Positions 1 through 64,000 of a stretch of DNA of 64,000 nucleotides are shown piece after piece. This DNA comes from Candidatus Entotheonellaceae bacterium. GTDB lineage: Bacteria; Tectomicrobia; Entotheonellia; Entotheonellales; Entotheonellaceae. Every line of letters starts with the position of its first letter. The stretch's first letter is position 1. The position numbers and the translations under genes are program-made. The stretch lies in the NCBI GenBank assembly GCA_965238075.1, contig OZ250173.1, positions 3,288,322 through 3,352,321 of the forward strand, given 5' to 3'. The notes under the pieces were generated by a model. It searched no databases and had not been told where the DNA came from. It saw only the letters and a list, made by a program, of their open reading frames with translations.

Positions 1-205
1 GCTGGTGGCGATGGTCATGATGTTCAATCAGGTTGACGGGCGACTGGACTGCATGCAGACAGAGACAAACCCCCTCTTTGACCGCATGCAGACAGATACC
101 AACGCCCGCTTTGATGCGGTGCTTGAGGCGATTATGAGCTTCGACCGCCGGGTCTCGCGCATCGAACGGCGTTTCGATGCCCATAGCACCGGGGCCGCCG
201 AGTAG
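1..205 (+). CDS. Small membrane-anchored coiled-coil protein, 5' end cut by the window edge; paralog of 9372-9596
   Basis: ORF 5..205 with an internal repeat (DRMQT[E/D]TN-like) and C-terminus EAIMSFDRRVSRIExRxDAHSxGAAE shared with the ORF at 9372. Confidence 0.6.
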   Translation, partial: LVAMVMMFNQVDGRLDCMQTETNPLFDRMQTDTNARFDAVLEAIMSFDRRVSRIERRFDAHSTGAAE

Positions 206-415
206 GCATGCGGTCCCGCTGGCGGATTGGCGACCGCGGCTCGCGGCCGCTTAGAACTCCCCAACTGGCTGCCAAAAGAGGGCTGATGATACGGTTGACG
301 TCCCACCGATTGCGGGCGAAATCGCCCCTTTCGCAACTTCCGGTGGGGCGTTCTGGAGTTCTCCGCGGCAAAATGGCGTAAGTCCAGCATCCACGCGGGT
401 TTCCGGTGATGCTAA
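206..415 (+). repeat. Conserved non-coding leader, copy 1
   Basis: Near-identical by eye to 9597-9806 (CATGCGGTCCCGCTGGCGGATTGGCGACC...CCGGTGATGC); lies directly before the first dif-like site. Confidence 0.9.
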
Positions 416-443
416 AGTTTACACATAGAGACTTATCAGAAGT
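416..443 (-). other. dif-like XerC/D site 1
   Basis: + strand AGTTTACACAT-AGAGAC-TTATCAGAAGT (11-6-11). Confidence 0.75.
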
Positions 444-459
444 TGAAGGGAGAAATCTC

Positions 460-750
460 ATGAGTGTATTCGCGCATCTGGTCACTTCTATGGGGTGGGG
501 TGAACCTGAGGCGACGCAGGCCTTGGCTTATATCCTCCGCCAACAACCCGGCATTCTTCGGGCGTTCGTCAGCTTGCTCGGCGCGGCAGGCGTCACATTC
601 AACCCCGGACGCATTGAGTTTGATGATAATGAGGTGTATTTGCCGGGCAACGACAAATACCTCCCCATCCGCCTCAAACCTGGTGTTGAGCGAGAGAGGG
701 TAGTTGAGGACGCGGTTGAGCAGATCCGCGCTGCTGTGTTCGGAGGTTGA
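460..750 (+). CDS. Cassette ORF, hypothetical protein, possibly internally deleted
   Basis: GGAG RBS then ATG just after site 1; its TGA stop lies inside site 2. Confidence 0.55.
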   Translation: MSVFAHLVTSMGWGEPEATQALAYILRQQPGILRAFVSLLGAAGVTFNPGRIEFDDNEVYLPGNDKYLPIRLKPGVERERVVEDAVEQIRAAVFGG

Positions 751-773
751 CATAAGACGGGATTATCCGAAGT
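745..773 (-). other. dif-like XerC/D site 2
   Basis: GGTTGACATAA-GACGGGA-TTATCCGAAGT (11-7-11). Confidence 0.75.
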
Positions 774-901
774 TGAGCGGGTATGACCTGCGCGGGGAAC
801 CAGCTCCTTTTTTTCCGGTTGACTTGCCGATTGAACATAGAAGATATTGGCCGCCGCTCAGGCACTTCGTCCTTGAATCATCAAACGAAAGGGGGTCCGT
901 T

Positions 902-1077
902 ATGCGCTGGATCGTGGTTTTGACGGTGCTCGCGGCGGGGCCACGATTGCCGAAGCACAGGCATTTCAAGGAATTGTGATGGATGATGGCAATCGAAGCG
1001 TGACGTTCTCCAACTCGATGCTGGAGATCGGCTCCGATACGCTGAACAATCTCAGAGTCTGGCCCAAAATAAGTTGA
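902..1077 (+). pseudogene. Frameshifted remnant of a secreted protein
   Basis: MRWIVVLTVLAAG continues in another frame as ATIAEAQAFQGIVMDD..., giving a signal peptide with an AEA cleavage site; purine-rich RBS upstream. Confidence 0.35.
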
Positions 1078-1299
1078 GCGATTTCGGTAGGTTGTGATTC
1101 GCTGGCATGACCAAGCCGCCACTGGCGAATCCCAAAGGACATCGGGACGACCGTTAATACCGCCCAAACGTGGCTCCTTCATCACCAGCGCAGATCTTCT
1201 CGTCTTTGGATTGGTAGAGCTATGAAAAACAATGCCTTATTTCGGGACGAACTCTTAACAAGGTTATATTTACGGACACTACACTCTAGGGGTTGACCG

Positions 1300-2229
1300 A
1301 TGCGCGAGAGGATGATAACGGATGAGATCCGCATGAGCGACGGCGCACCCATTATCCTGCGGAGGCTCGGGAACCCCAAGGGCTTGCGGCTTGTGGTCAG
1401 TCACGGCAACGGCTTGGCGGTCGACGCCTATGAGTCGTTCTGGAGGCTGCTCTCGGACCGGTTCGATCTGATCCTCTACGACGTCAGGAACCACGGGCGG
1501 AATCCGGTGGGAGATCTCGCCGCGCACAACATGGCCCAACTGATCGACGACACCGTGACTGTCGCGCAGGCCATCGACCGGACGTTTGGCCGACGGCCGC
1601 GGGTCGGTGTCTTCCACTCGTTGGCCGCTCTCCTGTGCCTGTTGCCGGGCGCGGAAGCGCACGGCTATGCGGGCCTGGTGCTGTTCGATCCGCCGGTGGC
1701 GCCGGATGCGGACTCGGCGAGCCGCCTGCTGAAGATGAGGCGGAAGCGGGTCGAGCAGGCGCGGCAGCGGCAGGCGGACTTCGACACGTGGGAGGATCTG
1801 GCGGACGTCTACCGGAGCGCCGCGCCGTTTCGCTTGCTGCCGCCGAGAGCCGTCGAGCGGCTCGCGCAGGCAACGCTCCGGCCGCGCGGGCCGACGGGCT
1901 TCACGCTCTGTTGTCCGCCTGCGTTCGAAGCCAAAATATACGAGGAGAGCATCGCTTGGTCAACGCGCGTTGACTTCGACCGTATCCGGTGTCCCGTAAG
2001 GGTAATCGGCAGCGATCCGGTGCTCCCCTTCTCGTTCCTTCCAAGCGTCGATCTGAACGAGATCGTGAAGCTGGACTACGATTTCCTGCCCGATGCAACG
2101 CACTTCCTGCAACTCGAGAAGCCCGGGGAGTGTGCGCTGTTGGTGCGGGACTTCCTCGACACCCTGGAGAGCGACCGATGCAGGGGCGCAACAGCGGACC
2201 TGGCCGGCGGCGGGCCGGAGACATCGTGA
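1300..2229 (+). CDS. Alpha/beta hydrolase (thioesterase-like)
   Basis: SHGNG, YDVRNHGR, nucleophile elbow VFHSLA, C-terminal ATHFLQLE. Confidence 0.85.
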   Translation: MRERMITDEIRMSDGAPIILRRLGNPKGLRLVVSHGNGLAVDAYESFWRLLSDRFDLILYDVRNHGRNPVGDLAAHNMAQLIDDTVTVAQAIDRTFGRRPRVGVFHSLAALLCLLPGAEAHGYAGLVLFDPPVAPDADSASRLLKMRRKRVEQARQRQADFDTWEDLADVYRSAAPFRLLPPRAVERLAQATLRPRGPTGFTLCCPPAFEAKIYEESIAWSTRVDFDRIRCPVRVIGSDPVLPFSFLPSVDLNEIVKLDYDFLPDATHFLQLEKPGECALLVRDFLDTLESDRCRGATADLAGGGPETS

Positions 2230-2359
2230 ACCGGACTCGCCTTGGGGCCTTCCATCGGGGAACCTTCAGGCAGCAGACCTGCGACCTGCGGCCTGTCGGT
2301 GGTAAGCCGAACCGCCGGTCACCTGCCACGGGGCCGGAAGTGCTGTGAGGTGGATTCGC

Positions 2360-3408
2360 ATGCGGACACCGCCGGAACGTGAACGAGGGGAACCTCAGGT
2401 GTCGTTGGCGTTCTCACAGATGATCATGGGGGCTTGGGTGCCCCAGGTCATCTATACCGCAGTCTCGCTCGGGGTCTTCTAGAACCTCCACGCCGGGCCG
2501 CGTTCCGGCGCCGAGATAGCAAACGAGATTGGTGTTCCGCTCGCGACCACGAATCGGCTGCTGCGCGCCCTCGTTTGCCTCGAATTGTGCAGCGCGTCCG
2601 AGTCCGACACCTTCGCACTCATGCCGGGGGGACGATTACTTTGCGCGGAGACGCCGGGCTCGATGCGCTCGCTGGCGCTGCTCCGGGGCCGAGGGAGCGT
2701 CTGGTCGGCGTGGGGCAGGCTGCTGGACGTTGTTCGCACGGGGAAAACGGCTCCGGAGCTGGTCGCCGGGAAAGGCATCTACGAGTGGCTGGCCGACGAT
2801 CCGGCCGGTTTCAATGTCTTCAACCAGGCGATGACGGAGCTGAGCATCGCCCAGGCGTAGGCGGTCCCGATGCCTTTGACTTTTCGGATGCCCACGTCAT
2901 CGTGGATGTCGGTGGGGGCTACGGTGCGCTCCTCATGGCGATACTCATGAGGTACGGCGACGCCAGCGGCGTCGTCTTCGATCGCTCCACGTGCCGTGAG
3001 GGATCGGAACGGTTGATCGCGCAGACCGGACTGTCGGATCGCTGCAGGTTCGTCGGTGGCGACTTCTTCAAGTCGGTGCCCGTGGGGGGCGACATATACC
3101 TGCTCAAGAACGTGATCCACAATTGGGACGACGATTGGAGCATGACCATCCTGCGAACCTGCCGCACGGCCATGAGCGGAGATTCACGCCTGCTGCTGAT
3201 TGAGCCGATCGTGCCCGAACAGATCACCGCGTCGCTCGCCGACACTGTAGTGGTCGCATTCGATTTGCATATGCTGCTGTTGACCGGCGGTTGCGAACGC
3301 ACCGAAGAGCAGCATCGGTCGCTGTTGCAGGCAGCCGGGTTCGACGTGATGCGCATCGTGCCGACATCGTCGGCGCTCAACCTGATCGAGGCGCGCCAGA
3401 CGGCTTGA
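2360..3408 (+). pseudogene. SAM-dependent O-methyltransferase (dimerisation + Methyltransf_2), disrupted
   Basis: In-frame TAG at 2480, TAG at 2858 plus a frameshift; motifs VDVGGGYG, FVGGDFF, KNVIHNWDD, GCERT. Confidence 0.85.
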
Positions 3409-3439
3409 CTCGGCATTGTCGAACAAGAGCCATTGTGAA

Positions 3440-3592
3440 GGATGTGTTGAAACTTTCAAATGGTGGCAAGAGTGCGATGGGTCGAGTCGACCGGGTTCCA
3501 TCTCATGCAGCCACCTCGAACAGCTTGTTGATGAACTGAATCTGTTGCCGAAGATCCGAACCGCTCACCCACCGCGCTTGCCCCTTCCGGAT
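3440..3592 (-). mobile_element. IS6-family remnant (transposase C-terminus plus terminal IR)
   Basis: Minus-strand IRKGQARWVSGSDLRQQIQFINKLFEVAA*; IR-like GGATGTGTTGAAACTTT at 3440. Confidence 0.65.
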
Positions 3593-3839
3593 CTGGCGGC
3601 GGCCCTGGGCCTGAACGGCCTCGGGGGCTTCGGAGGCTTCGCGGGCGGCGGCGGGGACGCGCCGATGGGCGGCACGGAGTTCCTGTTCGCGTGGGGCGGG
3701 GCTGGCAGTTCTGGGGCCAGGGCGACATCCAGACGTTCGCGGGCGAGCCGGCGGTCGAGCGGCGCTACGAGGGCGGCATGCGCCTCGAAACCGAGCTGAC
3801 GGCCATGCATCCCTACCTGGGCTGGTCGAACGGGGCCAC

Positions 3840-3948
3840 GTCGGTGTGGACGAAGTCGGCGGCGCAGATCCTCGAGAAGGTGGACCGAGCCCGGAAGGCC
3901 CTCGCCGCCGTCTCCCGCATAGGAGGCTGTGTTCGGACACTACACTAG
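3840..3948 (+). mobile_element. IS630-family remnant (transposase C-terminus and right end)
   Basis: VWTKSAAQILEKVDRARKAL...RTLH* ending in ACACTAG. Confidence 0.6.
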
Positions 3949-4013
3949 ATATCATGCTAGGATGGACTCGACATGCGGCGACCGTCAAGTTCGCCGCCAG
4001 GGGGAATGATGAC

Positions 4014-4301
4014 ATGGCAGCCTACGTGATCATGGATATCGAGGTAACCGACCCTACCAGCTACCGTGGTTTTCTGGAGCAGGCGGCGGCAACGGTTGCA
4101 GCGCACGGCGGCAAGTATCTCGTGCGCGCCGGCGCCACGACAGTCCTGCAGGGCAACTGGCAACCTCATCGCCTCGTGGTGGTGGAGTTCGACAGCGCCG
4201 AGCAGGCGAGACAATGGAGAAACTCGCCGGACGCCACTCACGCCAGAGAGATGCTCAACAGGTCGTCCAACACGAACATGATAATTGTCGAGGGCGATTA
4301 A
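4014..4301 (+). CDS. DUF1330 family protein
   Basis: MAAYVIMDIEVTD...HGGKYLVRAG...LVVVEFDS; 95 aa. Confidence 0.9.
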   Translation: MAAYVIMDIEVTDPTSYRGFLEQAAATVAAHGGKYLVRAGATTVLQGNWQPHRLVVVEFDSAEQARQWRNSPDATHAREMLNRSSNTNMIIVEGD

Positions 4302-4456
4302 CGCCGCGCTACGGTGGGCGGACCGGTTGTGGTGCAACTTTGGCCGACGGCGGCTGGTAACCGGAAGAGATCATGAAAAAAGACAATCCGACTGGCGATC
4401 TTCAAGTGGCGACAGACGCGGCCGCGGGTGCTGCCGCTGGTAATCAGGTGAATGCG

Positions 4457-5722
4457 ATGAGCCGCGCTCAGCGCTACGACTGCGCGGTCATCGGCGGCGG
4501 GCCCGCGGGCGCGACGGCGGCGACGGTGTTGGCACAGCACGGCCGGCGCGTGGTGGTCATCGAGCGCGAGCGCTTTCCGCGCCACCACGTCGGCGAATCG
4601 CTGATGCCGTACACTTGGTTTACGTTCGAGCGGCTCGGCGTGCTCGACTGGTTCACGGAAGCCGCCTGTCCTCAGAAATACAGCGTGCAATTCGTCCCGA
4701 CCTCCGGCAAGGTGTCGCAGCCATTCTATTTCTTCGAGACCATCAAGCACCCTTGCGCCACCACCTGGCAGGTGCTTCGCAGCGACTTCGACCGGATGCT
4801 GCTCGACAACGCGCGCGCCAAGGGCGTCGAGGTGCGCCAGGGGGCGGTGGTCCGCGAGGTGCTCATGGAAGGCCAGCGCGCCGTCGGTGTCCGGGCTGAC
4901 CTAACCGGGGGCGGATCCGAGACGTTCTCGGCCGACGCGGTGATCGACGCGTCCGGACGCAACTCGTTCCTGGCCTCCAGGCTCGGCATGAAGCGGCGCG
5001 ACCCCGACCTGAACAAGATCGCCATATTCACCTACTACCGCGGCGCCCGGCGCGACCCAGGGCTCGACGCGGGAGCCACCACCGTCGCCTACATCCCGCA
5101 CAAGGGCTGGTTCTGGTACATCCCGCTGCCGGACGACATCGTCAGCGTCGGCGTCGTGGCCGAGAAGGACTATCTCTACCGCGACACGCGCGACCCCGAG
5201 GACATCTTCGCACGCGAGGCGGCGGCGTGCATCTGGATCGAGGACCACCTGCGGCCGGGAACGCGCGTCGAGCCGGTGCGCGTCACCGGCGAGTTCAGCT
5301 ACCGGGCCGAGGCTATCGGGGGGGACGGCTTCTGTCTGGCGGGCGACGCGTTCTCGTTCCTCGACCCGGTCTTCTCGACCGGCCTGTTCATGGCGCTCAA
5401 GAGCGGGGAGATGGCGGCGGACGCCGTCCACCAGGGTCTCGACAGCGGCGGGGTTACCGCCGCGACGTTCGAGGAGTACGGGCGCCAGATGCGCTGGGCG
5501 CTCGACCAGTTCCGGCAGCTCGTGCTGTCGTTCTACAATGAGCGGTTCAGCTTCCGCGAGTTCATCCGCGCCTACCCGGACATGCACCCGCGGCTGGTCG
5601 ACGCGCTGGTCGGCAACGTTTTCTCCGATCTCGGTCCGCTGATCGACGCGCTCCGCGACTTCTTGGCGCGGGAGCCATCGACCGGCGCCTCGGCGATCGA
5701 CCCGCCGGCTGTCAGCGCCTAG
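4457..5722 (+). CDS. Flavin-dependent halogenase-family FAD oxidoreductase
   Basis: GGGPAG, FPRHHVGES, WFWYIP (WxWxIP), GDAFSFLDPVFSTG; an upstream start at 4373 is also possible. Confidence 0.85.
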   Translation: MSRAQRYDCAVIGGGPAGATAATVLAQHGRRVVVIERERFPRHHVGESLMPYTWFTFERLGVLDWFTEAACPQKYSVQFVPTSGKVSQPFYFFETIKHPCATTWQVLRSDFDRMLLDNARAKGVEVRQGAVVREVLMEGQRAVGVRADLTGGGSETFSADAVIDASGRNSFLASRLGMKRRDPDLNKIAIFTYYRGARRDPGLDAGATTVAYIPHKGWFWYIPLPDDIVSVGVVAEKDYLYRDTRDPEDIFAREAAACIWIEDHLRPGTRVEPVRVTGEFSYRAEAIGGDGFCLAGDAFSFLDPVFSTGLFMALKSGEMAADAVHQGLDSGGVTAATFEEYGRQMRWALDQFRQLVLSFYNERFSFREFIRAYPDMHPRLVDALVGNVFSDLGPLIDALRDFLAREPSTGASAIDPPAVSA

Positions 5723-6064
5723 CAGCCCGTGGAAGAAACGGGTCTCCAGAGCGTCAGGTGGCGGAAGGGGGCCAGCACCCAGGCGGCGGTGAGTTTGTGC
5801 CGACGGCGGGTTTTGCAGCTTGAAGACCCGGCGATCGGGCTGAAAAGGCCAATATGACGGCGAAAGTGGCGAAGAATGTGCAGAAAACGGTGCTGACATG
5901 ACCCGCGAGCGCCGCTTGCGCCGCGGCGAGCCCCTGCAGAGCCCGCGGGGTGCCAAAACGTGCGTGCGGCGGCAGCCCGGCCAACCGCTGGCCGCGGTCG
6001 GCAGCCCGCCGGAAATCGTCCGACGCCTACGCGCCGCGAACGACGGCTCCGGGACGGACGCTCC

Positions 6065-7384
6065 ATGACCCGGGACGCCGGGGCGGTTCCAGCAACCGAG
6101 CGGCTGCCGCGCGAGACGCTGGCCGCGCTTCAAGGCGAGCGCCTGACACGGCTGCTCGGCTATATCCACGCACGGAACCGGTTCTACACCCGCAAACTGA
6201 CGGATGCGGGCATCGATCCCGCGCAGCTTGTCCTGCCGCGTGATCTCGCCGCGCTGCCCTTCACCACCAAGGCGGAGCTGGTGGCCGATCAGGCCCAGGC
6301 GCCGCCGTGGGGCACCGTGCTTACCGAGCCGCTCGTGCGCTACACCCGTTACAACCAGACCTCGTCCACGACCGGCCGACCGCTGCGCTGGCTCGACACG
6401 ACGGAGAGCTGGCAATGGATGCTCGACTGCTGGCAGGCGGTCTACCGCGGCGCCGGCGTCGGCGCCGACGACCGCATCATCTTCCCGTTCTCGTTCGGAC
6501 CGTTCCTCGGATTCTGGACGGCGTTCGACGCGGCCACCCAGCTCGGGGCGCACGCCATTCCGGCCGGCGGGATGACGAGCCACCAGCGACTCGCCCTGAT
6601 TAGGTCGCTGGCGCCCACCGTGGTCTGCTGCACGCCGACCTACGCGCTGCGGCTGCTCGACGTGGCGCGCGAGGCGGATGGCGTCGACAACGCGCTGGCC
6701 GATACTGCCGTCCGCACCGTCATCGTCGCCGGCGAGCCGGGCGGCAGCATTCCGGCCACGCGCCAGCGGATCGAGCGCGGCTGGGGGGCGCGGGTCATCG
6801 ACCACCACGGGTTGACCGAGGTCGGCCCCATCAGTTTCGAGTGCCGGGAGGCCCCGGGGTTCCTGCACGTCAACGAACGCGAGTACATCGCCGAGATGCT
6901 CGACCCGGAGTCGGGACAGCCGGCGGCGGACGACAGCCGCGGCGAGCTGGTCATCACGAACCTCGGGCGCACCGCCAGCCCGTTGATCCGCTACCGTACG
7001 GGCGATCTGGTCGTCGCGACGCACGAGCCGTGCGCCTGCGGGCGTACGTTCGTGCGCCTCGTGGGCGGCATTGTGGCGCGCGCCGACGACATGGTCAACA
7101 TCCGCGGGACGAACGTCTATCCGACTGCCGTCGAAGAGGTTCTGAGCGCAATCGACGCAGTAGTCGAGTACCGCTGCACGGTGCGGACGGCAGCCTCGAT
7201 GCGCGCGCTCGCCGTGGAGGTCGAGGTGGGCCGCGGCGCCGATGAGGCCGCGGTGACGGCGCTGGTGTCGCAAAACCTGCGGAAAGCGCTCGGCCTGAAC
7301 GTCCAGGTCACGCCGGTCGCCGCCGGCACGCTGCCGCGCTTCGAGATGAAGGCGCGCCGATTTGTCGTGGAACGCAGTTCATAA
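6065..7384 (+). CDS. Phenylacetate-CoA ligase (PaaK)-family adenylating enzyme
   Basis: LPFTTKAEL, TSSTTGRP, DHHGLTE, PLIRYRTGD, RADDM, RFEMKARR. Confidence 0.9.
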   Translation: MTRDAGAVPATERLPRETLAALQGERLTRLLGYIHARNRFYTRKLTDAGIDPAQLVLPRDLAALPFTTKAELVADQAQAPPWGTVLTEPLVRYTRYNQTSSTTGRPLRWLDTTESWQWMLDCWQAVYRGAGVGADDRIIFPFSFGPFLGFWTAFDAATQLGAHAIPAGGMTSHQRLALIRSLAPTVVCCTPTYALRLLDVAREADGVDNALADTAVRTVIVAGEPGGSIPATRQRIERGWGARVIDHHGLTEVGPISFECREAPGFLHVNEREYIAEMLDPESGQPAADDSRGELVITNLGRTASPLIRYRTGDLVVATHEPCACGRTFVRLVGGIVARADDMVNIRGTNVYPTAVEEVLSAIDAVVEYRCTVRTAASMRALAVEVEVGRGADEAAVTALVSQNLRKALGLNVQVTPVAAGTLPRFEMKARRFVVERSS

Positions 7385-7399
7385 TCTGAAGCGTCGTAA

Positions 7400-7612
7400 C
7401 ATGCTGGGGCTCCGCGCGCCGGACAGGCAAACCCCGCCAGAACCTCGTAGCGGTCCTGGGCGTAGGCATGACGAAAACCGTGTGTGCCGTTCAGCCCGAT
7501 GCTCTTGCGGGGACTCTGCCACAGGCCGTCACGGTAGTCTTTGTACGACAGCGACGACGGGATCAGCGAGCCCTTGCCCGCCACCGCCTTGGCATGGTCC
7601 AGGGCCTTGCGC
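7400..7612 (-). pseudogene. Tyrosine recombinase/integrase fragment
   Basis: GSLIP...THGFRHAYAQDRYEVLAGFACP carries the HxxR catalytic box; cut off upstream at the ISKra4 element. Confidence 0.7.
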
Positions 7613-7637
7613 GGGAGCACCAAAAAGTGTGGGACAG

Positions 7638-9027
7638 TCAGGCAGCGCGTGGTTCAGCTTCAGCTGACCTGTCCCCGGCCTTCATTCCCGGGTACCACTG
7701 CTCGAACTTCTCCCTGAGCGTGCCGTCGAGGGTCCGCGTCCGGACTTGCAGCATGAGATGCGCCCCGCCTTTCGACCACCGCATCTGCTGACGCTTGCCA
7801 AACCGTTTGCCGACAACCGTGTTGATGGCACTCTCCACAAACCGTGGAAACGCGCTCGCCGTAGCGCCGCCGTTCGGCATAGTTGGGAATCAAGCCCGCG
7901 TTGCTGCGGATGTAGGTATCGAACTCGCCGGCAGCTTTCCTGAGTGCCTTCATGCCCGGGTAGTCGGTCTTGATGCCTTCCAGATCCAAGACGAGTTCCG
8001 TGATCGCACGACGGCCGTCGTGCAGATTCCCATTCCACAGGCCGCCTTTGATGCGGCGCAGAAGCCGATCCACGGCTTCCGCTTCATCCGAATTTGAGTG
8101 GCTCAGCCCTCTGACATACTGGCGCATGACGGTGATGCGCATGGTGATGTAGAACCAGTCGAGCAGGTGCTCGGACGCCGGGGCCATGTAACGCGCCATG
8201 TTCCTGACCGTGTCGCCGCCATCGGTCAGGTGACAGGCTGGTTTTCCTGCCATCCCTGCTCCTTCAGGACCTCGTGCAGCCGCCGCCGTGGCCGGGTGTC
8301 GTGGGACTGCACGAGACCGAGGTAACGGTTTGGCTTGTCCACGGGCATGGACTTGGCGACCATGACCTCGAAGTGCGTGTTCCTTGTCCCGCGAGCGCAC
8401 ATAGCCGCCATCGATTCCGACCGTGATGGAGTCTTCCGGCAGCGGCATGGCGGCCCGCTCCTGCGGGCACGTTTCGATGAAGAAGAACTGTTCATCTGCC
8501 AGTTCGCCTTCCATGCGTTTGGCCGCCATGTGAAGATGGTTACGCACGGTCTCGGCGCTCAGGCCCTCGCCGATGGGCAGGACATCCTTGAGAAGATGGG
8601 TCGCGGCGCCGAACGAGACCAGCGAGGCCCACCTGGTTTCCAGCCACAGCAGTTCCGGTGCCGTGTGGTCCGGAGGCAAGTCGTTCAGAGGGCTGAAGGT
8701 GTTTGGGCGACGGCCGTCGCAGGCACATTGGCAATACCGCGGGCTTGTGACTGAGATATCACCGAAGACCATGCGGTAACGGATGGCGCGGCTGCCCTTT
8801 TTGCGCAGCCGCAGACCGCAGCCAGGACAGACCGACTTCGAGGCGCAGTATGCCTCCGCCTGGGCCGTAACGATCTCGTGTTGCAGGGACTTCAGCAGTG
8901 CTTTGCCTTCGGCGATTGACAGGCCGGTCTCTTCGTGCCGATCATGTCCCTTGTCGAGAATGATGACCTCGCGCTCCCGTATCTCACCGTCCGGGGTTGT
9001 CACGCGTAGGGTGATCTCGAATTTCAT
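7638..9027 (-). mobile_element. ISKra4-family transposase, frameshifted
   Basis: GLSIAEGK, CPGCG, VGIDGGYVR, LTDGGDTV, HLLDWF, FVESAINTVVGKRFGKRQQMRW spread over three frames. Confidence 0.85.
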
Positions 9028-9240
9028 GGCTGTCCTCCCCAGGCAAGGGGTTTTCCAGAATCCGGGGAGAGGAAAATCCGCGTTTCACTGGATGGCGTTT
9101 TCTGCCATGCCATGGCGTCGGATTGCCCTCTTCGGTCCTCATCTTTGTTTTCGGCCTTTGAGTAGTAATGGAACAGAAAACTGTGTTAAGCCTTGCTGAG
9201 TTGACGGCCGGCGTCTTTCGGTGAGCCAGTGTCGTTGGCG

Positions 9241-9372
9241 TCATTGAGCTCGGGGAATGAGATGGCGAGAGCGCATGAAATGATAGAGCGTTGAGCGATC
9301 TACCCCGGTGATCTTGGCAATCAACGCCTTTGAGACCTTGAGGTCCAGGAGCCTTTGAATTTCGTCTTCCTT
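9241..9372 (-). pseudogene. C-terminal HTH of a serine resolvase/invertase (not in the ORF track)
   Basis: Translated by hand: KEDEIQRLLDLKVSKALIAKITGVDRSTLYHFMRSRHLIPRAQ*. Confidence 0.65.
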
Positions 9373-9596
9373 TGGTGGGTTTGTTCGTGGCGATGGTTAC
9401 CCTGTTCAACGGTGTCGACGCGCGCGTCGACGCCTTGAACGACCGCATGGACCGCATGCAGGCTGAAACCAACCTGGGCTTTGAAGCCGTCAATGCACGC
9501 TTCGACAAGGCTTTTGAGGCGATCATGAGTTTTGACCGCCGGGTCTCCCGCATTGAAGGGCGTCTCGATGCCCATAGCGCCGGGGCCGCCGAGTAG
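9372..9596 (+). CDS. Small membrane-anchored coiled-coil protein, probably 5' truncated
   Basis: Hydrophobic VGLFVAMVTLF followed by heptad-like DRMDRMQAETN...; paralog of 1-205. Confidence 0.6.
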   Translation: MVGLFVAMVTLFNGVDARVDALNDRMDRMQAETNLGFEAVNARFDKAFEAIMSFDRRVSRIEGRLDAHSAGAAE

Positions 9597-9806
9597 TCAT
9601 GCGGTCCCGCTGGCGGATTGGCGACCGCGGCTCGCGGCCGTTTAGAACTCCCCAACTGGCTGCCAAAAGAGGGCTGATGATACGGTTGACGTCCCACCGA
9701 TTGCGGGCGAAATCGCCCCTTTCGCAACTCCCGGTGGGGCGTTCTGGAAGTCTCCGCGGTAAAATGGCGTAAGGCGAGCATCCACGGGGGTTCCCGGTGA
9801 TGCGAA
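9597..9806 (+). repeat. Conserved non-coding leader, copy 2
   Basis: Direct repeat of 206-415. Confidence 0.9.
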
Positions 9807-9835
9807 AGTTTACATATAATCGTCTTATCGGAAGT
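9807..9835 (-). other. dif-like XerC/D site 3
   Basis: AGTTTACATAT-AATCGTC-TTATCGGAAGT; reverse complement ACTTCCGATAA-N7-ATATGTAAACT. Confidence 0.8.
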
Positions 9836-9896
9836 TGGATATTCCTAGGTGCCGTAGTGGATATAGACCTTATATCTGGAACTAAGTGAGGTATTG

Positions 9897-10714
9897 ATGA
9901 CTGATTTTGCGACTGATGGGTTTTTGAGCGATGAGATATTACGATACGAGAGTCAGCACATCGATACTCTGACGAACTGGACCTGGCTAAAAGCGTCAAT
10001 CGAGTTGCCCATACTGCAATCCGGTCGATACGGATCGATCGGACTCAATCAAGCGTGCTTCTTCTGGCATCTCTGCTGGTGCGTCAAGTAGAGACGTTCC
10101 AAGCCTTCTTAATCCTCATCGGAAAGGGTCTCATTCCTCAGTCTGCAATACTTCTGCGAAACATGGCAGAGTCGATGTTCATTGTGGGGGCTATCGGTAA
10201 AGATCAGACCTTTGCAGAAAGCTACATCCAGTCTGAGGATTTACCTCGCCTGAAGGTCCTCAGAAAATTAAGGGAAACCAGTCTGCGTAGGGGCAATGCA
10301 CCAGATCCGGAACTGGATACCTCAATTGGAGAGCTTGAGAAAAAAACTGGGAAGGGAAAAATCTGGCAGACGATAGAAATAGCCAAAGTTGCTGAGTTGA
10401 CCGACTATTACGACACCCTGTATCGGTTTATGAGCATGACGGTACACACGTCGCCACGAAGCCTAAACGAAATACTTGTCGTAGGTTCAAATGGTGACGT
10501 CGAAGCATTGAACTACGCACCCAAGGTGGAGAATCTTGAGGTCCACCTTGCATGTGCAATAGACATGATGTCTTACACGCTACACGAAATAGCAACCCAT
10601 TTCTCGCTTGACCCTGCGCGAATAGGGCTTGAAGAAGTGCACCAAAGACTTCGAACCCTCGACATCCCTTTTGCCATGGAGAAACACGGGCATAAACCTC
10701 ACCGCCAAGGGTGA
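9897..10714 (+). pseudogene. Cassette gene, DUF5677-like protein, frameshifted near the 5' end
   Basis: ORFs 9894 and 10055 join; AILLRNMAES and YDTLYRFMSMTVH; TGA stop inside site 4. Confidence 0.65.
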
Positions 10715-10736
10715 CATATAAGGGCTTATCGGAAGT
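10709..10736 (-). other. dif-like XerC/D site 4
   Basis: GGGTGACATAT-AAGGGC-TTATCGGAAGT. Confidence 0.75.
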
Positions 10737-10754
10737 TGGGGGAGGAGTATCTGA

Positions 10755-11451
10755 ATGAGTGATGGCAACTTGAATCCAGAAACGACCCTGCAACAGGCTT
10801 TGGATCGATCCCTGGTCATACAGGAACAGATCAACACGCTTTTGAATGACCCTGGGCTTTTCATTCCCTCTCTGCCAACGAACAAGCAAACGCAGATCGC
10901 CTGTGGCTTGTTCGGCCTCACGATCGACCAAGCTTGGAGTGTTACCCTTGAACCTTGGAGTGTTACTCCAGAACGAACGATATGGTGCAGCTTTGGCGCT
11001 GACACGCCCTGTTCTCGAAGCCTGCTGCAGGGGGAAATGGATCAGATACCATGCAAAAAAGAGAACCATTGAGACCTTCTCATCCAACAATTTTCCCGAC
11101 ACGCCCTCTCTCATCAAGAAGACAATGAGCCGTGTTGCTGGCCTTAACGGGGGAGCGGATGACTTTGTCTTAAATGTCTACCGATGGCTAAGCGACTACA
11201 CGCATGGCGGGGTTCGCATGCTCAGGATGCAACTGTCCGAGACCGGCGTCGCCTCAGAGTACAACTTGGAAGAAGTGAGAAAAGCTCTGATGGTATCAGA
11301 CGTGATGCAGATACAAGCAGCTAGCGAATTGCTCGACTTCGCCCGGTGCAAAAACGACAACGACTGCCAATCATTGAGAGGAACACACAACCAGTGCAAG
11401 CGGTTTCAAGCTGATATGGAAAAAATACGCCATCTTCTGAAGTTGCTATAG
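10755..11451 (+). pseudogene. Cassette gene, DUF6988/DUF5677-like protein, frameshifted near 10930-10970
   Basis: GGAGG RBS; YGAALALTRPVLEACCRGKW and LSDYTHGG; local duplication CTTGGAGTGTTAC at 10933 and 10954 near the frame change; TAG overlaps site 5. Confidence 0.6.
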
Positions 11452-11477
11452 ACGACATAAAACGGCTTATCAGAAGT
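11450..11477 (-). other. dif-like XerC/D site 5
   Basis: AGACGACATAA-AACGGC-TTATCAGAAGT. Confidence 0.75.
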
Positions 11478-11530
11478 TAGGGGGATAACCCTCAGAACGC
11501 GAAGAATGTGACCAAAATAAGGAGAAGCCG

Positions 11531-12868
11531 ATGAGTGCAGCAGCAGAAAGCAACACAAGGAACGTTCTGGAAAAAATAAGTGAGGTAGTAAAACAATCAG
11601 CCGATGGCGACTACATCTTTCGTGGCGAACCTAAACACTATCCCAAAGTGTCATCGAGCCTTTACCGCCAGTACCCTGAGGTTGAGACGGAACATTTCGA
11701 TATAGAGGTTGTCCAAAGAGAACTTTTGCAGGAGGCGAAAAGACATGCAGATGAACCCGACGACTTTGAAATCCTGACCCAACTCCAACATTATGGCGGC
11801 GACACAAACCTTATTGACTTTACGGCTGACTTTCTCATAGCTCTGTTCTTTGCCTGTGACAGGCACTTCGACATGGATGGCAGAGTGATCCTGCAGCGAA
11901 GGGAACCGATCGAAGATCAACTGAAGGAACCTCGTCACCCAAGAAATCGCGTCATCTCTCAGAGAAGCATATTCATTCAACCGCCAAAGGGCTTCATTGA
12001 GCCAGACCATGTTGTCTTAATCCCAAAAGACCTTAAACAGCCCATTTTAAACCACTTGCGAAAGTACCATGGCTTATCCAATGCAACCATCTACAACGAT
12101 CTTCATGGGTTTATCACCAATCAACGCAACCATAAGAGTGCTTATAGGGAGTTTTACAGAGGTCTTACCTGCCAGGAGAAAGGCAATCATGACAAAGCGA
12201 CACATCATTACACCAAGGCCATTGAACTGAATCCGAACCTTGCTGCCGCCTACAACAACCGCGGTATTGCCTACGGGAAAAGAGGCGAGCTTGACCGAGC
12301 CATCGAAGATTGCACCAAGGCCATTCAACTGAATCCGAACCTTGCTGAGGCTTACAGCAACCGCGGTACTGCCTACCAGAATAAGGGCGAACTTGGCCGA
12401 GCCATCGAAGACTACACCAAGGCCACTGAACTGAATCCGAACCTTGCTGAGGCTTACAACAGCCGCGGCGCTGCCTACCAGAATAAAGGCGACCTTGGCC
12501 AAGCCATCGAAGACTACACCAAGGCCATTGAACTGAATCCAAATCATGCTGAGGCTTACAACAACCGCGGCGTTGCCTACGGGAATAGAGGCGAGTTTGG
12601 CCCGGCCATCGAAGACTACAACAGGGCCATCGAACTGAATCCAAATTATGCTGAGGCTTATTACAACAGCGGCATTACTTTGTTATCGCGGGAAGAATGG
12701 GACAGGGCCAAATCAAAGTTATGTACTGCCGAGAACGAGGGAATAGATATCATCGCTGCGTTTCAGAGTGAGTACAAAAGTGTTACAGATTTCGAGAGTC
12801 AACATGGCGTGGATGTGCCCAAAGACATCACAGCAATGCTAACGCCAAGAGAGGGCGCGTCAGGTTGA
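11531..12868 (+). CDS. Cassette gene, FRG-domain plus tetratricopeptide-repeat protein
   Basis: YIFRGE, LQHYGGDTNLIDFT, IALFFAC, RVISQRSIF, then 34-aa TPR repeats; TGA inside site 6. Confidence 0.9.
   Translation: MSAAAESNTRNVLEKISEVVKQSADGDYIFRGEPKHYPKVSSSLYRQYPEVETEHFDIEVVQRELLQEAKRHADEPDDFEILTQLQHYGGDTNLIDFTADFLIALFFACDRHFDMDGRVILQRREPIEDQLKEPRHPRNRVISQRSIFIQPPKGFIEPDHVVLIPKDLKQPILNHLRKYHGLSNATIYNDLHGFITNQRNHKSAYREFYRGLTCQEKGNHDKATHHYTKAIELNPNLAAAYNNRGIAYGKRGELDRAIEDCTKAIQLNPNLAEAYSNRGTAYQNKGELGRAIEDYTKATELNPNLAEAYNSRGAAYQNKGDLGQAIEDYTKAIELNPNHAEAYNNRGVAYGNRGEFGPAIEDYNRAIELNPNYAEAYYNSGITLLSREEWDRAKSKLCTAENEGIDIIAAFQSEYKSVTDFESQHGVDVPKDITAMLTPREGASG
12209..12670 (+). repeat. 102-bp tandem coding repeat (TPR)
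   Basis: Units start at 12209, 12311, 12413, 12515 and 12617 (consensus TACACCAAGGCCATTGAACTGAATCC). Confidence 0.9.
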
Positions 12869-12891
12869 CATAACGCGGGGTTATCAGAAGA
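12863..12891 (-). other. dif-like XerC/D site 6
   Basis: GGTTGACATAA-CGCGGGG-TTATCAGAAGA. Confidence 0.75.
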
Positions 12892-13071
12892 TGGGACGAG
12901 GTAGCTGCTGCTGGGATAACGGCTGATGAGATAAACACCGTACCTGTAAAGCTCCGCGAGCTTCTTCGTACACCACACCGTTACTGCTATACCCACCGCC
13001 TGTCTCCGCTATCCATCCCTCCCGTCTGAAAAATGCAGGCACCTACGCGCAAAGACTGATTGGCGTCTTCC

Positions 13072-14394
13072 TCAGTTGAACACGTAGCGCGGCAGCCACG
13101 TCGACAGCTCCGGGAAGAAGGCGACGAGCATCAGCCCGATGATCTGGATAATCACAAACGGAATGATGCCGCGATAAATCTGGCCGGTGGTGACTTGCCC
13201 CGGCGCCACGCCCCGGAAGTAGAACAGCGCGAACCCGAAGGGCGGCGTGAGGAAGGACGTCTGCAGGTTGATGCCCAGTAGGACGCCGTACCACAGCGGG
13301 TCGAAGCCCATGGCGCTCAGGATGGGCGCGATGACCGGCAGGTGGATGAAGGCGATTTCGATGTAATCCAGGAAGAACCCCAGCAGAAACACCACCCCCA
13401 TGATGCAGGCGAAAATGGCCCAGTTGGGCAGGTCGAGCTGATTGACCATGTCGTGGATCAGGATGTCGCCGCCCAAGCCGCGGAATGTCAGGCCGAAGGC
13501 GGTGGCGCCCACCAGTATGATGAACACCATGCTGGTCAGGCGCGTGGTCGTTTCCATGACCTCCTTCAGCATTTTGAAGTTGAACCTGCCGCCGAGAATG
13601 CTGAGCAGAAGAGCTCCTGAGGCACCCATGGCCGCCGCCTCGGTGGGTGCCGCGATGCCGAAAAAAATGGAGCCGAGAACGGCGACCATCAGGAACAGCG
13701 GCGGGACAAGTACCTTGCCGATGCGCCTCAGGAGTTCGCGGGAAGAAATCGCCGTGCGCTCTTCACGGGGAATCGGCGGTGCGACCTGTGGGCGGAAGAA
13801 TGAAACGCCAAGAAGATACAGGATATACAGAGCCGCCAGGCTGACGCCGGGAATGAGAGCGCCGAGGAAGAGATCGCCAACCGGCACGCCCAGGATGTCG
13901 CCCACCAGGACGAGGACGATGCTCGGCGGGATGATCTGGCCCAGGGTGCCGGAGGCGCAAATAACGCCTGACGCGAGCCCTTTGTCGTAGTTGCGCCGCA
14001 GCATGGTGGGCAGCGCGATCAGGCCCATGGTGGTGACGGTAGCGCCGACGATGCCGGTGGACGCTGCCAGAAGCGTGCCCACGATGACTACCGAAATGGC
14101 CAGCCCGCCCGGCAGCCGCCCCAGAACCAGGCCCATGGTTTCCAGCAAGTCTTCCGCCAACCTGGAACGCTCCAGCGTCGCACCCATGAAGACGAAAAGC
14201 GTGACCGCAATGAGGGTGAAATTGGTCATGATGCCCCAGATGCGCAGGGGCAGCAGGTTGAAGAAGTCCAGCCCGAAGCCGTACAGCCCGAAGGCCAACG
14301 CCGTGCCGCCGATGGTGAAGGCGATCGGGTAACCCGCCAGAATCAAAACGCTGAACACCACGAACATCAGCGCCGGAAGCAGGTCGGTTATCAC
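13072..14394 (-). CDS. dctM: TRAP transporter large permease
   Basis: SGTLGQIIPPS, QTSFLTPPFG; polytopic membrane protein. Confidence 0.95.
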   Translation of the reverse strand: MITDLLPALMFVVFSVLILAGYPIAFTIGGTALAFGLYGFGLDFFNLLPLRIWGIMTNFTLIAVTLFVFMGATLERSRLAEDLLETMGLVLGRLPGGLAISVVIVGTLLAASTGIVGATVTTMGLIALPTMLRRNYDKGLASGVICASGTLGQIIPPSIVLVLVGDILGVPVGDLFLGALIPGVSLAALYILYLLGVSFFRPQVAPPIPREERTAISSRELLRRIGKVLVPPLFLMVAVLGSIFFGIAAPTEAAAMGASGALLLSILGGRFNFKMLKEVMETTTRLTSMVFIILVGATAFGLTFRGLGGDILIHDMVNQLDLPNWAIFACIMGVVFLLGFFLDYIEIAFIHLPVIAPILSAMGFDPLWYGVLLGINLQTSFLTPPFGFALFYFRGVAPGQVTTGQIYRGIIPFVIIQIIGLMLVAFFPELSTWLPRYVFN

Positions 14395-14906
14395 GCCATC
14401 TCCTTTCCCAGCACCACGAACAGGTTCTTGAGCGTCGCCGAAACTCCCTGTAAAGCCACCAGCGCGAAGGCGACCGGAATGACGGTTTTCAGGATGTAGC
14501 GCGCCGGAATGCCGCCGGGGTCAGGTGAGCCCTCCATGACCGACCAGGAATTGACCACAAAAGGGATTGACGTCCAGATCAGCAAGAAACAGGTGGGAAA
14601 GAGGAACAGAATGCCGAAGACGAGCTCGACCCAGGCTTTCGCGTGCGGCGACAGGTTGGCGTGCACGATATCGACCCGTACATGGTCGCCCTTGAGGTGC
14701 GTGTACCCGGCGGCGATCAGGAACAGGACGGCGAACAGGTGCCACTCCAGTTCCTGGATGAAGACGTAGGTGATGTCGAACAGGTAGCGCATGACCACGT
14801 CATAGGTGGTCACCAGGACCATGATGAGGGTGAGCCAGGCAACGTTTTGGCCTACCTTTTCGTTCAGGCGGTCGATTCCGCGCACTACGGCGGAAAGAAA
14901 ATTCAT
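14391..14906 (-). CDS. dctQ: TRAP transporter small permease
   Basis: ELEWHLF, HVRVDI, EGSPDPGG; overlaps dctM. Confidence 0.92.
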   Translation of the reverse strand: MNFLSAVVRGIDRLNEKVGQNVAWLTLIMVLVTTYDVVMRYLFDITYVFIQELEWHLFAVLFLIAAGYTHLKGDHVRVDIVHANLSPHAKAWVELVFGILFLFPTCFLLIWTSIPFVVNSWSVMEGSPDPGGIPARYILKTVIPVAFALVALQGVSATLKNLFVVLGKEMA

Positions 14907-15096
14907 GCCGTCTCCCCTTCCCTATCGGGTTCACGGTCCGTTCAGGTGGCAGACTTGCGGGTCCCGGAATGCCCTGCATTATACGCGAAAGCGGCGCCGG
15001 GGGCGCATTGACTGCCCCATGGGGCTGCGCTACCCTGCCCGCCTGCCGCCCACCCCTCGCTACGGGCGGCGCCTGGGTCCTCAAGGAGCTCCTCCC

Positions 15097-18000
15097 GTGG
15101 CTTTCTACGCCGACCTGCACGTGCACTCCAAATACTCACGCGCCACCAGCCGCAACTGCGACCTCGAACACTTGGCGCTGTGGGCTCGCAAGAAGGGCAT
15201 CACCGTCGTCGGCACCGGTGACTTCACCCATCCGGCCTGGCTGGCGGAGCTCAAAGACAAACTGGTCCCCGCGGAGCCTGGACTGTTCCGCTTGCGGCCG
15301 GATCTGGAACGGACCGTTGCCGGCCGCCTGCCGCGTGCCTGTCATGGACCTACGCGCTTCATGTTGTCGGTTGAGATATCGACGATTTACAAGAAGGGTG
15401 AGACGACCCGCAAAATCCATCATCTCATCTACGCGCCCGACTTTGCGACCGCTGAGGGGGTGAATGTCCGCCTCGGCAAGATCGGCAATCTGAATTCCGA
15501 CGGGCGGCCCATTTTGGGTCTGGATTCGCGCCACCTCCTGGAGGTCGCCCTGGAATCCGGCCCCGGCGCGTATCTCGTGCCCGCCCATATCTGGACGCCG
15601 TGGTTTGCCGCCCTGGGCTCGAAGTCCGGTTTTGACTCGATTGATCTGTGCTACGCTGATCTGGCGCCGCACATTTTTGCCGTGGAGACCGGCCTGTCGT
15701 CAGACCCGCCGATGAATTGGCGGGTGTCGTCTCTGGACCGCTTTCGGTTGGTTTCCAACTCGGATGCTCACTCGCCTGAAAAACTGGGCAGAGAAGCTTG
15801 CGTGTTTACCAGTGATCTGGACTACTTTGCTATCCGCAGGGCTTTGGAGACCGGCCGGGGATACGCGGGGACCGTCGAGTTCTTCCCGGAAGAGGGCAAG
15901 TACCACCTGGACGGACACCGTTCTTGCCAAGTGCGGCTGTCGCCCCGCGAGACCCGTGCCGCCGGGGGCACCTGCTCGGTGTGCGGCAGGGCGCTCACGG
16001 TTGGCGTGATGCACCGCGTGGAAGCGTTGTCCGATCGTATGGACGACGCGCCGCCTGCCACGGCCGGCAGCGTGCAGAGCCTCGTGCCGCTGCCCGAAGT
16101 GCTGTCGGAACTCCACCAGGTCGGCAGCAAGAGCAAGCGCGTGAGCCACCACTATGAACAGTTGCTGGGTCAGCTCGGACCCGAGTTGCCGCTGCTTACG
16201 GAAGTGCCGCTGGAGGACATTCGCCGTGTGACGTCATCGCTGTTCGCCGAGGCGATCACGCGCCTGCGCCAGCACCGCGTCATCCGGGATGCCGGCTACG
16301 ACGGCGTCTACGGGACGATCCGGCTTTTTCACGCCGACGAATTGCGCCGCCGCACCGTCGGGGCGTCCTTGTTTGCGGATGCCACGGCGCCGACTGCGGT
16401 CCCGGCGGACAACCGCTCGCCGGCCGTTCCCATCATGCAGGAGCCGGCACCTCACCCCGGTGCGAGGGCGCAGGAAGCACCGGTTGCCTACCCACAAAGA
16501 AATGAGGCCGTCCCTGAGCTGGATGCAGACCAACGACGAGCCGTCGAGGCCGGGACGGGTCCCATCCTGATCGTGGCCGGGCCCGGCTCCGGCAAAACGA
16601 GGACCTTGACTCATCGGATCGCCCATATCGTTCGCCAACGTGGGGTGCCGGCGGCCCAATGCCTAGCCCTTACGTTTACCCGGCGCGCCGCGGACGAGAT
16701 GCGTTCTCGTCTGAAAACTATGCTCCCGGACGTCTGTGAACAGATCCCGATCTTCACGTTTCATGCCTTGGGACTTTCCATTCTCCAGGAACATGGGAAC
16801 GCGGCCGGCTTGCAGCGCGGCTTTCGGATTGCGACAACGGTGCAATGCCTCGGTCTCCTGCAGAAGGCGTTGGAGGTTTCCGAGACACAAGCGCGTCGCC
16901 TGCTGGCGGCGATCTCGCATGCCAAGCGGACCCAAACGGCACCCGAGGCGGCCAAGCTGGCGCATGCCTGCGAGACCTACGAGCGCGAATTGACCCTCCG
17001 CAACCTGGTGGACTATGACGACTTGGTCGGTTTGGCGGCCGACGTGCTGGAGGCCCAGCCAGACCTGCAGGTGTCTTATCGTCAGCGTTATCCCTGGGTG
17101 TATATCGACGAGTATCAGGACGTTGACGAGCAACAGGTGCGTCTGATCAAACAACTTGTGCCGGCAGATGGTAACGTATGCGCGATCGGGGATGCGAACC
17201 AGGCAATTTATGGCTTCCGGGGCGCCGACGTGCGCTTTTTCGAACGTTTTCAGGATGACTTCCCCAACGCGCAGGTGGTGCGATTGAAGCGCAATTATCG
17301 CTCCCAGCCCCACATCGTCGCGCTGTCCAGCAAACTCATGGCACAGTCGGCCTTTCAATCCGCATCCGTTTCCGCACGTGCTGTGGAGCCACGCCGTATC
17401 ATCCTGCATGAGGCCGCCAGTGAGGCAGCGGAGGCGGAATTTGTGGTCCGTACCGTTGAGCAGCTCCTCGGCGGTCATTCTTTTTTCTCAATCGATAGCG
17501 GGCGTGCCGCGGAGGCTGCGACGGACAATTTGTCCTTTGCGGACATTGCCGTGCTCTACCGCACGGAAGCCCAGGCGCCGGCACTCGTCAAGGCGCTGCA
17601 TCGCTCCGGCATGCCGTTCCAGCACCGTTCGCACCGTCTGCTCATCGACCATCCCGGCGTTGCCGCACTGGTCGATGCCTTGGTGCAGCGACATAATGCG
17701 GGCTCTCTGCATGAACAACTCACGGCTGCCGTCACGACGTATGGGTATAACGGGACAGATTGCCTCGAAGCATTCGACCTCTTGCAACCTCTGGCGACCG
17801 CGTGTGGAAACGACCTCGAACGATTTCTTGCCGAGCTAGCCTTGGGGACCCAAGTGGACACGTGGGACCCGCGAGCCGACCGCATCTCCCTGCTGACGCT
17901 CCACGCTGCCAAGGGCTTGGAATTCCCGGTCGTCTTCATCGTGGGATGCGAAGACGGCCTGCTGCCGCTTGTATGGGGTCAACGCAGCCAGGCAGACCTC

Positions 18001-18216
18001 GACGAAGAACGCCGGCTGTTCTACGTGGGGATGACGCGGGCCAAGACCCATTTGTATCTGTGCCACGCCCGCCAACGGCTCTGGCGCGGCCGCGTGCAAG
18101 CGCTGGCGGCCTCACCGTTCCTGGATGATCTCGAGGAAGGCTTTCTGGACCGACAACGTTTCCGGCTTCAGGGCGCCCGGTCAAGAACGCCGGACGCGCA
18201 ACTCAAGCTCTTCTGA
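15097..18216 (+). CDS. Endonuclease Q-like PHP domain fused to a UvrD/Rep helicase
   Basis: AAGGAG RBS + GTG; ADLHVHSKYS, GTGDFTHP, NSDAHS, Zn-finger Cys residues; AGPGSGKT, IDEYQD, TLHAAKGLEF, YVGMTRA. Confidence 0.9.
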   Translation: MAFYADLHVHSKYSRATSRNCDLEHLALWARKKGITVVGTGDFTHPAWLAELKDKLVPAEPGLFRLRPDLERTVAGRLPRACHGPTRFMLSVEISTIYKKGETTRKIHHLIYAPDFATAEGVNVRLGKIGNLNSDGRPILGLDSRHLLEVALESGPGAYLVPAHIWTPWFAALGSKSGFDSIDLCYADLAPHIFAVETGLSSDPPMNWRVSSLDRFRLVSNSDAHSPEKLGREACVFTSDLDYFAIRRALETGRGYAGTVEFFPEEGKYHLDGHRSCQVRLSPRETRAAGGTCSVCGRALTVGVMHRVEALSDRMDDAPPATAGSVQSLVPLPEVLSELHQVGSKSKRVSHHYEQLLGQLGPELPLLTEVPLEDIRRVTSSLFAEAITRLRQHRVIRDAGYDGVYGTIRLFHADELRRRTVGASLFADATAPTAVPADNRSPAVPIMQEPAPHPGARAQEAPVAYPQRNEAVPELDADQRRAVEAGTGPILIVAGPGSGKTRTLTHRIAHIVRQRGVPAAQCLALTFTRRAADEMRSRLKTMLPDVCEQIPIFTFHALGLSILQEHGNAAGLQRGFRIATTVQCLGLLQKALEVSETQARRLLAAISHAKRTQTAPEAAKLAHACETYERELTLRNLVDYDDLVGLAADVLEAQPDLQVSYRQRYPWVYIDEYQDVDEQQVRLIKQLVPADGNVCAIGDANQAIYGFRGADVRFFERFQDDFPNAQVVRLKRNYRSQPHIVALSSKLMAQSAFQSASVSARAVEPRRIILHEAASEAAEAEFVVRTVEQLLGGHSFFSIDSGRAAEAATDNLSFADIAVLYRTEAQAPALVKALHRSGMPFQHRSHRLLIDHPGVAALVDALVQRHNAGSLHEQLTAAVTTYGYNGTDCLEAFDLLQPLATACGNDLERFLAELALGTQVDTWDPRADRISLLTLHAAKGLEFPVVFIVGCEDGLLPLVWGQRSQADLDEERRLFYVGMTRAKTHLYLCHARQRLWRGRVQALAASPFLDDLEEGFLDRQRFRLQGARSRTPDAQLKLF

Positions 18217-18250
18217 CAACAGCTTCCAACTCATCTTTGGAGAAAGTCTC

Positions 18251-18580
18251 ATGCCTCAGTCCACAATGAAGTCATGGTTTATTATGCTCCTGATCATGGT
18301 GCTGCTCTCGGCTACGACGATTGCGGCGGCCCAGGAAACCATCAAGCCGAACGAGACAGACGAGACGTTAGAGGCGCCGAACCCGGCCGGCATGATGCTG
18401 GTGGATGCCTTCCTTCTGCGACCCCTGGGGCTTGCCGCTACGGTTTTGGGCACGGCCACGTTCATTGTCACCCTCCCCTTCAGCCTGCCAACGCGCAGCG
18501 CTGACGATGCGGCCAAAGCCTTGGTCGTCAAGCCGGCGAAATATACCTTCGCGCGGCCCTTGGGCCAGGTCGAACCTTGA
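18251..18580 (+). CDS. Small exported/membrane hypothetical protein
   Basis: Signal peptide; DAFLLRPLG...LPFS...YTFARPLG. Confidence 0.75.
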   Translation: MPQSTMKSWFIMLLIMVLLSATTIAAAQETIKPNETDETLEAPNPAGMMLVDAFLLRPLGLAATVLGTATFIVTLPFSLPTRSADDAAKALVVKPAKYTFARPLGQVEP

Positions 18581-18671
18581 TTTCCGATTGCATTCATCCC
18601 CCTGTATGGGACGAATTGCGCGTCAACATGCTGCCATGTGCATGGCTTATGAGAGATGAGAGGATGAACCT

Positions 18672-19751
18672 ATGAAATTCGGGCTTATGTACGAGATTCA
18701 GATTCCCGAACCCCATTACCCGGGTATCGAACGGGACGTGTACAAGCAAGTCCTGGATCAGGTGACCCTTGCCGACGAGGTGGGGTTTGACCACGTCTGG
18801 ACGGTGGAGCACCATTTCCTGAAGGAGTTCTCACACTGCTCGGCGCCGGAAGTGCTATACGGCGCGATTTCGCAGCGTACCTCGAACATTCGCATCGGCC
18901 ACGCCGTGGCCCTGCTGCCGCCGCAGTACAACCATCCGGTGCGCGTTGCCGAGCGCGCCGCGGTGCTGGACATCCTCAGCGACGGGCGCTGCGACCTCGG
19001 CACCGGGCGTTCCACCACACTGATCGAGATGGACGGTTTCCAGATAAGCCCCGAGGAAACGCGGGCGATGTGGGAAGAGGCCGTCAGCATCATCCCGCGC
19101 ATGTGGACGGAGGACCCCTTCGAGCACGACGGCCATTACTTCAAGATTCCGCCGCGCTCGGTCATTCCCAAGCCGGTGCAGGATCCGCACCCGCCACTGT
19201 GGGTCGCCTGCGGCCAGCCGGAAAGTTTCTACGCGGCGGGCGAAAAGGGTCTCGGCGTCCTGTGCTTCAACATCGGCGTGCCCGAGGAACTTCGCAACCG
19301 CATCGACAATTACCGCAAGGGCATTGCCAACGCCAAGCCGGTCGGCAAGTTCGTCAATAACCAAGTGGCGGCATTGTGCATCCTGCATTGCGCCGAGACC
19401 GACGAAGAGGCCATCGACAATGCCGGCATGCACGGGCTGTGGTTCATGGACAAAACGGTAGACCTGTACCAGCCGTGGCGCCAGAAGGGCAACGAGGTGC
19501 CGGATTCATACAAGTTTGCGGTGGATGCGGTGCAGAAGGAACGCGCCGGGCGCACGATTCAGGATTACGTCGACGGCGGGACGTTCTGCATCGGCAACCC
19601 TGACACCTGCATCGAGACGATCAAGAAGTACGAGGCGCAAGGCGTCGATCAGGTCCTGTGCTTCATGCAATACGGCAAACTGCCGCATGACAAGATCATG
19701 AGCGCCCTGCGGCTGATGGGCAAGCACGTGATGCCGTATTTCCGGCAGTAA
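18672..19751 (+). CDS. LLM-class (luciferase-like) flavin-dependent oxidoreductase
   Basis: WTVEHHF, HPVRVAE, DILSDGR, PKPVQDPHPPLW. Confidence 0.93.
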   Translation: MKFGLMYEIQIPEPHYPGIERDVYKQVLDQVTLADEVGFDHVWTVEHHFLKEFSHCSAPEVLYGAISQRTSNIRIGHAVALLPPQYNHPVRVAERAAVLDILSDGRCDLGTGRSTTLIEMDGFQISPEETRAMWEEAVSIIPRMWTEDPFEHDGHYFKIPPRSVIPKPVQDPHPPLWVACGQPESFYAAGEKGLGVLCFNIGVPEELRNRIDNYRKGIANAKPVGKFVNNQVAALCILHCAETDEEAIDNAGMHGLWFMDKTVDLYQPWRQKGNEVPDSYKFAVDAVQKERAGRTIQDYVDGGTFCIGNPDTCIETIKKYEAQGVDQVLCFMQYGKLPHDKIMSALRLMGKHVMPYFRQ

Positions 19752-19800
19752 TTTGCCTCCAAGGTGGTAAAGCTGCCGATGCGTCCGGGTGGGAAATGAG

Positions 19801-19831
19801 AGGGGCGCCTCACGGGTGCGAGGCGCCTTTT
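19801..19831. terminator. Hairpin between convergent genes
   Basis: GGCGCCTC...GAGGCGCC followed by TTTT. Confidence 0.6.
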
Positions 19832-19836
19832 GGGGG

Positions 19837-20694
19837 TCAGGCCAGAATCTGCCGCGCGATCTCATCCATCTCAGCCAGGGCGCCCTCGCCTTCCGTTTGG
19901 TCCAGCCAGATGGTGACGCGGTCTGCACCCGCGTCAATGGTTTCCAACACCGCCTCGCGGCTCTTGAAATGACCGGCGTGTCCGAAGGCCATGATCTGCA
20001 CCGTGTCGGGGTCGCGGCCGGCGGCTTCGGCGAGTTCGCTGAGGGTGTTGCGGCCGCGCCGGATCTCGTCGGCCGAGGTGCGGTTGGGCATCCAGCCGTC
20101 GCCCCATTCGACCACACGCTTGAAGACGTTCTGCGCCTTGCCGCCCAGAAAGACGGGCGGATGGGGCTTCTGGGCGGGTTTCGGCACCGAGAGCACCGGC
20201 GCGAAATCGTAGTAGGCGCCGTGATACTCCGCCTCATCCTGGGTCCACAACGCCTTCATGGCCAGGATGGCGTCGCGCGTCTGGGTCCAGCGGTGCGCGA
20301 AGTCGCCGCCCATCATTTCGCTTTCTTCCTTGTGCCAGCCCGCCCCGATGCCGAACAGGAAACGCCCGCCGGACGCTTGATCCAGTGAGGCGATGACCTT
20401 GGCCAGATGCAGCGGATTGTGCTCCGGGACCAGGCAAATGCCGGTACCCAGCTTGATCGTCTGGGTGACGGCGGAGGCGCGCGCCAGGGCAATGAAGGGG
20501 TCGACGATGCGGCCGTAGGTGTCCGGAACGGCGCCGTCGGGTGAGCCGGGAAAACGCGACGTGGTGTGGACCGGGAGGACGACGTGCTCGGGCACCCAGT
20601 ACGACTCAAAGCCCAAATCTTCAGCATGCTTGGCAAGCACCGCCGAGTCTACCGACGTATTAGTCTGGAAAACGAAAATGCCTACGTTCATCAT
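19837..20694 (-). CDS. LLM-class, probably F420-dependent, oxidoreductase
   Basis: WVPEHV, DPFIAL, LDQASGGRF, PKPAQKPHPP, WGDGWMP. Confidence 0.9.
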   Translation of the reverse strand: MMNVGIFVFQTNTSVDSAVLAKHAEDLGFESYWVPEHVVLPVHTTSRFPGSPDGAVPDTYGRIVDPFIALARASAVTQTIKLGTGICLVPEHNPLHLAKVIASLDQASGGRFLFGIGAGWHKEESEMMGGDFAHRWTQTRDAILAMKALWTQDEAEYHGAYYDFAPVLSVPKPAQKPHPPVFLGGKAQNVFKRVVEWGDGWMPNRTSADEIRRGRNTLSELAEAAGRDPDTVQIMAFGHAGHFKSREAVLETIDAGADRVTIWLDQTEGEGALAEMDEIARQILA

Positions 20695-20722
20695 TAACTG
20701 CTCCCTTTTCTGTGGTTCATCG

Positions 20723-20813
20723 GAACCCCCCAACCCCCCTTCTCAGGGGGGCTTCGATGCCCATGCTCGATTCCAATGTTCTCGCCCTCACAAGGGGGAG
20801 TTAGAGGGGGTTC
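20723..20813. repeat. Intergenic imperfect inverted-repeat element (CCCCCTT...AAGGGGG type, REP/MITE-like)
   Basis: GAACCCCCCAACCCCCCTT...AAGGGGGAGTTAGAGGGGGTTC. Confidence 0.7.
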
Positions 20814-20820
20814 GTCAACC

Positions 20821-21921
20821 CTAAACCTTAAAGTCCGCCACCCCCACGTCCAGCAATACGGTTTGCTGCACCGACGGCGGTAACGAGGTAATGCAACTGG
20901 CGAGACAGGTGTCAATGTCCGGGGCGAAAGCGCCATGAGTGGTCAGGAAGGCATCCAAGTCGCCGGCACCCTTGGCGATCATGTCCTTGGCAATGGCGTG
21001 CGTAGCCAGGGAACGCTCCGGGTAACGGTCCAGGATGAAGGAAAATGCCAGGGTGATGTTGATCATCGGCTGGATGGACAACCGGGAGAGGCCCTTCTCC
21101 TGGGCGAGTTTGGCCGCGTAAATGGCATCGACCACGGCGTGCCGGATGCTGAAGCCGGTGGCCCAGTCGTCGTCTTTGACCCCCTTGCTCAGGGCCACGT
21201 CCCATTGCCGAGTGCCGCCGGCGCCGCCGTTGAGAAAGTCGAAGTAGGCGCCCTGCTGTTCGCCGCCCATAACGCCGTCGGCGAAGCATTCCGCGTACAG
21301 CGCGGCACCGGTGCAGATGCCGGTGCAGCCGTTGAACACCAAGTGCTGTCCGATGAGCTTGGTTTCAGCGCCAGCCGAGACGGAGGCACCGTAGTTTCGG
21401 GGACGCCCCAGGACTTCGAGGGTCGGTTCCAGGCGGCTGTAGATCTCCTGGTCGCCGCTGGCCAAGATGAGCATGCCGTTCGGATGCCCGCCGCCGAGCT
21501 GGGCGCCCAGCGGTCCACCGGTGAGTGGGTAATTGACGTAGCCAACGTCCAGCCCTTTGCAAAACGCCTCGGCCGTAACTGTGAAGCCGGCACTGACGGT
21601 CGACATGTGCAAGATGAAGGGCGTCGCGTCGCAGCGCTCATGCAGCAGCCGGGCGAGATCGGCGATTACCTTCAGGTCGTCGCCGTTCTTGCCGCAACAC
21701 GCCACGACACCGTCGATCTGTCCGTCGCCGACCAAGGCATCGAAGGTGCCCACGAGCTCGGCGCCGTGTTGCCGCCAGCCCTCGCGAAAGGTGTCCCTGT
21801 GCTGGCCCGGGTTGCCCCGGTCGTGCACCCGCGGCACGCGGGCCGGCCCCCCCGGTTTCAGATGCGTGCCTGCCGGACCTGCCATCAGCCCTAGTCCGCC
21901 CACGTATGCAAGCCGTAACAT
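20821..21921 (-). CDS. Divergent NAD(P)-dependent oxidoreductase, 3-hydroxyisobutyrate/6-phosphogluconate dehydrogenase-like
   Basis: YVGGLGLMA, HMSTVS, YPLTGGPLGA, conserved Lys in ETKL. Confidence 0.7.
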   Translation of the reverse strand: MLRLAYVGGLGLMAGPAGTHLKPGGPARVPRVHDRGNPGQHRDTFREGWRQHGAELVGTFDALVGDGQIDGVVACCGKNGDDLKVIADLARLLHERCDATPFILHMSTVSAGFTVTAEAFCKGLDVGYVNYPLTGGPLGAQLGGGHPNGMLILASGDQEIYSRLEPTLEVLGRPRNYGASVSAGAETKLIGQHLVFNGCTGICTGAALYAECFADGVMGGEQQGAYFDFLNGGAGGTRQWDVALSKGVKDDDWATGFSIRHAVVDAIYAAKLAQEKGLSRLSIQPMINITLAFSFILDRYPERSLATHAIAKDMIAKGAGDLDAFLTTHGAFAPDIDTCLASCITSLPPSVQQTVLLDVGVADFKV

Positions 21922-22056
21922 TAACGGTCCCTCCGTTGGTTCGGTTGTGCGGATACGGGCGATCGACGCACTGCGGCCCGTCCGACGTCCGGTTGACCCT
22001 TCGCGTTTCCTTCCGATAGTATCGACGGCGGATTCTATCACAGCCAGGAGGCGTGC

Positions 22057-22704
22057 ATGTGTCGGTTTCTACTGCTGTCATCTGACGAGCCCTGCGGTGT
22101 GCAGCAGGTTGTGGAGCAGTTCGCGCGCATGTGCGAACAAAGCACCTGCCTGGATGGCGATTGGCAAGGGGATGGATGGGGCGTGGCCTGGTGGCGGGAG
22201 GGTGAGGGCTGGTCCCTGCATCGGTCTCTGGCGCCGATCTGGACCGAGACGGATTACGGGCGCCAATTGCCCGCCACGCGCCGCCTCGTGGTGCATGCGC
22301 GTGCCGCCTCATTCCCGGAACACAAGGGTGATCTGGCGTTTGCGCAGCCCTACGTGCACGGGCCGTACGCTTTCGTATTCAACGGTCTCATTGCGGGGGT
22401 GCGCCTACCGCGCGGCATGAAGATTCCCGGTGCCATCGGGGCGGAAAAAATCTGGTATCTGGTGCGGCAAAGGCTGGAGGAAGGCTTCGTGCTCCGGGAG
22501 GCCCTGGCGTGGGTGTACGCCTTTCTGGAGCGCCGCAGCCGCAGAATTCAGGCGTGCAACATGGGCCTCAGCGACGGCCGGCAGGAGGCGAGCCACAACG
22601 GCAATCCCACCGGCCATCCGTACTATCAAATTCATCAGGCGCAGCGCAGAGGCGTGCGCCTGATTTGTTCCGAACCCTTCGGCGACTGGCCGTGGCAGGC
22701 TTAG
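22057..22704 (+). CDS. Class II glutamine amidotransferase-like protein (YafJ/EgtC type)
   Basis: N-terminal MCR, DGWG, HARAAS, QPY, FNG, CSEP. Confidence 0.8.
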   Translation: MCRFLLLSSDEPCGVQQVVEQFARMCEQSTCLDGDWQGDGWGVAWWREGEGWSLHRSLAPIWTETDYGRQLPATRRLVVHARAASFPEHKGDLAFAQPYVHGPYAFVFNGLIAGVRLPRGMKIPGAIGAEKIWYLVRQRLEEGFVLREALAWVYAFLERRSRRIQACNMGLSDGRQEASHNGNPTGHPYYQIHQAQRRGVRLICSEPFGDWPWQA

Positions 22705-23315
22705 CCCCAGAGTTCCTCCAGGCGTTGGGCACGGCCGCAGTTCCACTTGTAGTACTTGTAGCGCAGCGGGTTGTGCTTATAGTAGTCCTGGTGATAATCC
22801 TCGGCGGGATAGAACCTCGAAGCCGCGATGATCGGCGTTACGATCGGCTCCGCGAACGGCTTGGATTCCTGGAGCGCCGTTTTGGAAGCTTCGGCGAGTC
22901 GCATCTGCTCGTCGTCATGCACGAAAATGGCGGTGCGGTACTGGTTTCCGAAATCGCAGAATTGCCGGTCCGCGACGGTGGGATCGACATTGCGCCAGAA
23001 GACGTCGAGCAGTTGCTCATAGGTGATCTGCGCCGGATCGTAAATCACCTCGACGGCTTCCGCATGACCGGTTCGGCCGTTGGTGACCTGTTTGTACGTC
23101 GGATTATCGGCGTTCCCTCCGGTGTAACCTGAGGTGGCCGATGTAACGCCAGAAACCTTCTCGAACGCCTCTTCCACGCACCAGAAGCAGCCGCCTGCAA
23201 ACGTGGCTTTGGCGTGTTCGGTCTCTTCCGCTGTTGCGTGAGTCGCCATCACGGCCAGCAAGACGCCGGCCAGCGCAAGAGCAGTCATCCAACTGGGTAT
23301 GCGTTTCGTTGTCAT
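22701..23315 (-). CDS. msrA: Peptide methionine sulfoxide reductase A, with signal peptide
   Basis: FAGGCFWC, GHAEAV, AEDYHQDY. Confidence 0.96.
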   Translation of the reverse strand: MTTKRIPSWMTALALAGVLLAVMATHATAEETEHAKATFAGGCFWCVEEAFEKVSGVTSATSGYTGGNADNPTYKQVTNGRTGHAEAVEVIYDPAQITYEQLLDVFWRNVDPTVADRQFCDFGNQYRTAIFVHDDEQMRLAEASKTALQESKPFAEPIVTPIIAASRFYPAEDYHQDYYKHNPLRYKYYKWNCGRAQRLEELWG

Positions 23316-23424
23316 AATACGCTTCCTTTTCTAATTGGTTTAACAATACTTTCCAAACCGATTTAACAACCAGCCTGTATCCGTAAACAGCCATCCCACC
23401 CAAATAAGTCCCCCAATGGCAATT

Positions 23425-24378
23425 TTACTTCCGTAACATGCCGAAACTGAATCCGGTAATCAGATGCTTCTGGATGAGGATGCCGAGCACGACCACGGGC
23501 AGGGTAATGACCGTGCCGATAGCGGCCTGCGGGCCGTACAGGCGGCCCTCCACGGCGCTCTGGAACTTGTTCAGCAGTACCGGAAGGGTGGATACCTGCG
23601 GCTGCGTGAGGGTCAGCGCGAGCAGGAATTCGCTCCAGTTGAGGATGAAGATGAAGAGAAACGTTACCATCATGCCCGAGGCCACCAGGGGCAGCACAAC
23701 GCGCCGCAGGGTGTAGATGCGGCCGGCTCCCATAATGCGGGCGGCATGTTCCAACGTGTAGGGTACTTCGTCGATGAAATTGAGCATCATCCAGATCACG
23801 AACGGCAGGGCCGTCGCCACATACAGCAGGCCGAGCCCGAGGTAGGTATCGAACAGGCTGATGCGCACGCCCAGCAGCAACTCGGTGGTGTAGGGGATCA
23901 GCACCGCATAGTACATCAGGATGGGAATGGCAATGACGATGGGCGGCACCATGCGGATGGTCAGGACGAGGTAGCGAAAATTCTTGCCGCCCACGTTGAA
24001 GCGGGAAATCGAATAGGCCAGGAAGGTGCCCATGAGCAGCGCCACTAGGGAACTGAGCGTGGCGATGGCCACCGAGTCGCCGACTGCCTTCCAGATGTTG
24101 TAGACCTGTTCGGTCGCCTCGCGGCTGGGTGCGGTAGCCAGAGGGCCGACAGCCAGAATCTGCTGGTAGTTGTACAGGGTGGGCTGATGCGGCAGCCAGT
24201 GCGGCGGCCAGGCGATCCACTCGCCCGATCCCTTGAACGAGGTCGACACCATCCAGAAGATGGGAAACAGCACGACCATAGACCAGGCGATCAGGACCGC
24301 GTGCCGAAGATATGGAAAGAGCCGCCGCCGTCTCGCCTTGGCGGTTGACGCGTGAGGTTGGTTGCCCGTTGCCATCAT
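23425..24378 (-). CDS. Carbohydrate ABC transporter permease
   Basis: EAA-like loop EHAARIMGA; WSEFLLA. Confidence 0.92.
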   Translation of the reverse strand: MMATGNQPHASTAKARRRRLFPYLRHAVLIAWSMVVLFPIFWMVSTSFKGSGEWIAWPPHWLPHQPTLYNYQQILAVGPLATAPSREATEQVYNIWKAVGDSVAIATLSSLVALLMGTFLAYSISRFNVGGKNFRYLVLTIRMVPPIVIAIPILMYYAVLIPYTTELLLGVRISLFDTYLGLGLLYVATALPFVIWMMLNFIDEVPYTLEHAARIMGAGRIYTLRRVVLPLVASGMMVTFLFIFILNWSEFLLALTLTQPQVSTLPVLLNKFQSAVEGRLYGPQAAIGTVITLPVVVLGILIQKHLITGFSFGMLRK

Positions 24379-25322
24379 TCCCTCCCCTCAGCCTGCAACA
24401 GGGCCCGTTCGCGTACCAGAAGGTAGATGCCGCCGTATATCAGCGTGGAGAAGAGCAGCAGCACCAGAACCGAGGCGGCGGCGCCGAAGCCGTACTTGTT
24501 GAATTGCCACACCTGGCGCCACAGAAAGAAGGCGATCGTCTGCGTGCTGTCGCCGGGCCCGCCGAAGGTGAGCAGTACGGCCTGGTCGAACAGTTTTAGG
24601 GCTTCCATGGTGCGAATGACGACCGCGATGACGATGGCAGGCTTCAGCAGCGGCAGTTGAATGCGGCAAAAAATCTGCCAGCGGCTTGCGCCCATGACGC
24701 GAGCGGCGTTGATCAACTCCGGTGGCAGAGCGGCGAATCCCGACAGGAAAATGAGAAACGTCAACGACGTCCATTGCCAGACGTCGGCCAGGATAATCGC
24801 CCATTGAGCGGCCAGCGGATGCGACAGCCAGCGGATGCGGGCCGTTACGCCGAACGGGGTCAGAATCGGCGCGAGAATCTGGTTCAGAGGCCCGGAATCG
24901 ACGTAAATCATCGAGAAGTTGTAGCCCACCACCACCGGCACGACCATCATGGGGATGAGAAAGATGGTGATGTACAGCCGCCGTCCGCGAAACGCCTGAT
25001 GCACCAGCATGGCCAGGAAGAACCCCAGCACCAGTTCGAGGGTCACTGCCGCCCCGGCGAAATAAAACGTTCTGCCGAGCGACCACCAGAACTCCGGCTC
25101 GCCGATGACTCTGACGTAGTTTGCCAGGCCCTGAAAGTAAGCCTGCTCGAAAGGCCGACTGGCGCGCCATCTGAGTAGGCTGATGTAGATCGTCAGGGCA
25201 AACGGCAGGGCCAGCAAGAGCAGGAACATGCCTTCCACCATGACGAACGGCACGAGCCGGAATATCCGTTCCTGCGCCAACCACGCCGCCAACCCAGACG
25301 GCCGTCTGGGGGTTGCTTCCAT
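24375..25322 (-). CDS. Carbohydrate ABC transporter permease
   Basis: ADVWQW, AARVMGA, LPLLKP, GGPG. Confidence 0.92.
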   Translation of the reverse strand: MEATPRRPSGLAAWLAQERIFRLVPFVMVEGMFLLLLALPFALTIYISLLRWRASRPFEQAYFQGLANYVRVIGEPEFWWSLGRTFYFAGAAVTLELVLGFFLAMLVHQAFRGRRLYITIFLIPMMVVPVVVGYNFSMIYVDSGPLNQILAPILTPFGVTARIRWLSHPLAAQWAIILADVWQWTSLTFLIFLSGFAALPPELINAARVMGASRWQIFCRIQLPLLKPAIVIAVVIRTMEALKLFDQAVLLTFGGPGDSTQTIAFFLWRQVWQFNKYGFGAAASVLVLLLFSTLIYGGIYLLVRERALLQAEGRE

Positions 25323-25350
25323 TTCCGCCAACACGAGTGTCACCGACTCC

Positions 25351-26814
25351 CTATTGGAAAGTGTCGAGATAGGCACCGCTTGCAACGCCGCTGCGCCATG
25401 ATTCGATCTGGTAGTCGCGTCCCACGTCTTCCGTGACAGAATTCCAACCTCTCTCAACGCGCGCGGCGGCCTCCTCCGGCGTCAGGTTGCCTTGCATCAC
25501 CTGTGCCAGATTCTTATCCAGGATGTTGAAGTACTCGTAATTGCCCTCGATCATCAGCAACGAGATGGCATATTTGGTGTTCGCCATGGTCGTCTCAATG
25601 AACTGGCTGCCGAACTTTTCGACAATCGCCGGGTTGTGCAGATTCGAGCGCCGCATCGGGTCCCAGAAGCCCCGCGGGTCGGCGATCGCGACATCGCCCT
25701 GCTGCGGGCCCGTGAACCACTGCAGGAAGTAGTAAGCCAGTTCCGGGTGGTTGCCGTGGCGGTTCACCATATAGCCGGTGCCTGCGGCCTGCGGCGAGCG
25801 GCGCACCAGTCGGCCGTCCCGCATCACCCCGGGGATGATGCAGCTGAGCTGTTGGCCGGCGATCTGCGTCTGCGGGTTCTTGTTGCCGTAGCCCACGATG
25901 GAGGGGAAGGACATCACCGAGAAAGCCTGCCCGCTCGCCCAGAAGGGATAAATCTGGGGCGTTCCCCAGCCCTGGATATCGGGCGGCATGTACTGCACGA
26001 TCGAGCTGAACGCGCGGATAGCCTCAATGCCGCCCGGCGTGTTGACCAGGGGATTCATGTCCTGATCGAACAGCAGCCCCCCGAAGTAGGCCGGGAAATG
26101 ACGGTATGAAAAGTTAATGGCGCGGTAGCCCATGGCGCCGTACAGGTCCTGGTCGAACGTCTTGCCCCATCGCGTGTCGCCCTTCCGGGTGTGGAAAAAC
26201 GACGCCAATTGTTCCCACTGCGCCATCGTTTCCGGGCAACCGGGTTCCCAGCCGTACTGCGCCTGGAATTCTTCTTTGGCGCCCGGCAACTCCAGAATAT
26301 CCTTGCGCAGCACCAGGATGAGGTGATCGCCGTCGAGCAGGAAAAAATACTGTTTGCCGTTGTAGCGTTGTTGGGCGCGCAGGGCCGGTTCGATGCCGGA
26401 AAAGTCCGGGCGGCCGCGCTCGGTGTAGTCATCGAGCGGCATCAGCACACCGGCGCCGGCGGCATCGGGCACGACGTAGGGGAAGTGGTTGAAGATGTCG
26501 TACTGCCCTGTTCTGGCAATCGCCTCCGCCATGATCTTGGAGGGGATGTCGGTGTAGCCGTACTCGATGAAATTCACCTTGATGTCGGTCAGTTCCTCCC
26601 ACTGCCTGGCGTACGCCGGCATGGCATTCCGAAACAGGGAGATGAGCAATAGGGTAAGTGACGGGTTTTGCAGTTGGTGTTTTTCGACGTATGCCTTGGC
26701 GCCATTGATGGCGCGTTCCTCCACGGTGTCGCCGGGCAGGGTCTGGGCCTGCGCCAGTGCGCACGCAAAAACGAGGCAGAGCGCTATTGCGGTCAGCAAC
26801 CTGAGGTGTTTCAC
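25351..26814 (-). CDS. ABC sugar-type extracellular solute-binding protein
   Basis: AAGGAG RBS + GTG, signal peptide, operon context. Confidence 0.85.
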   Translation of the reverse strand: MKHLRLLTAIALCLVFACALAQAQTLPGDTVEERAINGAKAYVEKHQLQNPSLTLLLISLFRNAMPAYARQWEELTDIKVNFIEYGYTDIPSKIMAEAIARTGQYDIFNHFPYVVPDAAGAGVLMPLDDYTERGRPDFSGIEPALRAQQRYNGKQYFFLLDGDHLILVLRKDILELPGAKEEFQAQYGWEPGCPETMAQWEQLASFFHTRKGDTRWGKTFDQDLYGAMGYRAINFSYRHFPAYFGGLLFDQDMNPLVNTPGGIEAIRAFSSIVQYMPPDIQGWGTPQIYPFWASGQAFSVMSFPSIVGYGNKNPQTQIAGQQLSCIIPGVMRDGRLVRRSPQAAGTGYMVNRHGNHPELAYYFLQWFTGPQQGDVAIADPRGFWDPMRRSNLHNPAIVEKFGSQFIETTMANTKYAISLLMIEGNYEYFNILDKNLAQVMQGNLTPEEAAARVERGWNSVTEDVGRDYQIESWRSGVASGAYLDTFQ

Positions 26815-26845
26815 AATGTTATCTCCTTCGGGTGATGATTCGGGT

Positions 26846-27928
26846 TCATTCCAAGCGTGTCCCGTCCTCGGCATCGAACACGAGCATGCCTTTGGGGTCG
26901 AAGCCAAAGGCAATGGCCTCCCCCACTTCAAAGCCTGCTAGCCCGAGATCGCCCCTGACCTTGGCCACGAGTTGGGACGGGCCGCCGTAATCGAAATGGA
27001 CCAGCGTTTCATCGCCCAGCGGTTCGGTCAGTTGAACATGTCCGGCAGCGCCTTGAGGACCGAGCAAGACATGCTCGGAACGGACGCCGAGGCAGACGTC
27101 GCGGCCAATGGCAGCACCAGGCACGGCCTCGGCGGGTAATGCAAGATCGAGATGATCTGCCTGAAAGTGGGGCGGGTTGGTGTCGCTGAGCCGGCCTGAG
27201 ATAAGATTCATGGTCGGCATGCCGAAAAAGCCGGCCACGAAGAGGTTGGCCGGCCGGCGATAGATCTCCAGCGGTGTGCCGATCTGCTGAATGCGGCCCG
27301 CCTGCATGACGGCAATGCGGTCGGCCATGGTCATCGCCTCGGCCTGGTCGTGGGTGACGTAGACGAAGGTGGAGCGCAATTGCTCATGCAGGCGTTTGAG
27401 CTCGGTGCGCATTTCAATCCGCAGCTTGGCGTCGAGGCTGGACAGCGGCTCGTCCAGCAGGAGCACGTCGGGGTTGCTGATGGTGGTGCGTGCCAGGGCG
27501 ACGCGCTGCGCCTCGCCACCGGAGCATTGGGCCGGTTTCTTGCCCAGCAGGTAGGTGATCTGAAAGGTTTCAGCGACGCGGTTGACGCGTTCGTTCAGGT
27601 CGGTCGAGGGGACTCTCCGGACCCGAAGGCCAAAGGCGATGTTCTCGAACACGCTCATGTGAGGGAACAGTGCGAGATTCTGAAACACCATGCCCAGGTG
27701 GCGCTCGCCCGGTTCCAGATCAGTGACGACGCGATCGCCGATGATCACGTTGCCGCTGGTCGGCTGCTCAAGACCGCAGATCATGTTCAGGGTAGTCGTT
27801 TTGCCGCAGCCGGAGGGCCCGACGAAAATCATGAACTCGCCGTCCTGGATGTCCAGACTGACCCCGGCGACGGCCGTGATCCCGGCGCCGAATGTCTTGA
27901 CGAGATTTTCGAGCACGATGCGGGCCAC
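26846..27928 (-). CDS. ABC transporter ATP-binding protein (MalK/UgpC-like)
   Basis: GPSGCGKT, SGGEAQR, LLDEPLS, VTHDQ. Confidence 0.95.
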   Translation of the reverse strand: MARIVLENLVKTFGAGITAVAGVSLDIQDGEFMIFVGPSGCGKTTTLNMICGLEQPTSGNVIIGDRVVTDLEPGERHLGMVFQNLALFPHMSVFENIAFGLRVRRVPSTDLNERVNRVAETFQITYLLGKKPAQCSGGEAQRVALARTTISNPDVLLLDEPLSSLDAKLRIEMRTELKRLHEQLRSTFVYVTHDQAEAMTMADRIAVMQAGRIQQIGTPLEIYRRPANLFVAGFFGMPTMNLISGRLSDTNPPHFQADHLDLALPAEAVPGAAIGRDVCLGVRSEHVLLGPQGAAGHVQLTEPLGDETLVHFDYGGPSQLVAKVRGDLGLAGFEVGEAIAFGFDPKGMLVFDAEDGTRLE

Positions 27929-28123
27929 CCTGACTCCTCCCAGACGGTTCTCACAGGTCATCGCGTCTGTATTATCAAGTGTCATCAGGCGGGGTCAATC
28001 GGAAAGTGCACGATCCCATACCCGAATCACAACCCGCTTTCCAGCCAGAGTTGACACGACGACAGGCGGTATGTTGTCGTACCATGACCGATCTGCCATG
28101 ACTGCTCAGAGGAGAGATGGGCA

Positions 28124-30169
28124 ATGAAGAAAGTATACGGGATGGTCAAAAGAGTAGGCGTATTGGCTTGCCTAGCGCTGGTGGTGCTATTGGCCAGCGT
28201 CGCAGCACAGGCAACGGTAGCGTCTGATGAGCAACGTATGGGTGCGCATCTCATCGGCACCATTGAGGGGCCCGAGGTCATTACCGATCCGACCCGGATG
28301 CCGACGCAGTTCCAGGAAGCGCCGACGCTAGCCGCCTTGGTCGAGCAGGAAAAGTTGCCGCCAGTAACCGAGCGTCTACCCGCCGAGCCACTGGTGATCA
28401 AACCCTTACACGCCATCGGCACCTACGGTGGCACCTGGCATCGCGGCTTCACGGGTCCAGCCGATAAGTGGAGTGGCTATCGCTGTTGTGCGTTCGACAC
28501 CCTGACCTACGTCGACTTTCGGGGTGAAAAGCTCGTGCCCAACGTGGTCAAGGACTGGCAGGTCTCCGACCAGGGGCGGACGTTCACCCTGTTTCTGCGT
28601 CAGGGCATGAAGTGGAGCGATGGCACCCCGTTCACGGCCGATGATTTTGTCTTCTGGTACGAAGACATGTTTCTGAACGAGGAGCTTAACCCGACCCGGC
28701 ATCAAATCATGTCCATCAATGGTAAGCCGGGGATCTTGGAGAAAGTCGACCCTTACACCATTCAGTTCAAATTCCCTGAGTCCTACTATCTGTTCCTCGA
28801 ATTGCTAGCCGCTGCCACCCCGCTTGGCGGCCACGCCTATCAAGGGCTCTTCAGCATGGGCGGGTACGCCCCGAAACATTATTTGCAGCAGTTTCACCCC
28901 AAGTACGCCGGCTCAGACGCGGTGCAAAAGATCGTGCAGGCCGAGGGATACGACAACTGGGTAAATTTATTCAAATTCAAAAACGACTGGGCACTCAACG
29001 TGAATCTGCCGGTCGTTACGGCCTGGAAAACCGTTTTGCCGATTAACCAGACCACCTGGATGCTCGAACGCAACCCATACTATTGGGCTGTGGACACGGC
29101 CGGTAATCAGCTGCCATACATCGACAAGGTCGTCATGACGTTAGCGGAGGACTTGGAGGTGCTGAACTTGCGCGCCATCTCGGGTGAATATGATTTCCAG
29201 GCCAGGCACATCGATATCCAGAAACTCCCGGTGCTTTTGGAGAATCAGGAGCGGGGTGGCTATGAGGTGTCTCTGGATCCCATGGAAAATGGTTCAGATT
29301 ATGGTATCTGGTTCAACCTGGCCTACGACGCCGACCCGGAAATAGCCCAATGGATCAACAATCGCGACTTTCGTCGTGCCCTGGCGCTGGCAATCGATCG
29401 AGACCAGATCAATGAGATTTTCTTTCTTGGCATTGGCATAGCCGGTTCCGTGGCCCCAGCAGAGGATAACCCGTACAGCCCCGGTCCCGAGTACCGCACC
29501 CGCTGGGCCACCTACGATCCACACAAGGCCAACCAGATGCTCGACGCCATCGGCTTGGTTAACAAAGACCAGCAGGGTTTCCGGCTGCGCACCGACGGCA
29601 AGGAGCGGTTACAGCTCGAGCTGGCGACGCTGGGGAGTCAGTTCGTCCAGCACACCCAGATCTCGGAAATGGTCCGCGAGCACTGGAAACAAATTGGCAT
29701 CGAAATCTTCGTCAAGGAGCACGAACGCAGCCTCTGGGGTACCCGGGCAGGCGCGAACGAGGGCCAACTTTTCGCCTGGGGTAACGATGGTACGGACTCG
29801 CTATTCATCTTTCCGTTCTGGTTGGTCCCTCTGCAGGCAGGGCATTGGGTCAGCTCGCCATACGGCGCCTGGTTTGCCTCCAGCGGTATGCGGGGTAAAG
29901 AGCCCCCTGCTCCTATGCGCCAGGTGATGGACCTGTATAAGCGTGGCTTCACGGTGCCGTTCGAGGATCGGGTGGAGATTGGCAAGCAAATCTGGCGTAT
30001 CCACCTCGATGAAGTTTGGCATCTCGGCGTGGTGGGACAAGCCGGAGCCGTCATGGGCGTCCGGGTGGTCAGTAACAGAATGGGGAATATCCCGGACCGG
30101 CAGGCTAACCTGAACACCTACAAGCCGCCGGCCCTCTCTCGGCCGCAGACGTTCTTTTTCAAACGGTAA
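28124..30169 (+). CDS. Family 5 ABC solute-binding protein
   Basis: LPPVTERLP, GMKWSDGTPFTADD, ERNPYYW, NQLPYID, FRRAL. Confidence 0.92.
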   Translation: MKKVYGMVKRVGVLACLALVVLLASVAAQATVASDEQRMGAHLIGTIEGPEVITDPTRMPTQFQEAPTLAALVEQEKLPPVTERLPAEPLVIKPLHAIGTYGGTWHRGFTGPADKWSGYRCCAFDTLTYVDFRGEKLVPNVVKDWQVSDQGRTFTLFLRQGMKWSDGTPFTADDFVFWYEDMFLNEELNPTRHQIMSINGKPGILEKVDPYTIQFKFPESYYLFLELLAAATPLGGHAYQGLFSMGGYAPKHYLQQFHPKYAGSDAVQKIVQAEGYDNWVNLFKFKNDWALNVNLPVVTAWKTVLPINQTTWMLERNPYYWAVDTAGNQLPYIDKVVMTLAEDLEVLNLRAISGEYDFQARHIDIQKLPVLLENQERGGYEVSLDPMENGSDYGIWFNLAYDADPEIAQWINNRDFRRALALAIDRDQINEIFFLGIGIAGSVAPAEDNPYSPGPEYRTRWATYDPHKANQMLDAIGLVNKDQQGFRLRTDGKERLQLELATLGSQFVQHTQISEMVREHWKQIGIEIFVKEHERSLWGTRAGANEGQLFAWGNDGTDSLFIFPFWLVPLQAGHWVSSPYGAWFASSGMRGKEPPAPMRQVMDLYKRGFTVPFEDRVEIGKQIWRIHLDEVWHLGVVGQAGAVMGVRVVSNRMGNIPDRQANLNTYKPPALSRPQTFFFKR

Positions 30170-30187
30170 ACGGCTGTCCTCAAAACC

Positions 30188-31063
30188 TTAGTACCGTACC
30201 GTGTCGTCCGGCTCGTCGATGACGCGGTTTTCGAGCGTGCCGAGTTGATCAATCGTGATGCGTACCACATCGCCAGCCTTTAACCACACCTGTGGATCCA
30301 TCCCCAAACCAACGCCACTAGGCGTGCCGGTACAGATCACGTCGCCTGGCTCCAGCGTAAAGGCAGTGGAGAGATGAACGATGATGTCGGAAAGATTGAA
30401 AATCAGATTCTTCGTATTGGAGTCTTGGCGGAGCTCGCCATTCACCCACGTTCTCAGCGTCAGGTTATGAGGATCGCTCACTTCGTCAGGCGTCGCCATA
30501 TAGGGGCCCAAAGGACAGTGGGTATCCCAGGACTTGCCCATGGTCGTGGTTGGTGAACGGAACTGCCATTCCCGTACGCTGACATCGTTGGCAATCGTGT
30601 AACCGGCGATGACGTCCAAGGCTTTCTCTTTGGGGACACGTCGGCACCGCTTGCCGATGACAAAGGCAAACTCACCTTCATAATCGAGCTGGACAGACTC
30701 TTTTGGCAGGTAAATAGCGCCCTGGGGACCCGTCACGGCGGTCGATTGCTTGTTGAAGATCATGGGCACCGTAGGAATGTCAAACCCCCCTTCTGCCGCA
30801 TGGTCCCTATAATTGAGCCCAACCGCAAGAATCTTCGGTGGGCGACGAATCGGTGCTTCGAGGCTCACGTCCCTCAGGGCTAGACGTCCTGTCCCGGATG
30901 CGCACACCTCTCGGGCGGTATTGAAGGCGGCCTCGCCTTGGGCGAGAAACGTTAGCATGTCATCCGGCAGACCACGTCCATGGGCAGCAAAATCAACTAC
31001 GGCGTCCAATTCAACGGCACCTAGGCGGGTGCGACCCTCATGGGTAAACGTGACAAGTTTCAT
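30188..31063 (-). CDS. Fumarylacetoacetate hydrolase family protein
   Basis: GLNYRDH, DYEGE, NDVSVR, PGDVICTGTPSGVG. Confidence 0.95.
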   Translation of the reverse strand: MKLVTFTHEGRTRLGAVELDAVVDFAAHGRGLPDDMLTFLAQGEAAFNTAREVCASGTGRLALRDVSLEAPIRRPPKILAVGLNYRDHAAEGGFDIPTVPMIFNKQSTAVTGPQGAIYLPKESVQLDYEGEFAFVIGKRCRRVPKEKALDVIAGYTIANDVSVREWQFRSPTTTMGKSWDTHCPLGPYMATPDEVSDPHNLTLRTWVNGELRQDSNTKNLIFNLSDIIVHLSTAFTLEPGDVICTGTPSGVGLGMDPQVWLKAGDVVRITIDQLGTLENRVIDEPDDTVRY

Positions 31064-31119
31064 CGTGTACTCCTGTTCTGCGCAGGCTGTTCCGTGTCAT
31101 GCCAGGCAGATGATCGACA

Positions 31120-32133
31120 TCAGAGCCGGTAGACCCGAGCGGCGGTGTCGTGGAACAGCTGCGCCTTTTCGTCGGCCGAGTAATTCGCCGTGAGCCGCTT
31201 GAACGAATTCCACAGTACATTGTAGCTGCAACTCACCTTGTCGACGGGATAGTTGGATTCGAACATGCAGCGGGCGGTGCCGAACTGTTGGATGGTGTGC
31301 TCGTAATATGGGCGGGTGGTCTCCATCAACTCCTGTGACGTGGGTGGCCGCTCGCGCTCGTGCCAGCCGAAGCCGTTGACTTCCATGTTGATGCCGCCGA
31401 GCTTGGCCACCACATTCTCACACTTCGCCAACTCGATGATGTCCTTGCGCCACTGCGCCATGATTTCCTGGCGCTTGCCGGCGTAGGGGCCGACGCCGAG
31501 GGGGCCGCCAAAATGATCGAGAATGATTGTGGTATCGGGGAAGGCGCGGGCGAGGTCGGTAAGCTCCGTGATCTGGTGGTGATAGCACCAGCCTTCGAAG
31601 GTCATGTTGTGGCGGGCCAAGTGGACGAACCCGGAGCGGAAACTGGCATCGAGGTGCAAATGCGCCGGCGGCATTGGGCGATTGGAGATGAGAGGGCCAG
31701 CTGCGTCCCACGAGGCGCTGTGGCGAATGCCGCGGAAGCGCCCGCCCCCGGCCTGGAGATGGGCTTCAAGCACCGGCGCTGCGGCATCGCCCAGCCTGAG
31801 ATCGACCGTGCCCACGATGCCGGCGGCGACCCGGCTCGGGCCATACGCTCCCGAAGCACTCATGGCGGCAATACCGTTGACGAATTCCGTTTCGCCCACC
31901 GGCCGCATGGCTTCCGGGCCGTCGGCCTTGTGCATGGCGCTGCATTGCACGAAGACCGTCGAGACGACGTTGTGGCCACTGTTGATGTCGGCCAGAACCT
32001 CGTCAAGCAGGTAGCGCGGCTCGACCCGCTCGTAACGGTGGTCCCACAAGTGATGATGTGGGTCGCAAATCGGTAGGTCCGGCTCAATCGTGTCTTCCTG
32101 CACGAGCGAAAGCCAGTGGTCATTGGTCGCCAT
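31120..32133 (-). CDS. Amidohydrolase 2 family protein
   Basis: DPHHHLW, LDHFG, MFESNYPVD. Confidence 0.92.
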   Translation of the reverse strand: MATNDHWLSLVQEDTIEPDLPICDPHHHLWDHRYERVEPRYLLDEVLADINSGHNVVSTVFVQCSAMHKADGPEAMRPVGETEFVNGIAAMSASGAYGPSRVAAGIVGTVDLRLGDAAAPVLEAHLQAGGGRFRGIRHSASWDAAGPLISNRPMPPAHLHLDASFRSGFVHLARHNMTFEGWCYHHQITELTDLARAFPDTTIILDHFGGPLGVGPYAGKRQEIMAQWRKDIIELAKCENVVAKLGGINMEVNGFGWHERERPPTSQELMETTRPYYEHTIQQFGTARCMFESNYPVDKVSCSYNVLWNSFKRLTANYSADEKAQLFHDTAARVYRL

Positions 32134-32350
32134 GTCAGTCCTTTCAATGGTGGCTGTTTTCAACAGGCATGCGGCGTGGCTTGATTTGTCAGGGCGCCAT
32201 TCTATGTTGAGCGGGCTTCGCGTTCAACTTGAATAAGCCCACTGGAATTTCTATGCTACTTGCCGCAATTCGGACGTGTTCCCCCATTTTCCTACCGAGC
32301 GGCCTGGAAGGCGCCGCGGCAACCGCTTGCCATCGAGGCCACAACGCCAA

Positions 32351-33427
32351 ATGCCGTCCATAAGTTCTGAGCAACTCCAGAAGGACAATGCTATTCCGCT
32401 TGTCGTTGACGTGGACGGTTCGTTGGTCAGGGGCGACCTGCTGACCGAAGGCTTGCTGCGGCTGTTCGGGGATTCGCCTGCCAAACTGTTCGCCCTGCCC
32501 TTTTGGCTGGCCGGCGGGCGCGCCCCACTGAAGCGCTGGCTCGCACAGCAGACCGGTATCCTGTCCGCGGCGACTCTGGTCCTGAACCCGGCCGTGCTGG
32601 AGGAAATCGACGCTGCTAGACGGGCGGGGCGTGAGGTGTGGCTGGCTTCCGGTTCGGACGAAATGGTCGTTGCGCCCCTTGCCCGGGAGGTGGGGGCCAC
32701 CGGTTGCTTCGCTTCGGACGGCCGCACCAACCTGGTTGGTCACATCAAAGCCGCTGTCCTCGTCGACCGCTTCGGTGAGCACGGTTTCGACTACGTCGGC
32801 AACGAGCGGCGCGATCTGGCTGTTTGGGAACGCGCGCGGCGCGCCATTGGGGTTAACCTCTCGGCACGTCTGGCGCGGCAGGTGAAGGCGCTGGATCCGC
32901 ACGCCCGTTTTCATCCCGGACTCGGCGGTGGCGCCTTGGACTTTCTGTGTGCTTTGCGTCCGCGCCAGTGGATGGCCAATGCGCTCGTATTCGTTCCTGT
33001 CATTGCGGAGCCGGATGCCCATGCCGGGCAATATTGGGTTGCGGCCGGTGGGTTTGCGGCCCTTTCAGCCTGTGCCTCCAGCCGTTGTGTTGTGGAAGAC
33101 CTGCTCAATTTGCCGCGCGACCGGCAACGGGTAAGCAAACGTCACCAACCGATGGCAGCGGGCAAAACGCCCTTGCCTTCCATGATTGCCGTCGCTTCCG
33201 TCCTGGCGGCGGGGGGACTCGCCCTCGCCTTTTGGCTTTCGGCTGCCATTGGGCTTGCCGTCCTCCTCTATGCGATTCTGGGTTTGTGTTACTTGCTGTG
33301 GCTCAGGCAAAACACACGCGTTGGCATCTTCGCACGCGCTTTGCTCAACCTATATCCTCTCGTTGTGGGAGCAGCGGTCGTGCGGGTCCCCTGGTCGCTG
33401 GGGGTTTCGGCTTTTTGGGGGAGTTGA
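32351..33427 (+). CDS. HAD-like plus UbiA prenyltransferase fusion, degenerate or C-terminally truncated
   Basis: VVDVDGSL, ASDGRTNL, LRPRQWMAN; Asp-rich motif altered to EDLLNLPRDR. Confidence 0.7.
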   Translation: MPSISSEQLQKDNAIPLVVDVDGSLVRGDLLTEGLLRLFGDSPAKLFALPFWLAGGRAPLKRWLAQQTGILSAATLVLNPAVLEEIDAARRAGREVWLASGSDEMVVAPLAREVGATGCFASDGRTNLVGHIKAAVLVDRFGEHGFDYVGNERRDLAVWERARRAIGVNLSARLARQVKALDPHARFHPGLGGGALDFLCALRPRQWMANALVFVPVIAEPDAHAGQYWVAAGGFAALSACASSRCVVEDLLNLPRDRQRVSKRHQPMAAGKTPLPSMIAVASVLAAGGLALAFWLSAAIGLAVLLYAILGLCYLLWLRQNTRVGIFARALLNLYPLVVGAAVVRVPWSLGVSAFWGS

Positions 33428-33464
33428 CGGGATTGAATAGGGGTGCAATTCGCAGGAGGTGAAG

Positions 33465-34454
33465 ATGGCAACACTGATTACGGGAGGCGCCGGGTTTATC
33501 GGCCTGGAAGTGGTACGGCTTCTGCTTTCGCGGGGTGAGAAGCGCCCGCTGGTGATGAGCCGAAATCCCTCGCCGAAACGGCTGGGCGACGTGGCGGATG
33601 AGGTAGAAGTGACGCGGGGCGATCTGGGGAATTTCAGCCATGTGCTGGAGGCCGTCAAGAAGGCGCGGCCGCAGGTGATCTACCACCTGGGCGCTACCCT
33701 GTCCGTCCCTTCGGAGGCCGATCCGGCCAGTGCCATGCAGACCAACGCGATGGGCACTTTCCACGTGCTGGAAGCGGCGCGGCTGTTCGATGTGCCACAG
33801 GTCGTGTTTGCCAGCAGCGTGGGCACCTACGGGTCCGATATCCGGGACGACACCATCGATGACGCAACGATCCAGCGTCCGCAGCTTTTCTATGGCATGA
33901 CCAAGGTGTTCGGCGAACACATGGGGCTGTTTTACCGGCGCAAGCACGGGGTTGATTTTCGGGGTATACGATATCCATCCATCATTGGACCTGGTGTGCG
34001 TACGCCAGGCGCGGTGCAATACACCTCCTGGGTCATCGAATCGTGTGCCCAAGGCCGTCCCTACACCATCTGGGTTGAGCCCGAAACGAGGGTTCCGGTC
34101 ATGTACATCAAGGACGCGGCCCTGGCCACCGTGCAATTGGCGCAAGCGGCGCGGCAGGCCATTACAACGGTCAACTACCTTGTCAATGGCGTGACACCAA
34201 CGCCGAGCGCGGGTGAGCTGGCCGACGTTGTGCGGTCCAGAGTCTCCGGGGTTCGGATTGAATTCAAGCCGGACGTGGACCTCCAGCGCCTGATTCAGGA
34301 GTCTCTGCGGCCACTGGACGACCGCAAGGCGCAGCAAGAATGGGGCTGGAAGCCGAGCTATGACCTGGAAAGCCTGGTGCAGGATTTTCTGCTGGAGTTG
34401 AAGGCTCATCCGCCCAATCCGGGAGATGCTGACCTCACGCTTATCCCGGGATGA
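33465..34454 (+). CDS. NAD-dependent epimerase/dehydratase (SDR-type threonine dehydrogenase-like)
   Basis: TGGAGFIG, YGMTK, DFRGIRYP. Confidence 0.9.
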   Translation: MATLITGGAGFIGLEVVRLLLSRGEKRPLVMSRNPSPKRLGDVADEVEVTRGDLGNFSHVLEAVKKARPQVIYHLGATLSVPSEADPASAMQTNAMGTFHVLEAARLFDVPQVVFASSVGTYGSDIRDDTIDDATIQRPQLFYGMTKVFGEHMGLFYRRKHGVDFRGIRYPSIIGPGVRTPGAVQYTSWVIESCAQGRPYTIWVEPETRVPVMYIKDAALATVQLAQAARQAITTVNYLVNGVTPTPSAGELADVVRSRVSGVRIEFKPDVDLQRLIQESLRPLDDRKAQQEWGWKPSYDLESLVQDFLLELKAHPPNPGDADLTLIPG

Positions 34455-35526
34455 CGTGCAAATGCTGCCGGCTGAGTTCCACAACGAGATTGGGCGTTGT
34501 TTGCAGTGCAAGCCGGTGATAGACGTAGCCCGGTAGCACGATTTCCAAATCGTATGCCGCCTCACTGTTGTCCAGCCGCAGATGAAGGGTGTAGGTCTCC
34601 GCCTGCATGTCGGTATGGACGATGGAGCCGCTTAGCAGGTTCTGGCGCTCGCGGGCGGCGAAACGATCCGGACGTACAATCAGAATCTGAGTGGGACGAA
34701 TACAAACGTGCACGGGTGTTCCTGCCGCCAGGGGTTGCGCGTCCGTTGCCAGCAGATGATCGCGCCACTTCAGCCACATCGTTTTCTCGTCGACGCGCTC
34801 CACGACCGCCGGCAGGATGTTGCCCGTTTGCACAAACTCCGCCACCCGCCGGCTCGTCGGACGGAAGAACACCTCATCCCGCGTCCCCTGCTGAATCACC
34901 CTGCCGTTGTCGTACACGATGACCCGCTGTCCGAGCGCAAAGACATCGGACAGGTCGTGCGTCACGATCAGCATCGAGATGTTCCACAGCTTTTGCACCT
35001 GCGCCAGCTCCTGGCGCAAGGCGCCCCGCAGGGCGGCATCAAGCGCCGCAAACGGCTCATCCAGAAGTAGCAAGCCCGGTTGCACGGCCAGCGCACGCGC
35101 GAGCGCGACCCGTTGCTGCTGACCGCCGGAGAGCTGGCGTGGCCGGCGCTCGGCCAGCGCCTGCAGGTCGAAATTACGGAGCAACTGCGCAACCCGCTGC
35201 CGACGCGTCTCGCGCGGCAGCCGATCCAGCCCGAAGCCGATGTTGTCGGCAACGCTCAGATGCGGGAACAGCGCGTAGTGCTGAGGCACGTATCCAACAC
35301 GGCGCTTTTGGGCGGGGAGATTAAGGCCGCTGGAGCTGTCGAAGATGGGATGGCCGTCGAGCGAGATGCGTCCCTCGTCGGGCTCTATCGTCCCGGCAAT
35401 GGTTTGGAGCGTCAGGCTTTTGCCCGATCCTGAGGGGCCGAACAGCGTGATCAGTCCACCCGGCGCCGCGAAGGCCGCGTCGAGTTGAAATTCCCCTAGC
35501 CTTTTGCGCAGGGCCACCTCAAGCAT
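34441..35526 (-). CDS. modC: Molybdate ABC transporter ATPase
   Basis: GPSGSGKS, LSGGQQQR, adjacent to modAB. Confidence 0.88.
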   Translation of the reverse strand: MLEVALRKRLGEFQLDAAFAAPGGLITLFGPSGSGKSLTLQTIAGTIEPDEGRISLDGHPIFDSSSGLNLPAQKRRVGYVPQHYALFPHLSVADNIGFGLDRLPRETRRQRVAQLLRNFDLQALAERRPRQLSGGQQQRVALARALAVQPGLLLLDEPFAALDAALRGALRQELAQVQKLWNISMLIVTHDLSDVFALGQRVIVYDNGRVIQQGTRDEVFFRPTSRRVAEFVQTGNILPAVVERVDEKTMWLKWRDHLLATDAQPLAAGTPVHVCIRPTQILIVRPDRFAARERQNLLSGSIVHTDMQAETYTLHLRLDNSEAAYDLEIVLPGYVYHRLALQTTPNLVVELSRQHLHVIPG

Positions 35527-36352
35527 AGGTTCCGTAACTCCTGCGCCGGGCAAAGAACCGGGTGGCGAAGAGGCCGCCGAACGGCACGATTATCAACAGG
35601 GTGGCGAGTACCAGGGCGGTAGTCAGATCCGATTCCATGGCAATGTAGATAGCCAGTGGCATGGTCTGGGTGCGACCGGTGAGATTGCCGGCGAACATGA
35701 TCGTGGCGCCGAACTCGCCCAAGGCGCGCGCCCACGCCATGACGGCGCCGCTCAGCAAGGCCGGGAACGCCAGGGGCACGGTGACGCGAAGGAACGTCCG
35801 GGTGGCGGAGTATCCAAGGGTATAGGCGACGCGCTCCAGTTCCGGATCAACGCCGCGAAACCCGGCTTGGGCGGAGCGGACGTACAACGGCATGCTGACA
35901 AAGCTTTGCGCCAGAACGACCGCCGCCATGGTGAACACAACCTGTATGCCCATCGCGTTCAGCCACGGTCCCAAGAGTCCTCGGCGTCCAAACGTCATCA
36001 GCAGGGCCACCCCGGCCACGGTGGGCGGCAGCACCATCGGCAGGTCCAGCAGGGTGTCGAACAGCGTGGTCCCGGGGCCGCGGCGTCGCGCCAGAACGTA
36101 GGCCAGCGGGGTGCCGAAGGCGACCGTCAGCACCAGACTGCTCAGTGAGGTGATCAGGCTGGTCCGCAAGGCTTGCGTGACGAACGGCTCTTGCAGGGTA
36201 TGCCACAGATGACTTTGCGGCAGGACTTTGAGAAAAATTGCCAGCAGGGGGAGGATCAGAAAAGTGACCGCGACCAAGGCCGGTACGCGCCATAGGATGC
36301 TTCGCTCGGCAAGAGGCCAGAAACGGGAATGTCGGCGCCCATGATTTGGCAT
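35519..36352 (-). CDS. modB: Molybdate ABC transporter permease
   Basis: LPMVLPPTVAG, WARALGEFGAT, TQTMPLAIY. Confidence 0.93.
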   Translation of the reverse strand: MPNHGRRHSRFWPLAERSILWRVPALVAVTFLILPLLAIFLKVLPQSHLWHTLQEPFVTQALRTSLITSLSSLVLTVAFGTPLAYVLARRRGPGTTLFDTLLDLPMVLPPTVAGVALLMTFGRRGLLGPWLNAMGIQVVFTMAAVVLAQSFVSMPLYVRSAQAGFRGVDPELERVAYTLGYSATRTFLRVTVPLAFPALLSGAVMAWARALGEFGATIMFAGNLTGRTQTMPLAIYIAMESDLTTALVLATLLIIVPFGGLFATRFFARRRSYGTYA

Positions 36353-36361
36353 GAGAAAAAC

Positions 36362-37168
36362 TTATTCGGTGACTGGAATGAAGCCGTGAGCTTTCAAAAT
36401 GGCCTGCCCTGCCGGCGAGAGTACGAAACGGATGAAGGCCGCCGCTCCCGAGGGATTGCGCGCTGCCCGCGTTGCCGCGATGGGATAGTTGGCGAGGCGA
36501 TTGTATGCGCCCGGAATGGGTACGGTGCTGATGTCTTGTAGGGTTTTTTCGGACACGTCCGAAGCGTACACGATGCCGGCATCCGCCTCGCCGAGCTGAA
36601 CTTTGACCAGCACCTGTTTGACACTCGTTTCTTCCGAGACCAGATTGCTCAGCACCCGTGCCGTAAAGTCTGTTCCATAATCCGCCTGCGTGGATTCCAA
36701 AGCCTCCCGGCTATAGCGTCCGACGGGCACCTGCGGACCCGCGAGGGTCAATTTCAGGCCCGGCTTCGCAAGGTCTGCAAAGGAAGTTGCCTGACTTGGG
36801 TTGTCGCGGGGCACGATGATCAGCAAGGTGTTGCGAACGAAAACCTGCGGCGACCCGTCTATCAGCCCGCGGTCCAGGGCGCGTTGCATTTGTGCGTCGT
36901 CCGCGGAGGCGAAAACATCCGCCGCTGCACCCTGTTCGAGTTGGGTGCGCAATGCCTGCGAGCCCGCAAAGTTGTGCATGATGCGCAACCGGGGATGAGC
37001 ATCCCGAATGCCGCGGGCCATGTCCGTGAAGGCAGCCGTCAGGGAAGCGGCCGCCATGACGACCACCTCGCCGCTGGGCTGAGATGCGGTGGCGCCGGCA
37101 TGGCTGACCAGCCCGATCCACAAGATCATACCTGCCAGCGCGGTTGCCGCCCTGCCCCGCCCCGTCAT
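36362..37168 (-). CDS. modA: Molybdate-binding protein
   Basis: AAASL, FAGS, ADVFASA, VPVGRY, DAGIVYASD. Confidence 0.93.
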   Translation of the reverse strand: MTGRGRAATALAGMILWIGLVSHAGATASQPSGEVVVMAAASLTAAFTDMARGIRDAHPRLRIMHNFAGSQALRTQLEQGAAADVFASADDAQMQRALDRGLIDGSPQVFVRNTLLIIVPRDNPSQATSFADLAKPGLKLTLAGPQVPVGRYSREALESTQADYGTDFTARVLSNLVSEETSVKQVLVKVQLGEADAGIVYASDVSEKTLQDISTVPIPGAYNRLANYPIAATRAARNPSGAAAFIRFVLSPAGQAILKAHGFIPVTE

Positions 37169-37187
37169 CGCTCCGTAACTCGCCGGA

Positions 37188-38324
37188 TTACCATCCCAGT
37201 GCATCGGCGAGACGGCGATGGTGGTAGCGGGCGTCCCCGAGAAAATGATACAGGGTGCGCGAACGCTGCGTGTGCAGGGTCAGGCCGTACTCGCGCATCA
37301 CGCCCACGCCGGCGTGTACCTCGTGCCCACCGGCGCAGACCTTGAGATATGCCTCGCTTGTTACCGCCTTGGCCAGGTGAACGCTGGACCGGGAATCGCG
37401 TCCGGAATCGAGCTTCCAGAGGGCCTCGCAGGTCGTCCAACGCGCGGCATCCAGGCGGTTGACGGCGCCGATGATGTGGTCCTGGACGCGCTGAAACCGA
37501 CCGATTGGCTGCGAAAACTGATGTCGGGTGCGGCTGTAGGCCACGGACATGTCCACAACGGCTTGGCAGGAACCCACCTGATAGGCGCAGAGGATGGGGA
37601 TTGCCCCCATCGACGCCGCTTCGAGGATGTCCCACCCATTCCCTGGCGTATCGCCCAGAACGTTTGCGGCCGGCACCCGTACGTTGTCGAAACGGATCTC
37701 GTCCACCTGCGACATCCAGCCCGGCAGCGTTCGGATCGCTACGCCGGGGCTGTCGGCTTCCACCACGAAAAAGGTAATGCCGCTCCCTGAGCCGTTGTCG
37801 GGCGTCGCCGTGCGGGCGGCGCACAGCAGGTGCGTTGCCGCCTGGGCGTCGTGCACGAAGAGTTTGGTGCCGTTGAGGATGTAATGGTCCCCCTGCCGGC
37901 TGGCCGGCAGCTGCACCGTGTCGGGAATCCAGCCGTACTGGGGTTCGGTAACGGCGACGCTCAGCACCGTCGTTCCTTGCGCGACGCCGGGCAACAATTC
38001 CTGTTTCTGGGCTTCCGTGCCGCCTAGCAGGACGATAAGGGTGCCAAGGACGCTTGACGAAAAATGAGGGCCCAGCACAGGGCCGCGTCCCAGCTCTTCG
38101 AATAAGACAGCGGTATCGGTGAGGGAACGGTCGGTGCCGCCGAAGGATTCGGGGATCAAAATGCCCAGCCAGCCAAGATCGGCCGCTTGGCGGAAGAGTT
38201 CGGGGGTGATACCCGTGGGGGTGTTTTCCAAGGCGATCAGCGTGTCTTTGTCATATTCCTGCCGCACGAAATCAGCGACTGCCGTCTTGAGTATCTCTTG
38301 GGCTTCCGTCAATCCCAGGTCCAT
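37188..38324 (-). CDS. Acyl-CoA dehydrogenase family protein (short partner subunit)
   Basis: LNGTKLFV, RHQFSQPIGRFQ, HAGVG. Confidence 0.92.
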   Translation of the reverse strand: MDLGLTEAQEILKTAVADFVRQEYDKDTLIALENTPTGITPELFRQAADLGWLGILIPESFGGTDRSLTDTAVLFEELGRGPVLGPHFSSSVLGTLIVLLGGTEAQKQELLPGVAQGTTVLSVAVTEPQYGWIPDTVQLPASRQGDHYILNGTKLFVHDAQAATHLLCAARTATPDNGSGSGITFFVVEADSPGVAIRTLPGWMSQVDEIRFDNVRVPAANVLGDTPGNGWDILEAASMGAIPILCAYQVGSCQAVVDMSVAYSRTRHQFSQPIGRFQRVQDHIIGAVNRLDAARWTTCEALWKLDSGRDSRSSVHLAKAVTSEAYLKVCAGGHEVHAGVGVMREYGLTLHTQRSRTLYHFLGDARYHHRRLADALGW

Positions 38325-38364
38325 GCCCGCCCGTTCCTTTCTTTAACCCCGAGTTCCGGCCCGT

Positions 38365-39597
38365 TCAGCGCAACCGGCCGGCCTGCTCCTTCGCGCTGCG
38401 TCCGATGCCGATACGTCGTGACATGACCACTTTCTGAATATCCGTCGTGCCCCCCGGATGCAGGCCGACCACGGCAGCGCGCTGATAGTGCTCCAGCAAA
38501 CCCTGCAGCGGACCCCACTGCGGATCGTTCGTCATCGCGTAGGGGCCGAGGGCGCGCAGCATCGTTTCCGCCATCTCAAGCGCCGTGACCTTGCGGTAAT
38601 AGGAGCCCTGCGGGCCTTCGTAGGACCTGGGCTTGTGGGCATGGCTGAGCCAATAGGTGCGCAGACCGAAGAGGCGGTTGATCTCGCTCTTGATGTATAC
38701 CTCGACCATGTCTTCGCGGACGTCCGCATTCTGACTGAGGGTGGCGCCGTTGTGTTTACTGGTGGTGCAATACTCAAGAAACTGGTCCACGATGCGGTTG
38801 CGACGAACGATACCGCCGCCGCCGTGTTCCAGCTCCAGATGCGTCGTCGCCACTTGCCAGCCGTTGTTCTCGCCGCCGACCAGATTGAAGGCCGGCACCC
38901 GCACGTTGTCGAAAAATATGGTGTGCTTGAGCCCGGGGGAAGCGCCGCCCTCGCCGCCGGCGGTAAGCAATTCCATGGGGCGCACCTCGATGCCGGGCAG
39001 TTCATAGGGGATCATCAGCCATCCGAGGTTGTGGTGCCTCGGTGCCTCGGGGTCCGTGACTACGATCGTCCACATCATCTCGCAGCCGTACAGACTGCCG
39101 ATGTAGATCTTCTGTCCGTTGACCACGTACGAATCGCCGTCGCGCACAGCCCGCGTCTGCACGCCTGCCAGGTCGGAGCCGGCGTTCGGCTCGCTGAGCA
39201 ATTGCCAGGTGCGCCACGCGCCGCGAAAAATGGGCGGCAGAAAGTGCTGTTTTTGCTCCTCCGTGCCCCACACGAAGATGCTGGCGCCTCCCAGGCGGCC
39301 GCCGGAGTCGTAATAGGGAGGCAGGTGCAGGCCGTAGCGATCCAGTTCCTCTTCCAGGATCATGACGAAATCGACCGACAGGTCGCCGCCGCCGTATGCC
39401 TGCGGATAGGTGGGATACAGCCAGCCCTTGGCGCCCAGACGGCGGCCAAGTTCGCGCAGCTTGTGATATTGCTCGAGGGTGAGGTCCGCCGGATCGACCG
39501 GTTGCGTCAAGTCCGCCGGGATATTCTCGCTCAGCCAGCCACGCGCCTCGGCACGGAAAGCCTCCTGCTCGGGCGTATACGTCACTTCGAAGTCCAT
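38365..39597 (-). CDS. Acyl-CoA dehydrogenase family protein
   Basis: SEPNAGSDLA, VNGQKIY, FFDNVRVP, GGTTDIQK. Confidence 0.93.
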   Translation of the reverse strand: MDFEVTYTPEQEAFRAEARGWLSENIPADLTQPVDPADLTLEQYHKLRELGRRLGAKGWLYPTYPQAYGGGDLSVDFVMILEEELDRYGLHLPPYYDSGGRLGGASIFVWGTEEQKQHFLPPIFRGAWRTWQLLSEPNAGSDLAGVQTRAVRDGDSYVVNGQKIYIGSLYGCEMMWTIVVTDPEAPRHHNLGWLMIPYELPGIEVRPMELLTAGGEGGASPGLKHTIFFDNVRVPAFNLVGGENNGWQVATTHLELEHGGGGIVRRNRIVDQFLEYCTTSKHNGATLSQNADVREDMVEVYIKSEINRLFGLRTYWLSHAHKPRSYEGPQGSYYRKVTALEMAETMLRALGPYAMTNDPQWGPLQGLLEHYQRAAVVGLHPGGTTDIQKVVMSRRIGIGRSAKEQAGRLR

Positions 39598-39794
39598 TTC
39601 ATGTCTCCACGGGATCTTTGGGCCACACCGATGGCGGGCGTCATCATAGCAGGGTTGGCGAAGGGTAATCCAGCGAGGGACTTGTTTGACGGGATGTTTC
39701 CGAGTTCCACATAATCGCCTCGACAGGTGGTATATTGAGGTTATTCAACTGAAGGCGCAGCGACAAGTCGAGGACACAAACGGGAGGGCCGACC

Positions 39795-41243
39795 ATGCCA
39801 GCAAGAACAGGTGACGAATACATTGCGGGGCTAAGAGAGAACCCGCCGGAGCTTTACCTGCAAGGCGAGCGGGTGAAGGACCCGACGACTCATCCCGGTC
39901 TACGCAACGGGGTGCATACCCTGGCGCGGCTGTATGACATGCAGCACGACCCGGAGTTGCGGGACGCGATGATCTACGTGTCGCCGTCCTCGGGCGACCG
40001 GGTCGGCCTGTCGTTCATTACGCCGCAAAGCCAGGGGGATCTTGAGCGGCGGAACACGATGATGACGCACTGGGCGCGCCTCAGTTGCGGCATGATGGGC
40101 CGCACGCCCGATTTCCTGAACGTGAGCTTCATGGCGATGGCCGCGGCGGGGGAATACTTTGGCCGCAACCGCCCGGAGTTTGAAAACAACGTCCAGGCCT
40201 ATTACGAATACGTCCGCGAGAACGACCTCGTGCTCACGCACACCCTGATCAATTTGCAGCGCAGCCGCCTGCCCTCCGGCAGCGGGCTGGAGGATACGAC
40301 CGACGTGGCCCTGTCGGTGGTGAAGGAAACGGACGCGGGCATCGTCGTCAACGGCGCTCGCGTGCTGGCCACCCTGCCGATCGCGGATGAGATCGCGGTT
40401 TATCCGGCACGCTCCCATCGCCTGCCCGGCAACGCGGCGGCACCAACTTCTTTCGCATTCGCCTTGCCCTGCAACGCACCCGGTCTGAAATTCCTCTGCC
40501 GGGAAAGCTTCGATCTGCAACGGTCGCGGTTCGACCATCCCCTGGGCTCGCGTTTCGAGGAGATGGACGCGATCGCCTTCTTTGACAACGTGCTGGTTCC
40601 CTGGGAGCGCGTGTTCCTGCTGGGCGACGTGGACCTGTGCAACAACATGTCCATAAAGACCGGCCAGTACGTGCACTCGGGGCACCAGGTGGTGACCAAG
40701 AATGTCGTCAAGTGCGAGTTCGTCCTGGGATTGGCCAACCTGATGGTGCAAACGCTGGGATCCGGCCAGTTGCCGCAGGTGCATCAGATGTTGGCCGAGA
40801 TCATCGAAAATCTGGAGGTGACCAAGGCGTGCCTGCGGACCGCCGAGGTGGATGCGGAGATCGACGAATGGGGCGTCATGTCCCCGGCCGAAACGCCCCT
40901 CATGGTGGCCCGCCAACTGTTCATGCGCATGTATCCGAGGATGGCGGAAATACTGCACCTCCTGGGCTCAAGCAGCCTCATGGCGCTGCCGACTGAAGCC
41001 GACCTCAGCGGCCCCCTGGCTCCGGAAATTCGTCGGTACCTTGAAACGGATACGGCCTCGGCCGAAGACCGTGTCCGCGTGTTTCGCTTGGCGTGGGACG
41101 CCTGCTGCAGTGCGTTCGCTTCCCGTCAGGTCCTATACGAACGCTTTTTCCAGGGCGACCAGGTACGTAACGCGTTCCTGCTGAACGCGGTGTACGACAA
41201 GCAGCCGATGACCGACCGGGTGCGAGCATTCCTTGAGCAATGA
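39795..41243 (+). CDS. hpaB: 4-hydroxyphenylacetate 3-monooxygenase, oxygenase component
   Basis: RTGDEY, GRTPDFLN, SRFEEMDA, VPWERVF, RQVLYERFF. Confidence 0.9.
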   Translation: MPARTGDEYIAGLRENPPELYLQGERVKDPTTHPGLRNGVHTLARLYDMQHDPELRDAMIYVSPSSGDRVGLSFITPQSQGDLERRNTMMTHWARLSCGMMGRTPDFLNVSFMAMAAAGEYFGRNRPEFENNVQAYYEYVRENDLVLTHTLINLQRSRLPSGSGLEDTTDVALSVVKETDAGIVVNGARVLATLPIADEIAVYPARSHRLPGNAAAPTSFAFALPCNAPGLKFLCRESFDLQRSRFDHPLGSRFEEMDAIAFFDNVLVPWERVFLLGDVDLCNNMSIKTGQYVHSGHQVVTKNVVKCEFVLGLANLMVQTLGSGQLPQVHQMLAEIIENLEVTKACLRTAEVDAEIDEWGVMSPAETPLMVARQLFMRMYPRMAEILHLLGSSSLMALPTEADLSGPLAPEIRRYLETDTASAEDRVRVFRLAWDACCSAFASRQVLYERFFQGDQVRNAFLLNAVYDKQPMTDRVRAFLEQ

Positions 41244-41518
41244 CGGGCATTTCGCTCTTCGGCCATTCGCCTCCGCGGCCATCGATTCACCCCGATTATG
41301 CTTGCTTTGGGTGGGCAAATTCACTAGATTAACGTAACCGTTTTGCCCTGCTGCCACCCCTTGCCTGCAAGAAAACAACGACCTGTCTGGACGTCCGGTA
41401 AGCCATGCTGACCAAGCATGGAACTGTTGTGCATACATTGCCCCTGGGGAGAGACCGCAGGGGGCACTGATACCTTGTTAAGGAAACGCATTCCCATACT
41501 CGGGATGAGGATACGTTT

Positions 41519-42178
41519 GTGAACCATTCCAGACGATACGGGCCTCTGCTTCTCGTGGCTGTGCTATCCGTTTGCGGCGCTTTGGCCGCCATGTCTCTGT
41601 TCGATGTCCGGACGGCGGTCGCCGCCGAGAAGCAGATCAAATATCTTGGGCACTGGGAAAAGAAGCGCTGCGCGAATTGCCATGAGGAACAATACGTCTC
41701 GTGGAAGAAGACCAAGCATGCCGACGCCATGGAGTCCCTGGAGGCAGGGACTGATGTGGGGGCTAAAAAGAAGGCTAAGCTCGATCCGACGAAGGACTAC
41801 ACGGAGGACCCGAAATGCGTCAAGTGCCACGTCACCGGCTGGGAGAAAGGCGGCTACGTCATCGGCAAAATGCGCAAGATGAGAAAGCTGGGCGGCGTCG
41901 GGTGCGAGACGTGTCACGGTCCCGCCGGCGATTACCAGCCCGTCAAGGATAGCTATTCGGAAGATGACTGGCCGCGCGAAGAGGTCATTGCTGCGGGCAT
42001 GAAGTACAGCGAACTCGAGACCTGCACGTATTGCCACAATACGGATCCGGATAACCCGTTCCCGGAGCCGGACTTTGCGGATGACGCCTATTGGCAAGGT
42101 CTTGAGGAAGCCCACAAGCACGTGCCGCTTAAAAAGCACGACATTCGCGAGGACAGCGAGTGGTTGTACGAGGATTAG
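41519..42178 (+). CDS. Tetraheme c-type cytochrome (c554/c552-like)
   Basis: CANCH, CVKCH, CETCH, CTYCH; N-terminal signal. Confidence 0.9.
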   Translation: MNHSRRYGPLLLVAVLSVCGALAAMSLFDVRTAVAAEKQIKYLGHWEKKRCANCHEEQYVSWKKTKHADAMESLEAGTDVGAKKKAKLDPTKDYTEDPKCVKCHVTGWEKGGYVIGKMRKMRKLGGVGCETCHGPAGDYQPVKDSYSEDDWPREEVIAAGMKYSELETCTYCHNTDPDNPFPEPDFADDAYWQGLEEAHKHVPLKKHDIREDSEWLYED

Positions 42179-42217
42179 GGCGGCAGCAATTGGCATCCTG
42201 TTCTCAAGGGAGGCGAC

Positions 42218-43189
42218 ATGAAATGGTCTGGCTTTTGGCAAACGCGCTCGAAACCGCGTCGTAAGGAACGGCTCTTATCCAGGCGCAGCCTGTTATGCAG
42301 AGGCGGCTGGCTGGGGTCGTTGGGCATGCTGCTGGGAGGCGGCTTGGCCGGTGGGGCGCGGGCGGCAACCGATGAAGGCAGTGCCTTCTCGGACAGCATC
42401 GGAGATTTTTTTCAAAAGCAATATCAGGAAATGACCGAGGACGAGATCCAGGAGGCGATTGGCAGAATCGAACGCAAGGCAAAGCGGCGTTATGACGTGG
42501 ACATCAAAGTGGGCGACGCGCCGCCGCCGCCCGGTGTGGTGTTCGGATTTGCGCTCAATTTGTCGCGTTGCACGGGCGTGCGGGAATGCGTCGAGGCCTG
42601 CGTGCAGGAAAATAATCTGAGCCGCTCGCCGCAGGTGCAATACATTCGTGTGGTGGAATTGAAGAAAGGCTCGTTGGACCTCCATGAATCCAATCATTAC
42701 TACGACACCGAAAAGGTTCCCCTGCCCGATAAGATTTATATGCCCATGCAGTGTGTGCAGTGCAACAATCCGCCTTGCGTGAAGGCTTGCCCGGTAGACG
42801 CAACGTGGCTGGAACCGGACGGGATAGTCGTGACGGATTACGATTGGTGCATTGGGACGCGTGCTTGCATGGCCGCTTGTCCTTATTCGGCGCGGCGTTT
42901 CAACTGGGCTGATCCGGTCATCCCGAAGGACGAGATTAACACCGACACCCATTTCCTGGGCAATCGGCCCAGGGAACGCGGCGTTGTGGAGAAGTGCACC
43001 AATTGTATTCAGCGGTCGCGCAATGGCCGCAATCCGGCCTGCGTGGAGGCCTGCCCCACCGGTGCACGGGTGTTCGGCAATCTGCTTGATCCCACCAGTG
43101 AGATTCGCTACGTCCTCGACAATAAGCGCGTGTTCCGTCTCAAAGAGGAGGCGGGCTGCGATCCCAAGTTCTGGTACTACTTTGATTAA
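42218..43189 (+). CDS. Tat-exported polyferredoxin, NrfC/DsrO-like
   Basis: SRRSLL; four Fe-S Cys groups including CVQCNNPPCVKACP and KCTNC...PACVEACP. Confidence 0.9.
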   Translation: MKWSGFWQTRSKPRRKERLLSRRSLLCRGGWLGSLGMLLGGGLAGGARAATDEGSAFSDSIGDFFQKQYQEMTEDEIQEAIGRIERKAKRRYDVDIKVGDAPPPPGVVFGFALNLSRCTGVRECVEACVQENNLSRSPQVQYIRVVELKKGSLDLHESNHYYDTEKVPLPDKIYMPMQCVQCNNPPCVKACPVDATWLEPDGIVVTDYDWCIGTRACMAACPYSARRFNWADPVIPKDEINTDTHFLGNRPRERGVVEKCTNCIQRSRNGRNPACVEACPTGARVFGNLLDPTSEIRYVLDNKRVFRLKEEAGCDPKFWYYFD

Positions 43190-43242
43190 GCCATTTCATC
43201 CGACCATAACAGCAACTCACGAACGATAAAGAGTCATCAAGT

Positions 43243-44454
43243 ATGCGGGCATTCGGGAGCTTTTGCTTCGACTGTGTCAAGTTGACGCTTCGCGGCAAGT
43301 GGTATTACTGGCTTTGGCTTGTGGTGCTGCTGGCGGGCGTCGGGGTGGGCGTCAAGTACTACGGCGGCCAACTTACGGAAGGCATGGTGGTCACGCACCT
43401 GAGCGACCAGGTCAATTGGGGACTCTACATTGCCAACTTCATCTTTATGGGGGGGATTGCCGCCGCGTCGATCGTGCTGGTGATCGCCGCCATCCTTTAC
43501 AAGCGCGAGGACGTCAGTCAGGCGGCGTTGATGGGCGTCGCGGTGGCGTTGTCGGCGGTGATCATGAGTTCGCTGTACATCCTCGTCGACCTCGGCAGAC
43601 CGGACCGCCTCTGGCACATGATTCCGTTCATTGGCAGGTACAATTTCCCCTACTCCCTGCTGTCGTGGGACGCTTTGGTGCTGAACGTCTATCTCCTGTT
43701 TACGCTGTGGCTTACCGGTACGATGCTGTTCAAGAATTACCGCGGGCAGGGCCAGGGGGCACCGATTATGCGGCGGTGGGTGGGCATTGCGGCCATGGTG
43801 TTTGTCATAGGGATGGTCACGGTCGAGGCATTCCTGCTATCCGGATACGAGGCGCGGCCGTTTTGGAATACCGCCGTCTTGGCGCCCCGCTTCCTGGCGG
43901 CCGCTTTTGTTTCGGGACCGGCCGTCATCATCCTGGTGCTCCAAGTGGTAGGTTGGTTCGACAAGCAGCGAGCGACAGCACCGGCGATCGACCTGCTGGC
44001 GATCATTATGCAAGCGGCCTTGTTATTCAATCTCTTTCTCGTCGGTGTGGAAATGTTTACCCATTTTTACACCCAAGGCGAGCATGCCATATCTGCGAAC
44101 TACCTCTACTTCGGGCTGAAGGGATTTGGCCGGCTCGTGCCGTGGATTTGGATCGCGCACGGCCTGGGCGTGGTTGCCGTCTGCCTCGTCTTGGTGCGGG
44201 CGCTGCGTCAACGGCGGGTGCTTTTGAACATTGCATGCCTGTTGGCAATTGCGGAAATCTGGATCGAGAAGACCATGGGATTGGTCATCCCGGGATTTAT
44301 CCCCACCTCCATGGGCGAGATTTTTGAATACATGCCGGCCGAGGCCGAGATATTTATATCCGTGGGGGTCTTATCGATCGGCTTGTTGGTTTTCACGGTC
44401 CTGGTCAAAATCGCCCTGCCCATTGTGCTTGGCCGGGTGAGATATTCAACCTGA
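43243..44454 (+). CDS. NrfD/PsrC/DsrP-family membrane quinol-interacting subunit
   Basis: WGLYIANF, DLGRPDRLW, LAPRF; about 10 TM segments. Confidence 0.92.
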   Translation: MRAFGSFCFDCVKLTLRGKWYYWLWLVVLLAGVGVGVKYYGGQLTEGMVVTHLSDQVNWGLYIANFIFMGGIAAASIVLVIAAILYKREDVSQAALMGVAVALSAVIMSSLYILVDLGRPDRLWHMIPFIGRYNFPYSLLSWDALVLNVYLLFTLWLTGTMLFKNYRGQGQGAPIMRRWVGIAAMVFVIGMVTVEAFLLSGYEARPFWNTAVLAPRFLAAAFVSGPAVIILVLQVVGWFDKQRATAPAIDLLAIIMQAALLFNLFLVGVEMFTHFYTQGEHAISANYLYFGLKGFGRLVPWIWIAHGLGVVAVCLVLVRALRQRRVLLNIACLLAIAEIWIEKTMGLVIPGFIPTSMGEIFEYMPAEAEIFISVGVLSIGLLVFTVLVKIALPIVLGRVRYST

Positions 44455-44466
44455 AGCCCTGGGCCG

Positions 44467-44952
44467 TCATTTTTGGCGCGTCTCCCGAGTCCCCTTAAGG
44501 CTGAACACGTAAGCCACCACCTGCAAAAGCCTCTTCCTGCCTAAGGCGTAACCCCACGGTCCCATAGGGCTCCCCTTCACGCCGTTGGTCACGACCTTGA
44601 CCAAGTCTTCATACCTGTTGCCGTGAAGCTGCTTGTTGTCGCTAAAGTCGGGGCACTGTGCGCCGGTACCGTTCCGACCATGGCATCCCCAGCAATAGGT
44701 GTGGAAGGTGCGCTTGCCGAGCGCGATGGCTTCGGGGTCTCCCTCCAGGCTGTCGGGGATGCGTCGGTCCGTAGTCGATGAGGCTTCATCGGTCTGTGCC
44801 GCGTTCTGTGCGGAATCCATCGCCCAAACCTCCACCGAGCCCCTTGGGACAGGCAAGAGGAGTTTGGTTTGCAAGGGCATTGGGGCCACCAAGAGGACAC
44901 CAAGGGTCATGACCGAAACGACAGAACCGGACCAATAAAGCACTCGCCGCAT
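44467..44952 (-). CDS. Monoheme cytochrome c
   Basis: CWGCH, distal Met in SPMGPW, N-terminal anchor. Confidence 0.85.
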   Translation of the reverse strand: MRRVLYWSGSVVSVMTLGVLLVAPMPLQTKLLLPVPRGSVEVWAMDSAQNAAQTDEASSTTDRRIPDSLEGDPEAIALGKRTFHTYCWGCHGRNGTGAQCPDFSDNKQLHGNRYEDLVKVVTNGVKGSPMGPWGYALGRKRLLQVVAYVFSLKGTRETRQK

Positions 44953-45255
44953 CGCATTACCTTATGGATTCTGGGCATGGTTTCAGTTGCTGATTCTTCA
45001 AGCCTCAACAGGTGACAGAGGCGGCGTAATGCTAGGTGCTGCCTGGCCTTTTCGCAAGCGCTCGTACCTGGATCGAACGTTGAACCATGGATGGTATCTG
45101 GCGTTTTTCCCTTGCGACTGAAAAGGGGTTTTATTACAGTGCCCTGACCTGACAGACCCTCTGCAGATAAACATTTGGTGGTATGTTTATTGTCGTACTT
45201 GCCCAGTGACGGGTCATAATCCCACGGCCCGAAACGCCCCACGGATGGGTGCCAC

Positions 45256-45996
45256 ATGTCGCGGTTGTATCCGATCATGCTTTGCATTCTTTGCGTTGGT
45301 GTGGCGCATTTGATGCTTAAACATCCGGGCCGGATACCGCTGCCAGCATTTGCCGAGGACAGGGATCAGCCGACGGTCGATGCGGACGAGTCGCCTGAAT
45401 CGACCCCTTCAGTGACCCATGTTTGGGACAGCGTGCATACAACCGGCGTAGAGGAAGAGCTGGTAGAGACGGTTTACGATGCGGACAAGGACGGTTGGGT
45501 GATTGCCGGAGAGCGAGGATTCGGCATTGGCATGTACGGGGCACCCGAATTTCAGATTCCAATGCGCAAGTGGGAAGATGTTCCCATGTTTCCCTGTTCT
45601 GACTGCCATAAGAAAATGGAAATCAATTACACGCCTCGGGAACTCAAGAAGAAACACGCTGACTTGGTTGTCGATCACGGCAATGATCGTTTCTGGTGCA
45701 CGGCCTGTCACGACGGCAAAGGGATGGATTTTCTGGCGTCCAAGGACGGCAGGCGTATTGACATGGACCACGGATACCTGCACTGCGGTGAATGCCATTT
45801 CAAGGCTCACAAGGATTGGGAGTACGGCGTGCATGGACTGCGCATCGGGCTGTGGCAGGGAACCCGCGTGCTCCGTACCTGCACGGAGTGTCATGACGCT
45901 CACCGGCCTCAAATAGCCCTTGAAACCCCGGTGCCGGCCCCCGAAGTGCGGGGAAACTTGCAACGGTTCGCCGTGCCGGTTACGAGTCATGAATAA
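45256..45996 (+). CDS. Tetraheme c-type cytochrome
   Basis: CSDCH, CTACH, CGECH, CTECH. Confidence 0.9.
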   Translation: MSRLYPIMLCILCVGVAHLMLKHPGRIPLPAFAEDRDQPTVDADESPESTPSVTHVWDSVHTTGVEEELVETVYDADKDGWVIAGERGFGIGMYGAPEFQIPMRKWEDVPMFPCSDCHKKMEINYTPRELKKKHADLVVDHGNDRFWCTACHDGKGMDFLASKDGRRIDMDHGYLHCGECHFKAHKDWEYGVHGLRIGLWQGTRVLRTCTECHDAHRPQIALETPVPAPEVRGNLQRFAVPVTSHE

Positions 45997-46059
45997 TCGC
46001 GAGGGCGCCTGCGCGGTCCCTTTAGAGTGGTTGCGAATACCGATCAATGGAATTGTCTT

Positions 46060-46551
46060 ATGATTTGGCGTGAAGCTATAACGCGGCGTGGTTTGTTGGG
46101 TAAATGGATCGCCCTTTCTGCCGTGCTGCTGTTCCGGCGCCGCGTGGAGGGAGAAGAATTACCATTCGAGCTTGCCTCTGAGGTCCCCGAAGGGCGTACC
46201 CTTCAAGAACGGCTAACCCCTATCCTTGCCGGCAGGACTCCCAAGCACGAACGGGTAACGTTGACCATGCCGCCCCTTGCCGAGGACGGTGGCACGGTAC
46301 CGTTGCAACTGGACGTGGAAAGCCCGATGACAGACCTGGATTATGTGCAGAAGCTGTATCTGATCGCTGACCAGAATCCCGACCCGCTGGTTTTCTCGGC
46401 GAGCCTTCACCCGGGCGCCGGGAGCGTGCGGTGGAAATTGAACATTCGTTTGGCCGATAGCACCCGGATTCGGGCATTTGCAGAAATGAATAACGGTGAC
46501 CTGTTTGTACAGGAAGTCGAAGTCGCAGTGCTTGTCGGTGGATGTGGGTGA
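46060..46551 (+). CDS. soxY: SoxY-like sulfur carrier
   Basis: Tat motif TRRGLL, PPLAEDGGTVP, NPDP, C-terminal VGGCG. Confidence 0.85.
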   Translation: MIWREAITRRGLLGKWIALSAVLLFRRRVEGEELPFELASEVPEGRTLQERLTPILAGRTPKHERVTLTMPPLAEDGGTVPLQLDVESPMTDLDYVQKLYLIADQNPDPLVFSASLHPGAGSVRWKLNIRLADSTRIRAFAEMNNGDLFVQEVEVAVLVGGCG

Positions 46552-46590
46552 CCGAGGCGGCAACTGAACAATGAAGGGTTCTGAGCGCTT

Positions 46591-46920
46591 ATGTTGAAGA
46601 TAGGTCGACGTGCAGTTCGCTTGCCTCGTCATGAATACGGCAAGGATGAGGTGATCGAGGTGAAGACTCGTATCATTCACCCGAATCATAATGGCCGGCA
46701 CAAGTACGAGGATAAAGGCTACATTGCCCAGCACTTCATACACCTGATCGAAGTCTATTATGGCGATCAGCTTATCATTTCCATGGATGCGTCCGCCGGC
46801 ATCAGCCAGAATCCCTATTTCACGTTTGCCCTGAAGGCCACGCATTCGGCCCCGTTGCGGGTGGTTTGGAAGGACACGCACGGAGAGGAATACACGGAAA
46901 CCGTGGACATTCGCGTTTAG
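46591..46920 (+). CDS. soxZ: SoxZ-like sulfur carrier partner
   Basis: IHPNHNG, HFI, ISQNPYFTF, WKDTHG. Confidence 0.88.
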   Translation: MLKIGRRAVRLPRHEYGKDEVIEVKTRIIHPNHNGRHKYEDKGYIAQHFIHLIEVYYGDQLIISMDASAGISQNPYFTFALKATHSAPLRVVWKDTHGEEYTETVDIRV

Positions 46921-46983
46921 CATCCACCGAGCATTGGCGTCTTTCCTAGGAACCGGTGGCTTGGCGCAAAGGTACATTTCGTA

Positions 46984-47697
46984 GTGAGTGGCATGCAGAG
47001 ACGACGCTTCATTCGATTCGCCGCCGGCATCTTCGCTTTGGGGACGGCCCCTCTTTTGGGGCGTGGCGGCCAGGCGGCAACGCTGAAGCGTTACCAGCGT
47101 GTGAAACTGGTTGATGCCCAAGGGAATGGGATCAAAACGGCTGCATTGGAGGAGGACGAGAGTTACCTGTTCTTTTATCCATACATGGGCACGCCGTGTT
47201 TTCTGTTAAACCTCGGCACACAGCACGACGGCTTGCGTCTGGCATCGGCCTATGGTAATCCGTGCGGATGGCCAGGGGGGATTGGGGTTGACCGTTCTAT
47301 CGTTGCCTACGCGGCAATTTGCACGCATCAGGTGACACGCCCTTCCCCCCAAAAAAGCTTTATCAATTACAATCCCAAAGGTGGTAAATCCGGCGAGGCG
47401 TCGGGTCGGATTACGTGTTGCCTGCACGGCAGCATGTTCGATCCGGCACAGGGTGGCAAAGTAGTGGGTGGCCCGGCTCCCCAGGCTCTTACGGCGATAG
47501 AACTGGACTATGACGAGGAGACGGACGGAATCCATGCTGTCGGCACCCATGGTGGGGAAGTCTTTAAGGCTTATTTCAAAGCCTATCGTAAGGAATTGAG
47601 GCAGGAATTTGGCCCTGCTCTAGCTCGGCAGGAAAGCTCCGGCGAGGCCGTTGTGATGCGTCTGTCGGACTATACGAAACGGCAGTTTTTTTGTTGA
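46984..47697 (+). CDS. Tat-exported Rieske [2Fe-2S] protein
   Basis: RRRF; ICTHQ and CCLHGSMFD; GGPAPQAL. Confidence 0.88.
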   Translation: MSGMQRRRFIRFAAGIFALGTAPLLGRGGQAATLKRYQRVKLVDAQGNGIKTAALEEDESYLFFYPYMGTPCFLLNLGTQHDGLRLASAYGNPCGWPGGIGVDRSIVAYAAICTHQVTRPSPQKSFINYNPKGGKSGEASGRITCCLHGSMFDPAQGGKVVGGPAPQALTAIELDYDEETDGIHAVGTHGGEVFKAYFKAYRKELRQEFGPALARQESSGEAVVMRLSDYTKRQFFC

Positions 47698-47740
47698 GCG
47701 GTGCCACTTTCAAGAAGATGATTCACAGAGGAAGGCGGGT

Positions 47741-49192
47741 ATGAAAGAGAACATTTCACGGCGCGATTTCCTACGGCGGTCGAAAGGCGCGGTTGCGGGT
47801 GTGGCCGCGGCCGGCATGATGGGTGGGTCGGGACAAATCAGCCAGGGAGCAGAGTCATACCGTGGCACCCCGTCTCAGGACACCACGTATCACGGTGCCC
47901 AAAAAGGGCCGCCTATGCGTCCGGCCTCGTTCGTTATCCAGAAAAAAGCAGAGTTGTCCGAGCCGAAAGGACCGCGAGCGGTCGTTGTGGGTGGCGGCTG
48001 GGGTGGGCTCACTATGGCCAAGCATCTCAAACTGCAGCGTCCGGAAATGGATGTCGTGCTTGTTGAGACCTATTCCGTCTTCATTTCTTGCCCCATCAGC
48101 AATTTGTGGTTGGCGGGGCTGGTCGATCAAGGATTTATTACCCACAGCTTTCTCGATGCGGCTGCAAACAACAACTACACCTTCCTCAACGCGACCGTTT
48201 TTGATGCGGATCGGGATAAACGCCGGGTTTACACGGACAAGGGGTACATTGATTACGACTATCTCGTCCTTGCTCCCGGCATCGACTATGACTACGATGC
48301 CATTGGTGTACACGACCTTGAGCAACAGCAGGCCTTGATGTTGCGTTATCCAGCGGCCTTCAAACCCGGTTCCGAGCATTTGACCTTGAAGGCCAAAATC
48401 GACAATTTCGAAGGCGGTTTGTTCGCGCTCACGGTGCCCAGCGGAAACTACCGTTGCCTGCCCGCTCCGTACGAGCGCGCTTGCATGATTGCTTCGGTCT
48501 TCAAGAGAAACAAAATTAAGGGGAAGGTGCTCCTTCTGGACCATAACCCGACGATCAAGATCAAACGGGAAGGTTTTGAAGCAGCCTTCCATGAGCTTTA
48601 TAAGGATTACCTGGAATACTACCCTTCCGTGAGTATCGTTGGGGTGGATGTTGAGAAGAAGACCATCATCGGCGAGTTCGACGACTATACCTTCGACGAT
48701 GCGGCCATTTATCCCCGCATCCGGGGTGCCAAGCTGATCGAGTCCTTGGGTTTGGTGAACAAATACAGCCCGCAGAAGGAGGCTTGGATTGACCAGTTCC
48801 ACAGCAACGTGGTGGGTGATGAGCGCGTGTATGTAATCGGTGATTCGCGCCCGACGGGTTTTTCCAAGAGCGGAAGTACAGCCCAAGAAGAGGCGAAATT
48901 CGTCGCCAGGGTTATTGCCGGAAGGATGAAAGGGCAAGAGATCAAGTGGGAGACGCCCTACACCAGTTGTTTCTCGATGGTGAACTCCGACCCCATGGAA
49001 GCCATTTATCTTGGTTTCAAATATCTCCCCCCGCAAGCCGGTATCACACCCATGGCGATGGAACGGGTCGTTGCCTTTTGGACCCATACGGGGGCAGCCT
49101 TTGCGTGGCGCGATCGGAAAATGGAGCGTAGCGAGGAGATGGGAGAAGCCATGCTTGAATGGGCAAGGGTCCACTACAACGAAATGTTCTAA
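47741..49192 (+). CDS. Flavocytochrome c sulfide dehydrogenase flavoprotein (FccB/SoxF family)
   Basis: SRRDFL, VVGGGWGG, SCPISN, YRCLPAPYER, IGDS, SKSG, TSCFS. Confidence 0.88.
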   Translation: MKENISRRDFLRRSKGAVAGVAAAGMMGGSGQISQGAESYRGTPSQDTTYHGAQKGPPMRPASFVIQKKAELSEPKGPRAVVVGGGWGGLTMAKHLKLQRPEMDVVLVETYSVFISCPISNLWLAGLVDQGFITHSFLDAAANNNYTFLNATVFDADRDKRRVYTDKGYIDYDYLVLAPGIDYDYDAIGVHDLEQQQALMLRYPAAFKPGSEHLTLKAKIDNFEGGLFALTVPSGNYRCLPAPYERACMIASVFKRNKIKGKVLLLDHNPTIKIKREGFEAAFHELYKDYLEYYPSVSIVGVDVEKKTIIGEFDDYTFDDAAIYPRIRGAKLIESLGLVNKYSPQKEAWIDQFHSNVVGDERVYVIGDSRPTGFSKSGSTAQEEAKFVARVIAGRMKGQEIKWETPYTSCFSMVNSDPMEAIYLGFKYLPPQAGITPMAMERVVAFWTHTGAAFAWRDRKMERSEEMGEAMLEWARVHYNEMF

Positions 49193-49250
49193 AGGATAAA
49201 GCAACGTGGTTTTGAGTAATCCTCGCATGGGTGAGGGTAAGATTAACCCC

Positions 49251-49279
49251 TTGACAAACGTGCGGAGGGTATGCACGAT
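49251..49279 (+). promoter_or_regulatory. Possible sigma70 promoter for the iorAB-like genes
   Basis: TTGACA-17 bp-CACGAT with a TG just upstream of the -10. Confidence 0.3.
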
Positions 49280-49463
49280 ACGGAGGTGTCACTGAGAAAC
49301 TGAGCCGCAAGGTTAAGTGGAAGAGGAACGCCTATAATTCCTGAATGTGACGTCGATGGGAGTGGCACCCACTGTCGGCCGGGTCTCCCCCAAGGTGGAG
49401 GCAAGGGCGGCGCGGGATTTGCCAAACGCGCTTGGCGCGCCAAGAAAGGGAGAGGTCAGGTTT

Positions 49464-49916
49464 ATGAACATAACACTTACGGTAAACGGGAAGACGAGCA
49501 CGATAGATGTGGATCCCGGGACGCCTCTCATGTGGATTCTCAGAGAGCAGATGGGGTTGACGGGAACCAAATACGGCTGTGGTATTGGAGAGTGTGGTGC
49601 TTGCACGGTTCACATGAACGGAGAACCGGTGAAGTCCTGTGACAAGGCCGTCGGCAAGTCTCTGAACGCGGATATCGTCACGATCGAGGGTCTTGGCGCC
49701 AATGGCCTCCATCCGGTGCAGCAGGCTTTCATCGACGACAACACGTCGCAGTGCGGCTGGTGTATTCCTGGGCAGATCATGGCAGCGGCCTCCTTGTTGG
49801 CGAACAATCCGGAGCCGACGGATCGCGACATCGACTTGGCGATGAAGGATCAACTGTGCCGGTGCGGTGCTTACACGCGCATCCGCTCCGCCATCCACCG
49901 GGCCGCCAAGGCTTAA
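49464..49916 (+). CDS. [2Fe-2S] small subunit of an isoquinoline/aldehyde oxidoreductase (IorA-like)
   Basis: [31 protein letters not shown]. Confidence 0.95.
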
Positions 49917-49934
49917 GAAGAGGAGTACTGCGAG

Positions 49935-52142
49935 ATGAGTCAAGCCATGGAAATGAAACGCCGAACCTTCATTCAGTCCGTTGCGACGGTCGGCGGCGCT
50001 CTCGTTGTGGGCTTTCATCTGCCCTCGCGTTACGCCTCGGCCGCGACCGACGTGCCTGAACTGAATGCCTGGGTGCACGTCGCCCCGGACAACACGGTCA
50101 CCCTGCGCGCCAGCCAGAGCGAGATGGGTCAGGGCCCCACCAACGGTAACTTGATGATGTTTGCCGAGGAAATGGAGTGCGCCTGGCCGGTGAGCTTTGA
50201 GTTCGGTTCCGGTCGTCCCGAGTACATCAATCCCCTGGCCGGTCTGCAGCTTACCGGCGGTAGCACGGCTACGCCTGGTTTCTGGGACGTGATGCGCAAG
50301 GCCGGGGCGCAGACCCGTCACATGCTGATCAACGCCGCTGCCAAGCAGTGGGGTGTGAGCGCGGACGAGTGCAGTGCCCGCAACAGCGTGGTGACGCATG
50401 CCGGCAGCGGCATGTCGGCCACGTTCGGCGAGCTCGCAGCGGCTGCGGCCCAGGAGACGCCGCCGGAAGAGCCGACTCTGAAGACGCCGGACCAGTTCCG
50501 CCTGATCGGTCGCGCGACCCAGCGCCTGGACAGCAAGATGAAGGTGACGGGCGAGGCGATTTACGGCATGGACGTCTCGGTTCCCGGCATGGTCGTGGCG
50601 GCGATCCGGCACGCCCCGTTTGGCGGTAAAATCGCCGGCTACGACGAGGCGGCGGCGAAGGCCGTTCCCGGTGTGCACGACGTGCTCGAAATTGGGCAGG
50701 CCGTCTATCCTGAGAACAGTGTGCCTTGCTTGATCGTCACCGCTGACACGTACTGGCAGGCCGAGGAGGGTCTGAAGGCTGCCAATCCGACCTTTGACGG
50801 CAATGGCTGGGCTGACCTTGACAGCGCCCAGATTGCCAAGGCCTTTGCCGAAGGTGCCGAGGAAGCGGGTGCCTTGGGGCGTGTCGACGGCGATTTCGAC
50901 GCTGCCATTGCCTCGGCTGACAAGGTCGTGGAAGCCATGTACGAGGTGCCGTACCTCAGCCACTCGCCGCTGGAGCCGATGAACTGCCTGGCCGATTACC
51001 GCGGCGATTCCCTGGAAATCTGGGCTGCGACGCAGAATCCGGGCGGCGGCTACATCATGGCCGAGAAGCTCAGCGGATTGCCGCAGGACAAGATCAAGAT
51101 CCATGTCACCTTCTTGGGCGGCGGCTTCGGGCGCCGTGTCGAGGTGGACTATCTTGAGCAGGCCGTCGAGGCGTCCATGAAGCTGAAGAAGCCGGTCAAG
51201 TTGATCTGGTCGCGTGAGGAAGACATGCAGAACAACTTCCACCGCCCGGCCTACTTGGCCAAGATGACCGCCGGTATCGATGCGGACGGCAAGCCGGTTG
51301 CCTGGCGGCACCGGAACGTCGGCCCCGGTATCTGGCTGTCACCTTACCGCTCCTCCAGGCTGAAAGACCTGTTTGCCGATTCCGACTTCCTGAAAGGCCA
51401 GCGCGAAAGCGGTGTCGACTTCCACGCCGTTCAAGGTGGCAAGGACATCGGCTACGACTTCGCCAACCTGCAGGTTTCCTGGGTGCAGAAGGACTTTCCG
51501 GTGCCCATCGTCTTCCTGCGCGGTGTCGGAAATACCATGAACTGCTTCTTCATCGAGTCCTTCCTCGATGAGGTTGCCGAAGCGGTCGGCAAGGATCCCT
51601 ATGAGCTGCGGCATGAACTGCTCGCCAAAGAGCCACGCATGCAGGCTGTTCTGGACCTCGCTGCCGAGAAGGCGGGATGGGGTAAGCCGCTACCGAAGGG
51701 CCATTACCAGGGTATCGCCTTCCACAACAGTTTCGACACGCCGTTTGCGGACGTGATCGAGATTTCGGTGCGCGGCGGTCGGCGCATCAAGATTCACAAG
51801 ATTGTTCGTGCTCTCGATTGCGGTATCGTCGTGAACCCGGATCAGGTAGAAGCGCAGTGCCAGAGCGGCGTGGTCTGGGGTCTCACCATGGCGATGTACA
51901 GCGAGCACACTGTCAAAGGTGCCAAGCTGGTTGAGAGCAATTTTGACAACTACCGCCTGCTGCGCATTTCGCAGATGCCGGAGGTGGAGGTGCACACGGT
52001 GAAGAACACCAATTCCCCGACCGGTATTGGGGAGCCGGTGTTCCATACGGTTACGCCGGCGCTCATCAACGCGCTCTATGGCGCGACGGGCAAGCGTGTC
52101 CGCTCCGTACCTCTGAAGAATAACGGCTTCAGCTTGGCGTAA
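49935..52142 (+). CDS. Xanthine oxidase-family molybdopterin subunit (IorB-like), Tat signal
   Basis: RRTF, SEMGQG, TGGS, LEPMNC, GGGFGRR, GIGEP. Confidence 0.95.
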   Translation: MSQAMEMKRRTFIQSVATVGGALVVGFHLPSRYASAATDVPELNAWVHVAPDNTVTLRASQSEMGQGPTNGNLMMFAEEMECAWPVSFEFGSGRPEYINPLAGLQLTGGSTATPGFWDVMRKAGAQTRHMLINAAAKQWGVSADECSARNSVVTHAGSGMSATFGELAAAAAQETPPEEPTLKTPDQFRLIGRATQRLDSKMKVTGEAIYGMDVSVPGMVVAAIRHAPFGGKIAGYDEAAAKAVPGVHDVLEIGQAVYPENSVPCLIVTADTYWQAEEGLKAANPTFDGNGWADLDSAQIAKAFAEGAEEAGALGRVDGDFDAAIASADKVVEAMYEVPYLSHSPLEPMNCLADYRGDSLEIWAATQNPGGGYIMAEKLSGLPQDKIKIHVTFLGGGFGRRVEVDYLEQAVEASMKLKKPVKLIWSREEDMQNNFHRPAYLAKMTAGIDADGKPVAWRHRNVGPGIWLSPYRSSRLKDLFADSDFLKGQRESGVDFHAVQGGKDIGYDFANLQVSWVQKDFPVPIVFLRGVGNTMNCFFIESFLDEVAEAVGKDPYELRHELLAKEPRMQAVLDLAAEKAGWGKPLPKGHYQGIAFHNSFDTPFADVIEISVRGGRRIKIHKIVRALDCGIVVNPDQVEAQCQSGVVWGLTMAMYSEHTVKGAKLVESNFDNYRLLRISQMPEVEVHTVKNTNSPTGIGEPVFHTVTPALINALYGATGKRVRSVPLKNNGFSLA

Positions 52143-52168
52143 GTCGGGCTTGAGGTAGTACCGTGATG

Positions 52169-52207
52169 TCCGGCGGCCGCTCCTACGGGGCGGCCGCCGG
52201 ATTCGTT
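52169..52207 (+). terminator. Rho-independent terminator-like hairpin
   Basis: TCCGGCGGCCGC...GCGGCCGCCGGA then TTCGTTT. Confidence 0.7.
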
Positions 52208-52249
52208 TGGAGTGCTTTGTTCTTTGTGGAAAGCTGACAAGGTCGCCAC

Positions 52250-52690
52250 ATGCGCCGTCTGTTAATCCGATTACTTGCTGTTTCCCTTCTCGCAGTCTTT
52301 TTGACCTCCCCTTCCTTGGCCGCGGAATCCCTCACCGAAGACGACAAAGTACGTTTTCTGGAATCCATCTGCCAAAACGTGCAGCGGGAGAGTCGTTGTA
52401 TCAACAGCGGAAAGCTCGTCCTTGCGCTCTCCATTGGCTGGATCATGTTCGAAGGTTGTTCGGTTTCCGGTGAAGTTGAAACGATGGTCGCGTGTTTTGA
52501 CAAAGCCTCGTTGCTGGCTGCGGAGCTAACCGGGGATCAGGAGTTCCACAAACAGTATCGTCACTGCCATCGTTTTCAAGGCGATCATAACGAAGATGCG
52601 ATCGTACGCTGTTATCGAGAAGGCTTTAAGTACAGTGTTCACACACTCGAGAAATATCAGGGTGAAAGCGCTGTGCCTTCATCCGACTAG
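52250..52690 (+). CDS. Secreted hypothetical protein with six Cys
   Basis: Signal peptide ending SLA-A; 146 aa. Confidence 0.65.
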   Translation: MRRLLIRLLAVSLLAVFLTSPSLAAESLTEDDKVRFLESICQNVQRESRCINSGKLVLALSIGWIMFEGCSVSGEVETMVACFDKASLLAAELTGDQEFHKQYRHCHRFQGDHNEDAIVRCYREGFKYSVHTLEKYQGESAVPSSD

Positions 52691-52794
52691 AACTTGCGTA
52701 TCGACGGGTTTTGAGCCCCAACGTTACGTCCCCCTTCCCTCCCCCCAGATTTAATGTGGCCCCTGCTCAATTATTGTGAAAGGCGCGCTCTCTG

Positions 52795-53523
52795 ATGGTA
52801 ACGCCTGCGGAACCTCATATCCTGAACACGGGCCTGTTGGCGCGCATGCAACAGGTGCGTTCGATATTGTTCCGTCTTGTGATCGTGTTCCTGGGCACGA
52901 GTTTGCTGGCCTACCCGTTTGCCTCACATCTGCTGGGTTGGCTGGCCCGACCGCTGGGGATGAAATTGGTCATGTACGCCCCTATGGAGGGATTCCTGGG
53001 CCACATCACCGTCGCGTTGGCGACGGGTTTTTGTCTGTCGGCGCCGTATATCCTGTACACCCTTGGCCGCATGTTGCGCGCCATGGGCCTGTCGGCTGCT
53101 ATGACGCGACGTTGTACGGTAGCTGCCGGAGGGCTTTTCCTGGTGGGGGCGAGCTTTTGTTACTTCGTTGTTTTGCCCGTTACGCTTCGCTTCTTGCTCA
53201 GCTTTGGCGGAGAGAGCTTGGACACCGGCATTGCGGTGAGCAGGTATCTCTGGCTGACGCTAGGCTTGTCTGCTACTTGCGGATGCCTTTTTGAACTGCC
53301 GCTGGTGGTCGTCATCCTGCACACGATGGGCCTGCTTTCGCGCGAAGTCCTGACACAGAACCGGCGGTACGCGATGCTGGCCAGCGCCGTGCTCACGGCT
53401 ATTCTGACCCCTACCCCGGACGCCTTCACCATGAGCGCCCTGCTGCTGCCACTGATCGCCTTGTACGAGGTGAGCATCATCTTGGTGCGAATAGCGGAAG
53501 CAAGACAGGGACCCGAGTTCTAA
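52795..53523 (+). CDS. tatC: Twin-arginine translocase subunit TatC
   Basis: PMEGF, FCYFVVLP, FELP, AILTPTPD, LYEVSI. Confidence 0.9.
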   Translation: MVTPAEPHILNTGLLARMQQVRSILFRLVIVFLGTSLLAYPFASHLLGWLARPLGMKLVMYAPMEGFLGHITVALATGFCLSAPYILYTLGRMLRAMGLSAAMTRRCTVAAGGLFLVGASFCYFVVLPVTLRFLLSFGGESLDTGIAVSRYLWLTLGLSATCGCLFELPLVVVILHTMGLLSREVLTQNRRYAMLASAVLTAILTPTPDAFTMSALLLPLIALYEVSIILVRIAEARQGPEF

Positions 53524-53535
53524 AGACTCGTCCCC

Positions 53536-54594
53536 CTACTCCTTCAAGACGGTTTCCCTATCAGAATCCGCGTAAGACTTGAGCCGTCCCGCCAACAGTT
53601 CTGCAAACGGCGTTGTGACCTCCATCCGTTCGAAAATAATCTTCAGAATTGCGGTGATGGGCGTCGCCAAAAACATCCCGACGATGCCCCAAAGCGTGCC
53701 CCAGAGGATCAAGGCGAGGAGTAGTGTGACAGGATGCAGATCGAGGGACTTTCCCATAAGTTTCGGATCCACGATGTTCCCAATGATGAACTGAATCACC
53801 AACGGCACCACAATGGCCAACACCCTCGCCGTAGGGGTGAGCTCTGGGCTTACCAGCACCACGGGCAGAGGCAGGAGCGTGGCCACGATCGATCCCAGAC
53901 TAGGGATAAAGTTAAGCAGAAAGGCAAAGACGCCGAAGACCAATGCGAGGTCGACGCCAAGAAGGACCAGGGTGAGTCCAACAAGCACGCCAGTCAGTGC
54001 GGATACCAGCGCCTTAACAATGATGTAGCGTTGGATACGAGACTGCACTTCCCCCCAGAATCCAGCCCGGGCCATCTCCAGGCCCGTGCTGCCGACCAGC
54101 ATGAAGGCGACAAATATCATCACCAGCAGACCGCTCGACACCCAGCCCAGGAGTTCCCTTGTCACCGTCAGCAGCATGCTGCTGACCGTCGTGAGGGAAA
54201 TATCGGATAAGGACTCAACGGCCTGTTCAATCTGCACGCCGAACCTTTCAAGTGGCAGGGCTGCCATGCCGGTGTCCAATAATTGCCCGAGTTGCTCTTG
54301 GTAGATATCCCCCCGCGCCGCCAATTGCGCTACGGAAATTGAAATCAGGCCGCCAACCAAACCCAGTATGACGAAACTTGCCAGCAGCGTGGCCAGCAGC
54401 GCGACGGATCTCGGCAGGTGCAGGTAACGCACCTGCAAATCGATGAGAGGCACCAAACCAAACGCGATGAGGGCGGCAAAAACAAACGGGACCATGACCC
54501 CGCGTAGCCAGAAGAGCGCCACGGCAATCGCCACCATGCTGACAATCAGTAGGCAAACTGTTTGGATCTGTTGTTCCTGTCCGGTGCCGTTCAT
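53536..54594 (-). CDS. AI-2E family transporter
   Basis: LNFIPSLG, PKLMGKSLDLHP, WGIVGMFLATP. Confidence 0.93.
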   Translation of the reverse strand: MNGTGQEQQIQTVCLLIVSMVAIAVALFWLRGVMVPFVFAALIAFGLVPLIDLQVRYLHLPRSVALLATLLASFVILGLVGGLISISVAQLAARGDIYQEQLGQLLDTGMAALPLERFGVQIEQAVESLSDISLTTVSSMLLTVTRELLGWVSSGLLVMIFVAFMLVGSTGLEMARAGFWGEVQSRIQRYIIVKALVSALTGVLVGLTLVLLGVDLALVFGVFAFLLNFIPSLGSIVATLLPLPVVLVSPELTPTARVLAIVVPLVIQFIIGNIVDPKLMGKSLDLHPVTLLLALILWGTLWGIVGMFLATPITAILKIIFERMEVTTPFAELLAGRLKSYADSDRETVLKE

Positions 54595-54606
54595 GTGGGT
54601 TCCTTA

Positions 54607-54927
54607 TTAACTTGGCTTCGGCGCCATGTACACCAGCAACACCAATCGCTCGTTGCTTGTGTTGGTGACTCCGTGCCCGACCCCCGAAGGCGCCATGACC
54701 GTGCTGCTCGTCCGGAGTTCTTCGCTTTCGCCGCCAATATGGAACGTGCCGCAACCCTCAAGAACGTAGTAAACCTTGTCGGAGCCAGCGTGAGCATGCA
54801 CCTTTTGCTGCTGCCCGGGTTCAAAACAATAGAGATCGCAGAACATACGGTCGGTCTCAAAGAGATTGACCTTGTTCATTTTCTCAGTGTTGAAAGCCTT
54901 GCAACTTGTCACGTGCCTGACGTCCAT
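54607..54927 (-). CDS. Cupin domain protein
   Basis: PGQQQKVHAH, YVLEG, APSGVGHGV. Confidence 0.88.
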   Translation of the reverse strand: MDVRHVTSCKAFNTEKMNKVNLFETDRMFCDLYCFEPGQQQKVHAHAGSDKVYYVLEGCGTFHIGGESEELRTSSTVMAPSGVGHGVTNTSNERLVLLVYMAPKPS

Positions 54928-55114
54928 GATTCACACCTCAGAAGCTGAGAAACGGGTGATAATTAGCGGGGGGATTCTCGCAAATCCCTTTGGGGATGTC
55001 TATCCATGGTTGGCATCGCTGTCATTCTCACGTCGGTGGCGCAGCCGTCCCCGCTGTTGTATCATCCCGCAACACTTGAAAAATGAACCGATTCAATCCT
55101 AATGCGAGATATTG

Positions 55115-55819
55115 ATGGCCAAGAAACCGATGCCGCGCGGGTCGAAGTCCCGGCGGTCCAACGCCAATCCATCCGCCAAGCGGCGCCAGAAGCTTATTTT
55201 GGGCGGTGTCATTCTGATTCTTGTCCTGGCTGCCGGCGTGGCAATTCGCTCCTGGCAGCAGCGGAATCTGCCGCTTCGCCTTCAGGGCGCCTTGGATAAT
55301 CATTACAGTAAGGGTGTGCCCGGCGCCCCTGTCGTGATGAAGGAATTCAGCGACTACACGTGACCCCACTGCAGGGCGCTCCAGGAGACGATGGAGCGCG
55401 TGCTTGCCCGGTTTGAGGGCGACGTGCAGTTGGTGTTGTATCCCTTCGCCCTGAATGCCACCAGCGAGGTCGCCACGCAGGCCGCTCTCTGTGCGGGCGA
55501 GCAGGGACAATTCTGGGAATTTCACCGCATGCTTTATGCCCGCCAGGAACAGTGGCGCCGTTTGCCCAGCCCCCGCCAACGCCTTCAGGAATTCGCCGAG
55601 GCTCTCGGGATTGATAACACCGCCCTCGCCAGTTGCGTGAAAAGCGGCCGCATGGAAAAGCTGATCAATGCCGACAAGGCGTACGGCCGCAGCCTTGGCG
55701 TGCGCAGTACCCCCACCGTCTTTATCAACGATAAGCGTATCGTTGGGGCGCAACGGGAAGGCGACTTCGTTCGTACCATCCGACAGGAGCTGGACCGTGC
55801 ACGACGGGAAGCGCAGTGA
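55115..55819 (+). CDS. DsbA/BdbD-like thioredoxin-fold protein with in-frame UGA (probable selenocysteine, UxxC)
   Basis: ORFs 55112-55363 and 55391-55819 share a frame: EFSDYT-TGA-PHC; GVRSTPTVFIN cis-Pro loop. Confidence 0.85.
55376..55399 (+). promoter_or_regulatory. Candidate bacterial SECIS hairpin
   Basis: GCGCTCCA-GGAGACGA-TGGAGCGC, a perfect 8-bp stem starting 12 nt after the UGA. Confidence 0.65.
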
Positions 55820-55868
55820 ACGGTCGCCCCTGCAGGCGTTAGGACAGCGTGTCAGAGCAGCGCCATGG

Positions 55869-56306
55869 GTGGCTGTCGCGGCACGGGTGCTTGTCGGCGG
55901 ACTGTTCGTGCTCTCGGGAATCAGCAAGATCGTTTTGCCCCACGGCGAGGTGATGGCGCTGGTGAAACAGTATCAGGTGATCCCCGACTTCCTTGTCTTT
56001 CCGATTGCTGCCGGGTTGCCGTGGCTCGAACTTGCTTCCGGCACGGCCTTGTGCATCGGTTTCCTGACGACGCCCGCGGCGTGGCTGGTCGGCGCCCAGC
56101 TGGTCAGCTTCAGTTTGCTCATGGTCGTGGTGTTGGTGGCGCAAATTCCCATAGAAGACTGCGGCTGCTTCGGGAATTTGGGGATTCGTGAGACGCCCCT
56201 GCACGTCCTTATCCGTGATCTCATTCTGCTGGGTATATTGGCCTCCGTGTTTGTTCGACGGCATGATGCCTGGAGCATCGACGCCTGGGCCGGTGAAACC
56301 GGCTGA
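55869..56306 (+). CDS. MauE/DoxX family membrane protein (start uncertain)
   Basis: SGISK, LPWLEL, DCGCFG, IRDL. Confidence 0.85.
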   Translation: MAVAARVLVGGLFVLSGISKIVLPHGEVMALVKQYQVIPDFLVFPIAAGLPWLELASGTALCIGFLTTPAAWLVGAQLVSFSLLMVVVLVAQIPIEDCGCFGNLGIRETPLHVLIRDLILLGILASVFVRRHDAWSIDAWAGETG

Positions 56307-56392
56307 ACGTTGTCTGCTCGTCCAGAAGGGGCCACGAGTGCCTGCCTCATTGGCGTTGGGGCTGTCCCAGGGAAATCCTTTCAGTGCCATAA

Positions 56393-57760
<1,368 letters not shown>

Positions 57761-57868
57761 GTCGCGCAGTTGGGCACGAAAAACAGATATCGGTTGCGGC
57801 TTGGCGCGTCGTCTCGGGGGGGCGGTAAAGGATACTCGTCCAAAATCCTAAGTGCCCGCGCACCCGCT

Positions 57869-58747
57869 TCACGCACCCAACCCAACCACGTCCAACGCCA
57901 CGTCTAGCGCCGCGGCGCTGTGCGTCAGCCAGCCAGCGGACAGTAGGTCGACACCGGCGGCGGCAACCTGACGGGCCGTGTCCGGCGTGATGCCGCCGGA
58001 GGCTTCGGTAAGGACACGGCCGCCGACCCGCCGCACAGCTTCGGCAAGCTGTTCCGGCGGCATGTTGTCCAGCAGGACAGCGTCAATACGGCACGTCAAC
58101 GCCTCTTCGAGCTGTGCCAAGGTGTCGACCTCCACCTCCACCTTGACCAGATGTCCCACTGCCGAGTGTACCCGGCGAACGGCCTCGGTGATGCCGCCGG
58201 CCACGACCAGGTGGTTGTCCTTGATGAGCACGGCGTCGTCCAGGCCGAAACGGTGATTGGCGCCGCCACCGCAGCGCACGGCGTATTTCTCCAGCAGGCG
58301 CATGCCAGGGGTGGTTTTGCGGGTACAAACGACGCGCGTGGCGTAGCCTTGCACGGCTTGCGCCAGACCCTGGGTGGCGCTGGCGATGCCGGACAGGCGT
58401 CCCAGAAAGTTGAGGGCGGTGCGTTCGGCGCTTAGCAGGCCGCGCGCCGAGCCACGAATAACGGCCAGTGTCTGGTCGGCCTCAACAACGTCGCCGTCGT
58501 GCCGGTGCCAGGAGATGTCAACGTCGGGGTCCATCAGGTGGAAGGCCGTGGCCGCCACCGGCAGGCCGGCCAGGCAGCCGCCGCGACGGGCCATCAGGTA
58601 GCCGGTGGCGCGGGCCTCCGGTGGCACGATGGCGTTGCTGGTGAGGTCGCCGGCACGCCCGAGATCCTCGACTAGGGCGGCGCGCACCAGTGGCTCATAT
58701 TGCAGGGGGTACAGAGGCAGGGGATTGGCGGTCGGCGCCGCGCTCAT
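57869..58747 (-). CDS. nadC: Nicotinate-nucleotide diphosphorylase (carboxylating)
   Basis: EDLGRAGDLT, CTRKTTPG, HRFGL, IKDNH, LLDNM, EASGG. Confidence 0.97.
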   Translation of the reverse strand: MSAAPTANPLPLYPLQYEPLVRAALVEDLGRAGDLTSNAIVPPEARATGYLMARRGGCLAGLPVAATAFHLMDPDVDISWHRHDGDVVEADQTLAVIRGSARGLLSAERTALNFLGRLSGIASATQGLAQAVQGYATRVVCTRKTTPGMRLLEKYAVRCGGGANHRFGLDDAVLIKDNHLVVAGGITEAVRRVHSAVGHLVKVEVEVDTLAQLEEALTCRIDAVLLDNMPPEQLAEAVRRVGGRVLTEASGGITPDTARQVAAAGVDLLSAGWLTHSAAALDVALDVVGLGA

Positions 58748-59787
58748 CGACCTTCTCCGCGGCCCAGTTCCAGCATGCGCTGCACGGAACGGCGGGCACG
58801 GCTGGCGACCCCGGCCTCCACCTCGACGGGGTATTGCATGTGTTCCAGGGCCCGCAGGATCTTCTTCAACGTAATGCGCTTCATGTGCGGGCACAGGTTG
58901 CAGGGCCGGATGAAATCGACGTCCGGCAGCGCCACGGCCACGTTGTCGCTCATGGAGCATTCGGTCAGCATGACGACCTGGGCGGGCCGCTGTTTTTCCA
59001 GATGGCGCACCATGCCGGCGGTCGAGCCGACAAAATCGGCCTCGGCGAGCACTCCGGGCGGGCATTCGGGGTGGGCCAGGACGTACACGTCCGGGTTGTC
59101 CTCCCGGTATAGGCGCAGCTCGGCGGCGGAGAAACGCTCGTGCACCTCGCAGTGGCCATGCCACAGAATGACCTCAACATCGGTCTGCTTGGCGACGTAT
59201 TTGCCGAGGTATTCGTCGGGGATGAAGATGACGCGATCGACGCCGAGCGATTCGACGGCCTGTACGGCGTTGGCGGAGGTGCAGCAGAGATCGGACTCGG
59301 CTTTCACCGCGGCGCTGGTGTTGACGTAGGTGACCACCGGAACGCCGGGGTGTTGCCGTCTCAGGGCGCGCACGTCGGCGGCGGTGATTGAAGAGGCGAG
59401 CGAGCAGCCGGCCTCCAGGTCGGGGATGAGCACGGTTTTGTCGGGATTGAGCAGCTTGGCGGTCTCGGCCATGAAATGGACGCCGCACAGAACGATGATG
59501 TCGGCGTCGGTTTCGGCGGCCTGCTGAGCGAGGGCAAGGGAGTCGCCGGTGAGGTCGGCAACGCCGTGGAAAATTTCAGGTGTCTGGTAATTGTGCGCCA
59601 GGATGACGGCATGGCGCTCGGCTTTGAGGGCTTCGATGGCCGCCACGTAAGGCGCGTGCACGGCCCACTCCGCTTCGGGAATGACCGCCTGCAAACGCTC
59701 ATAGCGCGGCGCCAGGGCCGCCGCCAACTCCGGCGTGTACGGCTGCAGCGGCACGGAGGACGTGGCTACAGGAGGTGCTTGAAGCAT
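58744..59787 (-). CDS. nadA: Quinolinate synthase
   Basis: LAHNYQ, CGVHFMAE, GCSLA, YVNT, HPEC, CPHMK. Confidence 0.97.
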   Translation of the reverse strand: MLQAPPVATSSVPLQPYTPELAAALAPRYERLQAVIPEAEWAVHAPYVAAIEALKAERHAVILAHNYQTPEIFHGVADLTGDSLALAQQAAETDADIIVLCGVHFMAETAKLLNPDKTVLIPDLEAGCSLASSITAADVRALRRQHPGVPVVTYVNTSAAVKAESDLCCTSANAVQAVESLGVDRVIFIPDEYLGKYVAKQTDVEVILWHGHCEVHERFSAAELRLYREDNPDVYVLAHPECPPGVLAEADFVGSTAGMVRHLEKQRPAQVVMLTECSMSDNVAVALPDVDFIRPCNLCPHMKRITLKKILRALEHMQYPVEVEAGVASRARRSVQRMLELGRGEGR

Positions 59788-59797
59788 ATCCGATTCC

Positions 59798-59818
59798 TTA
59801 TACTCATATTGAGCATAT
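59798..59818. promoter_or_regulatory. NadQ/NrtR-type operator upstream of nadA
   Basis: Palindrome TATACTCA-TAT-TGAGCATA about 10 bp upstream of the nadA start. Confidence 0.75.
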
Positions 59819-59951
59819 TAGATGGGTAAAAAAAGAAGCCGACCGATTCCGGCTTCCCGATACTCCCCATATGAAGATTCCGTTAGGCTACGTCTGAGCA
59901 AAACAAATGTCAAGACCACAAGAAACCGGCGACACCTCCTGAGGCTCGTCC

Positions 59952-60986
59952 CTACACGCGTGCTTGGGGGCCGGGAAGCCGGACGCCGGGAGCTGCGCGC
60001 TCGCGTAGGACCTCGCGGCGGAAGGCGAATAATTCCGCGGGTCGTCCGCCGGTTTCTTCGTCATATTGACCCGTTCCCTCGACCAAGCCGCCGCGCTCGA
60101 CCAGCCGTCGGAAATTCTGCTTGTGCAACCGGATGCCCGCCAGCGCCTCGACCACCCGCTGCAGGTGCGACAGCGTAAACGCGGGCGGCAACAACTCGAA
60201 GACCACAGGGCGGTATTTGATCTTGCCCCGCAGACGCCCCAGGGCGGTGGCTAGAATGCGCCGGTGGTCCAAGGCCATGGGACGCCCAAGGTCCTCCGCC
60301 TCCGGGGGCGTTGGCTCGCCGACGTCACTGGTCGCCTCACCGACGAGGCGCGCTTCGTACAGCAATTCGTAGCGTTCCAGGGTGCGCTCGGTGTCCCACG
60401 GCGTCCGGTGCAGGCCGAAGGCAATGTCCCGGCGTTCCCGGCGCGCGCGTGCATCAGGCGTATCGGATGCCTGGGTCAACCAGCTTTCCAACGCTGGCGC
60501 GATTGCCTGAGAGATGAGCGCCGGCGGACCGGAGCGCCAGTCTTCCCACGGAAAGTAGTCGTACCAGTCGCGCCAATGCGCCTCGCCGCCTCCGGCAAGT
60601 TGCTGTTCGCGCACCAGCGCCAGATAGGCGACGGAAATCATCCACGGTCCGCCCTGCCCTGCTCGCGGGTCTCGAAAGCGGTCTCCGAACGTGTATAGCT
60701 GTTCGACGTACCCCAACCGAATGCCCGTCTGCTGCCGCGCCCAACTTCGCAATCCGCGTTCCAAGGTCCGGTGCTGCTCCGGCCGCAACGGCCCGAACGG
60801 CAACGCGTCCGCCGTTCCGCTGCCCGCCAACGCGTGGTCGATACGGCTGACCGTCAGCACCCGCGGCACCTCATCCGTCACCGCCACGATGACCGCGTTC
60901 AGGCCGATGACCACGGACGGGGCCGTCTCGGATGCTGACTTTTTGGGCAGGCGAGCGGATTCCAAGGCAGCGCGGCGGGTGGCCAT
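59952..60986 (-). CDS. NAD-biosynthesis transcriptional regulator (Nudix-like + wHTH; NadQ/NrtR family)
   Basis: YVEQLYTFGD, DHRRIL, RLRGKIKY, HKQNFRR, GRPAELF; next to nadAC. Confidence 0.9.
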   Translation of the reverse strand: MATRRAALESARLPKKSASETAPSVVIGLNAVIVAVTDEVPRVLTVSRIDHALAGSGTADALPFGPLRPEQHRTLERGLRSWARQQTGIRLGYVEQLYTFGDRFRDPRAGQGGPWMISVAYLALVREQQLAGGGEAHWRDWYDYFPWEDWRSGPPALISQAIAPALESWLTQASDTPDARARRERRDIAFGLHRTPWDTERTLERYELLYEARLVGEATSDVGEPTPPEAEDLGRPMALDHRRILATALGRLRGKIKYRPVVFELLPPAFTLSHLQRVVEALAGIRLHKQNFRRLVERGGLVEGTGQYDEETGGRPAELFAFRREVLRERAAPGVRLPGPQARV

Positions 60987-61143
60987 GGGCGGGTCGGTTC
61001 CTTCGGCGACAGATCGTTGCTAATGTTTCCCGCGACCAGTGTACACCAGCCGCCCCAGGACCGCGCTACGTCCCGACAGGACTTTCGCCTTGACATGCCA
61101 ATTGGCGGCGAGGATAACTGCACGCAATAGGAGGCGATATGCT

Positions 61144-61677
61144 ATGGATCTTGTGACTCTACGTGATGAATACGACTTGGCGCGGTCGTATACCCAGAGC
61201 CTGTACGAGGATCTGCCGGAGTCGGACGTGCAATGGCGCCCGGAGCCGAAGAGCAGCGCCATTGCCTGGCACCTCGGGCATCAGGCGGCGGTGAACCATT
61301 TTCTGCTGCGCAACCTGTTCGATGCCGAGCCCAGCATCGAGCCGCGTTTTGACGCCTTGTTCGATGCCGCCAACCCGGAGGAAAACCGCGGCGACCTGCC
61401 GCCATTGGCCGACATCGTGGCGTACCGCGACGCAGTGGCGGCCTGCACGCATGCCCGACTTGAGCAGTTGCTGAACGGCCAACACGCCGCCCCTTCACAG
61501 GCATCGCATACCCTACGGACGCTTTTGATCAACTTGATCAACCACGAATACCAACACGACTGCTGGATCGGCGAGATGCGCCAGACGCGCGGTTATCCCG
61601 TTCCGGCGTCGGTGCCGTCGCAACGGGCGCGGCCGGTGGATGGCTATTGGATGTTGCCGGCCGACGGAAAACGATAG
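61144..61677 (+). CDS. DinB-like family protein
   Basis: IAWHLGH, NHEYQH. Confidence 0.85.
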   Translation: MDLVTLRDEYDLARSYTQSLYEDLPESDVQWRPEPKSSAIAWHLGHQAAVNHFLLRNLFDAEPSIEPRFDALFDAANPEENRGDLPPLADIVAYRDAVAACTHARLEQLLNGQHAAPSQASHTLRTLLINLINHEYQHDCWIGEMRQTRGYPVPASVPSQRARPVDGYWMLPADGKR

Positions 61678-61693
61678 GGCTGGAGGAGGGGCC

Positions 61694-61927
61694 ATGGCAG
61701 ACAACAATCCGCCCCGTCCGGGGTCGTCCTGGGCCGAGGCCATGCGCACTGCAGGGCCGTACCTGCACGTTGGCTGGACGCTGGTACTGACCATCCTGTC
61801 GGGGGTTCTTGCCGGACGCTGGGCCGATACGCGTTGGGGCACGGAGCCGGCATTTCTATTGGTTGGGGCGGTTCTGGGGATTGTACTGGGGATGTATTAT
61901 TTTCTGGCAACGGTCTTGAAGAAGTGA
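61694..61927 (+). CDS. AtpZ/AtpI (ATPase gene 1)-like small membrane protein
   Basis: GRWADTRWGTEP between two TM helices; GGAGG RBS. Confidence 0.75.
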   Translation: MADNNPPRPGSSWAEAMRTAGPYLHVGWTLVLTILSGVLAGRWADTRWGTEPAFLLVGAVLGIVLGMYYFLATVLKK

Positions 61928-61928
61928 T

Positions 61929-61955
61929 GGGGGCGGGCTCGAAAGCTGCCCCTGC
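61929..61955. repeat. REP-like hairpin between convergent genes
   Basis: GGGGCGGGCTCGAAAGCTGCCCC. Confidence 0.45.
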
Positions 61956-61977
61956 ATAGCCTTGACACGCCTAGGCC

Positions 61978-62976
61978 TCAGGGCTTCAGCACCACCTTGA
62001 CGGCGGCGTCGGGCTGGTCCTGAATGGCGAACCCCTCGGGGGCTTCGTCCAGGTTGAGGGCATGGGAAATCAAGGGCTGGCGTTGGACCTTCCCGCTTTC
62101 AACAAGCTCAATGGCGCGGCGGTAGTCGTCGCCGGTCCAGGTCCAGGACCCATAGATGGCGACATGCTTGCGCACCACCTGGTTGAAATCCAGATTCGCG
62201 GGGCGCTCGAAAAGGGCGACGAACACCAGACGGCCATACTGCTGTTTCAACATGAGCAGACCCTGGTTGGGCGAAGCCGGCGCCCCGGCGCAGTCGATGA
62301 CCAAATCGGCGTTGCCGCCGCGAACCCCGAAGCGCTCCACCGGCTTGGCGCCGCCGGTGAGCTCAATCACCGCTTCCACCGAATCGGTTTCGGTCAGGTT
62401 GACGGTGGCATCGGCGCCGAGGGATTTGGCCATATCCAGTCGGCGTTCGGAGGCGTCGACGGCGATGATGCGGCAATCGACCGTCGCCCGGATGGCCTGG
62501 ACGCAGCCCAGACCGATAATGCCAGCACCCAGCACCACGACCGTCTCGCCGGCGGCAGGCTGCCCAAGCGACACGCCGTGCAAGGAGGTAGCCAAGGGTT
62601 CGAGGGTGGCGCCATCCTCGAAACTGATCGGCTCCGGCAAAATGTGCGGGCTGCGCTCGGTGACCGGCACCGACACGTATTCCGCGAAGCCGCCCTGCCC
62701 CACCCCGGTAATGCGGTCGCCAACCCGAAAGCCGCTGACCTTCTCGCCTACCTCAACGATCTCACCGCTCAGTTCGTGACCCATGATGCGCCGATGGTCG
62801 TCAATCGGGCGCCCCAACGTCTCGAACATCCCGAGCCGGTACATGTGCAAATCGGAGCCGCAGATGCCGCACGCCCGCACCCGCACCAACACGTCGTGAT
62901 CGCCGATTTCCGGCCGATCAACCTCTTCCACCCGGATGTCCCGCGGCCCGTGATAAACGGCTGCTTTCATTTGCAT
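61978..62976 (-). CDS. Zinc-binding (MDR) alcohol dehydrogenase
   Basis: CGICGSDLH, MGHE, GAGIIG; no structural-Zn Cys cluster. Confidence 0.92.
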   Translation of the reverse strand: MQMKAAVYHGPRDIRVEEVDRPEIGDHDVLVRVRACGICGSDLHMYRLGMFETLGRPIDDHRRIMGHELSGEIVEVGEKVSGFRVGDRITGVGQGGFAEYVSVPVTERSPHILPEPISFEDGATLEPLATSLHGVSLGQPAAGETVVVLGAGIIGLGCVQAIRATVDCRIIAVDASERRLDMAKSLGADATVNLTETDSVEAVIELTGGAKPVERFGVRGGNADLVIDCAGAPASPNQGLLMLKQQYGRLVFVALFERPANLDFNQVVRKHVAIYGSWTWTGDDYRRAIELVESGKVQRQPLISHALNLDEAPEGFAIQDQPDAAVKVVLKP

Positions 62977-63048
62977 GCGCAATCCCCTTTGCATCGATAG
63001 TGTTGGGTCGGCTCAACCGGCGCATCATACGTGTCGCACAGTACGGGA

Positions 63049-63882
63049 TCAAGACGACAAGGCGCGAGGCCCAACGGCGTCAACTAGACGCCGCAGGAAG
63101 CGGTGCACCTCGTCAGGGTCCCGTAGTGTATAGTAGGCCGCGGTTGGACGCGGCGATTCGGCGACCAGGATGCTGATGCCGCGGCCGGCTAGGGCGGCGA
63201 AGGCGTCCTCGTCGGTGCGGTCGTCGCCGATGTAAATGGGCAACCCATCGGCAGCGGGAAGCCGCAGAACTTCCAGGATGTGAAGAACGGCCTTGCCTTT
63301 ATGCCAATCAAGGCGCGGCAGCAGCTCGAACACCATCTTGCCGGTGCCCTTGCGTAGGCGGGTATGACGGCTGAGGGCGCCGTCAACAGCGGCCTCAGCG
63401 GCGAGGGCGGCATCCGGCGCCAGTCCCCGCACGTGCACGGCGAGCGAGTATGTCTTGCGCTCCAGTAATGCTCCCCGGATGTGAGCGAGAGACTGCCGAA
63501 GTTCCGCCTCGGCGTCGTCCAGGTCCGGCAGATACGCGGCTCCGTGCTCGGTTTTCAGGCCCGGACCGCTGATGTCGAAACCGTGACTGCCGGCGTAGAT
63601 GAGGCCGTCGATGTCGACCAGACGTTGCACGTCGGAGCGGTCGCGGCCGCTGACAACGGCTACCGGGCAGCGCTTGGCCAACGCCGCGAGCGTATGGCGC
63701 ACCGCTTCATCCAGAAGGGCCAGTTCGGGACGCGCCACGATGGGGGTCAGGGTGCCGTCGTAATCCAGAAACATAACGGGCCGCTTGTGTGTCAACTGGC
63801 GCGCCAAGTCGGTGCCGGGATCAAGGGCTGAAGGCAAACGGGACGAGACAGAATCAGCGGGGCTGAGTGATTGTTGTGTCAT
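63049..63882 (-). CDS. otsB: Trehalose-6-phosphate phosphatase
   Basis: FLDYDGTL, VSGR, AGSHG, WHKGKA, IGDDRTDEDAF. Confidence 0.95.
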   Translation of the reverse strand: MTQQSLSPADSVSSRLPSALDPGTDLARQLTHKRPVMFLDYDGTLTPIVARPELALLDEAVRHTLAALAKRCPVAVVSGRDRSDVQRLVDIDGLIYAGSHGFDISGPGLKTEHGAAYLPDLDDAEAELRQSLAHIRGALLERKTYSLAVHVRGLAPDAALAAEAAVDGALSRHTRLRKGTGKMVFELLPRLDWHKGKAVLHILEVLRLPAADGLPIYIGDDRTDEDAFAALAGRGISILVAESPRPTAAYYTLRDPDEVHRFLRRLVDAVGPRALSS

Positions 63883-64000
63883 GGTCGTGCCTCGTGAACA
63901 AGTGAACGAGTCGAGGCTTGGACTGTTTTGACGATTGTCATAACGATGCTTCTTACCGGCCAGGTACAGCGCATGGTGGAGACAAGATATGCCGTAGACG

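Follow-up and report, generated by a model that had tools for sequence, protein, structure and literature searches.

Within the window, a 64,000-nt stretch of contig OZ250173.1 from a Candidatus Entotheonellaceae genome (3.35 Mb; G000), a module consisting of a small open reading frame (ORF), a conserved leader, and a dif-like site occurs twice, and the two copies are followed by different genes. This arrangement raises the question of whether the leader is the fixed part of a gene-capturing system and, if so, what it does there. The duplication described in an earlier note, made from the letters alone, was recovered by pairwise alignment of the two copies (A and B, both on the forward strand). 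The leaders (206-415 and 9597-9806) are identical at 199 of 210 positions without a gap (94.8%), whereas the ORF parts (1-205 and 9383-9596) share only 153 of 226 columns, 33 of them gapped (67.7%); the leader is thus indeed better kept than the ORF. The dif-like sites agree at 25 of 31 positions, and likeness stops at 445 and 9837, the final base of the site in each copy, the next 100 bases being unrelated (53 of 114 columns, 46%). The hairpin said to precede both sites, GCATCCAC...GTGATGC, was found at 387-412 and 9778-9803, and the leader of copy A also contains the boxes CCCCAAC (259-265), TCCCACCG (301-308), and, inverted, CGGTGGGG (341-348). A model of the leader core matched 257-426 in copy A and 9648-9818 in copy B. 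The copy A leader is 95% like that of copy B and only ∼80% like its positional counterparts in two other genomes of the genus, G001 and G003; thus, the extra conservation between A and B appears to reflect recent copying between them at least in part, and not selection alone.

The small ORF of copy A (1-205) starts 41 bases before the window, encodes ∼82 amino acids, and ends in a TAG stop at 203-205; that of copy B (9372-9596) encodes 74. The copy A product has a hydrophobic N-terminal segment followed by coiled-coil-like repeats; no Pfam family scored above cut-off, and 63 unnamed homologues were found, one of them labelled Tectomicrobia. Four of the seven modules compared carry the ORF. It is preceded in copies A and E by the remnant of another gene, no intact version of which exists in the genome, hinting at a possible mobile-element origin.

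Six dif-like sites, all on the forward strand, organize the window into two arrays. Array A comprises a first site at 416-445 (XerD-type arm AGTTTACACAT, centre AGAGAC, XerC-type arm TTATCAGAAGTT) and a second, terminal site at 744-775 (GGTTGACATAA GACGGGA TTATCCGAAGTT). Array B begins with the site at 9807-9837 (AGTTTACATAT AATCGTC TTATCGGAAGTT), continues with sites at 10709-10738 and 11450-11479, and closes with a terminal site at 12862-12893, where the flank shared with G005 begins, that shared with G001 beginning at 12923. The left arm AAGTTTACA, previously noted as peculiar to the two leader-proximal sites, is confined to them within the window; the other four carry GGTTGACA (744-775 and 12862-12893), GGGTGACA (10709-10738), or AGACGACA (11450-11479). 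In excerpts of PMC9226527, dif and related Xer core sites are described as two 11-base arms forming partial inverted repeats around a 6-base centre. Platform and cassette sites alike show this build of two arms and a short centre, although the centre varies from 6 to 7 or 8 bases; arms were designated XerD- or XerC-type according to which arm of the Bacillus subtilis dif (PMC4578258) they resemble. In cassette sites TTATCNGAAGTT and the inner ACATAA are retained, and the outer five bases of the other arm vary. The two-arm pattern matched the window three times (0.08 expected), and the right arm, with up to two mismatches, eight times (2.25 expected), a count reached in none of 100 shuffles; the reversed pattern had no match in any of 17 genomes. 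Matches to a loose site pattern near 4680 and downstream of module J were discounted as chance. Within each array all sites lie on the strand of the leader, which is present at the first site only; no reverse site was seen in any module, and none of the seven modules examined had a dif-like site in the 3 kb on its left.

The true dif of this genome lies elsewhere. A site at 3,139,041 (AGTTTACATAA TATAAC TTATCAGAAGT) occurs as a single identical copy in all six genomes of the genus, its pattern matches once in five of eight genomes from the family's other genera, and the polarity of GGGNAGGG peaks at 3,138,903, 140 bases away, as at a KOPS polarity switch. Its left arm, reversed, agrees by eye with the XerD arm of B. 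subtilis dif at 11 of 11 positions and its other arm at 8 of 11 (PMC4578258). Of the 13 pattern matches in G000, only the one at 3,139,041 is both single-copy across the genus and located at the polarity switch; the platform sites of the window, ∼150 kb away, are therefore dif-like rather than dif, although the leader-proximal sites share its left (XerD-type) arm. G004 has the true dif alone and no full leader, extra sites being found where leaders are, and no second site follows the true dif within 9 kb downstream in G000. Nor is the leader copied from DNA neighbouring the true dif, since the unrelated end of a pnp-like gene lies upstream of it. The only intact tyrosine recombinases of the genome are XerD (3118729-3119586; TIGR02225, 370 bits, cut-off 329.6) and XerC (818742-819644; TIGR02224, 337.2 bits, cut-off 335.15). 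The remaining two, one broken and one fragmentary, are not at a platform, and no PF00589 match lies in or beside the arrays.

Leaders are numerous and tied to such sites throughout the genus. Across its six genomes 64 matches were obtained, with at least 11 copies in G000, 17 in G001, 5 in G002, 18 in G003, 11 in G005, and 2 partial copies in G004; eight genomes from five other genera of the family had none, and two strict leader patterns found no match among JGI metagenome contigs. The earlier note had allowed that copies elsewhere might lack dif-like sites; all 11 in G000 end in one (8 by pattern, 3 degenerate and recognized by eye), and 7 of the 11 are followed within 9 kb by further sites in the same orientation. 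The other alternative raised there, that the leader is the end of a known insertion sequence or MITE, found no support: there is no match among plasmids and phages and no Rfam family. A coding role was ruled out by single-base gaps within the core of several copies.

What follows the leader is, by comparison, changeable. Cassette A (446-743, forward) has the Shine-Dalgarno sequence GGGAG and a 96-amino-acid ORF (460-750) belonging to no Pfam family. In array B, cassette B1 (9838-10708, forward; GC 0.48) encodes an apparently frameshifted DUF5677 protein (9894-10091 and 10055-10714), B2 (10739-11449, forward) a DUF6988-like protein (10846-11451) with an overlapping ORF (10755-11072) that starts 17 bases past the site, and B3 (11480-12861, forward) a protein with an FRG domain and TPR repeats (11531-12868). 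Cassette GC ranges from 0.44 to 0.54, against ∼0.62. Of 14 cassettes, 5 have an ORF starting 16-80 bases past the site; counting against a platform, just 10 have their longest ORF in the direction of the leader. At the orthologous A locus, flanks and leader are common to G000, G001, G003, and G005, and the cassettes differ. Together with RNA contigs of a related strain that switch cassette right after 445, these four species bear out the proposal of a fixed leader with cassettes varying at the adjacent site. At locus F, flanks and leader are the same in G001 as in G000 and the cassettes again differ; in G004 and G005 this place is taken by unrelated DNA, so that the leader itself sits inside a variable stretch, and platforms evidently come and go. 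Homologues of B2 and B3 in other genomes had no flanking sites, and hence none of the cassettes was observed at two platforms.

Some of these observations would also suit a leader without any present role, namely a conserved terminus left by an ancestral element that exploited Xer and at whose site successive insertions built the arrays. The right-hand border of an island (776-9371) is occupied by copy B; this island is bounded on the left by the site at 744-775, is absent from G001 and G003, and is mostly present in G005, and its genes encode an alpha/beta hydrolase, an O-methyltransferase, a DUF1330 protein, a halogenase-like flavoprotein, an AMP-binding ligase, a recombinase-like remnant, and a 455-amino-acid ORF. 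The gene remnant that precedes the small ORF of copies A and E, the variable setting at locus F, and the finding that interspecies identity of the leader (∼80%) does not exceed that of its flank (84%) point the same way. We nevertheless regard a relic as fairly improbable. Leader copies as low as 66-74% identity retain their length and boxes with hardly any gaps, unlike decaying DNA; moreover, the A locus has kept its leader in four species although the cassettes to the right of it changed, none of the seven modules examined has a left-hand site within 3 kb, and comparison with plasmids and phages gave no match.

A role in transcription is suggested by RNA contigs from four metatranscriptomes of one study, for which one depth per contig is given, without strand or ends. 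Contigs over 1-445 exceed most neighbouring contigs ∼10- to 100-fold in depth; by bins, depth was 349-689 over 1-467 and 5-35 in most others, further peaks being 1402-1868 (run X1 only) and 3270-3736 (46-175). The bin containing copy B was shallow (0-12). In all four runs the contigs depart from the window exactly after 445, continuing into another cassette, and the lack of RNA cover over 9808-12609 is uninformative because the sampled population carries other cassettes. Of the earlier suggestion of a cassette promoter, transcription is supported, deep RNA contigs crossing the site and continuing into a cassette; scans of both leaders found no sigma-70-like promoter. Contigs of X1 and X3 break near 258, but a transcription start there was dropped, since copies A and B share exact words at this point and the break may be an assembly fork. 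Given that the ORF-leader unit is strongly transcribed and that contigs cross the site, the leader probably supplies transcription, as Pc does with attI; we infer both the strand and the start of this RNA, and with them the promoter role.

In X1 and X3, depth over the leader was 628 and 662, ∼5-fold that over the ORF part (101 and 132), a difference that could also be expected if ORF and leader formed a type I toxin-antitoxin-like pair, in which an abundant RNA that overlaps the 3′ end of the ORF restrains a small membrane protein and the pair stabilizes variable islands, adjacency to the site being secondary. The hydrophobic segment of the small protein and the many copies within variable islands would fit such a pair. 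Long coiled coils are atypical of type I toxins, however, just four of seven modules have the ORF, and the leader keeps its distance to the site and not to the ORF stop, so we give this explanation hardly any credence.

The same RNA depths would accord with the leader being a structured RNA, either a stable non-coding RNA or one that regulates the expression of cassettes in the manner of a riboswitch. An 8-pair stem formed by the inverted boxes is paired in 92% of cells, the second box copy would allow an alternative pairing, and local folding is slightly better than in shuffles (mean z of -0.9 within the stem and -0.75 before the site); z-scores of the whole leader, at -1.64 and -2.24, speak against it. 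Rfam gave no match at gathering score in the 64 kb and, in E-value mode on 150-470, one at chance level (E 0.33). RNAalifold returned the invariant stem only from 19 sequences and nothing from 33, averaged pair probabilities backed that stem alone, and a column-wise helix search found box stems and G-U noise. Covariation in the stem was no better than in shuffles (286/500), a comparison of low power because all leader sequences come from one genus. The structured RNA entertained in the earlier note thus gains no covariation, conserved fold, or Rfam family, and we consider it highly unlikely.

The inverted box pair is kept as sequence, its changes giving 20 unpaired cells against 2 compensated ones, which argues for a leader that acts as DNA. 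It would then be an accessory or architectural region that binds the recombinase or host proteins and allows FtsK-free Xer recombination at an ectopic site, in the way that accessory sequences serve cer and psi or direct repeats serve attI, with transcription incidental. The leader is nearly gapless and of fixed length: in 20 of 25 copies, 170-173 bases separate the first box from the arm, and an 11-base insertion, equal to one helical turn, is present in four. One 7-mer occurs three times, twice direct and once inverted, ∼41 bases apart. At cer and psi, accessory DNA is required on both partners and adjoins the XerC arm; here the leader is present at the first site of an array only and adjoins the arm that is XerD-type by likeness to B. 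subtilis dif, so that the cer/psi analogy drawn in the earlier note fits poorly. Accessory sequences flanking cer, to which accessory proteins bind, are described in PMC9226527. The leader does not resemble an FtsK-loading site either, since its box GGTGGGG is unskewed (358 leading, 300 lagging) and differs from the KOPS of the genome, where the most skewed 8-mer is GGGCAGGG (217 leading, 94 lagging). A leader acting purely as DNA would also leave the high RNA depth unexplained. We regard it as unlikely, and it would be compatible with a cassette platform run by Xer.

The explanation we favour, at an even chance of being right, is an integron-like cassette platform without a recombinase of its own, most likely operated by the host XerC and XerD, in which the leader is fixed and transcribed. 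The platform would be an ectopic dif copy whose left arm is that of the true dif and adjoins the fixed-length leader, often headed by the small membrane coiled-coil ORF. A cassette would be a short unit in which one or a few ORFs follow a ribosome-binding site and precede a dif-like site; this site retains the XerC-type arm and has the outer half of the XerD-type arm blurred, as in the attachment sites of Xer-exploiting mobile elements. A circular cassette would recombine with the platform site and insert next to the leader, so that the platform keeps the good arm and the weak site trails its cassette, which would yield the observed order of sites; transcription from the leader would then pass through the site into the following cassette. 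That Xer performs the recombination and that cassettes move as circles is what we infer. Neither circles nor an empty site were seen in the present data, and spacers varying from 6 to 7 or 8 bases are awkward for a full two-strand Xer exchange. A bolder version is that integrons were invented a second time, independently and without a dedicated integrase, through multiple ectopic dif copies that each have a conserved transcribed leader and recruit the housekeeping XerC and XerD to collect and express promoterless cassettes, the leader, as DNA or RNA, conferring FtsK-free competence; this we offer tentatively, as possible but doubtful.

Among known systems, the closest in layout are integrons, especially sedentary chromosomal ones: in these, too, a variable array of short cassettes, mostly without promoters and each ending in a recombination site, lies behind a fixed platform, the accessory cargo is low in GC (here DUF5677, DUF6988, FRG-TPR, and DUF2971), cassette content varies among close relatives, and RNA enters the first cassette from the platform. 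However, integrons encode IntI, and here neither intI nor another recombinase gene is found at the platform, its position being taken by the conserved leader, often with the small ORF. The attC sites of integrons are imperfect inverted repeats that fold as single strands, in contrast to the ∼30-base, double-strand, dif-like sites here, and integrons have one platform per genome compared with at least 11 in this one. Elements of the IMEX type (CTX, VGJ, and TLC phages and the gonococcal island) resemble the present arrays in lacking their own recombinase, in using dif-mimicking sites with one weakened arm (the attP of TLC has a poor XerD arm in the excerpted PMC9226527), and in forming tandem arrays of one orientation by successive insertions. 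They differ in integrating at the true dif, which is empty in G000, the arrays lying at ectopic, leader-bearing dif copies; in addition, their units are phages or islands instead of cassettes of 0.2-4 kb, and no XafT-like gene was recognized here.

The pdif modules of Acinetobacter share with these arrays the placing of small gene modules between XerC/XerD-type sites. The sites flanking pdif modules are in opposite orientation, and the modules are found mainly on plasmids; the sites described here have one orientation per array and are chromosomal, behind a leader. Excerpts of PMC12907356 and PMC7399989 present pdif modules as small gene modules bounded by XerC/XerD-type sites and thought to be mobilized by the host Xer. 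The cer and psi sites similarly combine an Xer core with ∼200 bases of conserved DNA on one side, but the leader stands beside the XerD-type arm of the first site only, and its role would be gene capture rather than dimer resolution. Xer-exploiting elements and integrons are each well known, but in the full-text literature searched, in which few subscription journals are represented, no description was found of a chromosomal system that joins the two, with small-cassette arrays at ectopic dif sites behind a conserved, transcribed leader and without their own recombinase. The arrays also mark stores of strain-specific accessory genes in their hosts, uncultured relatives of Entotheonella that live as sponge symbionts. 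If the host Xer truly runs these platforms, any bacterium could build one for gene capture by copying dif together with a leader, and what activates an ectopic dif away from the terminus and FtsK becomes testable.

Copies A (1-445) and B (9372-9837), the two leader units of the window, carry a non-coding leader (206-415 and 9597-9806) identical at 199/210 bases in a gap-free pairwise alignment, as against 153/226 alignment columns for the small open reading frame (ORF) part, with 33 columns of gaps. The dif-like sites that close them agree at 25/31 bases, the next 100 bases are unrelated (53/114 columns), and the similarity ends at 445 and 9837, the final base of each site; the duplicated module described in the earlier note is thus real. 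The better conservation of the leader held in part: the copy A leader is 95% like B but ∼80% like its positional counterparts in two other genomes of the genus (G001 and G003), so recent copying between A and B explains some of the difference. As had also been noted, the left arm AAGTTTACA is confined to the two leader-proximal sites; the other four, at 744-775 and 12862-12893 (both GGTTGACA), 10709-10738 (GGGTGACA) and 11450-11479 (AGACGACA), lack it. The site pattern matched three times in the window (0.08 expected), and a second site search gave eight matches (2.25 expected), a number reached in 0/100 shuffles.

The true chromosomal dif lies outside the window. All six genomes of the genus contain exactly one copy of an identical 24-base site, and in the genome holding the window (G000) it occupies 3,139,041-3,139,064, 140 bases from the peak of the running sum of GGGNAGGG orientation (3,138,903); being single, letter-identical and at this polarity peak, it is the chromosomal dif. 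It directly follows a pnp-like gene, 20 kb from xerD (locus L041), and cumulative GC skew peaks ∼200 kb beyond it (3.34 Mb). In other genera of the family, the same pattern matched exactly once in 5/8 genomes and never in 3/8; a reversed-pattern control gave 0 matches everywhere. Among the genomes searched, extra dif-like sites were confined to this genus (pattern counts of 13, 14, 5, 23 and 4 in G000, G001, G002, G003 and G005) and accompany leaders, G004 having dif alone and no full leader. The E. coli and S. aureus dif sites are given in PMC11040001; arms were assigned against B. subtilis dif as printed in PMC4578258. Read in reverse, the leader-side arm equals the B. subtilis XerD arm (11/11), and the opposite arm matches the XerC arm at 8/11; leader-proximal sites therefore retain a full XerD-type arm. 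G000 encodes a single XerD (370 bits) and a single XerC (337 bits), both scoring above the respective NCBIfam cut-off, and two other tyrosine recombinases, one broken and one fragmentary; a genome profile search found no tyrosine recombinase near any G000 platform (leader and first site, often preceded by the small ORF).

BLAST recovered six leader matches in the single 3,352,321-base contig, whose final 64 kb form the window, and a sequence-only covariance model trained on 25 copies found 11 in G000, 17 in G001, 5 in G002, 18 in G003, 11 in G005 and 2 partial copies in G004, with none in eight genomes from five other genera of the family. Across 185,579 species, with one genome per species, a strict leader pattern matched five stretches in three records, all titled Candidatus Entotheonella or Tectimicrobiota MAGs; two leader patterns had zero matches in JGI metagenome contigs. 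As the earlier note anticipated, a dif-like site closes all 11 G000 copies; eight meet the loose pattern, and those of modules K, L and M are more degenerate but recognizable in the same place. Seven of the 11 have one to three further same-strand sites within 9 kb, downstream of A (+324), B (+896, +1637, +3050), C (+815), D (+1894), F (+2104), H (+4261) and L (+1828), and no reverse-strand sites were listed in the modules scanned.

The DNA between sites is GC-poor (0.44-0.54 vs. ∼0.62). Of 14 cassettes, 10 have their longest ORF in the leader's orientation and five have an ORF starting 16-80 bases past the site, and the cargo comprises typical accessory genes (DUF5677, DUF6988 and FRG + TPR in array B; DUF2971 in module C). 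Cassettes B1 (9894-10714) and B2 (10755-11451) each hold two overlapping ORFs in different frames and may be frameshifted or decaying; B3 has a 102-base tandem repeat (12156-12665; 76-80% alike) encoding TPR units. The cassettes of modules F and H were struck by other mobile DNA, as labeled from ORF reading and likeness rather than family searches: in F (locus L039), a transposase-like ORF with many copies in G001, G002 and G004 interrupts a relative of C's DUF2971 protein, leaving it in two halves, and H (locus L040) holds a broken reverse-transcriptase-like ORF. Module J, on the same basis, encodes a protein similar to C's.

Comparison between species bore out the proposal of a fixed leader with variable cassettes. 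Orthologs of the window locus occur in G001, G003 and G005, which all share its left flank and one unit of ORF, leader and site. The right flank is common to G001 (from 12923) and G005 (from 12862), the G003 contig stopping within its array. Cassette content is different throughout. G001 holds 10.4 kb, in which the strict pattern finds three sites and a looser one four; G005 has three sites, and G003 has four (L034: 12383, 12837, 13055 and 13288) bounding tiny cassettes of 430, 194 and 211 bases, with longest ORFs of 51-97 aa and some perhaps empty. The stretch 446-9371 is missing from G001 and G003; G005 has most of the island between A and B (776-9371) but lacks 131-918, so copy B arrived together with the island. 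At locus F, with flanks common to G001, G004 and G005, G001 has a leader and two other cassettes, G004 1.9 kb of unrelated DNA with neither leader nor site, and G005 11.8 kb of unrelated DNA; platforms themselves have therefore been gained or lost. Homologs of B2 and B3 in other genomes have no flanking sites, so no cassette was seen at more than one platform.

A high-GC (0.62-0.71) group of genes at 1300-7384 of the island resembles a small biosynthetic or tailoring set: it encodes an alpha/beta hydrolase, an O-methyltransferase, a DUF1330 protein, a tryptophan-halogenase-like flavoprotein and an AMP-binding ligase, and G001 and G003 lack it here. An ORF start at 7385-7623 (−) includes HGFRHAYAQ..Y, reminiscent of a tyrosine recombinase catalytic end; it overlaps the ligase gene, has no Pfam match and is therefore probably a remnant. 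A 455-aa ORF at 7660-9027 (−) contains CxxC pairs and matches no Pfam family at E 0.01; because 8103-8915 is missing from G005, it may have arrived as a mobile insertion. Beyond the array, 14806-18216 (+) encodes a 1136-aa UvrD-type helicase with an N-terminal extension of ∼570 residues ahead of the helicase domain.

Transcription was assessed from contigs of four metatranscriptome runs of one study, each contig carrying one depth, without strand or ends. Depth in bin 1-467 was 349-689, against 5-35 in most other bins; 1402-1868 was deep in run X1 only (511.6), and 3270-3736, between the methyltransferase and DUF1330 genes, peaked in all four (46-175). In X1, depth was 101 over the ORF part and 628 over the leader part; in X3, it was 132 and 662. 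In 4/4 runs, the RNA contig departs from the window right past 445 into the same foreign letters, so the sampled population holds a different cassette joined at the site end. Further loose contig ends lie at 12862 and 9372. Near 258, where a contig break coincides with exact words shared by A and B, the assembly may have forked. From these unstranded contig depths, we read the ORF-leader unit as strongly transcribed, continuing into the cassette if the RNA is on the + strand.

The earlier suggestion of a structured RNA fared poorly: Rfam had no match, and RNAalifold returned an unvarying 8-pair stem and nothing else with 19 sequences, and no structure with 33; averaged pair probabilities likewise back that stem alone. 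Although 92.2% of cells pair in the stem, covariation there is at the level of shuffles (286/500), with 20 unpaired vs. 2 compensated cells. In two places, local folding is slightly more stable than in shuffles (mean z −0.9 and −0.75). Evidence for a folded RNA is weak, and a stand-alone structured RNA is quite improbable. The leader alignment is nearly gapless, the first box lying 170-173 bases from the arm in 20/25 copies (162 in one; 183-184 in four with an 11-base insertion), and one 7-mer has two direct occurrences and one inverted, ∼41 bases apart; this geometry suits protein binding on one DNA face as well as RNA. A DNA accessory region, compatible with a host-Xer platform, is a possible but lesser reading. 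The leader box is not the genome's KOPS.

The small ORF, which combines a hydrophobic segment with coiled-coil-like repeats in ∼82 aa, has no Pfam family at cut-off and 63 homologs, all unnamed or hypothetical, one labeled Tectomicrobia. It is present in four of seven modules compared among the 11 copies, and a toxin-antitoxin-like pair of ORF and leader is hardly credible. Directly ahead of it, copies A (∼200 bases before the window) and E (near 3,067,500-3,067,660 of G000) share a gene-end remnant (EYQDWLDNLP, EPPRGFGR), with no intact copy found in the genome, that may be a trace of the element that gave rise to the platform. That the leader is the relic end of a mobile element is rather unlikely; plasmid and phage collections had no match to the module.

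The reading we favor, at roughly even confidence, is an integron-like cassette platform at ectopic dif copies, run by host XerC/XerD, with the leader as its fixed, transcribed part; full-text searches listed no account of such a host-Xer cassette platform. In cassette sites, the XerC-type arm and the inner ACATAA are retained and the outer bases vary; weakness of the XerD arm is a documented property of the site at which TLC phage attaches (PMC9226527).

Follow-up and report, generated by a model that had tools for sequence, protein, structure and literature searches.

Leader-headed arrays of gene cassettes bounded by dif-like sites in a Candidatus Entotheonellaceae chromosome: a proposed integron-like capture system run by XerCD

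Two cassette arrays and their leaders

The stretch of DNA analyzed here, referred to as the window (64,000 nucleotides of contig OZ250173.1, assembly GCA_965238075.1, positions 3,288,322 to 3,352,321), contains two arrays of genes separated by short, directly repeated sites that resemble dif. The features of both arrays are as follows (window coordinates).

2..205, + strand: 3' part of the small coiled-coil ORF A, which starts upstream of the window and precedes leader A
206..415, + strand: leader A, non-coding, with the boxes CCCCAAC, CCCACCG and CGGTGGGG; leader model R1 matches 253-446 (133 bits)
416..443, + strand: site 1, first of array 1; left arm AGTTTACACAT, spacer 6 nt, right arm TTATCAGAAGT
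460..750, + strand: cassette 1 gene, 96 aa; its TGA stop codon (748-750) lies inside the left arm of site 2
745..773, + strand: site 2; left arm GGTTGACATAA, spacer 7 nt, right arm TTATCCGAAGT
9372..9596, + strand: small coiled-coil ORF B, of the same family as ORF A, preceding leader B
9597..9806, + strand: leader B; model R1 matches 9645-9839 (130.5 bits)
9807..9835, + strand: site 3, first of array 2; left arm AGTTTACATAT, spacer 7 nt, right arm TTATCGGAAGT
9897..10714, + strand: cassette 2 gene, DUF5677; frameshifted in the assembly, 273 aa when corrected
10709..10736, + strand: site 4; left arm GGGTGACATAT, spacer 6 nt, right arm TTATCGGAAGT
10755..11451, + strand: cassette 3 gene, DUF6988; 13-nt tandem duplication in the assembly, 227 aa without it
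11450..11477, + strand: site 5; left arm AGACGACATAA, spacer 6 nt, right arm TTATCAGAAGT
11531..12868, + strand: cassette 4 gene, FRG domain and TPR repeats, 445 aa; its stop codon lies inside the left arm of site 6
12863..12891, + strand: site 6, terminal site of array 2; left arm GGTTGACATAA, spacer 7 nt, right arm TTATCAGAAGA

The two arrays are not free-standing: each sits behind a conserved leader that an earlier note on this DNA had overlooked. Both arrays are preceded by a repeat of about 300 nt (100-399 and 9491-9790, 91% identical), the non-coding part of which is conserved better than the coding part. Leaders A and B are about 97% identical, with more divergence in the coding part upstream, and leader B is about 95% identical to its counterpart in the congener G005 up to the first site. 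The leader is a conserved non-coding sequence of about 200 nt that heads each array and ends in the first site. Its boxes are conserved in 46 copies from 4 genomes, at different loci.

This genome contains 12 full leader copies, or platforms (11 were used in building the leader model and one was newly found with it), which are scattered over the chromosome and occupy orthologous positions among congeners. Four congeners have 12-20 leader matches each, the fifth (G004) has only 2, both partial, and a search of 35 further genomes, 8 of them from the same family, gave no match. Four of the 12 platforms (at 3066946, 148003, 555159 and 2954549) have no recognizable downstream site, and at the platform at 1928656 the next sites lie only about 9.5 kb downstream. 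Of 68 leaders, 18 have a member of the small coiled-coil ORF family on their own strand no more than 1 kb upstream; searches with this family reached no curated family. The leader has no Rfam match at E<=1, and no promoter consensus was found in it. A structured RNA or riboswitch is not indicated either: RNAalifold yields 0 pairs on 46 leaders, and candidate stems pair in 61.1% of cells compared with 61.0% in shuffled alignments, 237 of 500 shuffles doing at least as well.

All four cassettes in the window follow the same plan. The gene starts 16-61 nt downstream of the preceding site and ends at the next one, with a stop codon that is inside the left arm or overlaps that arm's first bases. 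The claim that each pair of sites brackets exactly one gene is correct for these four, all on the plus strand, but does not extend to other arrays, where IS elements, a group II intron and perhaps genes on the minus strand are found; some cassettes elsewhere hold a longer minus-strand ORF. The lower GC content attributed to the cassettes is borne out for array 2 (0.455-0.537, compared with 0.55-0.72 on either side, measured over 1400-9800 and 12800-16000, and 0.623 for the genome). Database searches with the cassette 1 gene product reached no known family. The genes of cassettes 2 and 3 are each split by a frameshift in the assembly; contigs assembled from three public runs of two studies have an insertion of 4 letters after 9955 and are 13 letters shorter at 10951, and with these changes both ORFs are intact, at 273 and 227 aa. 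In congeners, cassettes 3 and 4 have homologues without flanking sites, so that one observation that the earlier note would have counted against a capture array is in part made; these homologues are read as resident, non-cassette relatives.

dif-like sites, the chromosomal dif and tyrosine recombinases

All six dif-like sites are present where they had been reported, on the plus strand. In the window, the right-arm core TTATCNGAAG is matched 6 times, always on this strand, compared with 0.12 expected (mean of 100 shuffles; maximum 1). Across the genome there are 24 exact cores, 18 of which have a dif-type left arm and are located in arrays, behind leaders or at dif, whereas the other 6 are bare, chance occurrences. 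In 49 leader regions of 4 genomes, 77 sites are co-oriented and 3 opposite. Cassette sites combine a conserved right arm (TTATCNGAAGT) with a degenerate left arm (nnnnnACATAA); the first site, at the leader end, is fully dif-like, with a left arm nearly equal to that of the true dif. An inverted-repeat scan of both arrays found no recurrent inverted-repeat pair at cassette boundaries, in agreement with the earlier statement that attC hairpins are absent; the junctions are dif-type sites of 28-29 bp.

The true dif and the xerC and xerD genes, which the earlier note had suggested locating, were both found. The dif site lies at 3139036-3139063, 149 kb before the window, at the position where a steep rise in GC skew ends; all six genomes of the genus have it as one identical copy, at a distance of about 20 kb from xerD. 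This site, like the full set of 12 platforms in the genome, had escaped the earlier note. Both arms of the window sites match it, but the window sites are multi-copy and variable, unlike the true dif; they are not the dimer-resolution site of the chromosome, because it is this other site that is single-copy, conserved and located at the terminus. The pattern ACATA-N6-8-TTATCNGAAG has 7-23 matches in five of the six genus genomes (this one included) and a single match in G004; in other genera of the family, seven of eight genomes have 0-2 matches and G009 has 5. The reversed pattern, used as a control, has no match in any of 17 genomes.

A six-frame search of this single-contig genome for PF00589 identifies XerD (370 bits, cut-off 329.6) and XerC (337.4 bits, cut-off 335.15) as the only intact members of the family. 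The remaining matches, none of them in the window, are a broken integrase at 376888-377453 and one weak fragment, so that the reported absence of intI stands.

Exchange of cassette content among congeners

At the locus of array 2 (locus B), the cassette content of four congeners is wholly different at the orthologous position, homology breaking off inside the first site and returning at the last. The window and G005 have flanks that are 92-97% identical, with unrelated DNA between site 3 and site 6: homology is lost in the spacer of site 3 and regained at the left arm of site 6. In G001, G002 and G003, yet other arrays lie between the same flanks. At four more orthologous platforms, homology is lost within about 10 nt of the first site; across the platforms compared, it is regained at, or within 1.8 kb after, the last recognized site. 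The part of the earlier gene-capture claim that concerns exchange is supported: the sites bound the exchanged units, and content differs among congeners. In G001, a cassette encoding an MmeI-like restriction-modification enzyme is found at two platforms, in different array positions; the two copies are 78% identical over 2.9 kb, and their homology begins at the preceding site.

The left arm and spacer of the terminal site are conserved between the window and G005 despite a different adjoining cassette, and a homologous last cassette in G002 and G005 has different left arms. These observations are not predicted by the simple model of a left arm that moves together with its cassette.

At 9818 and 9838, positions inside the first site of array 2 or directly behind it, contigs from public runs cease to follow the window and continue into other sequence. 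The only joints in such contigs are short-sided, of low depth and do not join sites in register, and none amounts to a demonstrated excision product, circle or empty site.

A proposed capture system and its alternatives

Taken together, the anatomy and copy number of the platforms, their conserved positions, the site-bounded replacement, the co-orientation of sites and the presence of no other intact tyrosine recombinase are probably best described as an integron-like capture system that has no integrase of its own and is run by XerCD. The two arrays in the window would then be, with similar likelihood, two of at least 12 chromosomal platforms of this system. A platform would consist of the non-coding leader ending in a full dif-like site, sometimes with the coiled-coil ORF before the leader, and a cassette would be a gene-sized unit carrying one such site. 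Circular cassettes would enter at the site next to the leader and leave again by recombination between direct repeats of the site, both steps being carried out by host XerC and XerD. By analogy with a Bacillus-type dif, which we take as the guide to the arms, the right arm is presumed to be the XerC side and the left arm the XerD side. Given that spacers differ between sites, exchange would probably involve one strand pair and be finished by replication, as in the CTX-phage and integron reactions. The leader may supply a promoter, a landing pad for accessory proteins, or both.

An unlikely alternative is that the arrays are fossil or passive, i.e., IMEX-like elements that inserted at ectopic dif-like sites and decayed, with no exchange today; the leader would in that case be, again improbably, merely a conserved repeat such as the 3' region of the small coiled-coil gene, with no dedicated role in capture. 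The collinearity of three orthologous platforms between this genome and its closest relative, G005, is compatible with decay, as are the platforms lacking a downstream site, the IS and group II intron insertions inside cassettes and the undemonstrated excision junctions in the public contigs, and the small ORF family before 18 of 68 leaders fits the repeat origin. However, full replacement of the locus B array between genomes with 92-97% identical flanks points to recent turnover, contigs of the public runs part from the window sequence at the first site, the cassette genes in those runs are intact, and the conservation of the leader boxes at different loci argues for selection on the leader itself. 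It is quite improbable that the exchange is driven not by XerCD but by a dedicated recombinase that recognizes the dif-like sites and either comes in trans from a mobile element or is an unrecognized protein. In G001 and G003 there are indeed additional tyrosine recombinases, short (199 aa) and with strong scores, and G004 has XerC, XerD and dif yet almost no leaders or arrays, so that XerCD by itself is not enough to give rise to the system. Against this stand the 12 platforms in the present genome, which encodes no third intact tyrosine recombinase; moreover, this genome, G002 and G005 do not share the extra recombinases, no extra recombinase common to all congeners was found, and the four serine recombinases present belong to a class that is not known to use dif-type sites.

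Ordinary homologous recombination or gene transfer, with the leader and the downstream flank as homology arms and the dif-like repeats in another role, e.g., as transcription or translation signals between genes, is very improbable. The leader and flank are indeed long, conserved homology arms, and stop codons overlap with the sites and ribosome-binding sites follow them, but at five independent platforms the breakpoints are confined to the 28-29-bp sites, with no scatter through the arms, the repeats resemble the true dif in both arms, and their orientation is 77:3. Furthermore, such recombination would only relocate existing arrays and would not explain their assembly from site-bounded units.

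Within the proposed XerCD-run capture system, a wider reading seems conceivable, if somewhat doubtful: a second, independent solution to the integron problem, in which chromosome-wide attI-like platforms, each a leader with its full dif-like site, rely on the essential housekeeping XerC and XerD, with no dedicated integrase, to take up, store and rearrange single-gene cassettes, among them genes for one-polypeptide restriction-modification enzymes and others of defence type. The leader would provide expression and/or an accessory factor that frees recombination from the cell-division trigger.

Significance

Integrons are the textbook gene-capture platform, and the known elements that exploit Xer are either phages or islands located at dif or the modules of Acinetobacter, whose mechanism of mobility is disputed. 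If the present proposal is correct, leader-headed, direct-repeat arrays of single-gene cassettes can be built on the host dimer-resolution system at many chromosomal positions. The full first site, the cassette sites with a degenerate arm and the three-box leader would represent a natural substrate set for testing how XerCD can be turned to gene excision and insertion away from the terminus, and the arrays would point to a pool of cassettes, with genes of unknown and of defence-type function, in a lineage of sponge symbionts known for natural products. Co-oriented arrays in a Bacillota isolate and an Acidobacteriota MAG suggest that the principle may be widespread and overlooked.

Comparison with known systems

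The arrays resemble integrons in having a fixed platform with a distinct first site followed by co-oriented, mostly promoter-less single-gene cassettes, in content that varies among close relatives, and in many unknown or defence-type genes of atypical GC. However, integrons are defined by their own integrase and have intI and folding attC sites, whereas the present arrays have double-stranded dif-type sites of 28-29 bp, with no intI beside the array and no attC (hairpin-folding imperfect inverted repeats of about 60-140 nt) at cassette ends. Sedentary chromosomal integrons, furthermore, form one large array, in contrast to the many small platforms seen here (12-20 leader matches in the leader-rich congeners). 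The cer/psi systems are similar in that an Xer core has, on one side, a conserved non-coding stretch of about 180-200 bp to which accessory proteins could bind, but every partner site of cer/psi has accessory sequence, on the XerC side, which enforces deletion only, whereas here the leader is found only at the first site, on the presumed XerD side.

The gonococcal island is an example of an IMEX, an integrative mobile element exploiting Xer. The CTX and TLC phages also belong to this class (PMC9226527, 10.64898/2026.06.12.731946). IMEXs share with the present arrays the lack of their own recombinase, a dif-like site with one degenerate arm, and tandem arrays formed by repeated insertion, probably with a single strand-pair exchange; they are multi-gene phages or islands inserted at the chromosomal dif, whereas here the units are single genes. 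The platforms are leader-linked, ectopic and at least 149 kb from dif, scattered over the chromosome and not located at the dif site.

The closest parallel, together with the IMEXs, is with the pdif modules and chromosomal dif module islands of Acinetobacter, in which, according to the accessible portions of the reports, extra dif-like sites away from the main dif flank gene-sized modules in rows, without a dedicated recombinase, as here. Multi-module chromosomal dif islands have been published for Acinetobacter (PMC12907356), so that the earlier description of the window arrays as an undescribed system needs qualification, although no description of such leader-headed, co-oriented arrays was found in the literature searched. 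The same source, as far as available, describes sites alternating in orientation, C/D then D/C, with neighbours sharing sites (PMC12907356), a layout that the 77 co-oriented and 3 opposite sites rule out here. XerCD did not excise directly repeated plasmid Xer sites of Acinetobacter in vivo (PMC11705084). Blanchais et al. reported that the Acinetobacter cassettes under test could not be excised and that the sites form cointegrates instead. Resemblance to dif thus does not guarantee excision. The Acinetobacter modules are mainly plasmid-borne, and the accessible text describes no leader for them, whereas the present arrays are chromosomal, leader-headed and located at 12 or more conserved positions.

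Dif-like sites and cassette genes in the window

The six dif-like sites reported in the earlier note are present at the positions listed below, each consisting of a left arm, a spacer and a right arm. The right-arm core TTATCNGAAG has six matches in the 64-kb window, all on the plus strand, compared with a mean of 0.12 and a maximum of 1 in 100 shuffles of the window. The sites form array 1 (leader A, sites 1 and 2, cassette 1) and array 2 (leader B, sites 3 to 6, cassettes 2 to 4).

Features of the two arrays and of the region between them
2-205, small coiled-coil ORF; the family, also found at 3067252 and 2476507 of the genome, is enriched directly upstream of leaders
416-443, plus strand, dif-like site 1
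745-773, plus strand, dif-like site 2
7613-9153, minus strand, ISKra4-family IS (ORF 7660-9027; transposase 208.8 bits, cut-off 205)
9372-9596, small coiled-coil ORF of the same family
9807-9835, plus strand, dif-like site 3
9897-10714, plus strand, DUF5677 gene, frameshifted in the assembly
10709-10736, plus strand, dif-like site 4
10755-11451, plus strand, DUF6988 gene, frameshifted in the assembly
11450-11477, plus strand, dif-like site 5
12863-12891, plus strand, dif-like site 6

As had been claimed, each adjacent pair of sites in an array encloses a single gene, always on the plus strand, which starts 16-61 nt past the preceding site; in four of four cases, the stop codon falls inside the next left arm or reaches into its first bases. 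The short gaps between site and start codon suggest, on sequence grounds, that the cassettes could be expressed by read-through from the leader. The GC-poor character attributed to the cassettes is also borne out, with 0.455-0.537 GC in array 2 against 0.55-0.72 on both sides (1400-9800 and 12800-16000) and 0.623 in the genome.

Contigs of three public sequencing runs from two studies contain 4 extra letters behind position 9955 and 13 letters fewer at 10951; with both differences applied, the DUF5677 and DUF6988 genes become intact ORFs of 273 and 227 aa, respectively. The 13 letters at 10951 are a tandem duplication that is missing from the homologues in the congeners G001 and G005, and the differences at the two positions are either assembly errors or strain variants. 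The two remaining cassette genes encode a 96-aa protein without a known family and a 445-aa FRG-TPR protein, the TPR repeats of which are encoded by four tandem 102-nt units, 76-80% identical (12156-12665). The window contains no tRNA or tmRNA genes, and no inverted repeat recurs at the ends of the cassettes.

The chromosomal dif and its look-alikes

The window is the final 64 kb of a single 3.35-Mb contig. Genome-wide, there are 24 exact cores, 18 with a dif-type left arm and 6 bare. A search of 17 genomes of the class with the two-arm pattern ACATA-N6-8-TTATCNGAAG identifies, among the matches, one 22-letter sequence that is single-copy and identical in all six genomes of the genus, in each of which it lies about 20 kb from the XerD gene (labelled by NCBIfam in the source genome, G000, with 370 bits against a cut-off of 329.6). 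The G000 copy, at 3.139 Mb, is located at the end of a steep rise of the cumulative GC skew, opposite the minimum near 1.53 Mb. This conserved site, 149 kb ahead of the window, is the chromosomal dif.

The same pattern occurs 13 times in G000, 7-23 times in four congeners and once in the leader-poor congener G004. Among the eight genomes of the other genera of the family, seven have 0-2 matches and one, G009, has 5; three genomes of other families have zero, and the reversed pattern, used as a control, has zero in all 17 genomes. The five matches of G009 lie on five contigs, and this genome may hold a related system without the leader of this genus. With a related pattern, many genomes of Bacillota and Acidobacteriota also yield a single site each, which a dif consensus would be expected to do.

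A conserved leader upstream of the first sites

A repeat of about 300 nt precedes the first site of each window array (100-399 and 9491-9790, 91% identical); its non-coding part, 210 nt long, is about 97% identical between leaders A and B, and the coding part, which is the 3' end of the small coiled-coil ORF, is more diverged. Alignment of the DNA preceding every first-type site of the genome reveals a common architecture about 190 nt long, namely CCCCAC(C/T), about 42 nt, CCCCACC, about 41 nt, and the inverted box GGTGGGG, followed by CCAG and GGTTTCAG-like stretches and then by GAAAGTTTACATA, the left arm of the site. Such a leader together with its first site is denoted a platform here and designated by its G000 coordinate.

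R1, a sequence-only model built from 11 leader copies, identifies 12 full copies in G000, one of them new, and a few fragments; on the true dif, the match is limited to the site itself. Among 40 other genomes, all five congeners are matched, four of them with 12-20 matches and G004 with 2 partial ones, and there are no matches in the 8 genomes of the family's other genera or the 27 more distant genomes searched. A metagenome scan with a leader-end pattern returned 16 contigs, in none of which R1 detects the leader. Of 68 leaders, 18 have a member of the small coiled-coil ORF family at most 1 kb upstream and on their own strand, and 27 of the family's 59 matches are placed in this manner. This ORF family corresponds to no curated family (Imm75 reaches 22 bits against a cut-off of 25, and DUF7310 stays below its cut-off) and matches two PHROGs without known function. 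A truncated leader with a site (G000 373686-373776) is located in a region (near 361450-377453) that also has genes for two serine recombinases along with a broken integrase, and is probably a decayed mobile element.

As to the nature of the leader, an Rfam search of positions 1-14000 gives no match at E<=1, and the single-sequence fold has z = -1.64. From 11 leader copies, RNAalifold predicts nothing beyond a box1-box3 helix, and from 46 no consensus fold. A candidate box2-box3 hairpin is strong in the single-copy folds of leaders A and B only and shows no covariation, 61.1% of cells pairing compared with 61.0% in shuffles; the hand-drawn stems do not exceed shuffles in covariation either. 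The boxes might alternatively be KOPS-like motifs that orient FtsK; with 358 copies of GGTGGGG on the leading strand and 300 on the lagging one, the replichores show no genuine bias, and this reading is rejected. A simple scan detects neither a sigma-70-type promoter nor a terminator in leader B; over the whole region of leader B and array 2, promoter-like and terminator-like sites number two each, where shuffles average 3.2 and 4.0, respectively. Invariant boxes spaced by about four helical turns would suit protein-binding DNA better than RNA.

Cassette exchange between relatives

The flanks of array 2 are kept in all five congeners at 86-93% identity. In the comparison with G005 (flanks 92-97% identical), homology covers leader B, passes through site 3's left arm and ends in the spacer, to return at site 6 with its left arm; the intervening 3 kb are unrelated, and G005 has sites of its own in this interval. 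In G001, G002 and G003, the same flanks enclose different arrays ranging from 0.9 to about 10 kb; G004 has the flanks and lacks the sites. The window, G005, G002 and G003 have in common the terminal site's right arm together with the flank behind it, where G001 has a small deletion. In the left arm and spacer of this site, 17 of 18 positions are common to the window and G005, the adjoining cassettes being different, and the homologous last cassettes of G002 and G005 have unlike left arms. Recurrent classes of left arm plus spacer, e.g., ...ACATAA-CCGCCC and GGTTGACATAA-nnCGGGG, may explain this pattern.

Eight further G000 platforms are orthologous in G001, G002 or G005, as judged by conserved upstream flanks. 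At platforms 2078845, 555159, 450041 and 2476058, homology is lost no more than about 10 nt from the first site; if it returns, it does so at the last recognised site or within 1.8 kb after it. At platforms 2655916, 148003 and 2954549, G005 is collinear over the entire region. No downstream site is recognisable at four of the 12 platforms. Across 49 leader regions of four genomes, each with 0-5 sites, 77 sites are co-oriented and 3 opposite.

Two G001 platforms carry an MmeI-like restriction-modification cassette of 3.5-3.8 kb, each at a different array position; the two copies share 78% identity, with homology beginning at the preceding site. The 3' end of cassette 1 has a 126-nt match in G001 that ends at a site. 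A near-identical cassette pair in G002 (regions L015 and L052) is not a clean cassette move because the segmental duplication involved includes the leader. The relatives of the DUF6988 gene in G001 and G005 (77% identical) and of the FRG-TPR gene in G002 (68% identical) have no dif-like site within about 5 kb. What the earlier note observed is confirmed and extended, and its interpretation as a gene-capture array worked by XerCD or a related recombinase is partly supported: units are swapped at the sites and there is no intI, but the congeners' homologues of cassettes 3 and 4 do not come with sites.

Cassette content

The content survey covered the longest plus-strand ORF (at least 60 aa) of 35 of the 36 cassettes with a plus-strand ORF of at least 40 aa. 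The matches include Sel1 repeats (4), MmeI-type enzymes (2), DUF5677 (2), and one each of DUF2971, FRG-TPR, Ada/Ogt, globin, DUF3187, a DDE transposase and a group II intron reverse transcriptase. Three of the 12 G000 platforms have a DUF2971-like gene as their first cassette. Because other arrays include several cassettes whose longest ORF is on the minus strand, the rule of one co-oriented gene per cassette is valid in the window and not universal. Region L001 (G000 445789-450054, minus strand) contains a 4.2-kb "cassette" with a frameshifted group II intron reverse transcriptase/maturase. In region L005 (2076749-2078858, minus strand), the DUF2971-like first cassette is broken by a DDE-transposase IS; a 1.17-kb stretch, probably this IS, is 90% identical to a segment inside a G001 cassette.

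The region between the two arrays

The segment 919-9371 encodes an alpha/beta hydrolase, an O-methyltransferase, a DUF1330 protein, a flavin halogenase-like enzyme and an AMP-ligase-like enzyme, and includes the ISKra4-family IS; as a whole, this block is present in G000 and G005 only. G005 lacks 82-918 (leader A, cassette 1 and site 2), with a 5 bp overlap at the junction. The same locus of G001 contains only one ORF-leader unit, with 74-75% identity to A as well as to B, which indicates that the platform was duplicated in the G000/G005 lineage. One could speculate that a circle carrying the block and a leader integrated at site 2. Within this segment, 1300-7384 appears to be a small biosynthetic gene block between platforms, its halogenase-like gene encoding a tryptophan-halogenase-like flavoenzyme. 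The ends of the IS are multi-copy in G001 and G003, and two G003 copies (contigs C220 and C252) adjoin tyrosine-recombinase genes. A MITE-like repeat of about 200 bp (1051-1256) recurs many times in G001 and G003, its copies being 71-92% identical.

Recombinases and a possible mechanism

A six-frame PF00589 search of G000 identifies two intact tyrosine recombinases, XerD (3118633-3119592) and XerC (818724-819704; 337.4 bits against a cut-off of 335.15), along with one broken integrase and one weak fragment, and no integron integrase; four serine recombinases are encoded elsewhere in the genome. Each congener has XerC and XerD plus differing extras, none of which is shared by all leader-bearing genomes.

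The public-run contigs contain no in-register site-to-site joint that would represent an excision product. Several joints lead from a right arm to a later left arm out of register, namely 9836>12868 (run X3, depth 21, side 30), 11478>12868 (X1, depth 3, side 24), and 9820>11454 and 9838>11453 (X7, depth about 4). With sides of at most 30 letters and a likeness threshold of 90, these are not taken as evidence, since joints of this kind are frequently derived from repeats or from other organisms. The lower contig depth across the array than in the flanks in X3 and X7 is likewise not counted as evidence of excision.

By comparison with the Bacillus-type dif, the left arm AGTTTACATAA is presumably the XerD side and TTATCNGAAGT the XerC side. 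The first sites have a near-perfect left arm fused to the leader; in the cassette sites, the right arm is kept and the left arm is reduced to ACATAA. Circular cassettes with one site each would insert at the leader-proximal site, the leader would keep its own left arm at each insertion, and the degenerate left arm of the cassette would be left at its 3' end; a full left arm in the first site and degenerate ones in the cassette sites are what this model predicts. The spacers differ among partner sites (e.g., AATCGTC, AAGGGC, AACGGC and CGCGGGG), which favours exchange of a single strand pair with replication finishing the reaction, a route reported for CTX phage and integrons (PMC3442271, PMC3458562). 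A XerCD-dependent, integrase-less, integron-like capture system is the best explanation of these arrays and a reasonably probable one. Counting against it, or not accounted for by it, are the missing excision joints, the terminal-site left arm and spacer shared across differing cassettes, the four platforms without a downstream site, the site-less homologues of cassettes 3 and 4, and the Acinetobacter plasmid sites described below.

Similar arrays and comparison with known systems

A 3.2-kb contig of the cultured Bacillota strain Ectobacillus panaciterrae (L103, 777-3149) contains six co-oriented dif-like sites, partly paired at 80-87 nt, with single genes in either orientation between them (by eye, L,D-transpeptidase-like, acetyltransferase-like and membrane-protein ORFs), and looks like a similar cassette array. 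An acidobacterial MAG, Ca. Versatilivorator (L059), has three co-oriented sites at 2369, 3199 and 5061. R1 does not detect the leader of this genus in either array; its weak matches in Ca. Versatilivorator cover the site only, without leader boxes in the alignment, and were discarded. Several Planococcus records (L073, L081-L083, L101, L114 and others) contain multiple dif-like sites in mixed orientation.

Integrons share the arm logic proposed here, in that the platform (attI) keeps its own arm and the cassette (attC) arm ends up 3', but they require IntI and attC, neither of which is present. IMEXs insert at dif itself, unlike the platforms of this genus. The closest published systems are the pdif modules of Acinetobacter and the chromosomal "dif module island", for which PMC12907356 describes 22 chromosomal sites, ten of them clustered, and modules that share alternating C/D and D/C sites; as far as described there, the island has no leader and follows a different orientation logic. 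According to PMC11705084, Xer sites in direct repeat on Acinetobacter plasmids were not excised; plasmid sites of this genus have been found to be bound yet not recombined. A literature search that covered main texts found no description of leader-headed, co-oriented arrays of cassettes at dif sites. The arrays of this genus are a distinct form, in which many platforms, each with a leader and with no adjacent recombinase, carry sites that are plain look-alikes of dif.
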